Assembly: GCF_002087085.1 (NCBI RefSeq)
Contig: NZ_MWQY01000022.1
Coordinates: 1 to 57,831, forward strand
Direction of reading: 5' to 3'
DNA length: 57,831 bases
Shown: in pieces, positions 1 through 57,831 of the stretch
How the letters are laid out: the number at the start of each line of letters is the position of its first letter
Numbering within the stretch: position 1 is the stretch's first letter
Position numbers and translations under genes: made by a program
Notes under the pieces: model-generated
Database searches by the model: none
Seen by the model: only the letters and a program-made list of their open reading frames with translations
What the model was told of the DNA's origin: nothing

Positions 1-45
1 ATAAAAATTTACCTATCGCTCTTCGAGCCGACTGCCTGTGCATAA

Positions 46-135
46 CTATGTGCGCTGGCCCTGCTGAAAGACCCCGCGCTCCTTGACAGAGCGGGAGTCG
101 ACGATGTCGGCTATCATGGCCCACACTTTCTGCAT
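46..135 (-). pseudogene. Truncated 29-aa ORF resembling the N-terminus of SatD-family proteins
   Basis: Manual translation gives MQKVWAMIADIVDSRSVKERGVFQQGQRT*. It resembles the SatD start pattern (hhhhGDIVxSR...R..hQ) and has AGGA upstream, but stops at TAG 46-48. Confidence 0.35.
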
Positions 136-374
136 ATTCCAATCCTACCACCCATACTCAGACTTGTCCATAAGAACCAAAAGGGTTCTTTTTCTAAATA
201 TGAACCAAATAGGTTCTCTTTTCAAAAATGAACCTTTGGGGTTCCCCCGGAGTCAATTCCGGGTTCATTCCTTCAATAAGCCCTGAAAATACGTTTATTT
301 TGCCATTATCTTGCGATTCCTCCATTCTCACCGTATACTTTTGCTGATACGTTTGTGTAAAAAGGGAATATTTC

Positions 375-2519
375 ATGCCGAAGAAGATTCTCCTGGTGGA
401 AGATCAGGCAATTCTTGCGATGACTGAATCCAAGATGATCGAAAAGTACGGATACTCTGTGGAAACCGCGCTGACCGGAGAGAAGGCTGTTTCAATCGTG
501 GAAAAGGACTCCGATATCGATCTGGTTCTCATGGATATCAACCTCGGGCACGGCATGGACGGCACCGAGGCCGCCCGGGCCATCCTTCAAAAACGGTCCC
601 TGCCGATAATCTTTTTATCCAGTTATACGGATCCGGAGGTTGTAGAAAAAACCGAGAGCATAACCGCCTATGGCTATGTGGTTAAGAACACCGGCGAAAC
701 CGTCCTGATTAATGCAATAAAGATGGCCTTCCGGCTGCATGCCTCTTTTAAAAATGAACAGGAGAGCGAGGCCCGCTTCCGCTCCATGGTGGAACACAGC
801 CCGGATCCCATGTTTATTCATACAGACTTTATTCTGGTATATCTCAATCCCGCTTCCCGGAGGCTCTTCGGAGCGTCCTCAAATGAGGAGGTCCTCGATA
901 CCTCCATACTGGACCGGATAGATCCGGCCTATCACAGAGAGGCCATAGACCGGATAAACACAATGGTCAAATCACACCGGCCTATAAGTAAGCGGATAGA
1001 GCAGGAGTATATTCGGCTGGACGGGAGCAGGGTGTGGGTCGAGGTCAGCGGTATTCCAATCTATTTTAAGGGAGAACTTGGAATTCTCACCACTGTGCGG
1101 GAGATCCACGAGCGAAAGCTCCGGGAGCAGCAGATTCAGGAGAGCAGAGAGAGCCTGCGAATTACCCTCAATTCCATCGGTGACGGGGTAATCTCCACAG
1201 ATATCCAGGGGAATGTCGTCCGCATGAATCCTATAGCCGAAGAGCTTACAGGATGGACTATCAGGGAGGCGAAGGGTAAAAAACTCGCGGAAATTTTTCA
1301 GATACAGAATGCATTCAGCAGGGAGACAAGCCCCAACCCGGTTGCTCGAGTCATGGAAACAGGCGAGACGGTCGGGCTGAGCAATCATACCATTCTGATT
1401 TCCCGGACCGGACAAGAGCATCAGATCGCCGACAGCGCCGCTCCCATCAAGGACAGCAGCGGAATCATCAGCGGCGTAGTTCTGGTATTCAGGGATGTAA
1501 CAGAGGAATACCGGAAAAACCGGGAGCTTCGGGAATCCCGGGACTATCTTAACGCCGTGCTCAGCAGCATACAGGATGGAGTAAGCGTTCTCGACACGAA
1601 TCTGAATATTACCTATGTAAATCCTGTAATGGAAAAACGGCACAGACATATGATGCCGCTTGTGGGAAAAAAATGTCATTACGCCTATCATTATTCAGAT
1701 CAAATCTGCAATCCCTGCCCTTCACAGCGCTGTCTGCTGAGCGGAAAAACTGAAAAAGATGTGATACAGGTTTCATCTGAAGGCGAAAAAGAACCGGAAT
1801 GGGTTGAAGTCTACAGCTATCCCCTGCGAGACCATGAGACGGGGAGAATGCAGGGTGTCATTGAATTTGTCCGGAACATAACAGAGCGGAAAAAAGCGGA
1901 GGACAGGCTCATCGATGCGGTGGAGGAAAAGGAGCTTCTGATGAAGGAGCTTAACCACCGGGTAAAAAATAACCTGGCTATAATAAGCTCCCTTTTGCAG
2001 ATAGAAACCGCCAGACTCGGAAGCCAGCTCGACCTCTCGGATATTATTTCCAGAATTGACGCTATCCGGATCATTCACGAAAAACTGTATCAATCGGATA
2101 AAATCACCCACATACAGTTGGGGGATTATATCCAGGACCTGTTGGAGATGGTTTTTTCATCCTTCTCCGACCGCCCCATCAGAATAGACAACCGTATAGG
2201 AAACATCACGGTCAAGACAAAACCGGCGGTATCCCTTGGTCTTATAGTAAACGAGATTGCGGTAAACGCAATCAAACACGGCTTTACGACTGACAAGGAG
2301 GCTGTTTTCTCGGTTTCCCTGGAAGAAAACGCCGACAGCTATTATTACATGACCCTTTCCAACACGGGACGTCCCTTTCCGGAAGATGTGGACATACATA
2401 ATCCCGCGAGCCTTGGTCTTCAGCTGGTGGGAACCCTTGTCGAGCAGCTTAACGGCTCCCTGGAAATTCAGAAAAGTCCGCAACCTGTTTTCAGGCTGAA
2501 ACTCAGCCTGAAGGACTGA
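375..2519 (+). CDS. Hybrid signalling protein: N-terminal receiver, three PAS domains, HisKA_2/HWE-like histidine kinase
   Basis: ILLVED...LVLMDI receiver; repeated PAS/PAC motifs (FRDVTE, VRNITERK); H-box ELNHRVKNNL; N-box NEIAVNAIKH; G-boxes SNTG and SLGL. Confidence 0.92.
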   Translation: MPKKILLVEDQAILAMTESKMIEKYGYSVETALTGEKAVSIVEKDSDIDLVLMDINLGHGMDGTEAARAILQKRSLPIIFLSSYTDPEVVEKTESITAYGYVVKNTGETVLINAIKMAFRLHASFKNEQESEARFRSMVEHSPDPMFIHTDFILVYLNPASRRLFGASSNEEVLDTSILDRIDPAYHREAIDRINTMVKSHRPISKRIEQEYIRLDGSRVWVEVSGIPIYFKGELGILTTVREIHERKLREQQIQESRESLRITLNSIGDGVISTDIQGNVVRMNPIAEELTGWTIREAKGKKLAEIFQIQNAFSRETSPNPVARVMETGETVGLSNHTILISRTGQEHQIADSAAPIKDSSGIISGVVLVFRDVTEEYRKNRELRESRDYLNAVLSSIQDGVSVLDTNLNITYVNPVMEKRHRHMMPLVGKKCHYAYHYSDQICNPCPSQRCLLSGKTEKDVIQVSSEGEKEPEWVEVYSYPLRDHETGRMQGVIEFVRNITERKKAEDRLIDAVEEKELLMKELNHRVKNNLAIISSLLQIETARLGSQLDLSDIISRIDAIRIIHEKLYQSDKITHIQLGDYIQDLLEMVFSSFSDRPIRIDNRIGNITVKTKPAVSLGLIVNEIAVNAIKHGFTTDKEAVFSVSLEENADSYYYMTLSNTGRPFPEDVDIHNPASLGLQLVGTLVEQLNGSLEIQKSPQPVFRLKLSLKD

Positions 2520-2542
2520 CGTTGCCATCAGCCCCCGGTACA

Positions 2543-3121
2543 TCAATCCGCCGAACGGGCTATCTCCACCAGGGATACGATATCTCCCCTGCGCTTGTAC
2601 TCCATACTTTTTATCCGGATTAATCCCGTGTTCATCCCAGATTTTTTGGCAGCCTCGAGCAGAGCCCTGCGTCCGGGCTGCAGGCGAACCCTCCCCGAGG
2701 AGACAAGCTCTTCCGCGGGGAACACAACCTCGAGCTCCCTGACCTTTCGATATGCACGGGGAGCGGAAGGAATCAGCTCAAGCTCATATTCAACTGCCAG
2801 GGGAACGCCTGAAAGCCCGATCTGTTTTCTGCCCTCCACGGGCATGGAAAAGCGGCGACTGGAGGAAATTTTCACACCTGTTTCGCTGACTGCATACTCC
2901 TGAAACAGAAAAAGGGAGGCTTCTCCCGCAAGCGAACCGGCGCTGCTTCCCTGATCTGCCGGGCTGGAGGAGACGAGGACGAGACTGATCCTGCGCTTCT
3001 CTTCCGTCTGAACGCTGTCTTTGAGGCCCGTTTCTTCCTTTTCCTTCGAACCGAAGGCAAAGAGCCCCTGCGTCATCAGTGCACACAGAACCAGCAGCAG
3101 ATATATATACGTACGTTTCAT
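2543..3121 (-). CDS. Hypothetical exported protein
   Basis: Start reassigned to ATG 3121 (AGGAG upstream). Signal peptide MKRTYIYLLLVLCALMTQGLFA followed by FGSKE. Confidence 0.7.
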   Translation of the reverse strand: MKRTYIYLLLVLCALMTQGLFAFGSKEKEETGLKDSVQTEEKRRISLVLVSSSPADQGSSAGSLAGEASLFLFQEYAVSETGVKISSSRRFSMPVEGRKQIGLSGVPLAVEYELELIPSAPRAYRKVRELEVVFPAEELVSSGRVRLQPGRRALLEAAKKSGMNTGLIRIKSMEYKRRGDIVSLVEIARSAD

Positions 3122-3229
3122 GAAAACTCCTTCTACACTAATATATCTCCGGTTTTGCGGCATTACAAAGTTCAGGACCGGAGGTACTATTGATAGAGAT
3201 GAAGCCTTGCTTTAGAGTGGTTTTTCAAT

Positions 3230-4324
3230 ATGGATAGCCGGAAAATACTCTTTCTTGAAGCCTTTTACGGGGGATCCCACAGAACCTTTGCCGACGGCCT
3301 TATACGGCACAGCCGCCATGATATTCGTCTGGTAAGCCTTCCGGCCCGTTCCTGGAAGTGGCGACTCAGGGGGGCCTCCCTTCATTTTTTAAAGGAAATC
3401 GACAACTGGCAGGATTATGATCTTGTAGTCAGCGGCGGTATGATGAGTCTTGCGGACCTGAAAGCCCTTGCAGGTCCGGACCTCCCTCCCCTGGTCCTCT
3501 ACTCCCACGAGAGTCAGCTGAGCTACCCCCTGCCTCCTGAAGAAAAGATTGACTATCAATTCGGTTTTACGGATATAACAAACTGCCTGAGCGCCGACGG
3601 AATACTCTTCAACTCCAGGTTTCACCTTGACGCCTTCTTCCGGGAACTTGTTCCGTTCTTAAAACGCATACCGGAATTCCGTCCGGACTGGGTTCGGGAT
3701 TCAATCCGCAGGAAAAGCCGGGTACTCTATCCCGGCTGTGAACTCTCCCCCTTCATGGAGGAGAAAAAACCCCATGCACCGGGGCCTCTCCTTATTCTCT
3801 GGAACCACCGCTGGGAATTCGACAAAGCCCCGGAGAAGTTCTTCAAGGCGCTGGAGCTGCTGGACGAAAAAGGACTTGATTTCAGCATAGCCCTTCTTGG
3901 AGAGTGCTCCCGGAAGGTTCCGAAACCTTTCAAGGCTGCCAGGGAACGTTTCGGAAACCGGATCGCCGTCTATGGTTACAGAGAATCCCGGGAAGAATAT
4001 GATTCATGGCTCCGGAAGAGCGACATTGTCATTTCCACGGCCCTGCAGGAGAACTTCGGTATTTCCATCGTGGAGGCGGTCGCTGCCGGGGCCTTTCCCC
4101 TCCTTCCCCACCGGCTTGCCTATCCGGAGGTTCTGCCGGATCATTTCCACCGGGGACATCTGTATAAAAATGTTCCCGACCTGGTGGCAAAGCTGGAGAA
4201 ACTGCTTAAACAGGGTCTTCCGGCAATACAGGACCTTTCCCGGTCCATGATGATCTATGCCTGGGAAAACTGTATAGATGATTACGACGACTATTTCAGC
4301 GCCCTTGCGGAGGGAAGAAAATGA
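3230..4324 (+). CDS. DUF3524/GTDC1 (QTMAN)-like GT-B glycosyltransferase
   Basis: EAFYGGSH, LPARSWKWR, HESQLSYP, FNSRFH and WNHRWEFDKAPEKFF motifs, plus GT4-type ENFGISIVEA (EX7E). Confidence 0.88.
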   Translation: MDSRKILFLEAFYGGSHRTFADGLIRHSRHDIRLVSLPARSWKWRLRGASLHFLKEIDNWQDYDLVVSGGMMSLADLKALAGPDLPPLVLYSHESQLSYPLPPEEKIDYQFGFTDITNCLSADGILFNSRFHLDAFFRELVPFLKRIPEFRPDWVRDSIRRKSRVLYPGCELSPFMEEKKPHAPGPLLILWNHRWEFDKAPEKFFKALELLDEKGLDFSIALLGECSRKVPKPFKAARERFGNRIAVYGYRESREEYDSWLRKSDIVISTALQENFGISIVEAVAAGAFPLLPHRLAYPEVLPDHFHRGHLYKNVPDLVAKLEKLLKQGLPAIQDLSRSMMIYAWENCIDDYDDYFSALAEGRK

Positions 4325-5103
4325 GTAAAAAGGGACGGAGGCCGGATTTCGACACATACTACCGGGACCTTTTCAAAAGTCGCTGGGAGGGTCTTAAACA
4401 GGCAATGGAGGCTGATTCCTCCCACGCTGAACTGAGCCGGGGACTTCTGAAGCCCTACTACCTGGACGCAGCCTCCCTCTTTCCCGTCCGGGCCCTTGAT
4501 GTAGAAGGAGGCGTAAATATTCTGGATCTCTGTTCCGCTCCAGGAGGAAAGGCCCTGGCCATAGCCGGGAGCATGGGGCCTGAGGCGCAGCTTACGGTAA
4601 ACGACCGCTCCTCCCAGCGGAGATCCCGTCTGCGCCGGGTCCTGGAGGAACACCTTGAAACGGGCATACTCTCCCGCATTACTGTTACCGCCCATGATGC
4701 CGCCCGCTGGGGACTCTACGAACAGAACCTCTATGACCGGGTTCTGGCGGATGTTCCCTGCTCCTCCGAGCGCCACCTTGTCCAGGACCCCGGACATCTG
4801 AAGAACTGGAGTCCCGCCCGCACCAGACACCTGGCGGTACAGGCCTACGCGATTCTTGCAGCGGGTTTCACCGCCCTCAAAGCGGGGGGTATCCTCGTCT
4901 ACTCCACCTGCGCCCTGTCCCCCGGGGAAAATGACGACGTTATCGCCAAACTCCTGAAACGTCAGGCCAGCGAATGTCGACTGCTGCAACCCGACGGCAC
5001 AATCGGCGAGGCAACGGAATACGGCAGAATAATCCTCCCGGATAATGCGAACGGAATGGGACCTATCTACTACGCCGCGGTGACAAAGGCCCGGGCTTTC
5101 TGA
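4321..5103 (+). CDS. RsmB/NOP2/NSUN-family RNA cytosine-C5 methyltransferase (short NSUN3/4-like form)
   Basis: LDLCSAPGGK SAM motif, DVPCS (motif IV Cys), YSTC (motif VI Cys), YYLDAAS. ATGA overlap with the upstream gene. Confidence 0.92.
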   Translation: MSKKGRRPDFDTYYRDLFKSRWEGLKQAMEADSSHAELSRGLLKPYYLDAASLFPVRALDVEGGVNILDLCSAPGGKALAIAGSMGPEAQLTVNDRSSQRRSRLRRVLEEHLETGILSRITVTAHDAARWGLYEQNLYDRVLADVPCSSERHLVQDPGHLKNWSPARTRHLAVQAYAILAAGFTALKAGGILVYSTCALSPGENDDVIAKLLKRQASECRLLQPDGTIGEATEYGRIILPDNANGMGPIYYAAVTKARAF

Positions 5104-5135
5104 TACTATCGGCGGAGCATAATCCTGGAGGCCCG

Positions 5136-5615
5136 ATGAATCCTCTGTTTTTTACCATATTTCTTGCCTTTCTGCCGATTTCCGAACTTCGGGGGGCGAT
5201 TCCCTACGCCCTGGCCAAGGGCTATCCCCTCTATTTCGCCTATCCTCTGTGTGTCGCCGTCAACGCCATGGTGGCCCCCCTGGGCTTTCTGTTTCTCTCC
5301 ACCGTACACATGTGGATGAACCGCTTTCGCTGGTACCACGGAATGATAAATCCGCTCCTAGAGCGGGCACGGCACAAGGTCGATGCCAAGGTACAGAAAT
5401 ACGGGTACTGGGGTATCATGCTCTTTGTCGCCATTCCCCTCCCTGTAACCGGGGCCTACACCGGAACCCTGGGAGCCTGGATTCTGGGGCTTGGAAAACG
5501 CAGGACCATTGCAGCGGTCTTTGCCGGAGTAATAATCGCCGGGATAATCGTAAGCACCGTCAGCGTTCTTGGAATCGAAGCCTTCAGTTTTTTCACAAAA
5601 TCAGTTTCTCAATAG
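5136..5615 (+). CDS. COG2426 small multidrug export-family membrane protein
   Basis: LPISELRGAIP and FVAIPLPVTGAYTG signatures; hydrophobic segments; GGAGG RBS. Confidence 0.85.
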   Translation: MNPLFFTIFLAFLPISELRGAIPYALAKGYPLYFAYPLCVAVNAMVAPLGFLFLSTVHMWMNRFRWYHGMINPLLERARHKVDAKVQKYGYWGIMLFVAIPLPVTGAYTGTLGAWILGLGKRRTIAAVFAGVIIAGIIVSTVSVLGIEAFSFFTKSVSQ

Positions 5616-5627
5616 TATAAGGAGCCT

Positions 5628-7637
5628 ATGGATTTTACCTCAGGACTGAACGACCGCCAGAAAGAGGCGGTCCTTAGCATCGACGGACCCTTATTGATCA
5701 TAGCCGGCGCGGGCTCGGGAAAAACCAGGGTAATAACCCATCGCATAGCCCATATGCTGACCCAGGGGATACCCCAGTCCTCCATACTCGCCCTGACCTT
5801 TACCAACAAGGCCGCCCGGGAAATGTCAGAACGGGTTCGTGAGCTTACGAAGAAAAAGCTCTCCAACCTGACGGTCTCCACCTTTCATGCCTTCGGGGTG
5901 CAGATTCTCCGCAAAACCATTCATCTTCTGCCGGGCTATCGTGACAATTTCAGTATTTACGACCAGGCGGACAAGAACGCCCTGATCAAGGAATGCGCCA
6001 GGGAGCTGGGCATGGCCCCGGACACCCTGGATCTGTGGGAAATCGGCAATATCTTTTCCTCGGTAAAGACCTTCAGGCACAAATGGGACGGGGATACAAA
6101 GATCTACGAAAAGCTCTTTCACGAGTACCAGGAGCACCTTCAGCTCTACAACGCTGTGGATTTTGACGATCTGATCGTCCGGCCCATCCATATTCTGCAG
6201 GAGAATCCCGAGGTACTGGAATCCTACCGGGAGCGTTTCCGCTATGTCATGGTGGATGAGTTTCAGGATACCTCCATGGCCCAGTACCGGCTCATGAAGA
6301 TACTGTCCGAGACCAACCGCAACATCTGCGTGGTAGGGGACGACGATCAGTCCATATACTCCTGGCGGGGAGCCAATTACGAGAACATCATCAATTTTGA
6401 GCGGGACTTTCCGGAACTCACGGAGATAAAGCTTGAGCAGAACTACCGCTCCACCGGAAACATCCTGGCGGCGGCAAACGGCTTGATTGCCCATAACACC
6501 AACCGAAAGGAGAAGGAGCTCTGGACGGGGACCGGCTACGGTAATGCCATCGAAATCTACTATCCGGAGAACGAACAGCGGGAGGCGGAGTTCATTACGA
6601 CCATGATCCGCATGCTCAAGAGTCGGGGGGAGATCGAGTACCACGATGTGGGAGTCCTGATTCGCACCAACTCTCTCTCGGCGACCCTGGAGGACGCCTT
6701 TCTCAACGAGAACATCCCCTACCGCATATCCGGGGGCACCAGCTTTTTTCAGCGCAAGGAAATTAAGGACCTGATCTCCTACCTGCGGATCATGTCGAAT
6801 CCCGACGACGACATGAACCTGCTGAGGATAATAAATACCCCCCGCAGGGGCATAGGCAAACGAACCCTGCAGCGGATACAGGAGACGGCCCAGAAAAAAA
6901 ACTGTTCCATCTACAGTGCCATCTCCGCCCTGCGCTACGCCTCGGACTCCGGTCTGGGAGAAAAGGCCCAGACGGACCTGTCGGATTTCGTCTCTCTTAT
7001 CGAGTACTACCGGGAAATGGTTTTTACCGGCAAGGGCATTGCCAAAACCGTTCAGTCCCTGGTGGATGCGGTCCAGTACTGGCCATATCTGATTGGAGAA
7101 CATCAGAAAAACGAAAGCACCGCGCGCTGGAAGTATGCCAACATCTGCAGATTCATAGAGATGATCGCCCAGTGGGAGGAGACCCAGAAGGAAGAGGGCC
7201 GTAAAGCCTCGGTATACGACTATCTTAACCGGATTACCCTGATTACCCGGGATGACGACCAGGATGACGATGACGGCAAGGTGAACATTATGACCATCCA
7301 TGCCGCCAAGGGGCTGGAGTTTTCCCTGGTTTTCCTGGCCGGGGTGGAAGCCCACCTCGTACCCCACGCCCGTGCCGTGGAGGAGGATCCGGCGAACCTG
7401 GAAGAGGAACGCCGGCTCTTCTACGTTGCCATAACCCGGGCCCGGGAGAAGCTCTACATAACAAGCTGCCGGTCCCGCAGGAACATGCGGGACGTACTGG
7501 TCTGTGAGCCCTCACCTTTTCTGACGGAGATCCCCGAGGGCCTTATAGAAGACCACATCGGCGAAGACGAGCTGTCCACCGAAGACGCGGTGGAAGCCCT
7601 CTCCGCCCTCAGGGCAAAGTTCGCGTCCGGCAGCTGA
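5628..7637 (+). CDS. UvrD/Rep/PcrA-family SF1 DNA helicase
   Basis: AGAGSGKT, TFTNKAA, VDEFQD, VGDDDQSIYSWRGA, LEQNYRS, TIHAAKGLEF, EERRLFYVAITRA. Confidence 0.96.
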   Translation: MDFTSGLNDRQKEAVLSIDGPLLIIAGAGSGKTRVITHRIAHMLTQGIPQSSILALTFTNKAAREMSERVRELTKKKLSNLTVSTFHAFGVQILRKTIHLLPGYRDNFSIYDQADKNALIKECARELGMAPDTLDLWEIGNIFSSVKTFRHKWDGDTKIYEKLFHEYQEHLQLYNAVDFDDLIVRPIHILQENPEVLESYRERFRYVMVDEFQDTSMAQYRLMKILSETNRNICVVGDDDQSIYSWRGANYENIINFERDFPELTEIKLEQNYRSTGNILAAANGLIAHNTNRKEKELWTGTGYGNAIEIYYPENEQREAEFITTMIRMLKSRGEIEYHDVGVLIRTNSLSATLEDAFLNENIPYRISGGTSFFQRKEIKDLISYLRIMSNPDDDMNLLRIINTPRRGIGKRTLQRIQETAQKKNCSIYSAISALRYASDSGLGEKAQTDLSDFVSLIEYYREMVFTGKGIAKTVQSLVDAVQYWPYLIGEHQKNESTARWKYANICRFIEMIAQWEETQKEEGRKASVYDYLNRITLITRDDDQDDDDGKVNIMTIHAAKGLEFSLVFLAGVEAHLVPHARAVEEDPANLEEERRLFYVAITRAREKLYITSCRSRRNMRDVLVCEPSPFLTEIPEGLIEDHIGEDELSTEDAVEALSALRAKFASGS

Positions 7638-7639
7638 AA

Positions 7640-8137
7640 TCAGTCCAGATATTTGTACAGGGCCGCGAAACCCTGACCGATGGTTTTGGTCTCATCGATA
7701 ATGGGGTTGAAGGGGCCCCCCGCCAGGTATGAGCTGATTGGTCCGGTGCCGGACCCCGCCCCTGTACCGGCGGTGGAGCTGGTTTCCCGGCTGTTCTGCC
7801 ATTCAATGGCTCTGCGGTCCACCTCCATAAGCTGGGCGGGGCTGAGCAGATCGAGTTCCAGGTACTCAAGGGTCTCCTCCGCCCAGGCCGGCTCGACGCG
7901 CTTCATGCCTTTTATCCGGTCCATAATCTCCCGAATCTCCGACTTCTGATCATCCGTTAAAGCAAGTTTCGGGTTTTCCGTCGTCATTCCGTGAACATAG
8001 CCGAAGAAACGGCCCAGGTCGTAAACCACCGCCGTCTCTTCCTTGGCCTCCTGCACCGCAGGATCTGGCTCGGTCTGGGCAAAGAGCCCGACTGTCATGA
8101 TAACAAGAACCGTCACAAGGGAAGCAATTTTTTTCAT
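7640..8137 (-). CDS. Hypothetical exported helical protein, last gene of the ABC export operon
   Basis: Signal peptide MKKIASLVTVLVIMTVGLFA; AGGAGG RBS; co-oriented just downstream of the permease. Confidence 0.75.
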   Translation of the reverse strand: MKKIASLVTVLVIMTVGLFAQTEPDPAVQEAKEETAVVYDLGRFFGYVHGMTTENPKLALTDDQKSEIREIMDRIKGMKRVEPAWAEETLEYLELDLLSPAQLMEVDRRAIEWQNSRETSSTAGTGAGSGTGPISSYLAGGPFNPIIDETKTIGQGFAALYKYLD

Positions 8138-8163
8138 ACAATCCTCCTGTATAAAATCAAGAA

Positions 8164-9408
8164 TTATTCGTAGCGCAGTGCCTCTATAGGGTCGAGGCGT
8201 GAGGCGCGGAAAGCGGGATACCCGCCGAAAAAGAGTCCGATAATAAAGGCAAATCCGAAGGCAAGTACTACGGAATCCAGGGAGACCCTGGCGGCCATTC
8301 CGCCGAAGCGGGAGACAGCCCAGGATGCACCGACCCCCAGGGCGATTCCCACCAGTCCCCCGATCAGGGAAATAATGACCGCCTCGGTTATAAACTGCTG
8401 CAGGATGTCCGATCCCCGTGCCCCCAGGGCCATACGTACGCCGATTTCCCGGGTACGCTCTGTAACGGAAACCAGCATGATATTCATGATGCCAATTCCC
8501 CCCACAATCAGGCTGATGGCGGCTATACTCCCCAGAAGGACGGTAAAGGTCTCGGTTACACCCTGCATGGTGCTTAACAGATCGAGCTGATTGGCTATGT
8601 AAAAGTCGGCGCTGTCCATACCGGGAAGCCGGTGGGCACTGAGGATCCCGTTCTCGATTATCCGCTGCAGATCCCGCATAACCTCCGTGGAGGCGGCCTG
8701 GACATTGATAAGGGCGTAGTTCCGTTCCCCGGAGATATAACGCTGATAGGTGGATATGGGAATAAAGACCGCCGCATCCGAGGTTGAACTTCCCTTCTCC
8801 TCCATAATACCCACGACCCTGTGGTTTATGCCGTTAATACGTATGCTCTGCCCCAGGGGATCCACCCCTTCGGGAAAAAGGTCGCGGTACACCTGCACCC
8901 CGATTACCGCAACCGCTTTGCGGGTGTCCACATCCAGCTCCGAGAAAAACTGGCCATGTACAGGATGAAAATTGCGGATATCAGGATACCCGGTACCTGT
9001 TCCGATCACGGTAGCCACGGTGTTCACACTGCCGTACTTAAGCTGGGCCGTGGCACTGGATTCCGGAGCCGCCATGACCACGAGCTCCGGCCCAAGGGCG
9101 CGGATAAAGTTCAGATCATCCTCCGACAGGGTCGGAGTAATATTGGTTGTACTGCGGCGCACCAGGCTGCCCCCCCGGGGTTCACCGGAATAGACCAGGA
9201 GCAGGTTGGAGCCCAGGGACTCGAGGCTCTGCTGCACCGACAGCTGCGCACCGTTCCCCAGTGCGACCAGGGCGATTACCGCCGCCACTCCTATCATGAC
9301 CCCCAGGGCGGTTAAAAAGGAGCGCACCTTGTTGGAACCGATGCTCCTGAGGCTCATGACCAGACTTTCTCGAAATGCCCGGAATACCCGCAAAGTGGAG
9401 CTGTTCAT
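8164..9408 (-). CDS. MacB/FtsX-family ABC transporter permease
   Basis: RSFLTALGVMIGVAAV, VGGIGIMNIMLVSVTERTREIGVRMALGA, PAFRASRLDPIEALRYE. Confidence 0.95.
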   Translation of the reverse strand: MNSSTLRVFRAFRESLVMSLRSIGSNKVRSFLTALGVMIGVAAVIALVALGNGAQLSVQQSLESLGSNLLLVYSGEPRGGSLVRRSTTNITPTLSEDDLNFIRALGPELVVMAAPESSATAQLKYGSVNTVATVIGTGTGYPDIRNFHPVHGQFFSELDVDTRKAVAVIGVQVYRDLFPEGVDPLGQSIRINGINHRVVGIMEEKGSSTSDAAVFIPISTYQRYISGERNYALINVQAASTEVMRDLQRIIENGILSAHRLPGMDSADFYIANQLDLLSTMQGVTETFTVLLGSIAAISLIVGGIGIMNIMLVSVTERTREIGVRMALGARGSDILQQFITEAVIISLIGGLVGIALGVGASWAVSRFGGMAARVSLDSVVLAFGFAFIIGLFFGGYPAFRASRLDPIEALRYE

Positions 9409-10103
9409 GCTTCGAACTCCTCTGCAGGAACGTCCTGCAGGACCTTTCCGTCCCTGATCTGGACGACCCGTTTCGCCTGGCGGGCAAGATCGTTGTCGTG
9501 GGTAACCATAACAAGGGTGACCCCCTCGGTGTTCAGCTCATGAAAGAGCTTCATTATCTCAATGCCGGTTCTGGTATCCAGGGCTCCGGTGGGCTCATCC
9601 GCCAGGAGCAGTTTCGGTTTGCCCGCGAGGGCCCGGGCTATGGCGACGCGCTGACGCTGTCCGCCGGAGAGCTGATTCGGCACGTGATCGCTCCGGTCTC
9701 CCAGGCCCACCCGTTCAAGCATCTCCAGGGCCCGCTCCTTCCTCTCCTTCGGAGGAATGCCGGCGTAGACCAGGGGCAGCTCCACGTTCTCCAGGGCCGA
9801 TTCCCGCCCCAGCAGGTTGAAGGTCTGAAAAACAAAGCCGATATACCGGTTCCGCACCCCCGCCAGACTGTTGCTGTCCATGCGGGACACATCGGTCCCG
9901 GCAAGGCGGTAGGTTCCCCCCGTGGGAGAGTCGAGGCAGCCGATTATGTTCATCAGAGTCGATTTTCCTGAACCGCTGGGACCGATAATGGAAACGAACT
10001 CCCCCTCGGCGATACCGAAACTGACCCCATCGATGGCTTTGACCGTGGTAGGTCCCATCTGGTAGTGGCGGCTTATGCCGTCGATGTCGATAAGGGCAGC
10101 CAT
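9405..10103 (-). CDS. ABC transporter ATP-binding protein (LolD/MacB-type)
   Basis: GPSGSGKS, LSGGQRQRV, LLADEPTGALD, VTHD. Confidence 0.96.
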   Translation of the reverse strand: MAALIDIDGISRHYQMGPTTVKAIDGVSFGIAEGEFVSIIGPSGSGKSTLMNIIGCLDSPTGGTYRLAGTDVSRMDSNSLAGVRNRYIGFVFQTFNLLGRESALENVELPLVYAGIPPKERKERALEMLERVGLGDRSDHVPNQLSGGQRQRVAIARALAGKPKLLLADEPTGALDTRTGIEIMKLFHELNTEGVTLVMVTHDNDLARQAKRVVQIRDGKVLQDVPAEEFEA

Positions 10104-11284
10104 TATCTGCCTCCCGAGCCCGGAACAGTCACCGGTATTATGGAGGTCCCGGCACTCTCTGCTGCACCGCTGATCAACGAAAAGCCACCGCCTGTGGGAA
10201 CAACGACCTTTTCACCTTCCGCGAGTCCTTCGGTAATCACGACATTCGTTCCGTCGTCCGCTCCGGCGACCACCCTTTTGGTGACAACTTCGTCATTTTC
10301 CCAGACATCGAGATAAAACCGGCCCCGCACGCTGGAAACCGCAGTCCTGGGGACAATAATCCCGCTGTCGTCGCTTATCAGGATAGTCAGGTCGGCGCTC
10401 ATCCCCGGACGAAGTCCCCCGTCAGAGGCGGGAATAACCGTAGAAACGGTAAAAATCGAAATGTTGTTCACCACCTCCGCCGCAGGGCTCACCCGCTCCA
10501 CCACAGACTGCAGGGATTCACTTCCCAGGGCGTCCGCAGTAATGCGTACGGGCATTCCGATTTTTACCTTGCCGATATCGAACTCATCAACTTCAGCCCG
10601 CAGACGCAGGCGGGACACATCGGCAAAACTCATCAGCACCGAATTGCTGCTTGCCACATCGCCGGCGCTCACATTCGATGCAAGCACTACCCCGTTGTAG
10701 GGTGCGGTAACCGATGCATTGTTCAGCGCCTCCTGTGCCAGGTCTCTGCTTAATTCACCCTGGGACAGGCGGATCCGGGCCCCTTCAAGGCCCAGTGCGG
10801 CGTTCCGGGCTGCGGCACGCGCTGCATCACGCTGGTCCCGGGTTATGGAACCGGAGGCAAAGAGGCTCTCCTTTTCGGCCAGATCGTCTTCCGCCTCTTC
10901 CAGCTCAAGCTGTGCCTTTTCCAGATCCACCCGGGCCTGCTGCAGGTTCAGCTCCGCCTGACGGAGGGCGCTGCGTAAATCGGTATCATCAAAGCGTACC
11001 AGGACCTCTCCCTGCCCGACTTCGTCCCCTTCCAGACGGGCTTCAGTGACACTGCCGGAAATCTGGCTGCGTATATCCTGCAGCCGATAGGGTTCTACCC
11101 GGGAAGGACCTTCCACACTAACGGAAATCTTTCCGCTCTGTGCTTCGATGACGGCTATCTGTTCCTCCGCCGGACTGTCGCCCGCGGCTTCCACGGTGTC
11201 CCCTTTCCAGAAAAAACCGACGGCAGCACCGCCCAGGAGCAGAACCGCAAGGATTGCAATAAGCAGTTTGGTTTTGTTTTTCAT
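10103..11284 (-). CDS. Efflux periplasmic adaptor (MacA/HlyD-like)
   Basis: N-terminal TM segment, lipoyl halves (ISGSV...EGDEV; APYNGVV), coiled coil, VDEFDIGKV, LRPGMSA. Confidence 0.92.
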   Translation of the reverse strand: MKNKTKLLIAILAVLLLGGAAVGFFWKGDTVEAAGDSPAEEQIAVIEAQSGKISVSVEGPSRVEPYRLQDIRSQISGSVTEARLEGDEVGQGEVLVRFDDTDLRSALRQAELNLQQARVDLEKAQLELEEAEDDLAEKESLFASGSITRDQRDAARAAARNAALGLEGARIRLSQGELSRDLAQEALNNASVTAPYNGVVLASNVSAGDVASSNSVLMSFADVSRLRLRAEVDEFDIGKVKIGMPVRITADALGSESLQSVVERVSPAAEVVNNISIFTVSTVIPASDGGLRPGMSADLTILISDDSGIIVPRTAVSSVRGRFYLDVWENDEVVTKRVVAGADDGTNVVITEGLAEGEKVVVPTGGGFSLISGAAESAGTSIIPVTVPGSGGR

Positions 11285-11314
11285 ATAATTATATCTCCTT
11301 GATTTTATTTAGAA

Positions 11315-12694
11315 CTATTCCCACAGGACAAGTTCTTGGAGCCAGAAGGCTGCCTGTGAGGTTTTCAGTATCTGTATATTTCTGGCAGACACGGCCTGTT
11401 CCTGGCGAAACAAAGCCCGCTGGAAATAGGCCCTGGCGCTGAGTTCCTCCGCAGCTGTCGCCCGGCCGGAATCCCGACGGTCCAGGACTGTCTGCAGGGT
11501 CATCTCGGCAAAATCCAGGGCCCTTTGTGCCTGGGAAATCGCGTCCTCCGCCAGCAGATACTGCTGGTACAGACTTCGTATCTGAAGGGCCAGGGTATCC
11601 TCCATCAGGGCCAGCCGGGCTTCGATCTGTGCAATCCGGGACTGTCCCAGCTCCTGTTCCTTTTTTGTATCCACACCCGTATTGAAGGGTATATTCACCG
11701 AAAAACTCAGTTCCCAGGTTTTGTCCGCATTGGAGTTGGAACTGCTCAGGTCGGGTCCATAGGATTCGAGGGGAAAGGAGTAGCTCAGTCCCAGTTCAGG
11801 GTTATCCATGTTATAACTCAGTGAAGCATTCTGCTCCCAGCCGGAAAAGTCGGCCCTGAGCGTGGGGGGCGAAACCATACCCCTGCGGGCATCCAGTTCC
11901 CTCTCGAGGGCGTTAATCTGGTCCCGCTGGGAGCGTATAGAAGGTGAACGTTCCAATGCCCAGGCAGTCAGATCCGGAGGTTTGGGCAGTTCCGAAAAAT
12001 TCGAGGCCGGTGCTTCAAGGGACTCCTCCCTTGCCTGGTTAAGATCTGCAAAAAACGCCAGTTCCAGCCAGCTGAGACGCTGGGCAAGAGTTCCCGTAAG
12101 CAGATCGGCCTCGGCAAGCCTCAGCTCGTCTTCGGCATCATTCAAATCATTCAGAGAGGCGGACCCGCTGTTAAAAAGATTCTGTACAATCCTCAGCTCC
12201 TCACCCGCGGCTTCCAGCTCACTCTCCAGAACCTCAAGCTCCCGCTGGGCAAGCCAGGCTGCGGAATAGGCGGCAAAAAGATCGACATATGCGTTATAGC
12301 GGGCGGTCTCAAGCTCCAGTTCCGCCAGGAATACAGCTTCCCGGGCGGTCTCCGCCGCCGCCCTGCCCGAGGGGTTCAACCCCAGGGGAATGGAGGTATT
12401 CACCGCAGCAGTTATTTCCCGCTGCTCTGCAAAATCTCCATCCTTCAGGGAGGTTAAATCGAGCCCCGGAGACAGGCTCATTCGGGCATCCCCGGGAAAC
12501 AGGGAAAGACTTAACTGATCTACGGAGGTCTCCAGGACGAATCGCGCCTCCTTTACCCCGTGGCTTTCGTCAATGGACGACAGCAGATCCTCAAAAGAAA
12601 GTGCCGGCAGGGTGCCTGCCCCGGCGACAACAAACAGCATGAGGAATGTCAAAAGTTTTTTATTTCCATATATAGTCATAATAATATACTCCAT
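11315..12694 (-). CDS. TolC-like outer membrane efflux protein
   Basis: Signal peptide; two helical repeats ending in G.AS/G.AT turn motifs; beta segments; first gene of the adaptor/ABC operon. Start could be 12679. Confidence 0.8.
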   Translation of the reverse strand: MEYIIMTIYGNKKLLTFLMLFVVAGAGTLPALSFEDLLSSIDESHGVKEARFVLETSVDQLSLSLFPGDARMSLSPGLDLTSLKDGDFAEQREITAAVNTSIPLGLNPSGRAAAETAREAVFLAELELETARYNAYVDLFAAYSAAWLAQRELEVLESELEAAGEELRIVQNLFNSGSASLNDLNDAEDELRLAEADLLTGTLAQRLSWLELAFFADLNQAREESLEAPASNFSELPKPPDLTAWALERSPSIRSQRDQINALERELDARRGMVSPPTLRADFSGWEQNASLSYNMDNPELGLSYSFPLESYGPDLSSSNSNADKTWELSFSVNIPFNTGVDTKKEQELGQSRIAQIEARLALMEDTLALQIRSLYQQYLLAEDAISQAQRALDFAEMTLQTVLDRRDSGRATAAEELSARAYFQRALFRQEQAVSARNIQILKTSQAAFWLQELVLWE

Positions 12695-12774
12695 CTGATG
12701 ATAATATACCCATACCGGGATGAAGAGGCTATGTTCGTAATGTGAAGATTTCGTGGAGCTGGTTCCGGCTGTCG

Positions 12775-12783
12775 TGGTATAAT
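12775..12783 (+). promoter_or_regulatory. Extended -10 promoter (TGgTATAAT), probably giving a leaderless transcript
   Basis: TGGTATAAT ends 7 nt before ATG 12791; no correctly spaced SD sequence. Confidence 0.5.
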
Positions 12784-12790
12784 CAGGTAC

Positions 12791-13864
12791 ATGAAGCCTA
12801 AATACCTGATTCCTGCTGCTCTCCTTATTCTGGCTGCAATTACTTCGGGAACAGTCCTTCTATATCGGGCTTCTCGAGGAGAGGCTGAGCCGAAAGGGCG
12901 CATCCAGGCCTTTTTTCATCTCTATGCTTCTCCTTCCAGGGAGGCTCTTGATACCCTGCTCAAGGAGTTCAGGGTTTTTTATCCCGGGGTTGAACTTTCC
13001 TACACCATCGAACCCTACCAGGACCTGAGGCGTTCCCTGACGGAACGCTTATCCGGTCCACCCCTGGAGAAGGACGAGGTGCTTGTAAGTATCCTTGCAG
13101 GGAAGGATCTGGATGAGTATTCCGGACTCTACACAGAGGCTGTTCCCTGGATCAGTTCCGCCTGGCGGCTCTATTTTGATTCCCGGCGTCTTTCGGAACT
13201 CGGCTTCGGGCATGATGATCTTGCAGCCTTGAGCCGCCGGGGCATGGAAAGCTTTTCTGAAACTCTTCTGGAACATCCGGATAATGCCGAAGCCCTCTTC
13301 AACCTGGGATCTGCCTTCTACCTGCCATGGCTTGCCTGGATTCAGCATCTGCAGATAGCATATTCCGGCGGCGAAAGCCCGGAAGGCTACTCCCCTTCCG
13401 CCTGGAGCAGGGGCATACAAGCATGGCAGACCCTTGTCGATGCAGGCTGTTTTAATCCTGATTACCGGGAGACCAATTTTGCCTCTTCCCAACTGGCCGT
13501 ACAGCGCGGAAAAGGTCTTTTTGTCCTGTCCGACGGGAGCATCTACAGTACCTATCCTCCCCGGGAACGAATACACCTCGATTCCATCCCCTTCCCCGGT
13601 TCCGAGACCGCAAACTGGCAGGTGGGATCCAGTTTTTATATCGGTATCTTTACCCCGCAGAGGGATGAGGATGATGCGGCTTTCAAAATCGAGGATCTCC
13701 TTTTGGACTACCTCTTCTCAGAAGGGGTACGGCAACGCTTTCTGGCAGCCACCGGGGTCCCCCTCCTGCCCCGCTCAAACGAGAACTCCCTCAGAGAGAT
13801 TCCCTCCCTGACTCAAAAGGCGGACGACCCGGAGCTGCAGGAACTGCTCAAATACCTGGAGTAA
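12791..13864 (+). CDS. Extracellular solute-binding-protein-like protein
   Basis: N-terminal anchor; LLKEFRVFYPGVEL and IPFPG segments resemble family-1 SBPs; no adjacent permease. Confidence 0.6.
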   Translation: MKPKYLIPAALLILAAITSGTVLLYRASRGEAEPKGRIQAFFHLYASPSREALDTLLKEFRVFYPGVELSYTIEPYQDLRRSLTERLSGPPLEKDEVLVSILAGKDLDEYSGLYTEAVPWISSAWRLYFDSRRLSELGFGHDDLAALSRRGMESFSETLLEHPDNAEALFNLGSAFYLPWLAWIQHLQIAYSGGESPEGYSPSAWSRGIQAWQTLVDAGCFNPDYRETNFASSQLAVQRGKGLFVLSDGSIYSTYPPRERIHLDSIPFPGSETANWQVGSSFYIGIFTPQRDEDDAAFKIEDLLLDYLFSEGVRQRFLAATGVPLLPRSNENSLREIPSLTQKADDPELQELLKYLE

Positions 13865-13900
13865 CTCTATCTTCGAATCCTGCAGACCTGAACCCCGGTA

Positions 13901-16900
13901 CTAGGGCACCTCCGGCATCAGATAGTTCAACTCAAAACGGTCCGCCGACGCGTAGCCGAAGGCCGCCTGCCAGTCAGGGCTTCCTCCTCTGACATACTCA
14001 ATACTGACCCGTTTTTCCGTCACGATGGTGTTGTTTGCGATAACCACATACTCCCAGCCGCCTTTCACCGCGTCGTAGAAGGCGAGCTTTATCCCGTCCC
14101 GGGTATTCATTCTGGCGGAATTCAGGTAGGCGATATAGGGTTCATCCGTTCCGGGGGCACGGTTGAGGCTTATGTCCGAATAGATTCCCGCCGTCCCGGT
14201 ATCATCAACTATCTGGGAGTATCCGAAGGAATAGGCTCCGCCGTTTTCGGGGTTGTTGTCGGATTTGATATAGTACAGATACCCCGTATCATCGCTCCAG
14301 AAGGAGATATGCAGATATCCCTGGTCGTCCACAACAGCGGAAATGTGTTTGCCGTTAAAGTCCTTGTTGGGATCATCCGGCAGAAATACCTCCTGACGAG
14401 TCCACTGGTTCTCATCGTCCTGAGGGGCCGTGCTTCCCGTCCGGGCCAGCCGCAGGGTCTTTCCGATGTTGTCGTAGTAAACGATCACCGGATAATAGTC
14501 CTCATCCAGGGCCAGGGAGAGGAATTCACCCGCGTCTGTCGTGCGGGCGATTCCGCCTGTCACCATGCGGTTATTCTCCCCGCCGTCGGTATCGGTGTCG
14601 GTCCCGTCGATATTTACCCAGTCCTGGAGTTCCGCTTCGTCGTTGTTTGCAGTAGATACGTACTGATACTTCAGGGTGTTGGAAATTCTATCGTGGTATG
14701 CCCAATGCACATTGGCGCCGTACCGTGCCGTCCGCACCTGGGAGAACTGGAAGAGCTCGCTGTCGTAACTCAGACCCTCACCCTGATAGTACCAGTTGTC
14801 AAAGAAGCTGCGGGTCCACTGTTCCGTATTTGCCGGAAGATTTGCGGCCCCGTCATTATCAACGTCGCCGTCTATGAAGTTGGCGTTCCGTTCGTAGGGG
14901 AAGGAACTGATATGCCCGTCGCTGTAGTTTCCATCCGATGAATTATTTGCCAGCCAGGCCAGGGCAAGACGGCCGGTGCTTGTTGGTGATGTCGCATCCA
15001 TGGCGATGTCGATGTGTTCCGCCGTGTCATAGGTGTGATAAACGCGGCTGCGGAAGGCGGCTGCATCGGTATTGCCGGAGGCAAAGAATACGTCAGAGGT
15101 CGCGTAGCTGGACCAGGCACCGAAGAGCCTGGAAGTACCCGGATGAATCGTCATGGCCGGATGCTGGGGGCTGTAGGAACTTTCCGGATCGGGTCCGAAG
15201 TATTCTCCAACCTTGAACAGGAAGAAGTAGCGGTCGTCGTTCCAGTCGGCTTCATTGCCGTCGGTACCGTAGGTGCTGTTGTAGCTGCGCTGATTGCTGT
15301 TGACATTGTTGACGGCATCGACACCATCCACCCGTATACCCAGCCAGCCGCTTCTGCTGGTTCCGCCGATGGATAATTCGAAGCTGGTAAAATCGGGGGC
15401 AATATTACTCACCGTCAATGCATCAGGGGTACCGCTCCCGGCGGGATCCCGGTACAGACCCGCAGTAGTGGGATTCAGGTTGAAGCCCACTACCTGTATA
15501 TCAGTTTCATTGTGATACACCGAATACCGGCCGAATCTTGATCGGTTGGTCTTGAGTCCGGGGGTGAGCCGGTTGATCTCGCTTATGTAGGGGACTACAT
15601 CCACGTTCATATCCGAACTTGATCCCGCGGGAGTCAGTACGCCGGTGTTCGGCCCGTCGGTGGCGCGTACCATAACGGTCTGATCCAGAGCCGCGGTGGT
15701 CCAGGATACCGATTCGGAGGGATCCGCGGTGTTGATTGTATAACTCCAGGTGTAATCGTAACCGGCGATATCATCGCCCCCGATCCGGGTAAGGGAATCG
15801 ACGGAATACCAGGTAATTCCGGAGTCGAAGCTGATTTCCACGTCATTGACGACAGTGTCGTCGTAGGCGGTTCCGGTAAAGCTTACCACGCCGGAGATGT
15901 CCGCCTGACCGGCCTGAATAGTTACGTCCCCTGCGGGAGTCCCATCAAGGGCTGATTTCAGCAGTACCTCGCCGCTGCCCGAATCGAAGTCCGCGATACC
16001 TCGCCACTCTCCGTTTTCGAAGGCTGCGGTCCATCCGGGCTGTACCGTTCCGTTGCCCATAAGGTCCGTCGATACAAAGAATTCCCTGTCCCCGGAAACA
16101 GAGGCGATGGCCGCGATAATACTGCCGCCGTCATTCAGGCTGAATCCCGCCTCATCAATATGTCCGTTCAATGGGGTAACATTACTTTGATCAAGATCAT
16201 CGATCTCCACAACAGGAGGTGTAATATCGCTGTTGTTGACCCATAATTCAATATCTCTCTGAACCAGGTTATCGTCGGTATCCAGCACCTCGATTCTCAG
16301 GGTGTACTGGACACCGGATTCCCAGCCGGAGATATCCAGGTTTATATCGTTCTCGTTCGTACCGTCCCCGGTATCGGAGATATCGATAGTAGTACCCACC
16401 GCCGGTACACCCGTACTGTCTTCAAGGCCGTTGGGAGCCGTCCGGCGCCCTCTTACGCTGGCGGTATAGGAAGCAGGGTTTATTCCTTCGTAATCACTGG
16501 CATTTACCTTGAGATATACGGAATCAGTGCGCTTGAAGAGCCCTGAATACAGGGTACCCGATTCATCTATTTCGATGCTTTCAATTTCCGGCGGATTATT
16601 CACGATCTGGATTGAAACCCTTTGATGTACATAATTGCCCGCCGTATCATAGACCAGGGTGTACATGTCCATGGGACCGTCTGGAAATATGCTCGTATCA
16701 AAATAGACAAACCATTCATCGTAGGTTCCCTTGGAAAGCAGGCTTTCCTGGAATCCGTCGTCATCGCCGTCCGCCGGATCGTCGTCGTACAAGCCTCTTT
16801 CCGATCGTTTGTCGACGTCGATCAGAAGGGACGGATCCTCGGTAAAGGGTATCATCTGTTCAATACCGCTCATGTCGGGTACGTCGGCGGTGCTGACTGC

Positions 16901-19900
16901 GCTGGTGCTTCCTGTCGTGGGATTATAGAAGTTTCCGTTCTTTACAAAGTAGACCCGTACAGATTCAATTCCGCTGATCGTTCCTGTGTCTTCCGCGCTT
17001 CCGATCAGGAGGTAATCTCCTCCCGATGTACTGTTCCCGTGAAAGCTGTAGATTTCTGCGGGGGGTGTTCCAATGTAGGAGAGGTCGTCCTTGTAATTGA
17101 AGCTGCCCGTTGGCAGAGTGTTGTCCACATTGAGCTGGATGGACAGGGTGTTCTGCTTGAAGGTCTGGTCCGTAACCCGCAATACCGCCTGGAGTATACC
17201 GTTTCCTCCCGGAACGATGCCTCCTGCGGCAGTGGTATCCAGTTCAAGTTCCAGGTCATATTCGTAGTATCCGTCCACAAGCCCGTTATCGGTAACCGAA
17301 CCCCCGGCATCGCTGATGCTCTGGAAACTGACGCCACCATCATAGCTGATCTGCATGCGCGAAGCTGTCAGGGGCATGTCATCCTTGAAACGTGCCGAGA
17401 GCTCGACCATCGGTCCGGATACTATGGAACCGTTAAGGGGCCTCGGCAGGGCTTCTCCCTGCCCTTCGATAAGGGGAGCCGTCGAGTCGATATAGATTCT
17501 GACCTCCCTGGCCTCCCCGGCCAGGTTGGGGCTTCCGGAGCGGGTGTTGTCAACATCGTAGGGTATTACCCTGAGGCGTATCCACCCGTCCGCAGCGGCA
17601 TACCCTGCGGCAATCAGGCTGGCCTTGCTGAGTTCGTTGGACTGGTTCATCAGGATGTTCCAGGAACCGTTGGTCACGCTCAAGTCGATGGGGACCGATT
17701 CATCCTCGAAATCCGAATCCCCGCTACTTCCGCTTCCGTCCAGGTCTAAACTGGAGGTATAGAATCCGTCATCATCCAGATCAACCTGGATTGTGACCTT
17801 CTGTATGTCGTCGTCATCGCTGACCGTACCCTGTACAATGAAGGCTCCGGCTACGCTCGAAGAGGCGGCGGGGGCGGTCAGGTAGAGCTGAGGCTTATCG
17901 CTGTCGGGATCGATATCAACCTGGAATACCTCGGACCCCAGGTTGCCTGCTGCGTCGCTTGCACTGACATCCACAGGGAAACGCCAGATATTGCTGCTTC
18001 CCGGTACCGTTTCAGTGGCGTACAAGGGGCCGGCGTACAGATCGCTGTCGAGCTCCAGTACCCAGTTGAGACTGGTGCCGCTGTTGCTCAGGAGAACATC
18101 ATCGGATATGCCGCCCACGGCGGAAAAACCGGTAACAGCACTCGCTTCCGTAACCGAACCCCGCAGGGTTACGGTCCCGTTTACATTGGGCGGATCAGCA
18201 AGATCCATACCCGCAGGCTGGGTGGGAATAATGTCGGGTTCGGTGGTGTCAATATTTACCGGGAGACTGATCGTCGTTGATTTGCTGAACTGGTCGACTG
18301 CGCTTATGTATAGGGTGAGAGAACCGTCCATGGATCCGTCCCGCGGAATCGCCACTGTGTGGGACCAGTCCGGGGCATTCAGTGTATCCACGGAGACAAA
18401 ATCGATTCCGTTGGTACTGATTTCAACATCCGTCAGGACAGTGCCGTCCACAGCCGTACCCGACATCAGAAAGCTGTTGTTGATCAGAGTCCCCGCCGTC
18501 GCAGTCTTATTCACAGTGCCCGCTGCATAGGCGTTGTCGATTTCAAAATCGATCACGCTGAGGGCCGGTGCGCCGGTATCGATGGTAAAGGCCACCGACG
18601 GAGTTTCCACCTCGTTAAAGGGGGTCGAAAGGTCCACATACTCGGTGTCCCGCAGGCGGAACTTTATATAGTGAATGCCCTCCCCCAGGTCTGCGACATA
18701 ATTCTGCCAGTTGAGGTTAATTCCGCTCACCGACACAGGGGTCGATCCGTCGGTGGTAACAGGGGTCCAGGGGACGTAGTTTATATCGTCTTCCGATACA
18801 GCGAACTGCAGGCTCGCAAGGCCGTCGTCATCGTCCGCGGAGCCCAGAACCTTCGCGTTGGATTCGAGCAGGTTATCAACCGCCGCGGCTCCCGCCGTTA
18901 TGTTGGAGAAGGAGATATTCGGTCGGTCGGAACCCTGGTTAATGACAAAACTAAGGTCCTCCCGGGCGGAAATATTCCCGGCCCCGTCCACGGCAATGGC
19001 TGTGACGTAATAGGTCAGGTCGGAATCGGTGTTGTTGATATCCCTGGTATTCAGGAGATAGGACCAGCTGTACGAGGAGCCGAGGGCTTCATAATCGACG
19101 TCACTCTCCGGATCATTTCCTGCAGGATCTGACGGCTGGGTAGTACCGTGGGCCAGATAAACCCTGGACACCATGACAGTATCCGATGCTCCTCCGCGGA
19201 TATTGAGCTCACCGTGGTATGTCCCCGGTTCTGTAAGAAACTCAACCACCGGCGGATCCTCATCCACCAGCAAAGTATAGGAATAGGCTGTTGTCCGGCC
19301 GTGAACATCCTCCACTTCGAGGTTTACCACAAGGGAATCAGCTCCGATGTTCAGGCCAGTCCGGTTCCATGACCAGGTACTGAAATCGGTTCCGGTATCC
19401 GTAACCGCCGCAAAGGAGGCTTCGCCTCCCAGTTTTGCCCGGACTTCAGCTACCCGGACACCGTCCGAGGCAGTACCGGTCAGGGTGAAGCGGTCATTCA
19501 CATAGATTCCCTGAAGAGTCACAGAGCTGGATACTCCGTTACTGATCTGGCTTATCGAAGCTGCCGGTTCGCTGTTGTCAACATTCAGACTTATACCGGT
19601 CGATAAAGCCGATACCGGATCGACATCCTGGGAGTCATCAAGGAAATCCTCACCCGTATCGTAAGCCCGTACCTGAACAGGATAGGACGCAATTCTTTCG
19701 CTAACGCCGGGGCCGGGATCACTCAGGGAATGACTGAATACGACGCTGGTTGAGTTTGAAGCAGAGTGGCTGCTTACAGGGTACCAGGATGAGCCGTTGT
19801 CGAAGGAGATCTCGATACTGTCCACGTCCACTCCGTCGTCGTCCCGTATTGTACCGCTGATGGAATCCGAATAGCGCAGCAGGGATCCGTCAGGGGTATC

Positions 19901-22900
19901 GAGGCTCAGCTCCGGGGCGTTTCCGGCCTGTACGGGGGTAAAACTGAGGACATAGTCCCCGGGAGCGGTCCTGTTACCCGCCCGGTCTTCAACAATAAGA
20001 TAGGCTGCATGGGGGACAGAATCCGTGAGGAGCGTGGAGTTGAAGCGCTTGTTAATGCTCGTTGTCCCCGCCAGCAGCTCCCAGCCTTCGACGGTCGGAT
20101 CAGGTCCCGGGGCATCGGGCAGAGAGGTGTCGATGCGCAGATATACAGCGGTAACCAGGGTCTCCTGATCCTGAGGCGCACCCTGAATAAGGGCGGAACC
20201 GTTGATAATACCGCCGCCGGTCTGATCGTTGTTTACCAGTACCAGGGATTCGATGAGAGGTTTTACCGTATCGATGCTTATGTAACGGTCCGTGGTAGTG
20301 ATTTTACCGTAGACATCGGTTACGGTAATACTGTAATTCAGAATTCCGTCATCACTGTGAGCATCAGTATCCACGTCGTACAGATCGCTCCAGTTTACGC
20401 TGGTTTCATAAGGATCTGCGCTGTCCTCGTAGAGGGTCTCAGGGGCGGCAGTTCCGTACTGTATCTGAACGCGCTGTACACCGCTCGCATCGGAGGCGAT
20501 CCCTTCCAGGACAAAATCATCGTTGGTATACCCGCCGTTAAGGGGCGCTGTCACGGTAACGCCGGGATTCGCGGTATCCACGGCAATCTTAACCATGGGA
20601 GACTCGGACCAGCCGTAGCCCCCGGCGGAGAAGGCACCGGCATCAAGAGTATCAGCTACCCGCAGGATCACCTGATATTTCCCGTCCGAAAGACCTGCTC
20701 CAAAGGTGTGCAGCCAGGTGGCCAGCGTCGTGTCCGAGGAGGGCGCACCGGAAATCGGCATCCAGTCCGGGCTTATAGCACTGACCAGATCTGTTCCGTT
20801 TTCCTCGTACAGGCGGTACTGTATGGTCGAAACATCCACTTTGTCGTCATCTATAATCGTTCCCGCCACCTGTTTTGCCCCGGGGAGCAGATTTTCACTG
20901 AAACTGCCGCTCTGGTTTATGGATGAGAAGCTGATTACCGGACGATCCGATTCCTGATCCACAGTAAAAACAACACTGCTGACTTCACTGAAATTGCCCG
21001 CCATGTCCTCGGAAACGACCCGCAGGGTATAATCACCGTCGCTAACCGGGCTTGTATCGAAAGTCCCGTTCCAGGAATAGGTACCGCCCAGGGGAGTGTA
21101 ATCCTCAGGGAAGTCCGGCTCGGGCAGACTGCTCTCCTGAATATTATAGTATGCGGCGGCCAGGGAAATATTGTCCCCCCCCGTGCCGCTGAATACGAGG
21201 GAACCGTTGACGATATCGCTTCCCTGGGGCTGATTTATAGCTGCTGTGGGAAGACTCGCATCAACGGTGAACTGGACGTTCTGCAGGGCTTCTGAACCAT
21301 AGGCATCGAGGGCGCGAACGCGGCAGGTGTATACGCCGTCATCAGTCCCGTCGGCGCTGACTGGCAGGTTAAATTGCCAGTTGATCGAAGTTCCCGGGGT
21401 CACTTCCAGATCGTCCCAGCTGCTCCCGTTATCCAGACTGATTTCCACGGAAGCAACCCCATTGGCATCCACAGCCGTACCGGAAATGATGACATCGCTG
21501 TTGTTGTAGCTGTAACCGGCAGGTGTCAGGATGTTCAAGGAGGGCGGTCCGATGTTGAGAATAAAGGGGATTCCCGACTGGTCGACGGAATCCTCAATGT
21601 TCCAGTTGAAGTTCGTTGAATATTCGGGGGCAATACTGGATGCACCTGATGTTCCGTCGGACTGGCTGTCCCGGACCCTGAGTTTTACCCGGTGCAGACC
21701 TTCTGAGAGGGCAGAGATATCGTGTTTCCAGGCAACCAGCCTGCCCGATGAAGAAGGCGGACCGGATACGGGCTCCCAGGGGGCACCGTCCAGGCTTATT
21801 TCGATGGCGGAACCGAAAAAAAGGCCCGGATCGATGGAATCGTCATCCTCGATAGTCCCTACCAGGCTTACCGCTCCGGTCAGGACATTGTTTGTCGCGG
21901 TGGTTTCGTCTTTATCCAGATCGTTGAAACCTATTTCGGGCCGATCGCTGCCCTGGTCAATATGGACGGATCTGGCGTACTCGCCAGAAATATTACCTGC
22001 GCCGTCAACTGCCCGTACCGAGATGATATATTCCAGGGGGACATCACTGCTGTTCAGCTCGAGACTGCTGAAATCAAAGCTCCAGGTATAGGTTCCGTCG
22101 GCGATAAAATCCCAGTCCAGAATATCCGTGTCGGGGGAGGATCCGACGGGATTAATGTCCGCGTATACTCCTGCCACACTGCGGTTATCGTTGGTGGTAC
22201 CCCGGACATTCACTGCAGCACCGTTGACGACTGTGGAGTCCGCAGGCTGTTCGATCACCAGGATCGGAGGACTGGCATCGACTATAACACCCCGATCCAG
22301 CGTGGTGGTACCGTCGCTGGCATCCACGGCTATTACCTGATAGGTATACTCGCCGTCGTCATCCCCGCCTGCATCAACGGAAAAGGAGTAGCTCCCGTCA
22401 TAACTCAGTTGATCGTAGGGCTCGGCTGCGTCCTCCAGCAGGACATACTCCTCGCTCCCGTTGAAGATTATCTTTACCAGCTTGAGTCCGTTGGCGTCAG
22501 CGGCGGAAATATCGATGCTAAAGTCGGTATTGAAAACCGCGTTGTTGGTCGGGGCGCTTATGCTCAGATCCGGAGGACCATAATCGACAATAAATCCCGT
22601 CAGGGGCAGAATACTGAGGTTGCCGCCGATGTCACGGACCCGTATCTGCATGCTGTGCTCGCCCTGGCTTATACCGCTTAGTACATGACTCCAGCTCGCA
22701 ATGTTTCTGTCTCCTGAGGGCACCTTGCTTACAGGCGTCCAGGCTCCCCCGTCAACCTGTATCTCTATGGTCGAGACATCAACACTATCGTCGTCTTCGA
22801 CGAGACCTACAATGCTGGGATCCCGGCCCAGGGGATTTTCATCCGCCGCGCCGCCGACAGTCAGATTGGAGAGGCTGATAATCGGCAGATCCGAGGATTG

Positions 22901-24760
22901 AAGAATTTCAAAATCCCGGCTGATAGGGCTGCTTGAATTTCCGGCGGCGTCTTCAACAACAAGGCTCAGGGTGTACAGGCCGTCCCCGGGAACAGCTGTG
23001 TCGAGATTATAGGACCATGTATAATCCTGGGACAGATCGGTAAAGTCATCGGGAAAAACAGGATTCGACGGGGCTGCCCCAACGTGCAGGTATACAGTCC
23101 TGACATAACCGGTGTAGCCGTCGGCTTGAACATCCTGGGCTCCTCCCCGCAGGGTAAAGACACCGTTGATGACCTCGTCCTCGGCGGGGCTGCTTATGTT
23201 CCCGGAAGGGGGCTCGATGTCACTGATCAGCTGAAGGTTTCCATAACCGTAATTGCCGACCGTCCCGGCTCGTACGCTGACGGGCAGCTCGCCGTTCTGT
23301 GTAAGGTCAAAGATTTCTGAATCGAAAGGTGCCGTCCCGACGCTGACGCCTTCGGAAAGGTCCGCCGTAAAGGTATCCGCCCCGGTCTGATTCATCCGGA
23401 GCTCATAATCCCCGTCATTGTCCCAGTCGAGCCACACTTCGCCGCTTCCCAGCCCGGTAACCTTGGCTGTAACGGTCACAGATCCCGCATCCCCGATAAA
23501 ACTGCCCTGGGTGGGAGACGTTACCTGAACCACCGGTGCGAAGGAACTGACCCGGAAACTGGCCAGGTTGGGAGCAAGTTCGTTTGGCTTGCCGAGAATG
23601 TCCTCGACGTAGAGGGTGTAGTAGTATTCCCCATCGGGAAGATTGGTCTCGTAAGTCCACTGGGTACCCGTAACGGTAAAGTCTTCCCAGTTTGCACTTT
23701 CCACAGGATTGTCACCGGAATCGAAGATTTCTATTTCCAGGGTATCGTTTTTGATACCGTCATCGTCCTCGGCAAAAAAGCTCAGGCGCTGGGGCATACC
23801 CAGAACGTTGCCGGCGGCATTATTGTCAAAACTCGGGATAATTTCCAGAAAGTACGGCTTGTCCGAGTCCTGGTAAAAGGTAACCAGAAGCTGTTCGCCG
23901 GGGCTTGTGTTTTTCCGTGTCAGGGTATAATCCGAGGCGAGCACCCCTGCATTAATGGGGATTCCCTTGTAATCCGCGGCATGCAGTTCCTCGATTATCG
24001 GAGGTGTCTGGCCAGGGTTGGTTATGGCGACAATGTCGTCAAAATGATAAAAATAGGGGTTATAGTTTCCGCTGAAATCCTCGGCCTCCACTACAAAATA
24101 GTAATCCTCGGGTCCTCCGGAACCGATCCCGAGGCTCTCCGAATCGAAGGGATAGTACCAGCTCGAGGTTCCGGTAGCCAGTACGTCGGTAATAACCGGT
24201 GTTCCGTCCTGATCATAGAGGGAAATCAGAACCCGCTGTACCCGGGTTGTATCCACCGCTTCGCCTTTCAGGGTAAAGAACTGGTTGAACTCCCGGGTAC
24301 TGTAGCTTGTCGGGGAGGTAATCATGACAGTGGGAGGATTGTTATCGACAATTAGATAAAGACTGATTTTGGCGGATTTTCCGGTGGTATCAAGGGCTGT
24401 CAGTATAAACTCATACTCGCCATCGTCCATCAAAGCGGTATCCACACTGCCCGACCAGTTTCCGCTGCTGTAGGTAGCATTCTCTTCAATACCGGGTCCC
24501 TGAATGCGTACTGACTTGATACCCTGATCGTCCTCTGCAGTACCGGAAAGCTGGATCACCCCGGATACGTAATCCCCGTTTCCATGGCTGAGGATATCCA
24601 GGCGCGGCGCGTTAATGTCAACGGAATCACCAAGACCGGGTGAGAATAGATCACAGGTACTCAACAGAAGGGCCAGAATAAAAAAAACCGCCGCACCGTA
24701 AAGGTATAGTATTCCTTTCGGGGGTTTCCCTCTTTCTCTTTTTCCGTTGTACCTGGTCAT
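13901..24760 (-). CDS. Giant (3619 aa) acidic surface lipoprotein with tandem bacterial Ig-like domains and a distinct C-terminal beta-rich head
   Basis: Lipobox-like LLLSTC followed by DLFSPGLG; many ~100-aa repeats (DxxxP...GTAxD...W...AxDxAGN); DxDxDG-type motifs; non-Ig C-terminal ~500 aa. Confidence 0.88.
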   Translation of the reverse strand: MTRYNGKRERGKPPKGILYLYGAAVFFILALLLSTCDLFSPGLGDSVDINAPRLDILSHGNGDYVSGVIQLSGTAEDDQGIKSVRIQGPGIEENATYSSGNWSGSVDTALMDDGEYEFILTALDTTGKSAKISLYLIVDNNPPTVMITSPTSYSTREFNQFFTLKGEAVDTTRVQRVLISLYDQDGTPVITDVLATGTSSWYYPFDSESLGIGSGGPEDYYFVVEAEDFSGNYNPYFYHFDDIVAITNPGQTPPIIEELHAADYKGIPINAGVLASDYTLTRKNTSPGEQLLVTFYQDSDKPYFLEIIPSFDNNAAGNVLGMPQRLSFFAEDDDGIKNDTLEIEIFDSGDNPVESANWEDFTVTGTQWTYETNLPDGEYYYTLYVEDILGKPNELAPNLASFRVSSFAPVVQVTSPTQGSFIGDAGSVTVTAKVTGLGSGEVWLDWDNDGDYELRMNQTGADTFTADLSEGVSVGTAPFDSEIFDLTQNGELPVSVRAGTVGNYGYGNLQLISDIEPPSGNISSPAEDEVINGVFTLRGGAQDVQADGYTGYVRTVYLHVGAAPSNPVFPDDFTDLSQDYTWSYNLDTAVPGDGLYTLSLVVEDAAGNSSSPISRDFEILQSSDLPIISLSNLTVGGAADENPLGRDPSIVGLVEDDDSVDVSTIEIQVDGGAWTPVSKVPSGDRNIASWSHVLSGISQGEHSMQIRVRDIGGNLSILPLTGFIVDYGPPDLSISAPTNNAVFNTDFSIDISAADANGLKLVKIIFNGSEEYVLLEDAAEPYDQLSYDGSYSFSVDAGGDDDGEYTYQVIAVDASDGTTTLDRGVIVDASPPILVIEQPADSTVVNGAAVNVRGTTNDNRSVAGVYADINPVGSSPDTDILDWDFIADGTYTWSFDFSSLELNSSDVPLEYIISVRAVDGAGNISGEYARSVHIDQGSDRPEIGFNDLDKDETTATNNVLTGAVSLVGTIEDDDSIDPGLFFGSAIEISLDGAPWEPVSGPPSSSGRLVAWKHDISALSEGLHRVKLRVRDSQSDGTSGASSIAPEYSTNFNWNIEDSVDQSGIPFILNIGPPSLNILTPAGYSYNNSDVIISGTAVDANGVASVEISLDNGSSWDDLEVTPGTSINWQFNLPVSADGTDDGVYTCRVRALDAYGSEALQNVQFTVDASLPTAAINQPQGSDIVNGSLVFSGTGGDNISLAAAYYNIQESSLPEPDFPEDYTPLGGTYSWNGTFDTSPVSDGDYTLRVVSEDMAGNFSEVSSVVFTVDQESDRPVISFSSINQSGSFSENLLPGAKQVAGTIIDDDKVDVSTIQYRLYEENGTDLVSAISPDWMPISGAPSSDTTLATWLHTFGAGLSDGKYQVILRVADTLDAGAFSAGGYGWSESPMVKIAVDTANPGVTVTAPLNGGYTNDDFVLEGIASDASGVQRVQIQYGTAAPETLYEDSADPYETSVNWSDLYDVDTDAHSDDGILNYSITVTDVYGKITTTDRYISIDTVKPLIESLVLVNNDQTGGGIINGSALIQGAPQDQETLVTAVYLRIDTSLPDAPGPDPTVEGWELLAGTTSINKRFNSTLLTDSVPHAAYLIVEDRAGNRTAPGDYVLSFTPVQAGNAPELSLDTPDGSLLRYSDSISGTIRDDDGVDVDSIEISFDNGSSWYPVSSHSASNSTSVVFSHSLSDPGPGVSERIASYPVQVRAYDTGEDFLDDSQDVDPVSALSTGISLNVDNSEPAASISQISNGVSSSVTLQGIYVNDRFTLTGTASDGVRVAEVRAKLGGEASFAAVTDTGTDFSTWSWNRTGLNIGADSLVVNLEVEDVHGRTTAYSYTLLVDEDPPVVEFLTEPGTYHGELNIRGGASDTVMVSRVYLAHGTTQPSDPAGNDPESDVDYEALGSSYSWSYLLNTRDINNTDSDLTYYVTAIAVDGAGNISAREDLSFVINQGSDRPNISFSNITAGAAAVDNLLESNAKVLGSADDDDGLASLQFAVSEDDINYVPWTPVTTDGSTPVSVSGINLNWQNYVADLGEGIHYIKFRLRDTEYVDLSTPFNEVETPSVAFTIDTGAPALSVIDFEIDNAYAAGTVNKTATAGTLINNSFLMSGTAVDGTVLTDVEISTNGIDFVSVDTLNAPDWSHTVAIPRDGSMDGSLTLYISAVDQFSKSTTISLPVNIDTTEPDIIPTQPAGMDLADPPNVNGTVTLRGSVTEASAVTGFSAVGGISDDVLLSNSGTSLNWVLELDSDLYAGPLYATETVPGSSNIWRFPVDVSASDAAGNLGSEVFQVDIDPDSDKPQLYLTAPAASSSVAGAFIVQGTVSDDDDIQKVTIQVDLDDDGFYTSSLDLDGSGSSGDSDFEDESVPIDLSVTNGSWNILMNQSNELSKASLIAAGYAAADGWIRLRVIPYDVDNTRSGSPNLAGEAREVRIYIDSTAPLIEGQGEALPRPLNGSIVSGPMVELSARFKDDMPLTASRMQISYDGGVSFQSISDAGGSVTDNGLVDGYYEYDLELELDTTAAGGIVPGGNGILQAVLRVTDQTFKQNTLSIQLNVDNTLPTGSFNYKDDLSYIGTPPAEIYSFHGNSTSGGDYLLIGSAEDTGTISGIESVRVYFVKNGNFYNPTTGSTSAVSTADVPDMSGIEQMIPFTEDPSLLIDVDKRSERGLYDDDPADGDDDGFQESLLSKGTYDEWFVYFDTSIFPDGPMDMYTLVYDTAGNYVHQRVSIQIVNNPPEIESIEIDESGTLYSGLFKRTDSVYLKVNASDYEGINPASYTASVRGRRTAPNGLEDSTGVPAVGTTIDISDTGDGTNENDINLDISGWESGVQYTLRIEVLDTDDNLVQRDIELWVNNSDITPPVVEIDDLDQSNVTPLNGHIDEAGFSLNDGGSIIAAIASVSGDREFFVSTDLMGNGTVQPGWTAAFENGEWRGIADFDSGSGEVLLKSALDGTPAGDVTIQAGQADISGVVSFTGTAYDDTVVNDVEISFDSGITWYSVDSLTRIGGDDIAGYDYTWSYTINTADPSESVSWTTAALDQTVMVRATDGPNTGVLTPAGSSSDMNVDVVPYISEINRLTPGLKTNRSRFGRYSVYHNETDIQVVGFNLNPTTAGLYRDPAGSGTPDALTVSNIAPDFTSFELSIGGTSRSGWLGIRVDGVDAVNNVNSNQRSYNSTYGTDGNEADWNDDRYFFLFKVGEYFGPDPESSYSPQHPAMTIHPGTSRLFGAWSSYATSDVFFASGNTDAAAFRSRVYHTYDTAEHIDIAMDATSPTSTGRLALAWLANNSSDGNYSDGHISSFPYERNANFIDGDVDNDGAANLPANTEQWTRSFFDNWYYQGEGLSYDSELFQFSQVRTARYGANVHWAYHDRISNTLKYQYVSTANNDEAELQDWVNIDGTDTDTDGGENNRMVTGGIARTTDAGEFLSLALDEDYYPVIVYYDNIGKTLRLARTGSTAPQDDENQWTRQEVFLPDDPNKDFNGKHISAVVDDQGYLHISFWSDDTGYLYYIKSDNNPENGGAYSFGYSQIVDDTGTAGIYSDISLNRAPGTDEPYIAYLNSARMNTRDGIKLAFYDAVKGGWEYVVIANNTIVTEKRVSIEYVRGGSPDWQAAFGYASADRFELNYLMPEVP

Positions 24761-24783
24761 TTCATATATCCTCTTCCTGTTGA

Positions 24784-27700
24784 TCAGAACACACGTACCC
24801 GCACTCCCAGGGAAACCCTGTTTTCAAGGCCCCCTTCCACATCCGAGGAGATAAACCAGAGCTGATTTTCAATGTAAAGACTGTAGGTATTAAAGGTGTT
24901 CATTGTGGGAATCTTTACCTTTATCAGTTCAAGCTGGGCTATAAGGGCACCGAGAACCAGTCCTGACTCCTCTTCAGGGCTTTCGGTCATGGTGAAATAT
25001 TCGAAGGCGGAGCCGAGGGCAAGACTCGAAGAGACAAAATCCCAGTCGGGACCGAAAAAGTATCCGTACGGCAGGGTCGCCACATTCGCAAGGAGTTTCA
25101 CTCCAAAAACCTGTCCGTTGAACCGCCCTTCCGGAGAACTGCCGAATCCCACCTGAAGACGCACATTTTCATCAAAAAAGGTCAGCCCAAGACCGAGCTT
25201 CCAGTAGGTGGAACCAAGAAAGTTGCTGTCCAGATAGAGTCCCTCAACGAACTGAGGAAGCTGTCCCTGGGTTTTACTTCCCTTTCGCAGCACTATTTCA
25301 ACAGCTTCGACACCATTCAGGTCGTATGAAACCCCCGTGACAAAAAGGTCGCCGTTAACGGCGGCGCCTCCCTCCGGTGTTCGAATACTGATTCTCGGCG
25401 CTACCTCGTCCACTACGACCTTGACTCTGGTCAGTACCTGTTCGCCGTTCCTGAAAACAGCCCTGACAATAATTTCCAGAGGCCCCTCTGCCAGTTCACC
25501 GGTTTCGAGCCTGAAACGCCAATCATTTTTCACCTTGATTTCCCGGTAATGCTTTCCGTTATCCAGACTGTATCCCAGCTCAAGGAGCTCCAGGGCTTTA
25601 AGTTCATCCTTTGACATCCCGGCTTCACCGCCAGGATCGTCAATTAAATAATCCGCCTTCCCTTCGATCCAGGGTCTGCCGCCGACATAGTCGCCGGTTC
25701 CCACGGATGTTACCGAAACCCATCCGCCCTCCCGCCGATAATTCAGGTTCCGGGCTGCACTTTGTATAATCGACCCGTCGGGGGTGCTCGTTTCAAGCTG
25801 AAAGCTGCAGGGGCCGTTTTCCATCTCCTCCGGAGTAACTGGTCGCCTGAAATATCCGTTCTTTCCGGTGGTCAGGACGTCGAAGGGAGTTCCGTTTTTC
25901 AAGAGCGTTATTTTTTCAGATATTCCGATTCCTTTGACTCGTCCCTCCAGGAAGAAGGGACCATGAAGATCAGCACCTTCAAGGGGAAAAAGCAGTTCCG
26001 GGATGATGATGGATTCATCCGTCCTTATGTGGATATTACGGGATTCGAAGGTTTCGTTGGCGGCTTTATCTCCAGCGTACACAGTCAGGTTGTACAGTCC
26101 CGCCGGCAGATCGCTTGTGTCCAGGGCCTGCACCAGCACCTCCGCAGGATCCAGGTTCCCCTGAAGGGCTGCCGGGATTTCGCCTTCGGTCTCAGAATCT
26201 TTCATCGGCGAAAGTACATAGCGGAGATTCTCCAGAGCGATACCGTCTCCCGCCCTCAGTTCAAGCTGCAGGGTGGAGCTTATCGTTTCCCCCTCCCTGG
26301 GCCTGGCCAGTTCAAGAACAGGAGGGGTGTTATCCAGTGTAATAAGACCTGAATGAAGGGCAGAAACACCATAGGAGTCCACAGCCTTGATCAGAATCAT
26401 GTAGCTGCCGTCAACCATGATCTCGGTATTCAGAGGATAGGACCATTCCTCTGCGCCGGAGGCGCGATGAAAGCTTCCCCCGTTGTCCAGAGAAACATAC
26501 ACGCCTTCTATTCCGTTTGCATCCGAGGCTGTTCCGGACAATTCAATCTGTTTTCTGCTGGTGATTCCCAGCCCCGGACTGAGCATAACGGCCTCGGGGG
26601 CCTGACGGGAGACGCGAAAATTAACATACGCCGGTTCACTTGCGACACCCCGCAGGTCCAGAGCTCTGACCTCAATCACATGTTCATTATCCCCGAGAAG
26701 CTCAATATCTATTTCCGTATCGAAGGCGGATCCGGCCTCGAGGGCCTTAAACTCTCCCTCGTCCAGGCGGTATTCTATGGCTGCCACCCCGTCATCGTCC
26801 GCTACCCTTCCCGACAGGCGGAAGGAATCCTGAACGAGAGCATCCTGGGCAGGCTCAAAAATCTTGACCTTCGGCAGATCCCCGGACCTGTCCACATTAA
26901 GCATTGGAGAAAACATGCTTTCATTCCCTGCAGTATCCCGAATAAGGATGCGGGGCTCGTATTCTTCGGCAAGAATGGGCAGTTCTATCGGTACCGTCAG
27001 GGACCTGCCCTCTATTTTCAGTGGAAGAGGTTCCTCTTCACCCACGATAAACTCGCCGCTGAAACCTTCCGTCCACTCATCCTCAAGTTTGAGCATGAGC
27101 GAAAAGGCTCCATTCACAGGATCCCCGGCGGCGGGAAGTATCTGGGTCACCTCCGGCGCTTTCGTATCCTTGATCAGGAGGATTCTCTCCGTTCCCAGGT
27201 TGCCGCTGGAATCCTCAGCTGTCAGGGTAAGATAAACCGGACCATCAGGATAATCGCCGGAATCCAGAGGCACTGAAAAGTTGATTTCGTCGGTGCTGCC
27301 TTTTTCAAAGCTAACAGGAAGCTCAGTTTCTTCTCCCTCTGCCGTTCTGTAGCGGAGCGCTGCAAGCCCTCCCGTGTCCCGGACGCTTCCGGTCAACGTT
27401 AACTCATTGGAGAAAAAAGGCCCCGGAGGGTCCGTTTGCACCGACCATCGGGGAGATGAATTATCCCCGAGGAGGGTAAAAGGACCATATTCCAGCTCCC
27501 TTCCTCCGGTAGTGACCAGGACAATTCGCAGATTCCTTGCAGGAAGATCCGAAGCAGTTTCCAGCGTCAGCCTGTTTCCCTTCCAGGTAAGGTTCAGCGC
27601 CCCCTGCCCTCCCGTCACCTCCGCCCGGCTGATATCGTATCCGGGAACAATAAAATCCATACCGGAATCTACTCGAAAAATCGAATTTCCTGTTTCCGCT

Positions 27701-29514
27701 GCCAGGGGAATAATCCTGGCCGGCGGTGGCTGTGCCCCCGGTATCTCCAAAACGAGACCGGCCTTCGCCTGGGCACGGCTTCCTCCGGCGTCATCCCTTG
27801 CCTCGATATCTATTCCGAAAAAGCCGGCCTCCTCCGTATCCGGTATCCTTATCTGAAACAGGTATTCCCCTTCGATATCTGTTCTTTTGAGGGAGACCTT
27901 TCCTTTTCCGCCGTCGGGAAATTCATAGGAAGCCTCCCCGCTTCCGCTTTCGAACAGGATCTTTCCGGATATGTACTGTATTGACGCGACTGCGGCTTTT
28001 AAACCCGGTGTATAGGGAATCTCCCGCTTTTCCGAATCGGTCAGCAGGGTAAAGCTGATTTCAGGAGGGGCTGCGGGGAGCAGGAAATCCTTCCTGAGCA
28101 CTTCTCCCTCTATTTTGTTGCTGTCTCTGGGCAGGATTTCCAGGCTATGTTCCCCGGGTAAAAGCCCCTCCAGGGGAAAACGAAATACAGGACCGCTTCT
28201 CAATTCCCGGGGTTCCTGATCATCCAGAATATAAGTAATACCATCCGCCGAATCGTCATCTGTAAGCCAGCCCATAATCTCCGGTACGGATCCGCCTTCC
28301 GGTTCCCCTGTCTCCGAAAGCCGGATTTCCGGCTTATCCCCTTCCCGGTCCAGATCCCGTTCCAGAACAAGTTCAGTAATGTTGCCCGCGAGATCGGTGA
28401 GGGAAAAAACGCTGTCAGTTTTTTCTTCGCCGGAGAAATCCAGCGGTACCGACCAGAACGGATCTCCGGCCCTGAGGGGAATTTCTGCAGCTTCCTCTTT
28501 TCCTCGCCTGAAGGTCAGAGATGCGAGTCCGACATCATCGCCGGCCCGACCCATCACTGTGAAACGTCCGTTCAGGGACTCAGACTCTCCGGGATACACT
28601 ATCTCCAACACGGGAGGCGAGTTGTCGATAAAAAGATGGAGGACCTCGGTAGATAGTTTCGTTTGAAGATCTTCAGCTATAAATTTCAAGGAATATAATC
28701 CGTCGGCCTGTTCACGGGTATCGATTTTAATATCGAACTCAGCCTCCCCGGAACGTAGATCACCCTTCAGTTTTATTTCCGACATCTCCGCGTCATCACC
28801 GGCTGCCAGGGTTCCAAGGGAACGGATTCCGTTAGCATCCCGGAGAATGCCGGAAATGCTGATTACACCACTTACACGATCGCCATTGGCATGGGAAGAA
28901 ATCCTTATTTCCGGTGCCAGGGTATCCAGCACAAAAGGAACCGAGACCGCTGTGCCCGGAGTACCGTTGATATCGACGCCGCGAACGGAAAGAACATGCT
29001 CGCCGTCTTCGAAATCTTCGGAAGAAAAAAAGAAAGACCAGTAATCCCGACCCTCGGCCCGGACAAAATCTCCATCGTCGATTTTTAGCTCGACATATTC
29101 AATACCGTCATCGTCTGTAGCGCTGCCAAGAAGATTTATATCACCGCTGATGGTGGTATCGCTGTCGGGAAAAGTGACCGAGACCTTCGGCAAATCTGAT
29201 TCGGGGCTGACACGAAAATCAATGGCTTCCGACTCCACACTGTTACCGGCCGCATCCATACCCCTCACCCGTACATGATAGATACCGGGTTCCAGGGAAC
29301 CAAGGTCAAATCTGTGATGCCACTGTTCAAGACCGGTAACAGGAAAAAACTTCTCCAGAATAGTATGATCCGAGGCCTCGATATCCATATCCCGGACTTC
29401 CATTGACTCCAGAGCTTGAGAATGGAGTAACTCGACTGTGAAAAAAAGATTCAAGCTTACCAGCAGCAACAGGATTAGGCTTGTTCTTTTTCCCCGTAAC
29501 ATCATGTTTTTCAA
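24784..29514 (-). CDS. Large (1576 aa) Ig-like repeat protein with a putative C-terminal outer-membrane beta-barrel
   Basis: Signal peptide; repeated DxxxPxhxhxxP/GxAxDDxG/AxDxAGN units; last ~155 aa are alternating amphipathic strands ending LGVRVRVF. TTG start; nearby ATGs are alternatives. Confidence 0.85.
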   Translation of the reverse strand: MKNMMLRGKRTSLILLLLVSLNLFFTVELLHSQALESMEVRDMDIEASDHTILEKFFPVTGLEQWHHRFDLGSLEPGIYHVRVRGMDAAGNSVESEAIDFRVSPESDLPKVSVTFPDSDTTISGDINLLGSATDDDGIEYVELKIDDGDFVRAEGRDYWSFFFSSEDFEDGEHVLSVRGVDINGTPGTAVSVPFVLDTLAPEIRISSHANGDRVSGVISISGILRDANGIRSLGTLAAGDDAEMSEIKLKGDLRSGEAEFDIKIDTREQADGLYSLKFIAEDLQTKLSTEVLHLFIDNSPPVLEIVYPGESESLNGRFTVMGRAGDDVGLASLTFRRGKEEAAEIPLRAGDPFWSVPLDFSGEEKTDSVFSLTDLAGNITELVLERDLDREGDKPEIRLSETGEPEGGSVPEIMGWLTDDDSADGITYILDDQEPRELRSGPVFRFPLEGLLPGEHSLEILPRDSNKIEGEVLRKDFLLPAAPPEISFTLLTDSEKREIPYTPGLKAAVASIQYISGKILFESGSGEASYEFPDGGKGKVSLKRTDIEGEYLFQIRIPDTEEAGFFGIDIEARDDAGGSRAQAKAGLVLEIPGAQPPPARIIPLAAETGNSIFRVDSGMDFIVPGYDISRAEVTGGQGALNLTWKGNRLTLETASDLPARNLRIVLVTTGGRELEYGPFTLLGDNSSPRWSVQTDPPGPFFSNELTLTGSVRDTGGLAALRYRTAEGEETELPVSFEKGSTDEINFSVPLDSGDYPDGPVYLTLTAEDSSGNLGTERILLIKDTKAPEVTQILPAAGDPVNGAFSLMLKLEDEWTEGFSGEFIVGEEEPLPLKIEGRSLTVPIELPILAEEYEPRILIRDTAGNESMFSPMLNVDRSGDLPKVKIFEPAQDALVQDSFRLSGRVADDDGVAAIEYRLDEGEFKALEAGSAFDTEIDIELLGDNEHVIEVRALDLRGVASEPAYVNFRVSRQAPEAVMLSPGLGITSRKQIELSGTASDANGIEGVYVSLDNGGSFHRASGAEEWSYPLNTEIMVDGSYMILIKAVDSYGVSALHSGLITLDNTPPVLELARPREGETISSTLQLELRAGDGIALENLRYVLSPMKDSETEGEIPAALQGNLDPAEVLVQALDTSDLPAGLYNLTVYAGDKAANETFESRNIHIRTDESIIIPELLFPLEGADLHGPFFLEGRVKGIGISEKITLLKNGTPFDVLTTGKNGYFRRPVTPEEMENGPCSFQLETSTPDGSIIQSAARNLNYRREGGWVSVTSVGTGDYVGGRPWIEGKADYLIDDPGGEAGMSKDELKALELLELGYSLDNGKHYREIKVKNDWRFRLETGELAEGPLEIIVRAVFRNGEQVLTRVKVVVDEVAPRISIRTPEGGAAVNGDLFVTGVSYDLNGVEAVEIVLRKGSKTQGQLPQFVEGLYLDSNFLGSTYWKLGLGLTFFDENVRLQVGFGSSPEGRFNGQVFGVKLLANVATLPYGYFFGPDWDFVSSSLALGSAFEYFTMTESPEEESGLVLGALIAQLELIKVKIPTMNTFNTYSLYIENQLWFISSDVEGGLENRVSLGVRVRVF

Positions 29515-30180
29515 GGATATATCAGGACTCTCCTATATAAAATATTTCCCTTTTCTACTGATTTATATCGGTTACAGGATTTACAATCTATAATCATTCT
29601 TAATAAGACTGTTCCTTTCGCTATGGTGTCAGGGCTTCCAGCCACACAAGCCGTAATAGCTGATTTCATGATAATCAGCTTCTGTATATTACCTGTCTGT
29701 ATTCTTCAGGTATTCAATGAAAAGAGAGCATCTCCTGTGCCAAGTCGATATCAGAATCAGAAGGTTCACTGTAATTCTTTATTCAATAACATTTTGTACG
29801 CAGATATTTTTTAAGAGGCTTTCCGGATTCCCCGTTTTGGCTTGCTGGAAAACGCTCCTGCATCTGTTTTCTCGCCCTGAATGTCGAGGCTTCTCGACAA
29901 TTTCGTCGAGACTGCCAGTCGGCCCATCCCGGTAAGAGGATATAATTGGCTTAGATTTTTCGAATTGGTAACATGTTCAACCCGGCAGCAGGCCGGTTTT
30001 GTGGAAAGATATAATCACCTGTCTTTCCCGGAAGCACCAGCGGATAATCTTTACCCCCTCGATATTCCCGATTCTGCTCAAACGGGACCGCAGCACACGC
30101 AGGAACAGCATTACCGTTCCTGCAAAAGACCAGGTTGAAATCTGTCTCAGGGAGCCGGGTATGGAAATTGAATATTTAAC

Positions 30181-31386
30181 TCAAAGAATAATCCCGAGGC
30201 CGAAGGCCGCCAGCACAATCAGGGGAGGCGGAATTTTCGTAAACCCGAGCAATAGAGCGGAGGCTGCTGTTACCGTCAAGTTTTCAAGACTGATACCGCT
30301 GGACAGAGTCAGGATTACCGCCGCTACTGCGATAAGACCGCCGGCAACCGCGTTTATTCCCGCCAGGGAAAGCCGAATCGCCCGTATCTGCTTCAGGTCC
30401 TCCCACAGGGGATAGACAAAATAGATCAAAAGAAGTCCGGGAAGAAATATCCCGATTCCGCCAATGGCAGCCCCCAGAGCCTGAATAAGAATCCCCTCCC
30501 CCCTGGAAGCCATTCCACCGGCATAGGCGGCAAAACTGAACATCGGTCCGGGGAGTCCCTGGACAAGACCGTACCCGGTCAGGAATTCCCCGCCTGTCAT
30601 GAACTGCCGAATATCAACAAGTTCTCCGTACATGACAGGAACGACTACCTGTCCGCCGCCGAAAACCAGGTATCCGTAGCGGTAAAAGCGCTCAAAGTTC
30701 TCCAATAACCTGAAGTCAGTCAGGAATGCAGCTGCAAGTCCCCCCACAGCAAGGGCCGCGAAGAGAACAAGATAGCCCCAGGGCGGACGAATCTGAACAG
30801 GGTTCCACATTCCCTTTTCCTGTTTTAGCAGAATACTTATCAGTCCCCCGGCAGCCAGAACAAGGGGGAAGACCCAGGGGGACCTGAAAAAGAAGGTAAG
30901 CACAGCAGAGCTAAGCAATAAACCCAGAGACAAAAGATCGGTAACCACCTTTCGCCCGATTCTTAAAGCCGCAACGATAATAAACCCCACCGCCATGGGT
31001 CCGATAAATCGCAGAATGGAATGGGATACATTCATGGAAGACAAAACCTGGAACCCGAAGGAGAGAAAACCCATGACAAACAGAACCGGCAGGGCCCAGA
31101 CAATCATCGTGAAAAAGGCAAGTTTTCTGCCTCCCATCCTGTAGCCGATGGAAACAATGGTTTGCGTACTTGTCGGTCCTGGAAGAATGCTGCACAAAGC
31201 CATCAGTTCAACAAGATCCTGCTCCTTCAAATAACTCTTTTTTGTCACCATCCGGTCCAGGAAAACCCCCAAATGAGCCTCCGGTCCTCCATAAGCCCCA
31301 AGGGAGCAGATCAACACATCCTTCAAAAACGCCGGATAGGAAACATTGCTCCGGAGTGTTTCCTTATTGTCGTTATCAGAATTCAT
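30181..31386 (-). CDS. chrA: Chromate efflux transporter (long-chain CHR)
   Basis: Duplicated motifs AYGGP...LPGPTSTQ and VFGGG...LPGPMF; many TM segments. Confidence 0.92.
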   Translation of the reverse strand: MNSDNDNKETLRSNVSYPAFLKDVLICSLGAYGGPEAHLGVFLDRMVTKKSYLKEQDLVELMALCSILPGPTSTQTIVSIGYRMGGRKLAFFTMIVWALPVLFVMGFLSFGFQVLSSMNVSHSILRFIGPMAVGFIIVAALRIGRKVVTDLLSLGLLLSSAVLTFFFRSPWVFPLVLAAGGLISILLKQEKGMWNPVQIRPPWGYLVLFAALAVGGLAAAFLTDFRLLENFERFYRYGYLVFGGGQVVVPVMYGELVDIRQFMTGGEFLTGYGLVQGLPGPMFSFAAYAGGMASRGEGILIQALGAAIGGIGIFLPGLLLIYFVYPLWEDLKQIRAIRLSLAGINAVAGGLIAVAAVILTLSSGISLENLTVTAASALLLGFTKIPPPLIVLAAFGLGIIL

Positions 31387-31512
31387 GGCGAAGTCAAGTT
31401 ATACATTGCATCCCCTTGGGGGCAAGTCTTTTATCAATTTCTGTCTGTGCTGGATTATTCACAATTTCGGATTATAATGAGACTATCGGAGACTGAAATA
31501 AGGATAAGCTCA

Positions 31513-32379
31513 ATGAAAACCGATCAGAAAACAGACAGGACCCTTATCGAACGCCTCAAGGAACTCAACTGTCTCCTGAAGATTTCAAAACTCCTGGCCC
31601 GGCACGATGTTGATCTGCAGCTTATCCTCCAACAGACTGTCGATATCCTGCCTCAGGCATTCCAGAAACCCGAACAGACATGTGCAAGAATCATCTACCG
31701 GGACTGCGAGTATGTAACCACGAATTTCCATTCCGGGACGGAGGGGCTTCGGGAGCCGATCCGTATAAACCGCAGAACAGCGGGTTTTGTTGAAGTGTAT
31801 TTTCTTGGGAAAAATATGGAACCCCGGGCGGACAGCTTTCTTGCAGAGGAACAGACGCTGCTTTCAGCAATTGCTGATCAGATCGGCATGGTAATCTCCA
31901 AAAAGGAGGCTGAGCTGTCCCTTCGCAGAGCGATGGATCAGCTTGAGGAAAACTCCCGTCAGCTGGAGAATAAGAATGTCGCCCTCAAAGAACTTCTGTA
32001 TCAGATACAGGGGGAACGGGAGAATTATATACGATCAATACGGCGGCAGATAGAAGAATCGGTACTTCCTGCTCTGAACAGGATTCTCCGGAATCCAAAG
32101 GCCGACACTGATATCTGCGCCTATGCCAGGATAGCCAGCGAAGCCCTGGGCGAGATAAACGCCTCCTCTGCATTCAGGGAAAATCGGGAAACAGCTCACT
32201 TGAGTTCCCGGGAAATGGAGATCTGTCGAATGATCAAACAAGGATTGAGCACGAAAGAGATATGTTCCCTGCTGGGACTGTCCATGCAAACCGTGGAAAA
32301 GCACCGCTATAATATCCGTAAAAAGCTGGGTATTGCCGGAGAGAAAATCAATCTGGCCGTTTTTCTGCGGAACCTGTAG
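31513..32379 (+). CDS. LuxR-family regulator with GAF-like N-terminus and coiled coil
   Basis: ERLKELNCL N-terminal motif, FLAEEQTLL, LENKNVALKELL, C-terminal LSSREMEIC...STKEI...TVEKHRYNIRKKLG HTH. Start reassigned from 31021 (which overlaps chrA) to ATG 31513 with AGGA upstream. Confidence 0.88.
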   Translation: MKTDQKTDRTLIERLKELNCLLKISKLLARHDVDLQLILQQTVDILPQAFQKPEQTCARIIYRDCEYVTTNFHSGTEGLREPIRINRRTAGFVEVYFLGKNMEPRADSFLAEEQTLLSAIADQIGMVISKKEAELSLRRAMDQLEENSRQLENKNVALKELLYQIQGERENYIRSIRRQIEESVLPALNRILRNPKADTDICAYARIASEALGEINASSAFRENRETAHLSSREMEICRMIKQGLSTKEICSLLGLSMQTVEKHRYNIRKKLGIAGEKINLAVFLRNL

Positions 32380-32469
32380 ACAATTTCACCCGGTAGCTTT
32401 TACTACCAGATACCTACCAGGTCTTGCATGGTTGCTAATCTTCACCTTCGGGACTATGTTCGTTTGAAT

Positions 32470-32889
32470 ATGGAATACAATATTCGAACCTTCAATTCCC
32501 ACGACATAAAACGCATTCGCGGTTTTCTCGATCTGGCAACGGACAGTAAAAAGGGTGAACGATATAAATCCCTGGTCCGTCTCAAGAACGATCTGGCGTA
32601 TGCTGATATAGTTTTGCCGGAAGAGATGCCGGGCAACGTTGTTACAATGAACTCCCGCATACGCATAGACAACGCCAGTTCAAAGGGGACAGAGGAAATT
32701 ACCCTGGTATTTCCACAGGAGGCGGATTACAACCAGGGAAAGGTCTCCCTTCTTGCTCCGCTGGGGGCCGCACTGCTGGGATGCAGACAGGGTGATACCG
32801 TAACCTACATTGCTCCCGGCGGCGAGGTTATGGTAAAGATCATGGAAATACTTTACCAGCCGGAAGCCAATGGGGATTTTACCGCGTAA
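32470..32889 (+). CDS. rnk: Rnk / GreA-GreB C-terminal domain protein
   Basis: VVTMNSR, ITLVFPQEAD, KVSLLAPLGAALLG, ILYQPEA. Start ATG 32470 preferred over 32428. Confidence 0.82.
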   Translation: MEYNIRTFNSHDIKRIRGFLDLATDSKKGERYKSLVRLKNDLAYADIVLPEEMPGNVVTMNSRIRIDNASSKGTEEITLVFPQEADYNQGKVSLLAPLGAALLGCRQGDTVTYIAPGGEVMVKIMEILYQPEANGDFTA

Positions 32890-33461
32890 TGACTATCGAA
32901 CCATGGATACTGGAGTGGATTATTCTGCCCCTGGTAGTATTTATCAGCAGAGTAATCGATGTTTCTCTGGGAACTATAAGGATCATACTTGCCTCCCGGG
33001 GAAACCAGAAGTACGCACCCTTGATAGGCTTTTTCGAGATTCTTCTCTGGCTCATTGTCGCACGGCAGGTTCTTTCCAACATGTCGAACCCTGCCAGTGT
33101 GCTGGCCTATGCTCTGGGTTTTTCTGCCGGTACATACCTGGGTATAAAACTGGAGAATTCCTTCGCCTTCGGTGATGTATTAATCCGCATCGTCTGCAAA
33201 GACACCGGCAGTTCCATCGCATCCAGCCTGCGCAGCTTCGGATACGGCGTAACCGAGGTAAATGCCGAGGGACGTGACGGTCCGGTAACCATCCTGTTCA
33301 GTGTTATCAGCCGAAAAGACATTCCGGAGGTGGAAAAGCGAATCCACGGCCTGGACAGAAGTGCCTTCTACTCCATTGAAGATGTTCGCTTTCTGAACTC
33401 CGGATCAAAACGCTGGATTACTCAGGAAGCCCGGGTCCAGCCTGCAGGGCGGGCAAAATAG
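32889..33461 (+). CDS. UPF0316 / DUF2179-DUF5698 membrane protein
   Basis: RVIDVSLGTIR, GFFEILLW, YALGFSAGTYLG, GYGVT...AEGRDG, AFYSIEDVR. Confidence 0.85.
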   Translation: MTIEPWILEWIILPLVVFISRVIDVSLGTIRIILASRGNQKYAPLIGFFEILLWLIVARQVLSNMSNPASVLAYALGFSAGTYLGIKLENSFAFGDVLIRIVCKDTGSSIASSLRSFGYGVTEVNAEGRDGPVTILFSVISRKDIPEVEKRIHGLDRSAFYSIEDVRFLNSGSKRWITQEARVQPAGRAK

Positions 33462-33475
33462 ACATCTGTACGTAC

Positions 33476-33511
33476 AAAGAGCGCCATGCGGCGCTCTTTT
33501 TCTTTTTTTTT
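33476..33511 (+). terminator. Rho-independent terminator (copy 1)
   Basis: AAAGAGCGCC-ATGC-GGCGCTCTTT perfect 10-bp stem followed by a long T tract, 14 nt after the stop at 33461. Confidence 0.85.
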
Positions 33512-33620
33512 GCCGGAGACCGGACTTCAGCCTTGCTTCCCTCCGGGAAGCTTCGGCCCCCGCGAGCGCCTTCGGCACTCTCTCGGACGAGTTCAAGTCC
33601 TTGTCTCCTACTGTACGTAC

Positions 33621-33656
33621 AAAGAGCGCCATGCGGCGCTCTTTTTCTTTTTTTTT
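33621..33656 (+). terminator. Rho-independent terminator (copy 2), probably bidirectional and the native terminator downstream of tRNA-Leu
   Basis: Same stem-loop and T tract as 33476-33511; abuts the tRNA 3' end on the minus strand. Confidence 0.75.
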
Positions 33657-33711
33657 GCCGGAGACCGGACTTGAACCGGTACGGGCTTATTAAGCCCGGG
33701 GGATTTTAAGT
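33654..33711 (-). repeat. att site (duplicated 3' half of tRNA-Leu), left boundary of the element
   Basis: 58 bp identical to 57774-57831. It continues GCAAAC on the + strand instead of the CCCC needed to complete the anticodon stem, so this copy is not a full tRNA. Confidence 0.93.
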
Positions 33712-33829
33712 GCAAACAACCGGTGTGCCTCTTTGTATCTCTCTGTAGATAAGAGTATAACCAATAAGGAATTATGTCAAACAATATTTTCTTTCTGTAT
33801 CGCCTGATATCTTCTTGTATCCATTCTTT

Positions 33830-33848
33830 TGGTGTCAATTTGGTGTCA
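33830..33848. promoter_or_regulatory. Putative integrase arm-type binding sites, left (TGGTGTCA x2, 11-bp period)
   Basis: TGGTGTCA at 33830 and 33841; the same pair occurs at 57675 and 57686. Confidence 0.65.
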
Positions 33849-34023
33849 GTTAAATCTACCCTTGAAAAATATCATAGTAATAACACTATGCAGTAACTCT
33901 CTTCCAAAGGAAGTTTTCCACAATGAAAGCATACAATGATGTATCATAAACATCGTTAAATCTCATCATAAATGCCGTTATAAGAATGTAACTGTCTCTG
34001 GAATTTCCGAGGCAATCCACTTT

Positions 34024-34584
34024 TTAAAGACCTTGTTGATCTTTTCTCAGTTTTTCTTCCTGGTATGCTTCTGCATATTCTTTGCTGTTATATTCAATTA
34101 TGTGTTTGATTTCATAATCCTGCCCATAAAGGGATTGGAAAATCACTGTTGTCTCTGTTTCCCATTTAATCCACAGTGACAAGTGACCGAGGGATATTGC
34201 TAACCCATAATATTCCTCATCGTCCTCATAAAGGGAGTTTGACCATTCTGAATCAGCATCTACAGGCTCTCCATAGATCGATATTAGCAATTTACTCAAT
34301 TTCATAAAATCTTCTAAATAGGTGTTATTATCTGCTCTTGTCTCATTAAAAAGATATTTACCTACTGCCAGTTTGTCATCAACAAACAGATACCCAGCGA
34401 AAGCTTTGAGGCCAGCTATAGAACAATTATAAATGACTACATCTGACTCGTTCACGTAAAGATTTTCTTCTCCCTCAATTCCAATTACCTGAGCACGACT
34501 CATTCCCCATATTGTATCTCGGAATTGAGCACATGCAGGTAATAGCATGGATAGGAAAACAAGAATCCAGAATGTTTTTTTCAT
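34024..34584 (-). CDS. Hypothetical exported protein
   Basis: Signal peptide MKKTFWILVFLSMLLPACA, then FRDTIWGMS; GAGGTGG RBS. Confidence 0.75.
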   Translation of the reverse strand: MKKTFWILVFLSMLLPACAQFRDTIWGMSRAQVIGIEGEENLYVNESDVVIYNCSIAGLKAFAGYLFVDDKLAVGKYLFNETRADNNTYLEDFMKLSKLLISIYGEPVDADSEWSNSLYEDDEEYYGLAISLGHLSLWIKWETETTVIFQSLYGQDYEIKHIIEYNSKEYAEAYQEEKLRKDQQGL

Positions 34585-34746
34585 CAATTCCCACCTCTTC
34601 TTACACCAGATGGAGATTCTTCCACCATGTTTTTCTGTAACCAGAAACTCACATCAAGCGGGGTTTCTGCATACATTAACTGAGTTTCTGTCGACAATAA
34701 TCCCTCTCATGTCAGATTTCTGTTAACGATAACCTATACAACCAGA

Positions 34747-37701
34747 TCAGTAATACTCCCGGATATACCCAAACGCCCTATCGAACAAATCCTGATCCTT
34801 AATTTTATACTTCACGTATATCACTTTGCGAAGAGCTTTCTGTACTTCCCTCTCTCCTGCATTTGTACCCTGCCAGCCTGGGAACCTAACGAACCTGACG
34901 ATTTCATCAATATCATTGACGATACGCTCTACAACAACCGGTGTCTTCCCGTTCTTAACCTCAATGAACAGTTCTGTTAAAGCGGCTTTTGCCTTCTCTT
35001 GCTCATCTTCAGGTTCGACTTGCTGTTCCGCCTGGACGACCTCCTTCGCCAGGGTCAACAGTTCCTTGAGGAAATCGAGGCTGTGGAGCAGGCCCTGTTC
35101 GTGCCGCTCCTTGAGCTTTTCGAGGCGTTCGCCCAGGGCGACAAACTTCGGATTGTCCTTGTGCTTGCGCAGGCGGGCGATGAGCTTGATCTCGATTTCC
35201 TTGGATTTTTTATCCGGGTCCTTGGCATCGAGCAGCCCTTCGAGGACCTCGGCGTCCATCACCAGGGTGTCCAGATCATCGCGCACTGTCTCCATATGCA
35301 CGTTCTCATGCACCAGCTCGATGGTCTTCGCCCCAAGGGCGTGCCAGAGCAGCTTACCGTTACCGCTCGGCGGCTTCACCGACTCATACACCTGGGTCAA
35401 CCACTTGTAGTCCGTTTCATAAAGGCCGAGACAGGGATCGGGAGACAGCGCCTCCCACAGCCGGGAGAGCACCGTGTATTCAGCCGCGAACTTGTCCCGG
35501 GTCTCGTTATCCGGCAGACAATCCTGCGCCGCTATCAGCCCCTCGTAGCCGCCAACGGTACGGTCCACGCCAGGGAAGAACGAAAGGCTCTTTGAGACCA
35601 CTCCAGGCAGCTCTTTCTTGAGGTCATCCAGATTGGTAATGACCTTCTGCACCGCCTTTTCATCGAAATCGAGGGCGGTGGCCACGTCATCGAAGATGCC
35701 GAGGTAATCCACGATCAGGCCGTGGGTCTTGCCGGGGTAGACACGGTTGGTACGGCAGATGGCCTGCAGCAGGTTGTGGTCCTTCATCGGCTTGTCGAGG
35801 TACATCACCTGCAGAATGGGCGCATCGAAACCGGTCAGCAGCTTGGAAGTGACGATCAGGAATTTGAGCGGATCGTTCGGATCGCGGAAGCGGTCGAGGA
35901 GCTTTTCTTCCTCGTCCTTGGCCAGTTTCCATTCCGCGTACTCGTCGGACTTTCCTCCCTGGATGTGCATGACGATGGCGCTGGCTTCCGGCCCGAACAG
36001 CTCGTCCAGGGCCTTCTTGTAGAGCACGCAGCACTCCCGGTCGAAGGTCACCACCTGGGATTTAAAACCGTTCGGCTCTACCTTTTCCTGGAAGTGCTTG
36101 ACGATGTGCTGGCAAATGGTGTTCACCCGCGCCGGGGCCTTAATTAGAACCGCCATCTTGGCAGCCCGTTTGGCCAGGTCGTCACGATCCAGCTCGCTCA
36201 GTTCATCGGTCATCTGGGAGTAGGCTTCGTCGATGGCGTCCTTGTTGATGTGCAGCTTCACGTCCACCGCCTCGAAGTGGAGCGGCAGCGTGGCCTTGTC
36301 CCGGATCGAGTCCTGGAACGAGTAACGGCTCATATAGCCCTGCTCATCTTCATCCGCGCCGAAGGCCCAGAAGGTGTTGCGGTCCCGCTTGTTGATCGGC
36401 GTGCCGGTCAGGCCAAAGAGAAAGGCGTTGGGCAGCGCGTCGCGCATCTTGCGGCCTAGGTCGCCCTCCTGGGTGCGGTGCGCCTCGTCCACCATGACGA
36501 TGATGTTTGATCGCTCGTTCAGGCGGCCGTCCGCCTCGCCAAACTTGTGAATGGTGGTGATGATGATCTTGCGGGAATCAGCCGCCAGCAGGCTTTGCAG
36601 CTCCTGCCGAGTGTCCGCTCCGATCATGTTCGGGATATCGGCGGCGTTGAAGGTGGCGGTGATCTGGGTATCCAGGTCGATGCGGTCCACCACGATCATC
36701 ACCGTGGGGTTGCCGAGCTTGCGGTGCATCCGCAGCTTCTGCGCTGCGAACACCATCAGCAGCGACTTGCCCGAGCCCTGGAAATGCCAGATCAGGCCCT
36801 TCTTGGGATAGCCCTTGACCACGCGGGCCACCATCAGGTTCGCGCCTTCGTATTGCTGATAGCGGCAGATGATCTTGATGCGCCGGTGCTTCTTGTCGGT
36901 GGCGAACAGGGTGAAATTCTGCAGGATATCCAGCACCACATGGGGGCGCAGCATGGAGCGGATGGAGCGCTGCACGTCCGCCAGCGTCCCCTCGGCCTTG
37001 TTATCGCCCTCGTGCCATGGCCCCCAGATATCGATGGGCATGCGCGCCGAGCCGTAGCGATAGCACTTGCCCTCGGTGGCAAAGGAGAGGACGTTGGGCA
37101 CGAACATCTGCGGCACGCTTTGTTCATAGCCGTTATGGATGTCGCTGGCCCCATCCACCCAGGTCACCGCCGGGCGCACCGGCGTCTTGGCCTCGCCGAC
37201 CACCAGCGGGATACCGTTGACCAACATAATAATGTCGAAGCGGCGGCCGCCTTCCTTGACCGGATAGACCCACTGGTTGGTAACCACGTAATCGTTGTTG
37301 CTGAGATTCTCGAAGTCGATCAGCCGCACCGGCGTGTGTTCGCCACGCTCACCAAAGGGCATGGACTTCTCGCCCCGTAGCCATTCGGCGAACAGTTCGT
37401 TGGCCCGCACCAGGCCCTCGCTCTGCACCGACAACGGAATGGTCCGCAGGCGGTAGAGCACCTCGTCGGCGCGGTCGGGCTGGGCCTTGATTTCCGGGTT
37501 CAGGCGGATGAGGGCGTCGCGCACCATCGACTCCACCAGCACGTCGGAGTGCTGACGGGGCAGCTCCTCGGCGGACACGAAGCGCCAGCCTTTGATCTCA
37601 CCACCGTAGCTGGCGAGCGCTTCGGCAACCATGTTCGAAGTCACGCCGCCGCAGAGCGTGTCGAGAACCATCTGTTCGACTGTGTTTTCTTCGTTAAACA
37701 T
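34747..37701 (-). CDS. hsdR: Type I restriction endonuclease subunit R
   Basis: D...VNGIPLVVGEAK nuclease motif, WHFQGSGKS, VDEAHR, LTGTP, LLTGFDAP, QAICRTNR. Confidence 0.96.
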   Translation of the reverse strand: MFNEENTVEQMVLDTLCGGVTSNMVAEALASYGGEIKGWRFVSAEELPRQHSDVLVESMVRDALIRLNPEIKAQPDRADEVLYRLRTIPLSVQSEGLVRANELFAEWLRGEKSMPFGERGEHTPVRLIDFENLSNNDYVVTNQWVYPVKEGGRRFDIIMLVNGIPLVVGEAKTPVRPAVTWVDGASDIHNGYEQSVPQMFVPNVLSFATEGKCYRYGSARMPIDIWGPWHEGDNKAEGTLADVQRSIRSMLRPHVVLDILQNFTLFATDKKHRRIKIICRYQQYEGANLMVARVVKGYPKKGLIWHFQGSGKSLLMVFAAQKLRMHRKLGNPTVMIVVDRIDLDTQITATFNAADIPNMIGADTRQELQSLLAADSRKIIITTIHKFGEADGRLNERSNIIVMVDEAHRTQEGDLGRKMRDALPNAFLFGLTGTPINKRDRNTFWAFGADEDEQGYMSRYSFQDSIRDKATLPLHFEAVDVKLHINKDAIDEAYSQMTDELSELDRDDLAKRAAKMAVLIKAPARVNTICQHIVKHFQEKVEPNGFKSQVVTFDRECCVLYKKALDELFGPEASAIVMHIQGGKSDEYAEWKLAKDEEEKLLDRFRDPNDPLKFLIVTSKLLTGFDAPILQVMYLDKPMKDHNLLQAICRTNRVYPGKTHGLIVDYLGIFDDVATALDFDEKAVQKVITNLDDLKKELPGVVSKSLSFFPGVDRTVGGYEGLIAAQDCLPDNETRDKFAAEYTVLSRLWEALSPDPCLGLYETDYKWLTQVYESVKPPSGNGKLLWHALGAKTIELVHENVHMETVRDDLDTLVMDAEVLEGLLDAKDPDKKSKEIEIKLIARLRKHKDNPKFVALGERLEKLKERHEQGLLHSLDFLKELLTLAKEVVQAEQQVEPEDEQEKAKAALTELFIEVKNGKTPVVVERIVNDIDEIVRFVRFPGWQGTNAGEREVQKALRKVIYVKYKIKDQDLFDRAFGYIREYY

Positions 37702-38893
37702 TATCCCCCCGCAACGGCCCTTGAGTCAGGCTCCTTTGTAACTCAACCGTGTCCTGAAGGTGCTTTTCAGCCTCCTCAAGCTTCTTTTCAATTTCATTCA
37801 GCTTTTGGGCTGCTTCTATTTGGTCACTCAATTTAGGTAGAGGGATTTTTAGCTTCTTGAAGTCCCTCAAAGAAAATCTCTGACGCGTTCCTCGAATGAT
37901 GATTTCGTTCAGTGAGTCTCGTCCCGGCTTCGAGTTAAAAAAGAACTTGAGATATTCCGGATTTACTTTTTGGGTATTAACCCTCAAGCGGATAACATCC
38001 TGGGTGACAATCGCATCAGGTTCCTTCTCGGGGTATATGCTTGCGATTCCTGGTGGATCTCCCACTTTACTAAAAAGAATATCCCCTGGAATCGTCTTGC
38101 ATGCCTTTAACTCTTCCGCTTTTTCAGACGTCACACAAACATTCTCCTGTCGTATATATCTTCCATCTTTCACATCTCTGACATAAATAACTGGGACACC
38201 TTCATCCGTAAGTTCTTTGGTTAACAAATTGCTCCCAAACGGGCCGTTTGTAAAACTCGAAGCCTCGCTGCTGGCAAGTTTGTTCATTTCAACAAATGCA
38301 CCGTTTACTTTGGCATTCAGCGCCACCTCATTTGCACAAACATTGAATAAGTTCGCCACATTGAGAGTCACTTCTCTCCATACCTCCACCGCCTCATCCG
38401 CCGCCCACAGGATCTCGGCAATGCGCTTCTGTTCATCGAGCGGCGGCAGCGGAAATTCAAAACCCTGCAACGCCGTCCAACTGGTTCTCGGCGACAGCGA
38501 TCCAGCCGAGGTGTCAAGCGCATAATCGAAGAAGGCATCGCTCTGGCAGATAAATGGCAGAAGCTCCGGCAGCAGTACCTTTCTGTTCTTCGGTTCAAAC
38601 GTCAGGATATCCCCGGAACAAATACCCTCAAACTCGGCAAAGGCGACCTTGCGTTGATAAGCCCGTCGCTTGCCGAAGAGCGTCTGTCCCGGTACGAACT
38701 TGCGGGTAAACGAGGTGCCATCCGCAACGGAGTTCCAGCGCCGGATATGCAGATTATCGGGTTCAATGTGTTCGAGCCCGACGATTCTTTCAATGTCATT
38801 GGTCTCGGGATCGCGCTCCACGAGGTTGGCGTTCTTCACCACCTCGCCGAACTTGACCATCTTCCAGCTGGGCCTCAGGGATTGTCTACTCAT
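37694..38893 (-). CDS. hsdS: Type I R-M specificity subunit S (two TRDs)
   Basis: WKMVKFGEV start, PLPPLDEQKRIAEIL central conserved region, GPFGS, IPLPKLSDQ. Start ATG 38893 overlaps the upstream stop (ATGA). Confidence 0.93.
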   Translation of the reverse strand: MSRQSLRPSWKMVKFGEVVKNANLVERDPETNDIERIVGLEHIEPDNLHIRRWNSVADGTSFTRKFVPGQTLFGKRRAYQRKVAFAEFEGICSGDILTFEPKNRKVLLPELLPFICQSDAFFDYALDTSAGSLSPRTSWTALQGFEFPLPPLDEQKRIAEILWAADEAVEVWREVTLNVANLFNVCANEVALNAKVNGAFVEMNKLASSEASSFTNGPFGSNLLTKELTDEGVPVIYVRDVKDGRYIRQENVCVTSEKAEELKACKTIPGDILFSKVGDPPGIASIYPEKEPDAIVTQDVIRLRVNTQKVNPEYLKFFFNSKPGRDSLNEIIIRGTRQRFSLRDFKKLKIPLPKLSDQIEAAQKLNEIEKKLEEAEKHLQDTVELQRSLTQGPLRGDNV

Positions 38894-40290
38894 TTGGCAC
38901 TCTCCTCTGAAATAGCCCAAGGTACAGCTTCCGTTTCTCCTGCCCATTTATGCATGCGAACCCTATTCGCATATCGTCCTTGATATTTCATCAACCGCAA
39001 CAGGCACATCTCCACATACCACTGGGACAAGTTCCATGCATCGAATTCGGCCCTTGGTTTAAGTTCTCGCTTCTTTTTAGAATGTACAAGCTGATTCCTG
39101 ATGATGGTTATGGCATGAAAGGCATCCTCAAATTTTTGGCCATTGACATCCTCCTTGATGGAACCGAGAATATCCGGAATCTCATGGGGTAAATCCATTA
39201 GAGTGGCCAATAGTCGGATCTGATCAGAAGCCCTCAACTTTCCTGGTTGGAAGGCTTCCTCGGAAACTGCCTTTTTTACCTGTGTAGCGTAGATCCAGGA
39301 AAGCTTCTCCAATGTGGACTGAGATAGAATCAACGCAGAATCTGCACTCAGATGGCCTCTACCGGCAAGGTTTGCCTGTAGATACCAATAGATCACTTCT
39401 GGCAGCACTTCTTTCCATGACAGGTCTATCCATAAGTCCCAAAATCCTTTGAATACATCTAAAAGATGATGCGCCTGTGGATGTGGACTCCACCATGTCA
39501 GGCTGTTGTTATGTGATAACGGGTCGCTGCCTCTAAGTATCCCCCATTTTTCACGCAGGCAAATGTCATCGTTCGATAGGAGTCTGATATTACCAATAGG
39601 CTGCCAGTGTCCTCTGGCAAAAGAAAGAAAATGATGCAGGCAATTGATGATATCTTGCGCCTCATTCCAATCCATCGGTTCACCATTAGTTTTCTGAATG
39701 CACCCGGCATGGGTGGCCGCCAAACCACCTGTCTGCTTTATGGTTTCGCCCCACTCTTTGGTTTTGCTGTGGGCCGTGATTTGTATGTGCCATTGCTCAT
39801 GTGTCATTTCGATCTGTCCGCAGCGCCACCAGCCCATAGTCTTGCCTTCTTCATTTGTTCTTTTAACCTTTTTGTCTTGATCACCGTAAAAGACCGGAAA
39901 AGCAAATAGAACGAACTCAAGCCGTGTTCCAGAGTCTGGTGAGTGTACAATATCAAGAGGCTCCATCAGCGGGATCCAAGTTGAGTGGTTTTCGTCGTTA
40001 TCGTGGTTTAGGCATTGGATGGGTTCCTGCCCCGTAAACTGTACAAACGCCGTCCCATTAAACGCTGCACGCAGGACATCAGATGACGGTATGCCTGAGA
40101 GTGACAGATGTACTCGATCTTTGGGCAGAAAAATTTGAGTCCCATGCACATCGATCTGCTTCAACTCTTTAAACCGAGCACCTCCCCCATCTTCAATCCA
40201 AAAATCTGCCTTAGCCGTTCCCAGATTGACAGGAAAACCCGGACCCTGCGAAAAAGCATCGGGTAATTGGACATTGTTTGGATTAGTCAT
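38890..40290 (-). CDS. Putative HEPN-domain protein (ApeA/YopA-like architecture)
   Basis: Beta-rich N-terminal region, then YWYLQAN...SQSTLEKL and IRNQLVH (Rx4H) near the C-terminus; coupled to hsdS. Confidence 0.65.
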   Translation of the reverse strand: MTNPNNVQLPDAFSQGPGFPVNLGTAKADFWIEDGGGARFKELKQIDVHGTQIFLPKDRVHLSLSGIPSSDVLRAAFNGTAFVQFTGQEPIQCLNHDNDENHSTWIPLMEPLDIVHSPDSGTRLEFVLFAFPVFYGDQDKKVKRTNEEGKTMGWWRCGQIEMTHEQWHIQITAHSKTKEWGETIKQTGGLAATHAGCIQKTNGEPMDWNEAQDIINCLHHFLSFARGHWQPIGNIRLLSNDDICLREKWGILRGSDPLSHNNSLTWWSPHPQAHHLLDVFKGFWDLWIDLSWKEVLPEVIYWYLQANLAGRGHLSADSALILSQSTLEKLSWIYATQVKKAVSEEAFQPGKLRASDQIRLLATLMDLPHEIPDILGSIKEDVNGQKFEDAFHAITIIRNQLVHSKKKRELKPRAEFDAWNLSQWYVEMCLLRLMKYQGRYANRVRMHKWAGETEAVPWAISEESAK

Positions 40291-40476
40291 CTGTTGCCCT
40301 TACAATTCTCAAGAGAATGCTTCATAAGCCAGCCGTCCTGGCTGGTATCGATTGTTTTCAGAACACTATTTTCCCTTCTCCGGAGAGTATATTTGTGCAA
40401 CCATCGGTTGCATTCGCAGTCATTAACAATCATCTGCCAAAAATTACTCTGACTCTTCCCTCCCATATTCATCATC

Positions 40477-41577
40477 TTAACTTGTTTCCTCTTCGTCCCA
40501 GACAAAGTTTCTTGTAAGATCCTTAAAATAGCTCCATTTACCTGTCAGGAAACGAAATCGTCCGGCTACAATGCCGGGACTGACACCAAGCTTGCGAGCC
40601 AACTGTATTACTTCATCCTTGGTTGTGATCAAGGCTATCTGAGTATGATATTTTGATGGAATAAGAGTCTCGGAGGCGAACCTGTCAGCCTTCTGCTCTT
40701 CAGGGTCTGTACTGTTATTTTCAGCTATATAAAGCCGCTGTTTCTTCCCATGGAGTATATGATCTGCCTCGTGGAAAAATGAGAACCAGAAGATATCTTC
40801 ACCTTTGCCTCTGAGATTCAAGATGATCATCGCCTTTTGTGGTGAAAGCCATTTAGATGCTCCGTTCCAGGGTACTTTTTTTATCTCCTTCACTAATGCC
40901 AGAGCTACACCCGCTTCCGCGCAGTACCGACGCATTGTATCCACGAACTCATCCGGCTTCTTAATGGTTAAACCGCGAATAGCTTTTATCGCCTTCTCGA
41001 ACCTGTACTTATCGAAGGGTGCACATTCAATCTGCTGGGCCTGCAGCTCGCCTAATCTTATCCATACGGATGCCGGTCCGGGACGTGTCTCGAAACAGGT
41101 CGACCGTCGGGCAGCGACCTTCGGCGACTCCCACACATCGTGCCAGGCAGATACGCTGGATACCCCGTAAAACTTCAGGGTTTCTTGAAGAAGTTTTATC
41201 TTGTCTTTCTCATCCGAAATCACGCTTCGCTCTATCAGTTCTCTGGTAGGGATATCCTTCAACCAGTCAATACCTCTTTCGAATTCCCTGGATTGCTCAA
41301 TTTTGCTGAGCTGCTCTCGGTATTGCATTTCAAGGTTGTTCCACATCCGAGCCGGAACACCGGTGACAAGTTCCAGTTTATTCGCAGTTTCAAAGGTTAT
41401 AGGCTGTTCACCCTTCAGAATTCGAACAATCGTCTGTTCGGTAAGTCCCGTTCGGGTAGCCAAGTCTTTCTGGGTCATACTGAGATTCTCTATAACTTCA
41501 GCTATAGTCTCACCAGGAGGAACGGCATAATTGGGTATGAACTCATAAGCTTTCTTTGCTTTTATAGGGGCGGCCAT
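40477..41577 (-). CDS. higA: HigA-type antitoxin: XRE HTH fused to an ImmA/IrrE (M78) peptidase-like domain
   Basis: PPGETI...MTQKDLATRTG...ITFETANKLE...WNNLE; FWFSFFHEADH (HExxH); EEQKADRFA. Confidence 0.88.
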   Translation of the reverse strand: MAAPIKAKKAYEFIPNYAVPPGETIAEVIENLSMTQKDLATRTGLTEQTIVRILKGEQPITFETANKLELVTGVPARMWNNLEMQYREQLSKIEQSREFERGIDWLKDIPTRELIERSVISDEKDKIKLLQETLKFYGVSSVSAWHDVWESPKVAARRSTCFETRPGPASVWIRLGELQAQQIECAPFDKYRFEKAIKAIRGLTIKKPDEFVDTMRRYCAEAGVALALVKEIKKVPWNGASKWLSPQKAMIILNLRGKGEDIFWFSFFHEADHILHGKKQRLYIAENNSTDPEEQKADRFASETLIPSKYHTQIALITTKDEVIQLARKLGVSPGIVAGRFRFLTGKWSYFKDLTRNFVWDEEETS

Positions 41578-41579
41578 AA

Positions 41580-41936
41580 TCAGTTCCTCCGTTGTGTTTT
41601 CCTGTCATGGGTGTCTTCAATGGCAATGATTTCGATTTCCGTGACAGCTTTCAGATCAATACCTCCATCATCTTTGCAAGGTATCGGTTCATCAGCTGGA
41701 ATAAACAGCAGTCGCTGAGGATATTCAAGGTCGACCGAGAAAACACCCCTCCGGTTGGTCAATTCATGACAGCGGGTAGGCGGAAGATGGGAAAGATCCT
41801 CAAGCACGTTTGCGGCTTTCAATTCCATCAGACGCTGCTGCAACTTTTTTTTCATCTTAAGTCCTAAGGACTTGTTCATTTCTCGTTCTTCAGAACATAG
41901 TTTTTGAAGTTTCTTCGTTTTAAAATATATCAGCAT
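41580..41936 (-). CDS. higB: HigB/RelE-like toxin (killer-suppression type)
   Basis: IYFKTKKLQK, RCHELT, FSVDLEYPQRLLF, IEIIAIEDTH; lies upstream of the antitoxin. Confidence 0.85.
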   Translation of the reverse strand: MLIYFKTKKLQKLCSEEREMNKSLGLKMKKKLQQRLMELKAANVLEDLSHLPPTRCHELTNRRGVFSVDLEYPQRLLFIPADEPIPCKDDGGIDLKAVTEIEIIAIEDTHDRKTQRRN

Positions 41937-41949
41937 TACTACACCTTGT

Positions 41950-41988
41950 CAATAAAATAATTAACATAGTATGTTAATCTTTTTATTG
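41950..41988. promoter_or_regulatory. Inverted-repeat operator upstream of higBA
   Basis: CAATAAAA-TA-ATTAACATA-G-TATGTTAAT-CT-TTTTATTG, 13 bp upstream of the higB start. Confidence 0.7.
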
Positions 41989-41997
41989 GTTTTCTAC

Positions 41998-43488
41998 TTA
42001 TTCTCCCTCCAATATCTTGAATAACCCTTCCATCAATCCCCGCAAAGCCATCGAGCTTTGCTGCCAGTTGGCAATGGCCTGTTTGAGGTTGACTGTTTCT
42101 GTCACTCCGTTGCCACTGCCGTTTCCGTTGTCCGCCCGCACAAAGAGCGGGATGCTGAGGTTGTTGGCCTTCTCTCGAATCTCGTCATTACCGACCACCC
42201 GGGCAAAGCCGTCCTCGTGGCAAAAGGTCTGGTAGACGGAGACAATGTGCTGGATGTGTTCGTCAGTTAGGAAGCTCTGTGCCCGCTCGCGGGTCACCTC
42301 GTTCACCGCGTTGATGAAGAGCACCTTGTTCCTGCGCTCCTTGGGTTTGTTCATCCGGCAGATAACAACGCAGGCTTCCATGGGCGAGTTGTAAAAGAGG
42401 CTGGGACCGAGGCCAAGCACGCACTCCACCACGTCGTGGGCGACCAGCTTCTCACGCATAGCCAGTTCTTCATTGCGAAAGAGGACGCCATGCGGAAACA
42501 GGATGGCGCAGCGGCCACTCTTGGTCTTCATGCTCTTGATGATGTGCTGCCAGAAGGCATAGTCGGCTCGTCCCTGAGGCGGAGTGCCGTAGATGTTTCG
42601 GCCCCACGTATCGGTGGACCAGGCATCACGATCCCACTGCTTGATGGAATACGGCGGATTGGCCAAGACCACATCGAACCGCATGAGTCGATCGCCTTCG
42701 ACAAAGGCGGGGTTGGCCAGGGTGTCACCCCGGACGATGCGGAAATCCTCGATGCCGTGTAGGAACAGGTTCATCCGACCGATGGCCGAGGTGAGCAGGT
42801 TGCGCTCCTGGCCGAACAGCTGCAGGTTCCGCCACTCCTTCTTCTTCCGCTTCAGATGGGCGACTGCAGAGAGGAGCATGCCCGCTGACCCGCAGGTGGG
42901 GTCATAGATCGACTCACCGGGTTTGGGTTCGAGCATCTCGGTCATCAAATGAACCACGGTGCGATTGGTATAGAACTCCGCAGCAGTGTGGCCGGAATCA
43001 TCGGCGAACTTCTTGATCAGAAACTCGTAGCCTACGCCCAGCTCATCTTCCGGGCAGTTGAAGAGTGAAAGCTTCTGCGAGCTGAAATGCTCAATGAGCT
43101 CGCGCAGCATGTGGTCCGGCAGGCGGTCCTTGTTGGTCCACTGGGCATCGCCGAAAACCCCGAACAGTGTGTCGGGGTTAGCAGTCTCAATCGCCCGCAG
43201 GGCATCCTGAATGACCTTGCCCACGTTTTTGACCTTGGTGCGGGTGGCCTTCCAGTGGGCGTCTTCCGGAATCTGGAAGCGGTGCTGTTCGGGGAGAGCA
43301 GCGTATTCCTGATCGCCGCCGGATTCCTCCAGCGCATCGGCCAGTTCCTCGTCGTACACGTCGCACAAGCGCTTGTAGAACAGCAGAGGAAAGATGAACT
43401 GCTTGTAATCCCCGGCGTCGAGATAGCCGCGCAACAAGGTGGCCGCGCCCCAGAGGTAGGATTCGAGTTGAGATTGGGAGATAGCCAT
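41998..43488 (-). CDS. hsdM: Type I R-M methyltransferase subunit M2 (NPPY; predicted m4C)
   Basis: LESYLWGAATLLRG, AEFYTNR, YDPTCGSAGML, VLANPPY, LFPHGVLFR, NLSIPLFV. Confidence 0.95.
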   Translation of the reverse strand: MAISQSQLESYLWGAATLLRGYLDAGDYKQFIFPLLFYKRLCDVYDEELADALEESGGDQEYAALPEQHRFQIPEDAHWKATRTKVKNVGKVIQDALRAIETANPDTLFGVFGDAQWTNKDRLPDHMLRELIEHFSSQKLSLFNCPEDELGVGYEFLIKKFADDSGHTAAEFYTNRTVVHLMTEMLEPKPGESIYDPTCGSAGMLLSAVAHLKRKKKEWRNLQLFGQERNLLTSAIGRMNLFLHGIEDFRIVRGDTLANPAFVEGDRLMRFDVVLANPPYSIKQWDRDAWSTDTWGRNIYGTPPQGRADYAFWQHIIKSMKTKSGRCAILFPHGVLFRNEELAMREKLVAHDVVECVLGLGPSLFYNSPMEACVVICRMNKPKERRNKVLFINAVNEVTRERAQSFLTDEHIQHIVSVYQTFCHEDGFARVVGNDEIREKANNLSIPLFVRADNGNGSGNGVTETVNLKQAIANWQQSSMALRGLMEGLFKILEGE

Positions 43489-45815
43489 TAATCTGTCTCC
43501 ATCCTAATACGATCAGGCAATGTTGTTAGCAGTCGTAGAACATTGGCAGTGTCTTCAAAATGCTGATGGACTTCAGGTGCATGCTCATAGTGATATGACA
43601 CAAATCGCTGTTCGTCTCCTTTAGTCCTGCTATAGAAATAGCAAGCGATTGCATCTTGGTGAGGGGGAGCAATCATGCGAATAAATGGCAGTAGCTGTAA
43701 TCCCTTTGAAGCACCTTCCGCGAGTAGATAAAGCTTGCCAGAAATCATAGGCGTTGCGACAGTTCTTGTTACGTGCTCAAACTGACTATTGGCACCCATG
43801 ATACGAAGTGAATCACATGTATACTGGTCTTCGATGTATTCCATTTTACCCATCTGGAGGAGTTCAAATTGATTCCATCCGTGGCCCCAGAGATTGCGTA
43901 ACTCTTCAATCATTGCACGTAAATCATTCTCTATTGCTGCTGCCTGGGCTTTTCCCAAGGCGCCACCGTGCCCGCCATACGTATTACGCATTTGATTGGC
44001 ACGAGAAATGATTTGTGAAATTATTGGTGCACTTAGTTTTTCCAACCATGATGTGGAGACAAGCGAATATAAGCTTATTGCAACGGGAGCATCATCCGTT
44101 TTGGCAAGCATAACCCTCGATAGTGCACTGAGCTTCTCTACTACAACTTTCCACGTCCCAAAGGTTGCACGAGCAAAGGTCAGATGCTGAACAGACAATG
44201 CTTCCAGTATTTCTTTATGAGCTTCTTGCCAGATAATTATGTGACTCGAGAATGCACTCAGGTGGACCGTGGCAAGGAATTCCGCAAGTGCCTCGAAGAA
44301 ATGGAGCAGAATACTGAATCTAATCCGGGGATCGTCCTCAGCAACTCGATGGCACCATAAAATTGAAGCAAGAGGAAATGGGAGAGTAGCAATCCAGTCT
44401 TCGTATCGCACCTCGTTGTTGATAGTCTGTGCGCGTATCAAGATTTCTTCACTGGAGTGATAACCAGTCCAACACATAGCTTCAATTTCCCGGGTTTCAT
44501 TTCTTAGAGCTTCAAGATGACGCAGGGCTTCGAGTACCTCAAGCTGTGCATTCAAGGGAGGTATATAGCACATCAGGCGATCACAGACATCCTTTGTAAT
44601 ACGCTGCGAACCAGAAGGACTACCTACCCCTGCAGCTTGTAAAGCGAGCTTACCAAGATCGTTCTTAAACCACTGCAATAAATAAGATACATGAACCTTG
44701 GATTCGTCCAGGATAAAACAAGTGCATTTTCCTTTGTTTAAAGAAGCTTCTAAATTGTCCGCAGTGAAGAATTTTCCTGATTGTGATAACAGCAAGGTAT
44801 TCGCAGAGATAACCGAAGTCTGGTCAAGTTCTTTTAGACTAAGATGGATCACGTTCTTGATTAAATCAGTAAATGGTATCGGAGATAACAACGTCTTCCG
44901 AAGCTTTTGGAGAACCCGGTATTCTGCTTCCAAGGCTTCAAAATCAACGTACTTGGATAATGCAATCATCCGCCCAAGACTGGGGTGCATATCTGATTTA
45001 TTGTTTTTGTAGTTTTTTAGAAGTCGTTCACTATGCTTTTGATCGTCCGCTACCTGACCTACAAAAATGTCTGTTTGAGGTCCATGCTCTATAACCAAAA
45101 TCTGAGAGGAGATCGAAGTATTAAGTCGTGTTCCATACGGAACATTTAAGCTTGCTTTTATGCAGCAACCAGTTCTATGGATCGCCTCAATAAAGGGCTT
45201 GTGTTTTAGCGCGCGAGGAGACATGACGATGGCCAAGGTTCCTTCTGCAGCAAGTTTATGGCATGCCCATATAGTAATGTATTGCGCCAGATCCAGAAGA
45301 TTTTCTTCTTTCAGTATTGGAGGTAGATTTTCCCGATTAATATGCTTGCCGAGAGGAGGATCAGCAATGATTAGATCATATCGCTCTTGAGAATCAAGAG
45401 CAGGATCGAGTACATTGCCTCGCTGGATATTTGCTTGATCTTTAAGAAGCACAGAAGCGATTTCGCAGCTGTTACTGTCGAGATCAATGCCCTTTGCTAC
45501 TTTAGGTTTATGTGCAGTAATCACCTTGTGAAGCATAAGCCCACTGCCACAAGTGGGATCGATTACAGAGGTAGGTTTAACAAGAACAGCCAGATCAGCC
45601 ATAAAGCGACTAATCATTGGCGGTGAAACAAATTCACCAGCTCCCCGAGAATCAGCTTGCCCAATGACAGTTTCGACCACATCAGGTGTTAGCTCACCAG
45701 AGATTTCCCCCCTTGCCAGAGCGAGTAAGCCCCGCCATGGATCAGGTGGTCCATGACCTCTTTGAGAATCAATATATCGCGAGAGGGATTGTAGTGTTTT
45801 AGATGTCGAGCTCAT
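43488..45815 (-). CDS. 775-aa fusion: N6-MTase-like domain (DPPL), TRD-like region, helical C-terminal domain with an RNx4H motif
   Basis: GEFVSP, IDPTCGSG, IIADPPLG, then YIPPLNAQ (HsdS-like), then LLHFFEAL...MRNTYGGH. Overlaps both flanking hsdM genes (ATGA and TAATG). Confidence 0.75.
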   Translation of the reverse strand: MSSTSKTLQSLSRYIDSQRGHGPPDPWRGLLALARGEISGELTPDVVETVIGQADSRGAGEFVSPPMISRFMADLAVLVKPTSVIDPTCGSGLMLHKVITAHKPKVAKGIDLDSNSCEIASVLLKDQANIQRGNVLDPALDSQERYDLIIADPPLGKHINRENLPPILKEENLLDLAQYITIWACHKLAAEGTLAIVMSPRALKHKPFIEAIHRTGCCIKASLNVPYGTRLNTSISSQILVIEHGPQTDIFVGQVADDQKHSERLLKNYKNNKSDMHPSLGRMIALSKYVDFEALEAEYRVLQKLRKTLLSPIPFTDLIKNVIHLSLKELDQTSVISANTLLLSQSGKFFTADNLEASLNKGKCTCFILDESKVHVSYLLQWFKNDLGKLALQAAGVGSPSGSQRITKDVCDRLMCYIPPLNAQLEVLEALRHLEALRNETREIEAMCWTGYHSSEEILIRAQTINNEVRYEDWIATLPFPLASILWCHRVAEDDPRIRFSILLHFFEALAEFLATVHLSAFSSHIIIWQEAHKEILEALSVQHLTFARATFGTWKVVVEKLSALSRVMLAKTDDAPVAISLYSLVSTSWLEKLSAPIISQIISRANQMRNTYGGHGGALGKAQAAAIENDLRAMIEELRNLWGHGWNQFELLQMGKMEYIEDQYTCDSLRIMGANSQFEHVTRTVATPMISGKLYLLAEGASKGLQLLPFIRMIAPPHQDAIACYFYSRTKGDEQRFVSYHYEHAPEVHQHFEDTANVLRLLTTLPDRIRMETD

Positions 45816-47299
45816 GCCATCAACCCTTCTTTTTTAAGCAGCGCCTTCAACCGATCCTCGGCTGCATACGCCGCCTGCAGCGATTCCTTGAGATTGGCGA
45901 TGGCCTGATCGACGGTCATGGAGTCCTCCTCGATCACCGGCTCCACGTAGCGGGGGATGTTCAGGTTGAAATCGTTCTCGCGAATCTGGTCCTGCGTGAC
46001 CACCCGGCAGATCCCTTCCACATCCTGATAGCCCTCGTACCAGCGATGGATGTTGTCAACGTGTTCCAGCAGCAGCTCGTTCTGAGCGCGGCCGGTCTTG
46101 AACTCCTTCGAGGCGTCGATGAAAAGCACCTTCTGGCGGTGGGCCTTGGGCTTGCTGTCGCGGAAGACCAGGACGCAAGGCGCGAGACCGGTTCCGTAGA
46201 AAATATTCTGACCGAGACCGATCACCGCTTCGAGCATGTCCATTTCCAGCAGCTTACGTCGAATCTCGCCCTCCTTGGACATGCGGAACAACACGCCATG
46301 GGGAAGAACCACGGTCATTCGCCCGGTCTTTCGTGCCATGGACTTGATCATGTGCTGAACCCAGGCGAAGTCGCCGGATTTGGCTGGCGGCAACCCGGCA
46401 AAGTTCCGGCCGTAAGGGTCGTTGATCCAGATGTCGTCCCCCCACTTTTCCAGGGAGAAGGGAGGATTTGCGATGACACAGTCAAAGGTGGCGAGGCTGT
46501 CGCCTGAATAAAAGGCAGGCAAGCGCAAGGTGTCGCCGCGTTCAATATGAAAATCTTCCGCACCGTGGAGAAAGAGGTTCATCCGGGCGATGGAGGATGT
46601 GGTCAGGTTCTTTTCCTGGCCATAAAGCTTGCCCAGCATGAGGTTCTCGTCGCCGCCATGCTCTTTGACATGGTGCAGCGCTTCGAGGAGCATGCCGCCA
46701 GTCCCGCAGGCTGGGTCATAGATGGTTTCCCCGGCCTTGGGTGCAAGGATGCGAACCATTAGCGAGACCACGGAGCGTGGGGTATAGAATTCACCGGCCT
46801 TTTTGTTGGTGAGGTCGGCAAATTTCTTGATTAGGTATTCATAGGCCTGGCCGAGAATGTCCGCCTTGCTGTGCTCATTGCCCAGATCAAGCGACGAGAA
46901 GTGTTCTATCAGGTCCTTGAGCAACGCATCCGAAAGGCGTTCCTTGTTGGTCCACTGGGCATCGCCGAAGATGCCATGCAGGGTGTCCGGGTTGGCCTGC
47001 TCGATGCAGCGCATCGCCTTCTGGAGTGCATGGCCGATATTGGCGCTCTTGGCCCGGACATCTTTCCAGTGGCAGCCCTCCGGAACCTGGAACCGGTGGT
47101 TCTCGGGGAACTGGGCAAATTCCACGTCGCCGTCTGATTCTTCCAGGGCCACGTCATACTCCTCGTCATAGACGTCGGAGAGCCGCTTGAAGAACAACAG
47201 CGGGAATATGTAGGTCTTGAAATCGGCCGCGTCGACAGGACCACGCAGGATGTTCGCGGATTCCCAAAGGTATGATTCGATGGCGCTTAAACTTAACAT
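45812..47299 (-). CDS. hsdM: Type I R-M methyltransferase subunit M1 (NPPF; predicted m6A)
   Basis: IESYLWESANILRG, GEFYTPR, YDPACGTGGML, IANPPF, LPHGVLFR, NLNIPRYV. Confidence 0.96.
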   Translation of the reverse strand: MLSLSAIESYLWESANILRGPVDAADFKTYIFPLLFFKRLSDVYDEEYDVALEESDGDVEFAQFPENHRFQVPEGCHWKDVRAKSANIGHALQKAMRCIEQANPDTLHGIFGDAQWTNKERLSDALLKDLIEHFSSLDLGNEHSKADILGQAYEYLIKKFADLTNKKAGEFYTPRSVVSLMVRILAPKAGETIYDPACGTGGMLLEALHHVKEHGGDENLMLGKLYGQEKNLTTSSIARMNLFLHGAEDFHIERGDTLRLPAFYSGDSLATFDCVIANPPFSLEKWGDDIWINDPYGRNFAGLPPAKSGDFAWVQHMIKSMARKTGRMTVVLPHGVLFRMSKEGEIRRKLLEMDMLEAVIGLGQNIFYGTGLAPCVLVFRDSKPKAHRQKVLFIDASKEFKTGRAQNELLLEHVDNIHRWYEGYQDVEGICRVVTQDQIRENDFNLNIPRYVEPVIEEDSMTVDQAIANLKESLQAAYAAEDRLKALLKKEGLMA

Positions 47300-47400
47300 T
47301 TTCTCTTTTCGCTCTTTATCGTTCTGAACCTCAGCTGATGAAAACCTTTGTCAGTATAAAACAGGGTCACTGTCAATGCAATTACTCCTATAGCGATGAT

Positions 47401-48768
47401 TCAACCTGTGATTGCATTTGTAACAGATGGAATGGTCAATCGCCTGTAAAATCGGTAATACATGATGAACGTAATCCCCGAATCAATCGCAATACCTGTT
47501 CCGAACATGACCGTAATACTGACCAGAGTGGGGCTATATAAACCAAGCTGGAATAGAACAAACAGACTACCGTAAAAGAGGCTGTTCACAATCAATGACT
47601 GGTAGAGCATCAGATCTGTTCGCCCTCTTCCGTAGAAGATGCTGTCGGCAATGTTGTTGAATGCAAAGGTTATGTAAAAACCAAGGGAGATAAGACTCAG
47701 CTGAAAGACCTTCTCCCAGTCAGCAACTCCCATAACCTCCCGCATGAACGAACGCCACAGCGGGATAGTGATGAGCCAGCCAAGGACAAAAACAAGAGTT
47801 AGAACACCATACCCGAAAGCCTTCGTCCTTATAGCATCTACATCCTCAGCAGTATCCCGCTTTATTAGCTCTCCCAGGGCGAGTACCGGCACAAGAAGCC
47901 AGCCCCATATAAAATTGTTGGTAACCCAGAATGTCCCCTGCTCCTGCACCATGTTTACGAGCCGGATTACCATTAAAATGAAGGCTGCATTCCGAACGAA
48001 CGACTCGAGACCTGAAATCCCGCCGACCCGAAACCAGGCTCTCAGGCAACCCAGATCAAGTTTGAAACTGTAACCGGGAACCAGGTAACCTTCTCTTCTG
48101 AGCATATTAACTAAAATACTCAGGAGGATGAAATTAACAATGATGTTGGTAATAGCAATACCATTCACCCCCAACTGGAGGGAGAAAGGCAACGAACTTA
48201 AGAAAATTGTATCAAAGAGAACCGAGAGTACGAGCTGAATTCCGAGAATGAAAAGCAACCTGATCTCTCTCTTCAACACAACCAGGGTAAGTGTGAGAAA
48301 TCGTACCAAGGCAGCGAAAAGTGCAGATACTGCCTTCAGGCGAATGTACCGCACAGTAGCCTCGACGAGTTCGGTCTTCTGTGCCATGAACACAATCATC
48401 GGCCGGGCAAATAGCAGGGTAAGTATTGAAAGGATTCCATAAAGCGCTGCAGTGAGGATAAACCCGTTCGATACAGCGTTGTTGAAACGGCTTCTGTCAT
48501 GCAGGAATCTTCCGATCAGGAAAAACATCGGCAGTATAAGTGATTCATGAACCACCTCGTAGGTAATATTCAGCCAGGCAAGCTGTGAGGCTATATTGTA
48601 TCCCCAGTCTCCCGGTAACGTTCCGAGAAAATGGATACGAACTGTCATGTAGATAGTTGGAAGCAGCCCCATCAATATAAGAACACCGAGCAGTTTGAAG
48701 TTGATCTGTTTGAATGATGTCCCAGTTGAAAATATAAGATTCCCGATATTACCCTGCAACTTTTTCAT
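47401..48768 (-). CDS. MATE-family (Na+-driven) efflux transporter
   Basis: About 12 TM segments, LGVNGIAITNI, GLESFVRN, IFYGRGRT. Start ATG 48768 with AGGGGG RBS. Confidence 0.75.
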   Translation of the reverse strand: MKKLQGNIGNLIFSTGTSFKQINFKLLGVLILMGLLPTIYMTVRIHFLGTLPGDWGYNIASQLAWLNITYEVVHESLILPMFFLIGRFLHDRSRFNNAVSNGFILTAALYGILSILTLLFARPMIVFMAQKTELVEATVRYIRLKAVSALFAALVRFLTLTLVVLKREIRLLFILGIQLVLSVLFDTIFLSSLPFSLQLGVNGIAITNIIVNFILLSILVNMLRREGYLVPGYSFKLDLGCLRAWFRVGGISGLESFVRNAAFILMVIRLVNMVQEQGTFWVTNNFIWGWLLVPVLALGELIKRDTAEDVDAIRTKAFGYGVLTLVFVLGWLITIPLWRSFMREVMGVADWEKVFQLSLISLGFYITFAFNNIADSIFYGRGRTDLMLYQSLIVNSLFYGSLFVLFQLGLYSPTLVSITVMFGTGIAIDSGITFIMYYRFYRRLTIPSVTNAITG

Positions 48769-49645
48769 AATTCCCCCTGATATTCTGTTGCACTTCACAG
48801 GCCTCCACTAACCTGCTCCGAAACGCTTCACGAAGATCCTTCCTTATCGACTTTGGAGGTTTAACACCAACAACTGACCGCCTTCCACAAGCAATATCGA
48901 AAAGAAGCTCTTTGCAGATAATATGCTCCTTCGGCCGATTTTCGATCATCGCAAATCCCTCACGGATTGCCTTGATCCGGTCAAAAAGCAATCTTTGAGA
49001 ATGAGACAGAGCATTCAGCCTGTTCTCAAGATTTCGCGACCTTCGTGATTGTCGGTCCGGCTGGAATCTTCTTCTTTCCATAGCATTCGCAAGTTCTCCA
49101 ACGAGCCCCCTGTCTTCAATGCTTTTTATCAGAATTGTGTAGAGATCAATCAAATGGCGCACATCCCCGGCCGCATAAGCTGCTGCATCAGGAGGCAGAG
49201 GCCGCGTCCTCCAGTCAGATTTCTGGTATTTCTTTTTTGTTTCCGATACTTGAACAGCAAGATATCTGCTGAGTACAGAGTTGAGTCCACCAACGTTCGT
49301 ATCCAGAACCCCTGCTATTGTGTGGAGGTCGATAACCGGATACATAACTATTCCATAAAGGCGGTAAACCAGCGCCATATCGCTGCCGGCATCAAAGAAT
49401 ACTTTGATAAACTGTTTGTGAGTTAATGTGGTGCAAACTTCTTCTTCCGATACCGCAAGGGCATCAATGAGATAGACTTCTTTCCCGTCATAGAGCTGAA
49501 TCAGGCAAAGCTTCTCTCCATACCCATGCCTGCTGTAATCTGCTTCAAGATCCATCCCGACAATTTTTACTTGTTCATTATAAAGATGCTTACGAAGTTC
49601 AATCAGACCTTCTTCAGTGTCTATAAAAAAATAATTCTTCATCAT
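48749..49645 (-). CDS. RNase D-like DEDDy 3'-5' exonuclease with HRDC domain
   Basis: GMDLEAD, LCLIQL, GSDM, QKSDWRTRPL, YAAGD; C-terminal REGFAMIENRPKEHII HRDC-like region. Start reassigned to 49645 (GGGGAG upstream). Confidence 0.85.
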   Translation of the reverse strand: MMKNYFFIDTEEGLIELRKHLYNEQVKIVGMDLEADYSRHGYGEKLCLIQLYDGKEVYLIDALAVSEEEVCTTLTHKQFIKVFFDAGSDMALVYRLYGIVMYPVIDLHTIAGVLDTNVGGLNSVLSRYLAVQVSETKKKYQKSDWRTRPLPPDAAAYAAGDVRHLIDLYTILIKSIEDRGLVGELANAMERRRFQPDRQSRRSRNLENRLNALSHSQRLLFDRIKAIREGFAMIENRPKEHIICKELLFDIACGRRSVVGVKPPKSIRKDLREAFRSRLVEACEVQQNIRGNYEKVAG

Positions 49646-49706
49646 ACTCCCCAATTTCATCTGTAAGAAAACACCCCGAGGCAGATCTGCCCCGGGATGA
49701 GATTCT

Positions 49707-50018
49707 TCAGTCAGTGCAAGCAGAAAATCTGAATAACGGACAGCGCTCATCATTACGATAGACCGTAACAACACCACCGTCTTCCGCTATAAGAACACTG
49801 CAATTCTGAAGCTCCATACTCTTGCCTGTCGAATCCAATACCAGAAATGGCGATGGCAAAATGGTAACCAGATAACGTCCACCGCTAAGCTCATACACGG
49901 TTCCACGGTGCAGGATTGTGCTTACATCATCAGGGGAGATCCCACGCTCCACCATTCTCTGACGAGCGTGGTTCGATAAAGAGATACGATCCGGTGACCC
50001 GGAAAACCTACATGGCAT
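49707..50018 (-). CDS. DUF4258-like small protein (RelE/BrnT-like toxin fold)
   Basis: LSNHARQRMVERGISPDDV...VVTVY signature; GAGGAGG RBS before ATG 50018. Confidence 0.75.
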   Translation of the reverse strand: MPCRFSGSPDRISLSNHARQRMVERGISPDDVSTILHRGTVYELSGGRYLVTILPSPFLVLDSTGKSMELQNCSVLIAEDGGVVTVYRNDERCPLFRFSACTD

Positions 50019-50112
50019 ATTAGCCCTCCTCAATAAGGTTTTCAGAGATCAACTCTCAGGTGAGCCATGGTGAGCTCTTAGAGCAGACTTCTGTAATATT
50101 TTTATGAGTTCC

Positions 50113-52863
50113 CTACCGGAACTCAGTATTTCTGACTCTGTTTGCCTCCACCTCATCAATTTCCGCGTTGAAAGATATACGATGAGCCTGCCGGATCCAC
50201 CACCAGGCCTGAAATAGATGCCTTCTATGAGATCCTGGCCCCCATCCGGTTCGTAGATTCTGGAGACCCCTGCGCACTTCAACGGCTACTTCCTGAACCA
50301 TGGGAGACAGATCCTCCTCGGAAACCTTGCGTAAGACCGGATCAATTGAATGCCCTTTACCGGTTTGTTTTACCGCCAGATCATCCAGTGCCCGCAGATA
50401 CGCCGTGCGCCATACAGGATCAGGCTCCATTCGCGAGGGGTCAAAGCCTTCAAAATCATGTAGTGGTGTGTTTAACATCCGGCTTTCAGGATTACCCTTT
50501 ATCGGTTTAAGCTTATCGAGTAAATACAGCGTCATGCTACGGCGCACATCCCGTAAGTCATCAGGTTTACTGATCAGCCGCAGGATATGGTCAATAGCGT
50601 CGGGAATCACGGAAAGTGGAACCTCGGATCTGTCCAGATGAAGAAGATTATTACCAACACTCAGCGCCGGCAGACTGCGAAACGTGAGCAGCAAGGGCTT
50701 GAGCACCTTCCACCAGCCAAGAATTGATCCCCCGACTATTGCTGCAGACGTTGCCAGGTATAATTCTGTGTCCGGTGCTACATCGGGATCACGGAACTTT
50801 CCACGAAGGCTTCGTAATAACTCAAGGGATTGTTCAGCCAATTGCTGTATATCTTCAGGATCTCCAGGAAGCAAACCTTCTTCAATACGAATAGCTTCAG
50901 CTGCGAGGCATACTTCGATGGAGAACTTCAATGATTCATCGATAGATTCCTTCTGTAGACGATCAAGTACATCCTTTATTGCGACTTGATCATGCTGATC
51001 GAATTTCGTCCCTGCAACGTACGCCTGCCACAGGGAAACTCCCATCATCACATCAGGTACATACCTCTGTACGAAACTAAGTAACGATGATATGAGTACC
51101 CGCTCTTCAGGTAGTCCGAGGTCATTCCAAATAGCATAGGGCACGTCGATTATTCGGTTATCATATTCAAACTTGGCCCATATCGATTCTGGATCTGGAT
51201 TCTCAAGCTCAATCGCCACCAGAAAAATATGCCCCCACATGTCTGTGCTGTTCTGGATGTGTTCGCGTGATTGTGTATTCCCGAGTGCTGCGGATATAAG
51301 GCAGGGAACTGTCAAACGGGAGAAGGATGTAAGCTCCGCAGGATTCCGCGGAACGAGTATGTCACTGCTTGCAGAAAACACATTGATAAACTGACGGAAT
51401 TCTTGGGAAAGAACAAAATTATTTGCAAAAAGAGCTACATCATCAGTCGACTTCTCATCTGCTTCTGATAAAGCCTGAATCCATTCTTTTGTTACATAAG
51501 CTATCCACATATCGAGAAGAGCGGAGTCTCCCCAATTATCGTTACCAAGGGTCAGGACCCGTCTTACCAGCAACGGATCATCGCCTGCGAACTCGATTAA
51601 CTTCCAAAGCCATTCATCGACATCTGGATCGTCCATCTGCCACCGGGTACCTGCAATCCACAGCCAGAGAAGACTGATCACCGGATTGTCGGTACCCAGG
51701 GTTTCATCCAGCATCAGACCAAGAACATCCCGGGAAAACTGACGATTGAGGAAAGGGGCACCAGGTTTGCTATTGGCTCGGTTAACCCACTCCTTGAGTG
51801 CTGGTTTTACATCTCCTGACAAGAAAATCCCGGCAAGAGTCTCAACCATCTCATCATAATCAGTATCTTCTTCTCCCAGAGGCATTATCTGATCTTCAGG
51901 ATGCACCTGTGATTCAGAGAACAAAAATCCGAAAAGCTTTTCCTGATCCTTAAGGCCCTTTTTCGCAGACTCCTCGATAATGGTTTGTTCGATCATTTTG
52001 ACGACATAAGGATCCTTGGTGGCCAGTGCAAGTATCGCCTCAAGCGTTTGCGCTATAGCAGGATAGTTTTCGTACCTTGATTGGAACTTTGTTTCACCAG
52101 AGGAATTCCTCCTGACAGCAAACACAGTCTCAAGAAGAGTGATTAACTGACTGATTTCAAGTTTGTTGATAAAGTCCTGTAGTTGTTCAGGATACCAATG
52201 AAACATGACCCAGATTCTGAGGAAGATCTCTATGGGCTGATCCTCAGCTTCTCTATCAGCTGATTTTGGTGCTATCTGAATAGGCGTTTGATTGAGGTTC
52301 GGAATTACCAGAGATAATACCGAAAATACCAGCGGTTCTGGAAGCTCATCATTAAAACCTTCCAGTAGCCGAACAGTATCATCAGTTACTTCTGCTTCCA
52401 GGTAAAAACGAATACGATCTGCCAGCCGAAGCTCTTTTAGCCAGGAATAAACAGGTTTGGGTAAATTCGTCTCTTTAAGAAACGTCAGGAGATATCCATC
52501 CTTAAACATCTCATCCAAAACTTCCCGAAATTCTGGTAGATCCTCGAGGTGTTCCCAGTCAAGATTCTGCTTTTCCTGCTGTCTGCGAGAAGGCTCGATT
52601 TCTTTCAGCTCATCAAAGTCTCCTAATAGAGCGGCCATACGCAAAAGCGGCTCGTCAGCGCCAGTTCGTTTGGCAATGGTATCGAGCTTGTGTAGAACAG
52701 ACTTCAGTGCATGGACCTGTTCCTGGGAATCCATTCCCCGGTCTTCATCTGAATCCTGATCGAGTAGCATCCAGGATGTACACCAGTCCACGTACCTGTC
52801 AGATAAATGCGCGAAGGTTCCTTCTGGAAACGGGTTATTGGATAACGGCCTAATAAACGTCAT
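50113..52863 (-). CDS. 916-aa hypothetical, predominantly alpha-helical protein
   Basis: Long uninterrupted ORF with GGGAG RBS and its own promoter; no catalytic motif recognised. Confidence 0.8.
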   Translation of the reverse strand: MTFIRPLSNNPFPEGTFAHLSDRYVDWCTSWMLLDQDSDEDRGMDSQEQVHALKSVLHKLDTIAKRTGADEPLLRMAALLGDFDELKEIEPSRRQQEKQNLDWEHLEDLPEFREVLDEMFKDGYLLTFLKETNLPKPVYSWLKELRLADRIRFYLEAEVTDDTVRLLEGFNDELPEPLVFSVLSLVIPNLNQTPIQIAPKSADREAEDQPIEIFLRIWVMFHWYPEQLQDFINKLEISQLITLLETVFAVRRNSSGETKFQSRYENYPAIAQTLEAILALATKDPYVVKMIEQTIIEESAKKGLKDQEKLFGFLFSESQVHPEDQIMPLGEEDTDYDEMVETLAGIFLSGDVKPALKEWVNRANSKPGAPFLNRQFSRDVLGLMLDETLGTDNPVISLLWLWIAGTRWQMDDPDVDEWLWKLIEFAGDDPLLVRRVLTLGNDNWGDSALLDMWIAYVTKEWIQALSEADEKSTDDVALFANNFVLSQEFRQFINVFSASSDILVPRNPAELTSFSRLTVPCLISAALGNTQSREHIQNSTDMWGHIFLVAIELENPDPESIWAKFEYDNRIIDVPYAIWNDLGLPEERVLISSLLSFVQRYVPDVMMGVSLWQAYVAGTKFDQHDQVAIKDVLDRLQKESIDESLKFSIEVCLAAEAIRIEEGLLPGDPEDIQQLAEQSLELLRSLRGKFRDPDVAPDTELYLATSAAIVGGSILGWWKVLKPLLLTFRSLPALSVGNNLLHLDRSEVPLSVIPDAIDHILRLISKPDDLRDVRRSMTLYLLDKLKPIKGNPESRMLNTPLHDFEGFDPSRMEPDPVWRTAYLRALDDLAVKQTGKGHSIDPVLRKVSEEDLSPMVQEVAVEVRRGLQNLRTGWGPGSHRRHLFQAWWWIRQAHRISFNAEIDEVEANRVRNTEFR

Positions 52864-52972
52864 ATCTTACTCCCAAAACGATCATTGGGAGGCCCCTGTG
52901 AAGAACAGGGACGGGCCAGACCAAACAGTCTGCTTAACACCCATTCTGGGCGTCTATTCCCTAACCAGGTTA

Positions 52973-53001
52973 ATAGTAGCCTATAATGTTTGCGCAGTCA
53001 A
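52973..53001 (-). promoter_or_regulatory. Sigma70-type promoter for the cargo region
   Basis: Minus strand TTGACT-17 bp-TACTAT, about 110 bp upstream of the 916-aa gene. Confidence 0.65.
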
Positions 53002-53024
53002 TAAAAACCTGGCGTGCTACAAAA

Positions 53025-53513
53025 TCAATGAGGAGTACTTATCAACCGCTCCAGCCTACTGAGCATTTCTTCCCGGGCATCAGGATAATCTTCCAGTACA
53101 TTAAGAACATGTGCCAGTACATCCTGTAGGACTGTATCAGTACAGAATCTGGTTCTGTATCGGCATATTTTCTTAGTATTATCAGGCAGCTGCATCTCGA
53201 TAAGTCGCAACTCCTGCTTGATTAAATTGAGGGTATACAGGAAATCCTCCTGGTGGAGTGCAGTTTCCTGTAATCTGCTGAGCCTCTGCTCTTTTTCCAT
53301 AATAAACTTCCAAAGAACATGTTCTTCTTGTTGCTGTTGCCTGACATGTGCTCGTCCCAGTATAAAGCACAGATGATATTGTTTGTGACGACTCAGCGCA
53401 GCTATCGACACCGAAAACCGTTTCGCTATGTTCCGGTACGAATCCCCGGAGATGAGCGCCTGATTAACCTCAAGTGAGTTAGCATGTGTACAAATCGAAC
53501 ATTTGCGCCCCAT
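53025..53513 (-). CDS. CxxC + HTH protein of mobile elements (possible TerS-like/packaging-related)
   Basis: MGRKCSICTH...SYRNIAKRFSVSIAALSRHKQYH, then coiled-coil helices. Start ATG 53513 with GAAGGGG RBS. Confidence 0.65.
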   Translation of the reverse strand: MGRKCSICTHANSLEVNQALISGDSYRNIAKRFSVSIAALSRHKQYHLCFILGRAHVRQQQQEEHVLWKFIMEKEQRLSRLQETALHQEDFLYTLNLIKQELRLIEMQLPDNTKKICRYRTRFCTDTVLQDVLAHVLNVLEDYPDAREEMLSRLERLISTPH

Positions 53514-53552
53514 GTATACCCCTTCAACTAAAGTTTCCATTGAGCTAAATAC

Positions 53553-53651
53553 GGTGACAGGTGACACGTGGTGACAGACAAATCAAGGTTATATGCAAAT
53601 AGTATGTCCTATCGAGCCTTAACCCAAAAATGCCTGACATCACCCGTCACC
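53553..53651. repeat. Iteron-like cluster (putative replication origin)
   Basis: GGTGACA at 53553, 53560 and 53570; inverted TCACC/GTCACC at 53640 and 53646; AT-richer spacer; immediately downstream of the helicase gene. Confidence 0.6.
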
Positions 53652-53660
53652 CCGACATCG

Positions 53661-55175
53661 CTACTCTACTCGATACTCTGGACGCAGTTGGATTCCCTGG
53701 TAATATCGTCCATACTTGGTCTTTTTATAGGGATACCCCTGCTCCTGTAATGCCTCCTTCCAGGCTCTTCCGAGAAAAGGCTTGTATCCATTTTCTTCGC
53801 ACCATTTCTCATAAGCAGTACGCAATTTACTGGCAGAAGTAGAAAAGGAACCTCCGATTTCACAGCAATCTTCAATAAAAGCACCTATCAGGTCCTCATC
53901 CTGCCTGTATACCTCTGTTGCAGTCTGGATCGTTTCGCTATCTCCATACCCGTCTTTATACCAACGGACTGCCCCACTGATTATCCATGCAAGGATGAAT
54001 GGACCTGACTGTTCCCACAATTTGGCTGCATAATCCGGGTCTCTCAAACCCTCTGGGACAATATTCTGAAAAGGAAATAGTCTTACTCGTCTCCAGATTC
54101 CGGTATCCCTGCCGGTTATCCGCGGCTTATGATTGGTGAGAATTGCGATTGACGCGCAGGGGCGATAGGTAAAGGTATGTTCGCCCTTTCTACTCACCGC
54201 GATGGAATCCCCCCCTGTTAGGGCTTTAATCCGACCTTCATCCAGGTGTATTCCGTTTGAAGGTTCTGCCGCATAGGTAAAGCGGACCCCCCTAAGAGCC
54301 GCCAGATCATCAGAATGACCAGCTGCACGACGATTTGTCTGAAGGGTTTCGATGGCAACTGGAGCTGCATAATCCCCCAGACACCGGGCAATTGTCTCAA
54401 ACGTAACGCTTTTTGAGTTCGCACCTTCCCCATAGGCAATTATGACGCGCTCTTTCGGCGTTCGACCGCTTGCACACGATCCTGCAAAGCGATTGAGCGC
54501 AGACTTGAGGTCCGGTTTTCCATTGCTGACAAATTCCATCAACTCGAGCCATGCCTTGGGATCGTGGTCAGGATCAGGAGCTATGCCAGTAATCTTTGAA
54601 AGCATCAAATCAGGACTGTGCTCTATCTTTACTCCTGTCCTGAGATTGAATACTCCTGATGGAGTATTGAGCAGGTCAGGATCAGCGTCGAAATCCGAAT
54701 CATCACACGCTATCTGAGGGTCTCGAGCAGCGAGGTTAAGCATTGCCTTTATCCTTGAATAACTCTCTGACCGTTTGGCGTGATCTGCCATTTCCTTTCG
54801 CTTCTCAGTATCACCTATTAAATAGGCCTCTGAATACATTGACCGGACAACCTGACGCGCCAGGTTATAGTGATACATCTTAGTATCCCGAATCCAGCGT
54901 GTTCCATCATAAACCATCCATGACCCTGAAGTATGGTTGTATTTGGCTATTTTGCGGTACATGTCAGCGTACCGTTCCGAATTACCCAGATCAGTCAATT
55001 TCCGGTGTGGACGGCAGACAACCGATTGACTTTGAAGGGTAACGTAATCCTTGATTATCGAGACGATACCATCGTTTGCATGACAGCCTTCATCACATGA
55101 GAAGCGAATAGGCTCTCCAACAGCAGGATCCGGAATAGCTACCGTCTGAACATTCTGGTCATTTATACTTTTCAT
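53661..55175 (-). CDS. P4-alpha/D5-family phage/plasmid primase-helicase (D5_N + SF3 helicase + winged helix)
   Basis: TDLGNSERY, WMVYDGTRW, LLNTPSGVFNL, GEGANSKS, IKALTGGD, TNHKP, GIWRRV, LRTAYEKWCEENG. Start reassigned to ATG 55175. Confidence 0.9.
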   Translation of the reverse strand: MKSINDQNVQTVAIPDPAVGEPIRFSCDEGCHANDGIVSIIKDYVTLQSQSVVCRPHRKLTDLGNSERYADMYRKIAKYNHTSGSWMVYDGTRWIRDTKMYHYNLARQVVRSMYSEAYLIGDTEKRKEMADHAKRSESYSRIKAMLNLAARDPQIACDDSDFDADPDLLNTPSGVFNLRTGVKIEHSPDLMLSKITGIAPDPDHDPKAWLELMEFVSNGKPDLKSALNRFAGSCASGRTPKERVIIAYGEGANSKSVTFETIARCLGDYAAPVAIETLQTNRRAAGHSDDLAALRGVRFTYAAEPSNGIHLDEGRIKALTGGDSIAVSRKGEHTFTYRPCASIAILTNHKPRITGRDTGIWRRVRLFPFQNIVPEGLRDPDYAAKLWEQSGPFILAWIISGAVRWYKDGYGDSETIQTATEVYRQDEDLIGAFIEDCCEIGGSFSTSASKLRTAYEKWCEENGYKPFLGRAWKEALQEQGYPYKKTKYGRYYQGIQLRPEYRVE

Positions 55176-55353
55176 GTGCAGCCGCCTTTTTGGTAGGCAT
55201 GAACTTCGTAGTGAGTGTCCGATCAACACGGCGAATCTCTGAAGCATGAATGCTGAAAACTGCACCAACCTCACAAAAACTGTTTGCATTGATCTGCTCG
55301 ACTATCCATTCCGCAATCTCGGCAATCTCTTCAGGGAGTATTACTGTCTTCAC
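55159..55353 (-). CDS. Small hypothetical protein between xis and the helicase
   Basis: Overlaps the xis-like stop by 4 nt, has a GGGAGG RBS, and overlaps the helicase start. Confidence 0.55.
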   Translation of the reverse strand: MKTVILPEEIAEIAEWIVEQINANSFCEVGAVFSIHASEIRRVDRTLTTKFMPTKKAAAHEKYK

Positions 55354-55574
55354 TTAGCCCTCCCGTTCGCCTTGCGGTAGCCAGCTGCTATAAAGTCGTT
55401 GAGAATTTCCGGAGTCAGGAAAGTACGTCCCCCAAGCTTAATTGTGTCGATCAAGCCTGCGGATGACCATTTCCTGATGGTGATAGGTGCGACACAAAGC
55501 AGCTTTGCAGCTTCTTCATAACTGAGGAGACGTTTTTCATTGGAAATTGGAGAAACAAGTAGGTCTTTAGACAT
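55350..55574 (-). CDS. Excisionase-like HTH DNA-binding protein (HTH_17)
   Basis: RLLSYEEAAKLLCVAPITIRKWSSAGLIDTIKLGGRTF pattern. Confidence 0.85.
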   Translation of the reverse strand: MSKDLLVSPISNEKRLLSYEEAAKLLCVAPITIRKWSSAGLIDTIKLGGRTFLTPEILNDFIAAGYRKANGRAK

Positions 55575-55593
55575 GGGTAGACCTCATAAATAC

Positions 55594-55615
55594 CTCGAGA
55601 AATTTCTCGAGAAAT
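55594..55615. promoter_or_regulatory. Perfect palindromic operator-like site upstream of xis
   Basis: CTCGAGAAATTTCTCGAG (18-bp palindrome) overlapping ATTTCTCGAGAAAT. Confidence 0.6.
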
Positions 55616-55745
55616 AGTGAGTCTTCCGGTCTACCTTCTCGACCTTCTGGAACCCTGCGATCAACTCACGCAGTTTTCCACTGATAGAAAGATAGCATCT
55701 TCCAATTGGTGTGCCAGGTGTTTCTATCAGAAATATTAAGGATGC

Positions 55746-56207
55746 CTATGGAAGTGATTTGACGGTCACTTTTGACAAGAGCACCCTCGCCTTGAGTCTT
55801 GTATATTCAGATGCAGACTCAAGATCATCTAAAATTGTTGTACAGTTGCATTTCTGTTCCAGGTCGTAGTCACGATATAACCTTAGCGTTAGACGATGAA
55901 AAGCTAAGGATAATTCTGAAATCCCTTCTTGCGACGGATCCAGCTTGTTTCTATCATCAGGAAAATCAGGCGCCTTTATTCGCACAGATCTGTCTCTACC
56001 AATCATGATCTTATGTTGTTCTGAACTGTTTCTTTTCGCATTCAAAAAGAGTGCGGCCTCTAATTTGATAGCTAACTGTAGAGGTATACGCCCAGTCTTC
56101 ACGAAGCGCCTGAAATCGGTCCAGTGAATATCAGATATTATCGACATTCTCCTTAATGATATTCCAATCTCATCGCTTAGCTTGGCAAAGTTCAGCCGGA
56201 TCTTCAT
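55746..56207 (-). CDS. Putative XRE-like HTH regulator
   Basis: Start ATG 56207 with GAGG RBS; LSDEIGISLRRMSIISDIHWTDFRRFVKTG...LAIKLEAAL resembles an XRE HTH. Confidence 0.55.
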   Translation of the reverse strand: MKIRLNFAKLSDEIGISLRRMSIISDIHWTDFRRFVKTGRIPLQLAIKLEAALFLNAKRNSSEQHKIMIGRDRSVRIKAPDFPDDRNKLDPSQEGISELSLAFHRLTLRLYRDYDLEQKCNCTTILDDLESASEYTRLKARVLLSKVTVKSLP

Positions 56208-56449
56208 GATTTCCTCACTGTATGAATTATATAAAAAAATACAGGAAGAGACAAGCATATATAGTACCTGTTCGCTCTTATTACTCATCTTCCACACCAC
56301 AGATAGCGCTTTATATGATAACATATACAGCCTTTTTCGAGTATATACAGGCAAATAATGACATACGTTAACACTTACGTTTAAGCATATATTCTACATT
56401 CTCCATATGTTGGCTCAAAATCTCACATAACTCATTAAGTTTCGTTTAG

Positions 56450-57640
56450 CTACGCAGATTCTGCAGTTCCTATGATGGTAAACATTCTTCTCTGCGCTTC
56501 AGCCACATCTTCCATCCCATCAATGTGATAATAATGAGAAGTCATGGATTTACTCATATGGCCTGTAAGCCGTTGAATCTTCTCAATAGGAACTCGACTT
56601 TCAAGAAGCAACGTATTGAAGAAATGCCGGTGCGAATGAAACGTAATATTCCGCTGTATTCGGATTCGCTCCGTAATACCTATTCTCACTAACGCCTCAT
56701 AAAACGGTTTTGTTAATACTGAATCATTACAGGGACGGCCAGGTTTGTATGTTGAAAAGAAAACATACTCATCGATCCTGTATCCCCAGGGATTCAGATC
56801 AATACATTTTTTGAGTGCATCATACACACTTTCAGGAATGGGAACAGATCGCGATTCCTGACCATTCTTAGTTCCCAGCCTGTAACCACCGTTAGAATCA
56901 GACCATACACCACGCACAGTTACCCGGCCAGGCTCTATATCTGAAATATGAAGACCCTGAATCTCCCCCAGCCTGAAGCCGGCTGATGCAGCTAACATTG
57001 ACGCAGCAAATGGTCTGGGATCGGTTATATCCCATGCTTCGCGGAAAAGGTTCTGAACCTCTTCCTGAGTTAATATTCCTCTTGCTTTGTTCTTGACAGC
57101 AGCTCGTTCAATTCGGATGTTATGCCGTATCAACTGTGCTTCATCAGCAGCATCAATTATCTGTTTTAACACGCCAAGGGCCTGGTTTATTGTTGCCCCG
57201 GCATAACCTTCTGTGAAAAGTTGGTTTCTGAACCGCCTCACAGTAGCGGTATCTAAGTCCTGAAGCCTTACTTTACCGAGACTGCGTATAACATGATGGT
57301 CAAGAAGATTGTTATTTCGTTGACATTGCTGTTTGGATATACGCTTCCCTGCTGACCGTTTGGATACAGTATGCTCCCCGTCCCAATCGAAAAAGTGACT
57401 TTTCAATTCTCCGGATTCCGGATCCGGCCTTCTATCGCACATATCAGCAATAGTGGAATACGCAGCTGCAGAAATCTTTCCCCTTGTTACATACTCCCAT
57501 GCTGCGGACTCTGCCTTCCGTTTGGTAGTTTCCCCTGTTGACCTTCCGGCGGTATATGTACCATCTGGAAGCAGGTACCGGGCGTAAAAATACCTTGATT
57601 TTTTCCGTTTAAACAGTCTGAAAGGTGCTTTCTCGGGCAT
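56450..57640 (-). CDS. Tyrosine recombinase / phage integrase
   Basis: GFRLGEIQGL (R), TKNG (K), FHSHRH (HxxR), LTGH, TSHYY (Y); N-terminal arm-binding-like region; adjacent to the att/tRNA. Confidence 0.95.
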   Translation of the reverse strand: MPEKAPFRLFKRKKSRYFYARYLLPDGTYTAGRSTGETTKRKAESAAWEYVTRGKISAAAYSTIADMCDRRPDPESGELKSHFFDWDGEHTVSKRSAGKRISKQQCQRNNNLLDHHVIRSLGKVRLQDLDTATVRRFRNQLFTEGYAGATINQALGVLKQIIDAADEAQLIRHNIRIERAAVKNKARGILTQEEVQNLFREAWDITDPRPFAASMLAASAGFRLGEIQGLHISDIEPGRVTVRGVWSDSNGGYRLGTKNGQESRSVPIPESVYDALKKCIDLNPWGYRIDEYVFFSTYKPGRPCNDSVLTKPFYEALVRIGITERIRIQRNITFHSHRHFFNTLLLESRVPIEKIQRLTGHMSKSMTSHYYHIDGMEDVAEAQRRMFTIIGTAESA

Positions 57641-57674
57641 GATGCTTCCCCTTTTCCAAGGTGGTCCAGTTTTC

Positions 57675-57693
57675 TGGTGTCACCTTGGTGTCA
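57675..57693. promoter_or_regulatory. Putative integrase arm-type binding sites, right (TGGTGTCA x2, 11-bp period)
   Basis: Matches the pair at 33830-33848. Confidence 0.65.
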
Positions 57694-57775
57694 ATTGGAG
57701 ATATTGGAAGCACAACGCCCGATGTAGGGTAGTTGTTTATAAAATCGCAACCTGTTACAGCGTAACAAGTTAGTT

Positions 57776-57831
57776 TGCCGGAGACCGGACTTGAACCGGT
57801 ACGGGCTTATTAAGCCCGGGGGATTTTAAGT
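57776..57831 (-). tRNA. tRNA-Leu(TAA), 3' portion (5' part outside the window); also the right att site; CCA not encoded
   Basis: Minus strand ACTTAAAATCCCC (anticodon TAA), long variable arm CGGGCTTAATAAGCCCG, T-arm ACCGG-TTCAAGT-CCGGT, acceptor strand CTCCGGCA. Confidence 0.85.

Follow-up and report, generated by a model that had tools for sequence, protein, structure and literature searches.

The window analysed here, a stretch of 57,831 nucleotides, contains a type I restriction-modification (R-M) operon in which a gene for a 775-aa protein lies between two hsdM genes (Table 1). Its reading frame begins with an ATG, has no internal stop codon and is coupled to its neighbours on both sides: the TGA of hsdM-a overlaps its start codon at the upstream junction (ATGA), and its own TAA overlaps the ATG of hsdM-b at the downstream one (TAATG). 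The base composition of the gene (GC 0.443, GC3 0.38) is foreign relative to the hsd frame genes (GC 0.569 and 0.577 and GC3 0.75 and 0.76 for the two hsdM genes, GC3 0.80 for hsdR), and the first-pass annotation was thus right in describing an AT-richer gene coupled to both hsdM genes. The gene belongs to a 23 kb island of the window that also contains an integrase and a D5-type primase; it was found in one of the 61 genomes searched, namely the window's own, and in none of five other species of the genus. When compared with the related locus L001, its product showed 43-52% identity, whereas hsdM-a, hsdM-b and hsdR reached 86, 83 and 87%, respectively. Because of this restricted distribution, the integrase island, the foreign composition and the low identity to the L001 counterpart, we consider that it behaves as an accessory gene.

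Table 1 Features of the 775-aa gene and of the surrounding type I R-M operon in the window
Feature	Coordinates	Strand	Details and basis
775-aa gene (P0001)	43488..45815	(-)	HsdM-like domain, one HsdS-type TRD/CR helix, HEPN-like domain, small beta-barrel; ORF list, translation
Gamma-class N6-adenine methyltransferase-like Rossmann domain	44946..45653	(-)	Residues 55-290, without HsdM_N; Pfam, Foldseek, BLASTP
Motif I DPTCGSG (SAM binding)	45540..45560	(-)	Residues 86-92; coordinates checked
Motif IV DPPL, without aromatic	45351..45362	(-)	Residues 152-155; coordinates checked
Single HsdS-type TRD and conserved-region helix	44466..44945	(-)	TRD, residues 291-420; helix, 421-450, begins IPPLNAQ
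HEPN-like helical domain	43881..44408	(-)	Residues 470-645, with LPFPLASILW, FFE and RNTYGGH; AF2, VIA-align
RNTYGGH (Rx5H, N after R)	43968..43988	(-)	R610, N611, H616; alignment A2
Small OB-like beta-barrel, then two short helices	43560..43880	(-)	Residues 646-752; AF2 strands, fold name tentative
hsdM-a, intact	45812..47299	(-)	495 aa, NPPF; Pfam HsdM_N and N6_Mtase E 2e-100; alignment (VIANPPFS)
hsdM-b, intact	41998..43488	(-)	496 aa, NPPY, 51% identity to hsdM-a
Cargo separating hsdM-b and hsdS	38890..41936	(-)	118-aa ORF and the two genes below
Xre-HTH + M78 peptidase protein	40477..41577		PADLOC PD-Lambda-2_B E 3.3e-30
Weak ApeA-like HEPN protein	38890..40290		HEPN_Apea E 9e-4, ApeA_NTD1 E 1.6e-3, both sub-cutoff
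hsdS	37694..38947	(-)	417 aa, two TRDs; Pfam Methylase_S; PADLOC Specificity_I E 4e-126
hsdR	34747..37701	(-)	984 aa; Pfam HSDR_N, SWI2_SNF2, T1R_D3-like; PADLOC REase_I E 8e-130

The sequence motifs of the 775-aa protein (EFVSP at 45621-45635, DPTCGSG, DPPL, IPPLNAQ, LPFPLASILW at 44355-44384 and RNTYGGH) were confirmed by translating their exact coordinates, and the full-length protein was modelled by AF2 with a pLDDT of 87.1 and a pTM of 0.64. Sequence comparison and modelled fold indicate that a fused M plus half-S unit gave rise to its N-terminal 450 residues. Pfam N6_Mtase matched residues 54-260 (E 1.1e-10, 41.8 bits against a cutoff of 20.4), the top Foldseek matches of the methylase-like domain were the type I HsdM structures 7eew, 3lkd, 2okc and 5ybb (E 5e-12 to 7e-10), and BLASTP aligned the protein with the neighbouring HsdM at 26% identity across motifs X to IV (E 7e-7). 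Over residues 55-450, fold and domain order match M.TaqI, CamA and type I HsdM (Foldseek E 5e-12 to 1e-7). The HsdS-like segment recognized in the first-pass annotation is corroborated by the IPPLNAQ stretch and by the PADLOC models of type I specificity subunits (Specificity_I), which matched residues 326-443 with a best E of 1.1e-5; the Pfam Methylase_S match to the protein was sub-cutoff (E 0.0089, 16.7 bits vs 22).

The 775-aa protein has kept motifs X and I intact. The SAM-binding motif had been reported as kept and this holds true in a 50-sequence alignment (D86 in 49/50, P87 and G92 in all 50), with erosion in distant relatives such as L028, L041, L044 and L046. As for motif IV, its aromatic residue is indeed missing from the window protein, but this loss is not a family-wide trait, as 16 of the 50 aligned homologues retain F or Y, some of them within a full NPPF. 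Position 152 was D in 28 sequences, N in nine, E in eight and H in three, and position 155 was L in 29, F in 15, M in three and I in two; the homologues with an aromatic motif IV could be active methylases. In L028, L036, L037, L041, L044, L046 and L049, RNxxxxH has been retained while both motifs I and IV have eroded.

The AF2 model of residues 441-775 (pLDDT 93.0, pTM 0.89) consists of a helical domain, for which a resemblance to HEPN ribonucleases had been noticed from its RNTYGGH motif, followed by a small beta-barrel that had been overlooked. In a wide VIA-align search with 48,161 chains, HEPN proteins accounted for 11 of the top 14 entries with Z values of 6.7-9.0, which are modest and can be reached by chance matches of helical bundles, GPCR bundles being interleaved in the same list at Z 6.4-6.8. 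These HEPN entries included Roquin, four Csm6 structures, HI0074, AF_0298, SO_3166, LsoA and an AMPylated HEPN toxin, and RnlA and one further HEPN toxin appeared lower in the list; the Roquin HEPN domain scored 9.0, and Csm6, HI0074, AF_0298, SO_3166, LsoA and RnlA 6.2-7.5. In a second fold search, 2hsb was again the top match (Z 7.2). In contrast, Foldseek returned zero matches for the C-terminal module, Pfam remained empty over residues 461-775 with the E limit raised to 10, the best E of a PDB profile search was only 0.16, and hhalign probabilities against three single HEPN-type sequences were below 1%. The barrel yielded matches of approximately 50-60 residues to the OB domains of PriB, SSB, MCM, Mop and the proteasome (Z 5-6.3). 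The expected conservation of the R/H pair was borne out by alignment A2, in which R610 occurs in 50/50 sequences, N611 in 49/50 and H616 in 49/50 plus one in which it is shifted, this sole exception being L057 with RNDWKH (Rx4H). The modelled fold supports a HEPN-like assignment of the C-terminal helical domain, and this domain, with its essentially invariant RNx3-4H, is a probable RNA-cutting domain.

Searches with the C-terminal module matched 1822 protein clusters from bacteria and archaea, and the approximately 775-aa architecture was seen in 647 database proteins and 59 genomic loci. Because the same architecture recurs in these proteins and loci, the 775-aa gene is more than a chance assembly; its product is a member of a large unnamed protein family. 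Where database names are present, they read 'N-6 DNA methylase' or 'SAM-dependent methyltransferase', the C-terminal module being covered by no Pfam, NCBIfam or PADLOC model, and the view that this is no named system agrees with the lack of a match to any in Pfam, NCBIfam, PADLOC or the literature searched. Mean pairwise identity was highest in the HEPN-like domain (0.51) and the barrel (0.49), lower in the methyltransferase domain (0.37) and lowest in the TRD (0.28). As judged from these alignments, constraint falls on the C-terminal ~330 residues, and the methylase motifs drift or are lost across the family. The gene is interrupted in three of the 59 loci (L001, L007 and L029), which may reflect decay or assembly error.

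Linkage to type I R-M genes had been predicted and proved true for about half of the loci: such genes were present inside the fetched flanks of 25/59 loci, or 24/47 when only loci of at least 9 kb are considered, but the flanks of the other 23 of these 47 lacked them. The hsdR gene was confirmed by Pfam in all 11 loci scanned. Of the 25 type I-linked loci, 11 have the gene immediately in front of hsdR and three have it immediately behind, with a stop/start overlap in L002, L003, L018, L031 and L027, whereas only L001 shares with the window the sandwich between two hsdM genes, so that this position, correctly described for the window, is lineage-specific and the usual neighbour is hsdR. The type I operons of relatives also hold other cargo, including GmrSD, Fic, HerA-like and AAA_15 genes. 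The Methanomicrobia loci L037, L041, L044, L046 and L049 have a common, housekeeping-looking neighbourhood with a SAH hydrolase in the three that were scanned and an 8-oxoguanine glycosylase in L037 and L041, and this methanogen subgroup looks vertically inherited.

The C-terminal module also occurs in fusions, always at the C-terminus and with diverse partners. Confirmed partners are a genuine HsdM (L054 and P0171), HsdR (L058), a UvrD-like helicase (L057), Ser/Thr kinases (L047 and L052), HARE-HTH plus ResIII (L053) and a reverse transcriptase (RVT_1, P0228), the latter with no Pfam AbiA C-terminal-domain match reported at E up to 1e-4. Separately, structural entries of the Atlas suggest HsdS-like, Macro, CHAT and HSP70 partners, which we regard as leads only.

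Taken as a whole, the domain anatomy, the C-terminal constraint, the HEPN-like fold, the type I context, the fusions, the accessory status and the precedents of PrrC and Ronin lead us to propose, with a probability of roughly 0.55, that the 775-aa protein is a self-contained sensor-effector whose M-S-derived half senses and whose HEPN-like half is a putative RNase, the whole forming a second line next to type I restriction. The family would most likely be a back-up anti-phage suicide switch. The protein would ride as cargo in type I R-M operons, and its M-S-like half, presumably no longer mainly a methylase, would serve as a binding module for DNA, for a DNA-mimicking anti-restriction protein or for the R-M complex. 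An altered binding partner would then release the HEPN-like domain, which could cleave RNA and stop the infected cell by abortive infection or dormancy, a shutdown that would stand behind type I restriction. Weighing against this proposal, a sequence-level link to any HEPN family was not found, and the 23 loci without type I genes have to be accounted for. The modest fold scores, the Methanomicrobia neighbourhood, the homologues with an aromatic motif IV and the three interrupted copies also count against it.

Several more specific or competing explanations have to be considered. It is plausible, although tentative, that the M-S-like half is an integrated decoy, a more specific form of the mimic suggested in the first-pass annotation. 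It would imitate the groove by which a type I methylase binds DNA, so that binding of phage mimics of the Ocr/ArdA type would switch the putative RNase on; the guarded original would be represented by the variants joined to genuine HsdM or HsdR, and the 775-aa form would be a dedicated decoy in which catalysis is no longer needed. The drift of the methylase motifs with retention of the fold and of the C-terminal module, the fusions to real HsdM and HsdR and the faster divergence of the gene relative to the flanking hsd genes argue in favor of it, as does 7eew, a type I methylase structure determined with Ocr, which is the top structural hit for the entire protein, a likeness of fold and not of binding. 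In addition, the HsdMS of Ronin is described as a decoy with dispensable catalysis (bioRxiv 10.1101/2023.04.06.535777). However, a single chain with M and one TRD is no closer to the M2S1 groove than to monomeric M.TaqI or CamA, half of the loci have no nearby type I genes, and the apparent vertical inheritance in methanogens does not favor a decoy.

To the same limited degree, the MTase-TRD half may be a direct nucleic-acid sensor, which would bind a DNA site, probe the flipped base and turn the putative RNase on in response to foreign, unmodified or oddly modified DNA, thus coupling DNA recognition to abortive infection. DNA-bound single-chain adenine methylases align with the N-terminal 450 residues across both MTase and TRD (560-570 aligned columns for CamA and ~430 for M.TaqI), the variability of the TRD, the highest of all domains, fits diversifying specificity, the module is also joined to DNA enzymes (UvrD-like, ResIII and HsdR), and the arrangement would work without neighbouring R-M genes. 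Against this, the alignment of the TRD from 50 sequences has conserved motifs and a gap fraction of 0.02, when true HsdS TRDs are expected to be more variable, and members with DPPL could not themselves mark self DNA.

Less likely is a PrrC-like latent nuclease, kept silent by a putative contact with HsdMSR and firing once the latter is disabled. The PrrC paradigm itself (PMC3710099), the position beside hsdR in 14 of the 25 linked loci, with the overlaps mentioned above, and the coupling of the window gene to both hsdM genes would fit, but nearly half of the loci of at least 9 kb lack nearby type I genes and the ABC ATPase domain of PrrC is absent here. We consider improbable an active accessory methylase, that is, an M-S fusion adding specificity with a non-catalytic C-terminal module of regulatory or nucleic-acid-binding function: the intact motifs X and I, the N152 of 9/50 and F155 of 15/50 homologues (including full NPPF) and the methylase names in the databases speak for it, yet the 775-aa protein has DPPL, several lineages lost motifs I and IV and kept the module, RNx3-4H, for which a passive domain would have no use, is under the strongest constraint, and the same module is attached to kinase, reverse transcriptase and helicase partners. 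Finally, a housekeeping RNA or DNA processing enzyme, placed in R-M operons as a by-product of cargo collecting, would suit the conserved Methanomicrobia neighbourhood and the much unrelated cargo of these operons, but is slightly less probable still given the presence of the gene in one of 61 related genomes, its integrase-bearing island, the defence-type cargo adjoining it and the fusions to HsdM and HsdR.

The proposed sensor-effector can be set beside several known proteins and systems. Its residues 55-450 agree with M.TaqI, CamA and type I HsdM in fold, in the order of domains and in motifs X and I, whereas DPPL, the missing HsdM_N and the additional 330-residue C-terminal module set the protein apart. 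A non-aromatic motif IV (EPPL) is also found in the eukaryotic METTL14 of the MT-A70 family, in which the methylase fold serves as a binding scaffold; the two proteins are evolutionarily unrelated and this is an analogy only. The survey by Anantharaman et al. (2013) describes 16 or more HEPN clades with R-M linkage as part of a multi-pronged defence and names endonucleases, helicases and ATPases as the fusion partners of R-M-associated HEPN domains, with the explicit exclusion "but not to the methylases" (PMC3710099), whereas in the present family, which has no Pfam HEPN match, a HEPN-like domain is joined to a methylase-like one and to a bona fide HsdM in L054 and P0171. The combination of RVT_1 with the family's module in P0228 parallels AbiA, a reverse transcriptase with a C-terminal HEPN domain (PMC3710099, Table 1), in layout, homology not being implied. 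PrrC, whose HEPN-type RNase gene lies in the EcoPrrI type Ic hsd locus and which is thought to be a second line when restriction fails (PMC3710099), likewise shows a HEPN-type gene housed within a type I R-M operon; however, it carries an ABC-ATPase N-terminal domain and neither methylase nor TRD, no sequence similarity between it and the 775-aa family was found, and the family also occurs away from R-M neighbours. In Ronin of E. coli ECOR55, composed of HsdM, HsdS and RonA, HsdMS is described as sensing anti-restriction proteins with dispensable methylase catalysis, the motif IV variant F287G still working (bioRxiv 10.1101/2023.04.06.535777). Both employ parts derived from a type I methylase, the sensor role being only proposed for the 775-aa protein, but Ronin keeps HsdM and HsdS as two separate, canonical proteins and has a membrane peptide of 61 aa for its effector, whereas here one chain unites a degenerate M and a single TRD with a HEPN-like domain and hsdR is usually present.

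The 775-aa gene (coordinates of this and all other features are collected in the table below) is an uninterrupted open reading frame of 775 codons whose ATG start lies within the same ATGA that ends the upstream hsdM-a, and whose TAA overlaps the ATG of the downstream hsdM-b as TAATG. Its GC content is 0.443 and its GC3 0.38, as against a GC3 of 0.75 and 0.76 in the two hsdM genes and 0.80 in hsdR. An AT-richer frame translationally coupled on both sides to hsdM genes is what the first-pass annotation had described, and the frame, overlaps and composition bear it out, as do the motifs EFVSP, DPTCGSG, DPPL, IPPLNAQ and RNTYGGH, all of which translation of the exact coordinates confirms; LPFPLASILW is also present. 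The gene being intact and conserved, we rejected the idea that it is just a pseudogene or an ORF arisen by chance. Its genome gave a single match to it and thus no paralogue.

The first 34 kb of the window are ordinary chromosome and encode UvrD, a sensor kinase, giant proteins of the Ig-like kind and an efflux system. The genes that follow are read from the minus strand, 5' to 3', in the order tyrosine integrase, D5-type primase, 916-aa protein, RNase D-like 3'-5' exonuclease, MATE transporter, hsdM-a, 775-aa gene, hsdM-b, 118-aa ORF, Xre-HTH + M78 peptidase protein, weak ApeA-like HEPN protein, hsdS and hsdR, which places the 775-aa gene in an island of about 23 kb with a cargo-filled type I R-M operon. 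The two hsdM products are 51% identical and both intact, so that two divergent paralogues stand against one hsdS and one hsdR; the same pair is found in L001, a gammaproteobacterial MAG locus with the layout of the window. Between the two loci, identity is 86% for hsdM-a, 83% for hsdM-b and 87% for hsdR, but 43-52% for the 775-aa gene and 32% for hsdS, which points to variable cassettes within a conserved frame. A GC3 mosaic across the operon, seen alike in L001, suggests cassette exchange inside this conserved type I frame.

Feature coordinates in the window and in loci carrying relatives of the 775-aa gene
Feature	Sequence	Coordinates	Strand	Remarks
Glycosyltransferase with QTMAN_N	window	3230-4324	+	tRNA-queuosine alpha-mannosyltransferase N-terminal domain, E 3.7e-57; weak match to conflict-system GT4 family
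Two Ig-like-repeat giants	window	13901-29514	-	3619 aa and 1576 aa (Big_7, Big_13, Big_3_3); adjoin MacB/HlyD/OEP export set
GC3 mosaic	window	34747-47299		GC3 0.75-0.80 in hsdR, hsdM-b and hsdM-a; 0.38-0.56 in genes between
Second cargo block in hsd operon	window	38890-41936	-	118-aa ORF, Xre-HTH + M78 peptidase protein, 466-aa protein
Xre-HTH + M78 peptidase protein	window	40477..41577	-	PADLOC PD-Lambda-2_B, E 3.3e-30; NCBIfam HigA antitoxin, E 1.5e-13
Promoter-like site	window	41952-41924		TTGACA-17-TATATT (11/12), best of the region; just upstream of second cargo block
hsdM-b	window	41998..43488	-	motif IV NPPY
775-aa gene	window	43488..45815	-	motif IV DPPL
Stretch identical to metatranscriptomic contig	window	45492-45677		186 nt
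hsdM-a	window	45812..47299	-	motif IV NPPF
Rest of island	window	47401-57640	-	integrase, 202-aa ORF, D5-type primase, 180-aa ORF, 916-aa protein, exonuclease, MATE transporter
Interrupted family gene	L001	9998-12320		frameshift near residue 445; ORFs of 465 and 293 aa
Giant DEAD-box protein before family member	L005	3362-9781		2139 aa
Kinase fusion	L047	8316-10091		Actinomycetota, ~592 aa
Kinase fusion	L052	9194-10975		Actinomycetota, ~592 aa
Module-fused HsdR, then giant helicase	L058	6761-17135		1378 aa, then 2082-aa DEAD/Helicase_C/MZB protein

Several other genes of the window deserve a brief description. The 466-aa protein of the second cargo block matched ApeA_NTD1 and HEPN_Apea, both below threshold, and in L001 the 118-aa ORF and the peptidase protein have counterparts with 46% and 41% identity, respectively. 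PD-Lambda-2 consists of a HigB-like toxin, an Xre-HTH/M78 peptidase protein and a third component; here component B alone matches, the 118-aa and 466-aa neighbours being without a PADLOC model. The 916-aa protein had no family match in Pfam, NCBIfam or PADLOC and only Atlas matches below 0.9, its Atlas model having a pLDDT of 0.44; the exonuclease gave a weak BrxHI-region match, and the MATE transporter matched NF045539 (E 4.7e-166). Outside the island, the Ig-like giants and the adjoining MacB/HlyD/OEP set are probably adhesins with their secretion system. A promoter and terminator scan gave sites not above those in shuffled sequence (18 vs 15.4 and 14 vs 15.4). As to expression of the 775-aa gene, the 186-nt contig is at most a weak hint, as it comes from a metatranscriptomic library that may hold DNA, and identical DNA pieces also occur in a marine metagenome; pieces of the same library falling on the hsdM genes are only 90-95% alike and thus derive from relatives, and gaps in coverage carry no weight.

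The N-terminal half combines a methylase-like domain with a single TRD-like stretch. Residues 54-260 match Pfam N6_Mtase (E 1.1e-10, 41.8 bits, cutoff 20.4), and the Rossmann region carries the SAM-binding motifs X (EFVSP) and I (DPTCGSG) of that class. The full-length AlphaFold model (pLDDT 87.1, pTM 0.64) gave type I HsdM structures as the best Foldseek matches (7eew, 3lkd, 2okc and 5ybb; E 5e-12 to 7e-10), followed by PacII, CamA and M.TaqI, with alignments spanning the methylase plus the following recognition domain. Nevertheless, motif IV reads DPPL rather than (N/D)PP(Y/F/W), and the HsdM_N domain (PF12161), present in both flanking HsdM, was not found by Pfam at E up to 0.01. The first-pass annotation had taken the missing motif IV aromatic as a mark of degeneracy; the aromatic is indeed missing here, and 34 of the 50 aligned sequences have L, M or I, but the loss is not family-wide. 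In HsdS a conserved helix opening with a PPLxEQ-like motif, a hallmark of that subunit, comes after the TRD; the motif at the TRD end reads IPPLNAQ in this protein and YLPPLxEQ in the family consensus. Residues 326-443 match PADLOC Specificity_I models (E 1.1e-5 to 2e-3), and Pfam Methylase_S reached 16.7 bits, below its cutoff of 22. There is one TRD-like stretch instead of the two TRDs and two conserved regions of an HsdS; the locus's own HsdS has two TRDs, and BLASTP against it gave nothing significant beyond the PPL motif.

For the C-terminal module (residues 441-775) we predicted a structure from alignment A2, which comprises, unchanged, the 50 C-terminal parts from the window and 49 further loci. 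The model (pLDDT 93.0, pTM 0.89) has three pieces: a helical domain at about 470-645, an eight-stranded beta domain at 646-752 and two short helices. In an exhaustive VIA-align search against 48,161 chains, HEPN proteins took 11 of the top 14 rows, with modest Z scores and rows of GPCRs, seven-helix receptors, interleaved; the HEPN region of Roquin ranked first (Z 9.0, rmsd 3.0, 122 aligned residues), followed at Z 6.7-8.0 by Csm6 (four entries), HI0074, AF_0298, SO_3166, LsoA and an AMPylated HEPN toxin, with RnlA and another HEPN toxin further down. A second structure search placed the AF_0298 HEPN domain (2hsb) first (Z 7.2), whereas Foldseek, run with the same model on the PDB, returned nothing at E up to 0.001. 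Because the Z scores lie in the range of unrelated helical bundles, receptors are interleaved and Foldseek was empty, the modelled fold is favourable and suggestive of HEPN but not decisive.

The motif tips the assignment in favour of HEPN. The HEPN signature of the 2013 survey (PMC3710099) is Rx4-6H, in which the arginine is usually followed by a polar residue (N, D or H), and RNTYGGH at residues 610-616 has this form. In A2, R610 is found in 50/50 sequences, N611 in 49/50 and H616 in 49/50; the lone exception reads RNDWKH, so that every sequence has R followed by N and spaced from H as Rx4H or Rx5H (n=50). The conserved R/H pair expected by the first-pass annotation is thus present throughout with one spacing variant. 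Other invariant residues are P479, P481, L482, A483 and L486 (LPFPLASILW), F507 and E508 (FFE), S520 and W555. Described HEPN families were not recovered by sequence profile: Pfam found no family on residues 461-775 at E up to 10, NCBIfam and PADLOC had no match on the same residues, the A2 profile against PDB sequences gave rows at chance level alone (best E 0.16), and when A2 was compared by hhalign with individual HEPN-type sequences, the probabilities were 0.24% (Csm6 of locus L048), 0.05% (DUF4145 protein of L002) and 0.11% (the ApeA-like neighbour). Altogether, we regard it as likely, with some room for doubt, that the C-terminal helical domain is a HEPN. The beta domain resembles small OB-type barrels (PriB, SSB, MCM and Mop, with 50-60 residues aligned at Z 5-6.3), and we call this predicted domain OB-like with reserve. 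A homodimer prediction with two copies of residues 441-775 and A2 scored 0.00, which speaks neither for nor against dimerisation and is not used as evidence.

The relatives show where constraint acts. Across 50 sequences aligned over their full length, pairwise identity averages 0.51 in the HEPN-like domain and 0.49 in the beta-barrel, followed by 0.41 in the CR helix, 0.37 in the MTase domain and 0.28 in the TRD. The first position of motif IV is D28 N9 E8 H3 and the last L29 F15 M3 I2 (n=50), so DPPL is common in the family, although NPPF, EPPF and DPPF also exist. In seven loci (L028, L036, L037, L041, L044, L046 and L049) motifs I and IV are unrecognisable, whereas RNxxxxH is intact in all of them. 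Judged from these alignments, the domain identities, the variable motif IV and the loss of motifs I and IV with RNxxxxH kept indicate relaxed, lineage-dependent constraint on the methylase part and strict constraint on the C-terminal module, a pattern that agrees with an N-terminal half that binds or senses and a C-terminal half that acts as an enzyme.

The family is large. A word-indexed search gave 647 relatives, nearly all of 745-800 aa and publicly named, where at all, 'N-6 DNA methylase', 'SAM-dependent methyltransferase', 'predicted RNA methylase' or 'hypothetical'; a HMMER scan with A2 of 1.84 billion representatives gave 1822 clusters (50% identity) at E up to 1e-3, 888 of them reaching 1e-30 or better, with the module at or near the C-terminus in 150/150 matches listed. 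Loci were found among bacteria (Pseudomonadota, Chloroflexota, Bacteroidota, Planctomycetota, Cyanobacteria, Verrucomicrobiota, Bacillota, Actinomycetota, Acidobacteriota and others) and archaea (Methanomicrobia, Methanobacteria and Thorarchaeota). A phage-borne origin was rejected, as 2.9 million viral contigs held 1 relative. Three of the 59 loci (L001, L007 and L029) carry an interrupted family gene, which may reflect real decay or an error of long-read assembly.

The C-terminal module also occurs with other partners: genuine HsdM (L054, 763 aa; database protein P0171, 956 aa), HsdR (L058), a UvrD-like helicase (L057, adjoining a type III CRISPR locus), Ser/Thr kinases (L047 and L052), HARE-HTH + ResIII (L053), a reverse transcriptase (P0228) and DUF4116 repeats (P0254). 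In conflict systems, effector cassettes behave in this way, and the reverse transcriptase fusion parallels the RT + HEPN layout of AbiA. A structure search of the ESM Atlas (scores up to 0.84) added HsdS-like, Macro, CHAT and HSP70 partners as leads only. The kinase fusions have no R-M neighbours, and giant helicases adjoin the family in both L058 and L005.

The neighbourhoods were surveyed, within the fetched flanks, by tblastn with the window's Hsd proteins and by Pfam scans of neighbours. Type I R-M genes were found in 25/59 loci, and in 24/47 of those of at least 9 kb; one Pfam scan of 11 loci confirmed hsdR in all 11 and hsdS in 8. Most often hsdM is followed by cargo, then by hsdS, the 775-aa-type gene and hsdR, and among the cargo are GmrSD, HerA-like ATPase, Fic, DUF5655/NucS-like proteins and AAA_15. 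In 11 loci hsdR comes immediately after the family gene, with stop/start overlap in L002, L003, L018 and L031; in L027, L028 and L029 it comes immediately before. The type I linkage proposed in the first-pass annotation therefore stands for 24 of the 47 longer loci, but 23 show no type I gene nearby, and the two-hsdM sandwich is confined to the window and L001. Five Methanomicrobia loci (L037, L041, L044, L046 and L049) share a stable neighbourhood with eroded methylase motifs and no R-M genes seen; an 8-oxoguanine glycosylase gene lies directly downstream of the family gene (Pfam confirmation in L037 and L041), and the opposite strand carries a gene for SAH hydrolase (Pfam confirmation in L037, L041 and L049).

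Taken together, we favor, at slightly better than even odds (about 0.55), a sensor-effector that forms a second line beside type I restriction: the M-S-derived half would bind something, binding would release the HEPN-like half, and this would then cut RNA and halt the cell. Type I operons are known to carry back-up effectors such as PrrC and Ronin, few of which, to our knowledge, have been worked out. Two triggers are possible in equal measure, each with perhaps one chance in four. The protein may be a Ronin-like decoy for DNA-mimic anti-restriction proteins, and the preprint on Ronin (bioRxiv 10.1101/2023.04.06.535777), in the part bearing on this point, has HsdMS sensing ArdA or Ocr with a motif IV mutant still working; or foreign DNA may be read directly. 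Marginally more doubtful is an integrated decoy of bacteria and archaea, namely a worn-out type I methylase/specificity copy joined to a new HEPN + OB ribonuclease module, which would serve as bait for the anti-restriction measures of phages and shut down translation on capture. Its targets would be DNA mimics or possibly SAM depletion, since the SAM motifs are retained while catalysis appears lost; a SAM-sensing role as such, suggested by the same combination, is pure speculation. If the integrated decoy were true, the module on genuine HsdM/HsdR would mark the ancestral guarded state, and its roughly 1800 clusters would amount to a layer, widespread yet unrecognised, policing attacks on restriction.

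A third candidate trigger, of lower probability, is the release of a latent nuclease from the Hsd complex, as in PrrC; type I genes neighbour the family in part of the loci, and the PrrC-type ATPase domain is missing. Still less probable is an active accessory methylase, which the intact motifs X and I would suit and the DPPL of motif IV would not. Least credible is a housekeeping enzyme: the gene is accessory and island-borne, absent from the 60 relatives of the window's genome searched, 5 same-genus species included.

The sensor-effector reading matters in that the most conserved part of a large family (1822 clusters, many bacterial phyla and archaea) is without a domain model, and the 775-aa gene offers a clean single-gene test of a catalytic subunit turned sensor in defence. 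Were the RNase and its trigger confirmed, they would establish a new HEPN family, give a handle on how cells detect anti-restriction, and set right the naming of hundreds of proteins as 'N-6 DNA methylases' when they probably methylate nothing.

Among known systems, the 775-aa protein is closest to PrrC/EcoPrrI, Ronin, the catalogued R-M-linked HEPN fusions and the M.TaqI/CamA type, and is a member of none. HsdM differs in its canonical motif IV and its HsdM_N domain, and single-chain methylases of the M.TaqI/CamA type in the former. No methylase-TRD-HEPN protein is described in the main texts of the literature searched; the supplementary lists of HEPN families in PMC3710099 could contain this one under another label. 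No described HEPN family matches this protein by sequence; in its passage on R-M-associated HEPN domains, the 2013 survey (PMC3710099) has them joined with endonucleases, helicases or ATPases "but not to the methylases", and the 775-aa family is an exception to that generalisation. Whereas PrrC joins an N-terminal ABC/Rad50-like ATPase to its HEPN, Pfam, NCBIfam and PADLOC find no ATPase domain here, and whereas Ronin uses separate hsdM and hsdS genes with a linked 61-aa RonA membrane peptide, the 775-aa protein is one chain with a HEPN-like effector: a candidate for the known kind of HEPN back-up effector linked to R-M, in which both the HEPN-like family and the architecture are new.
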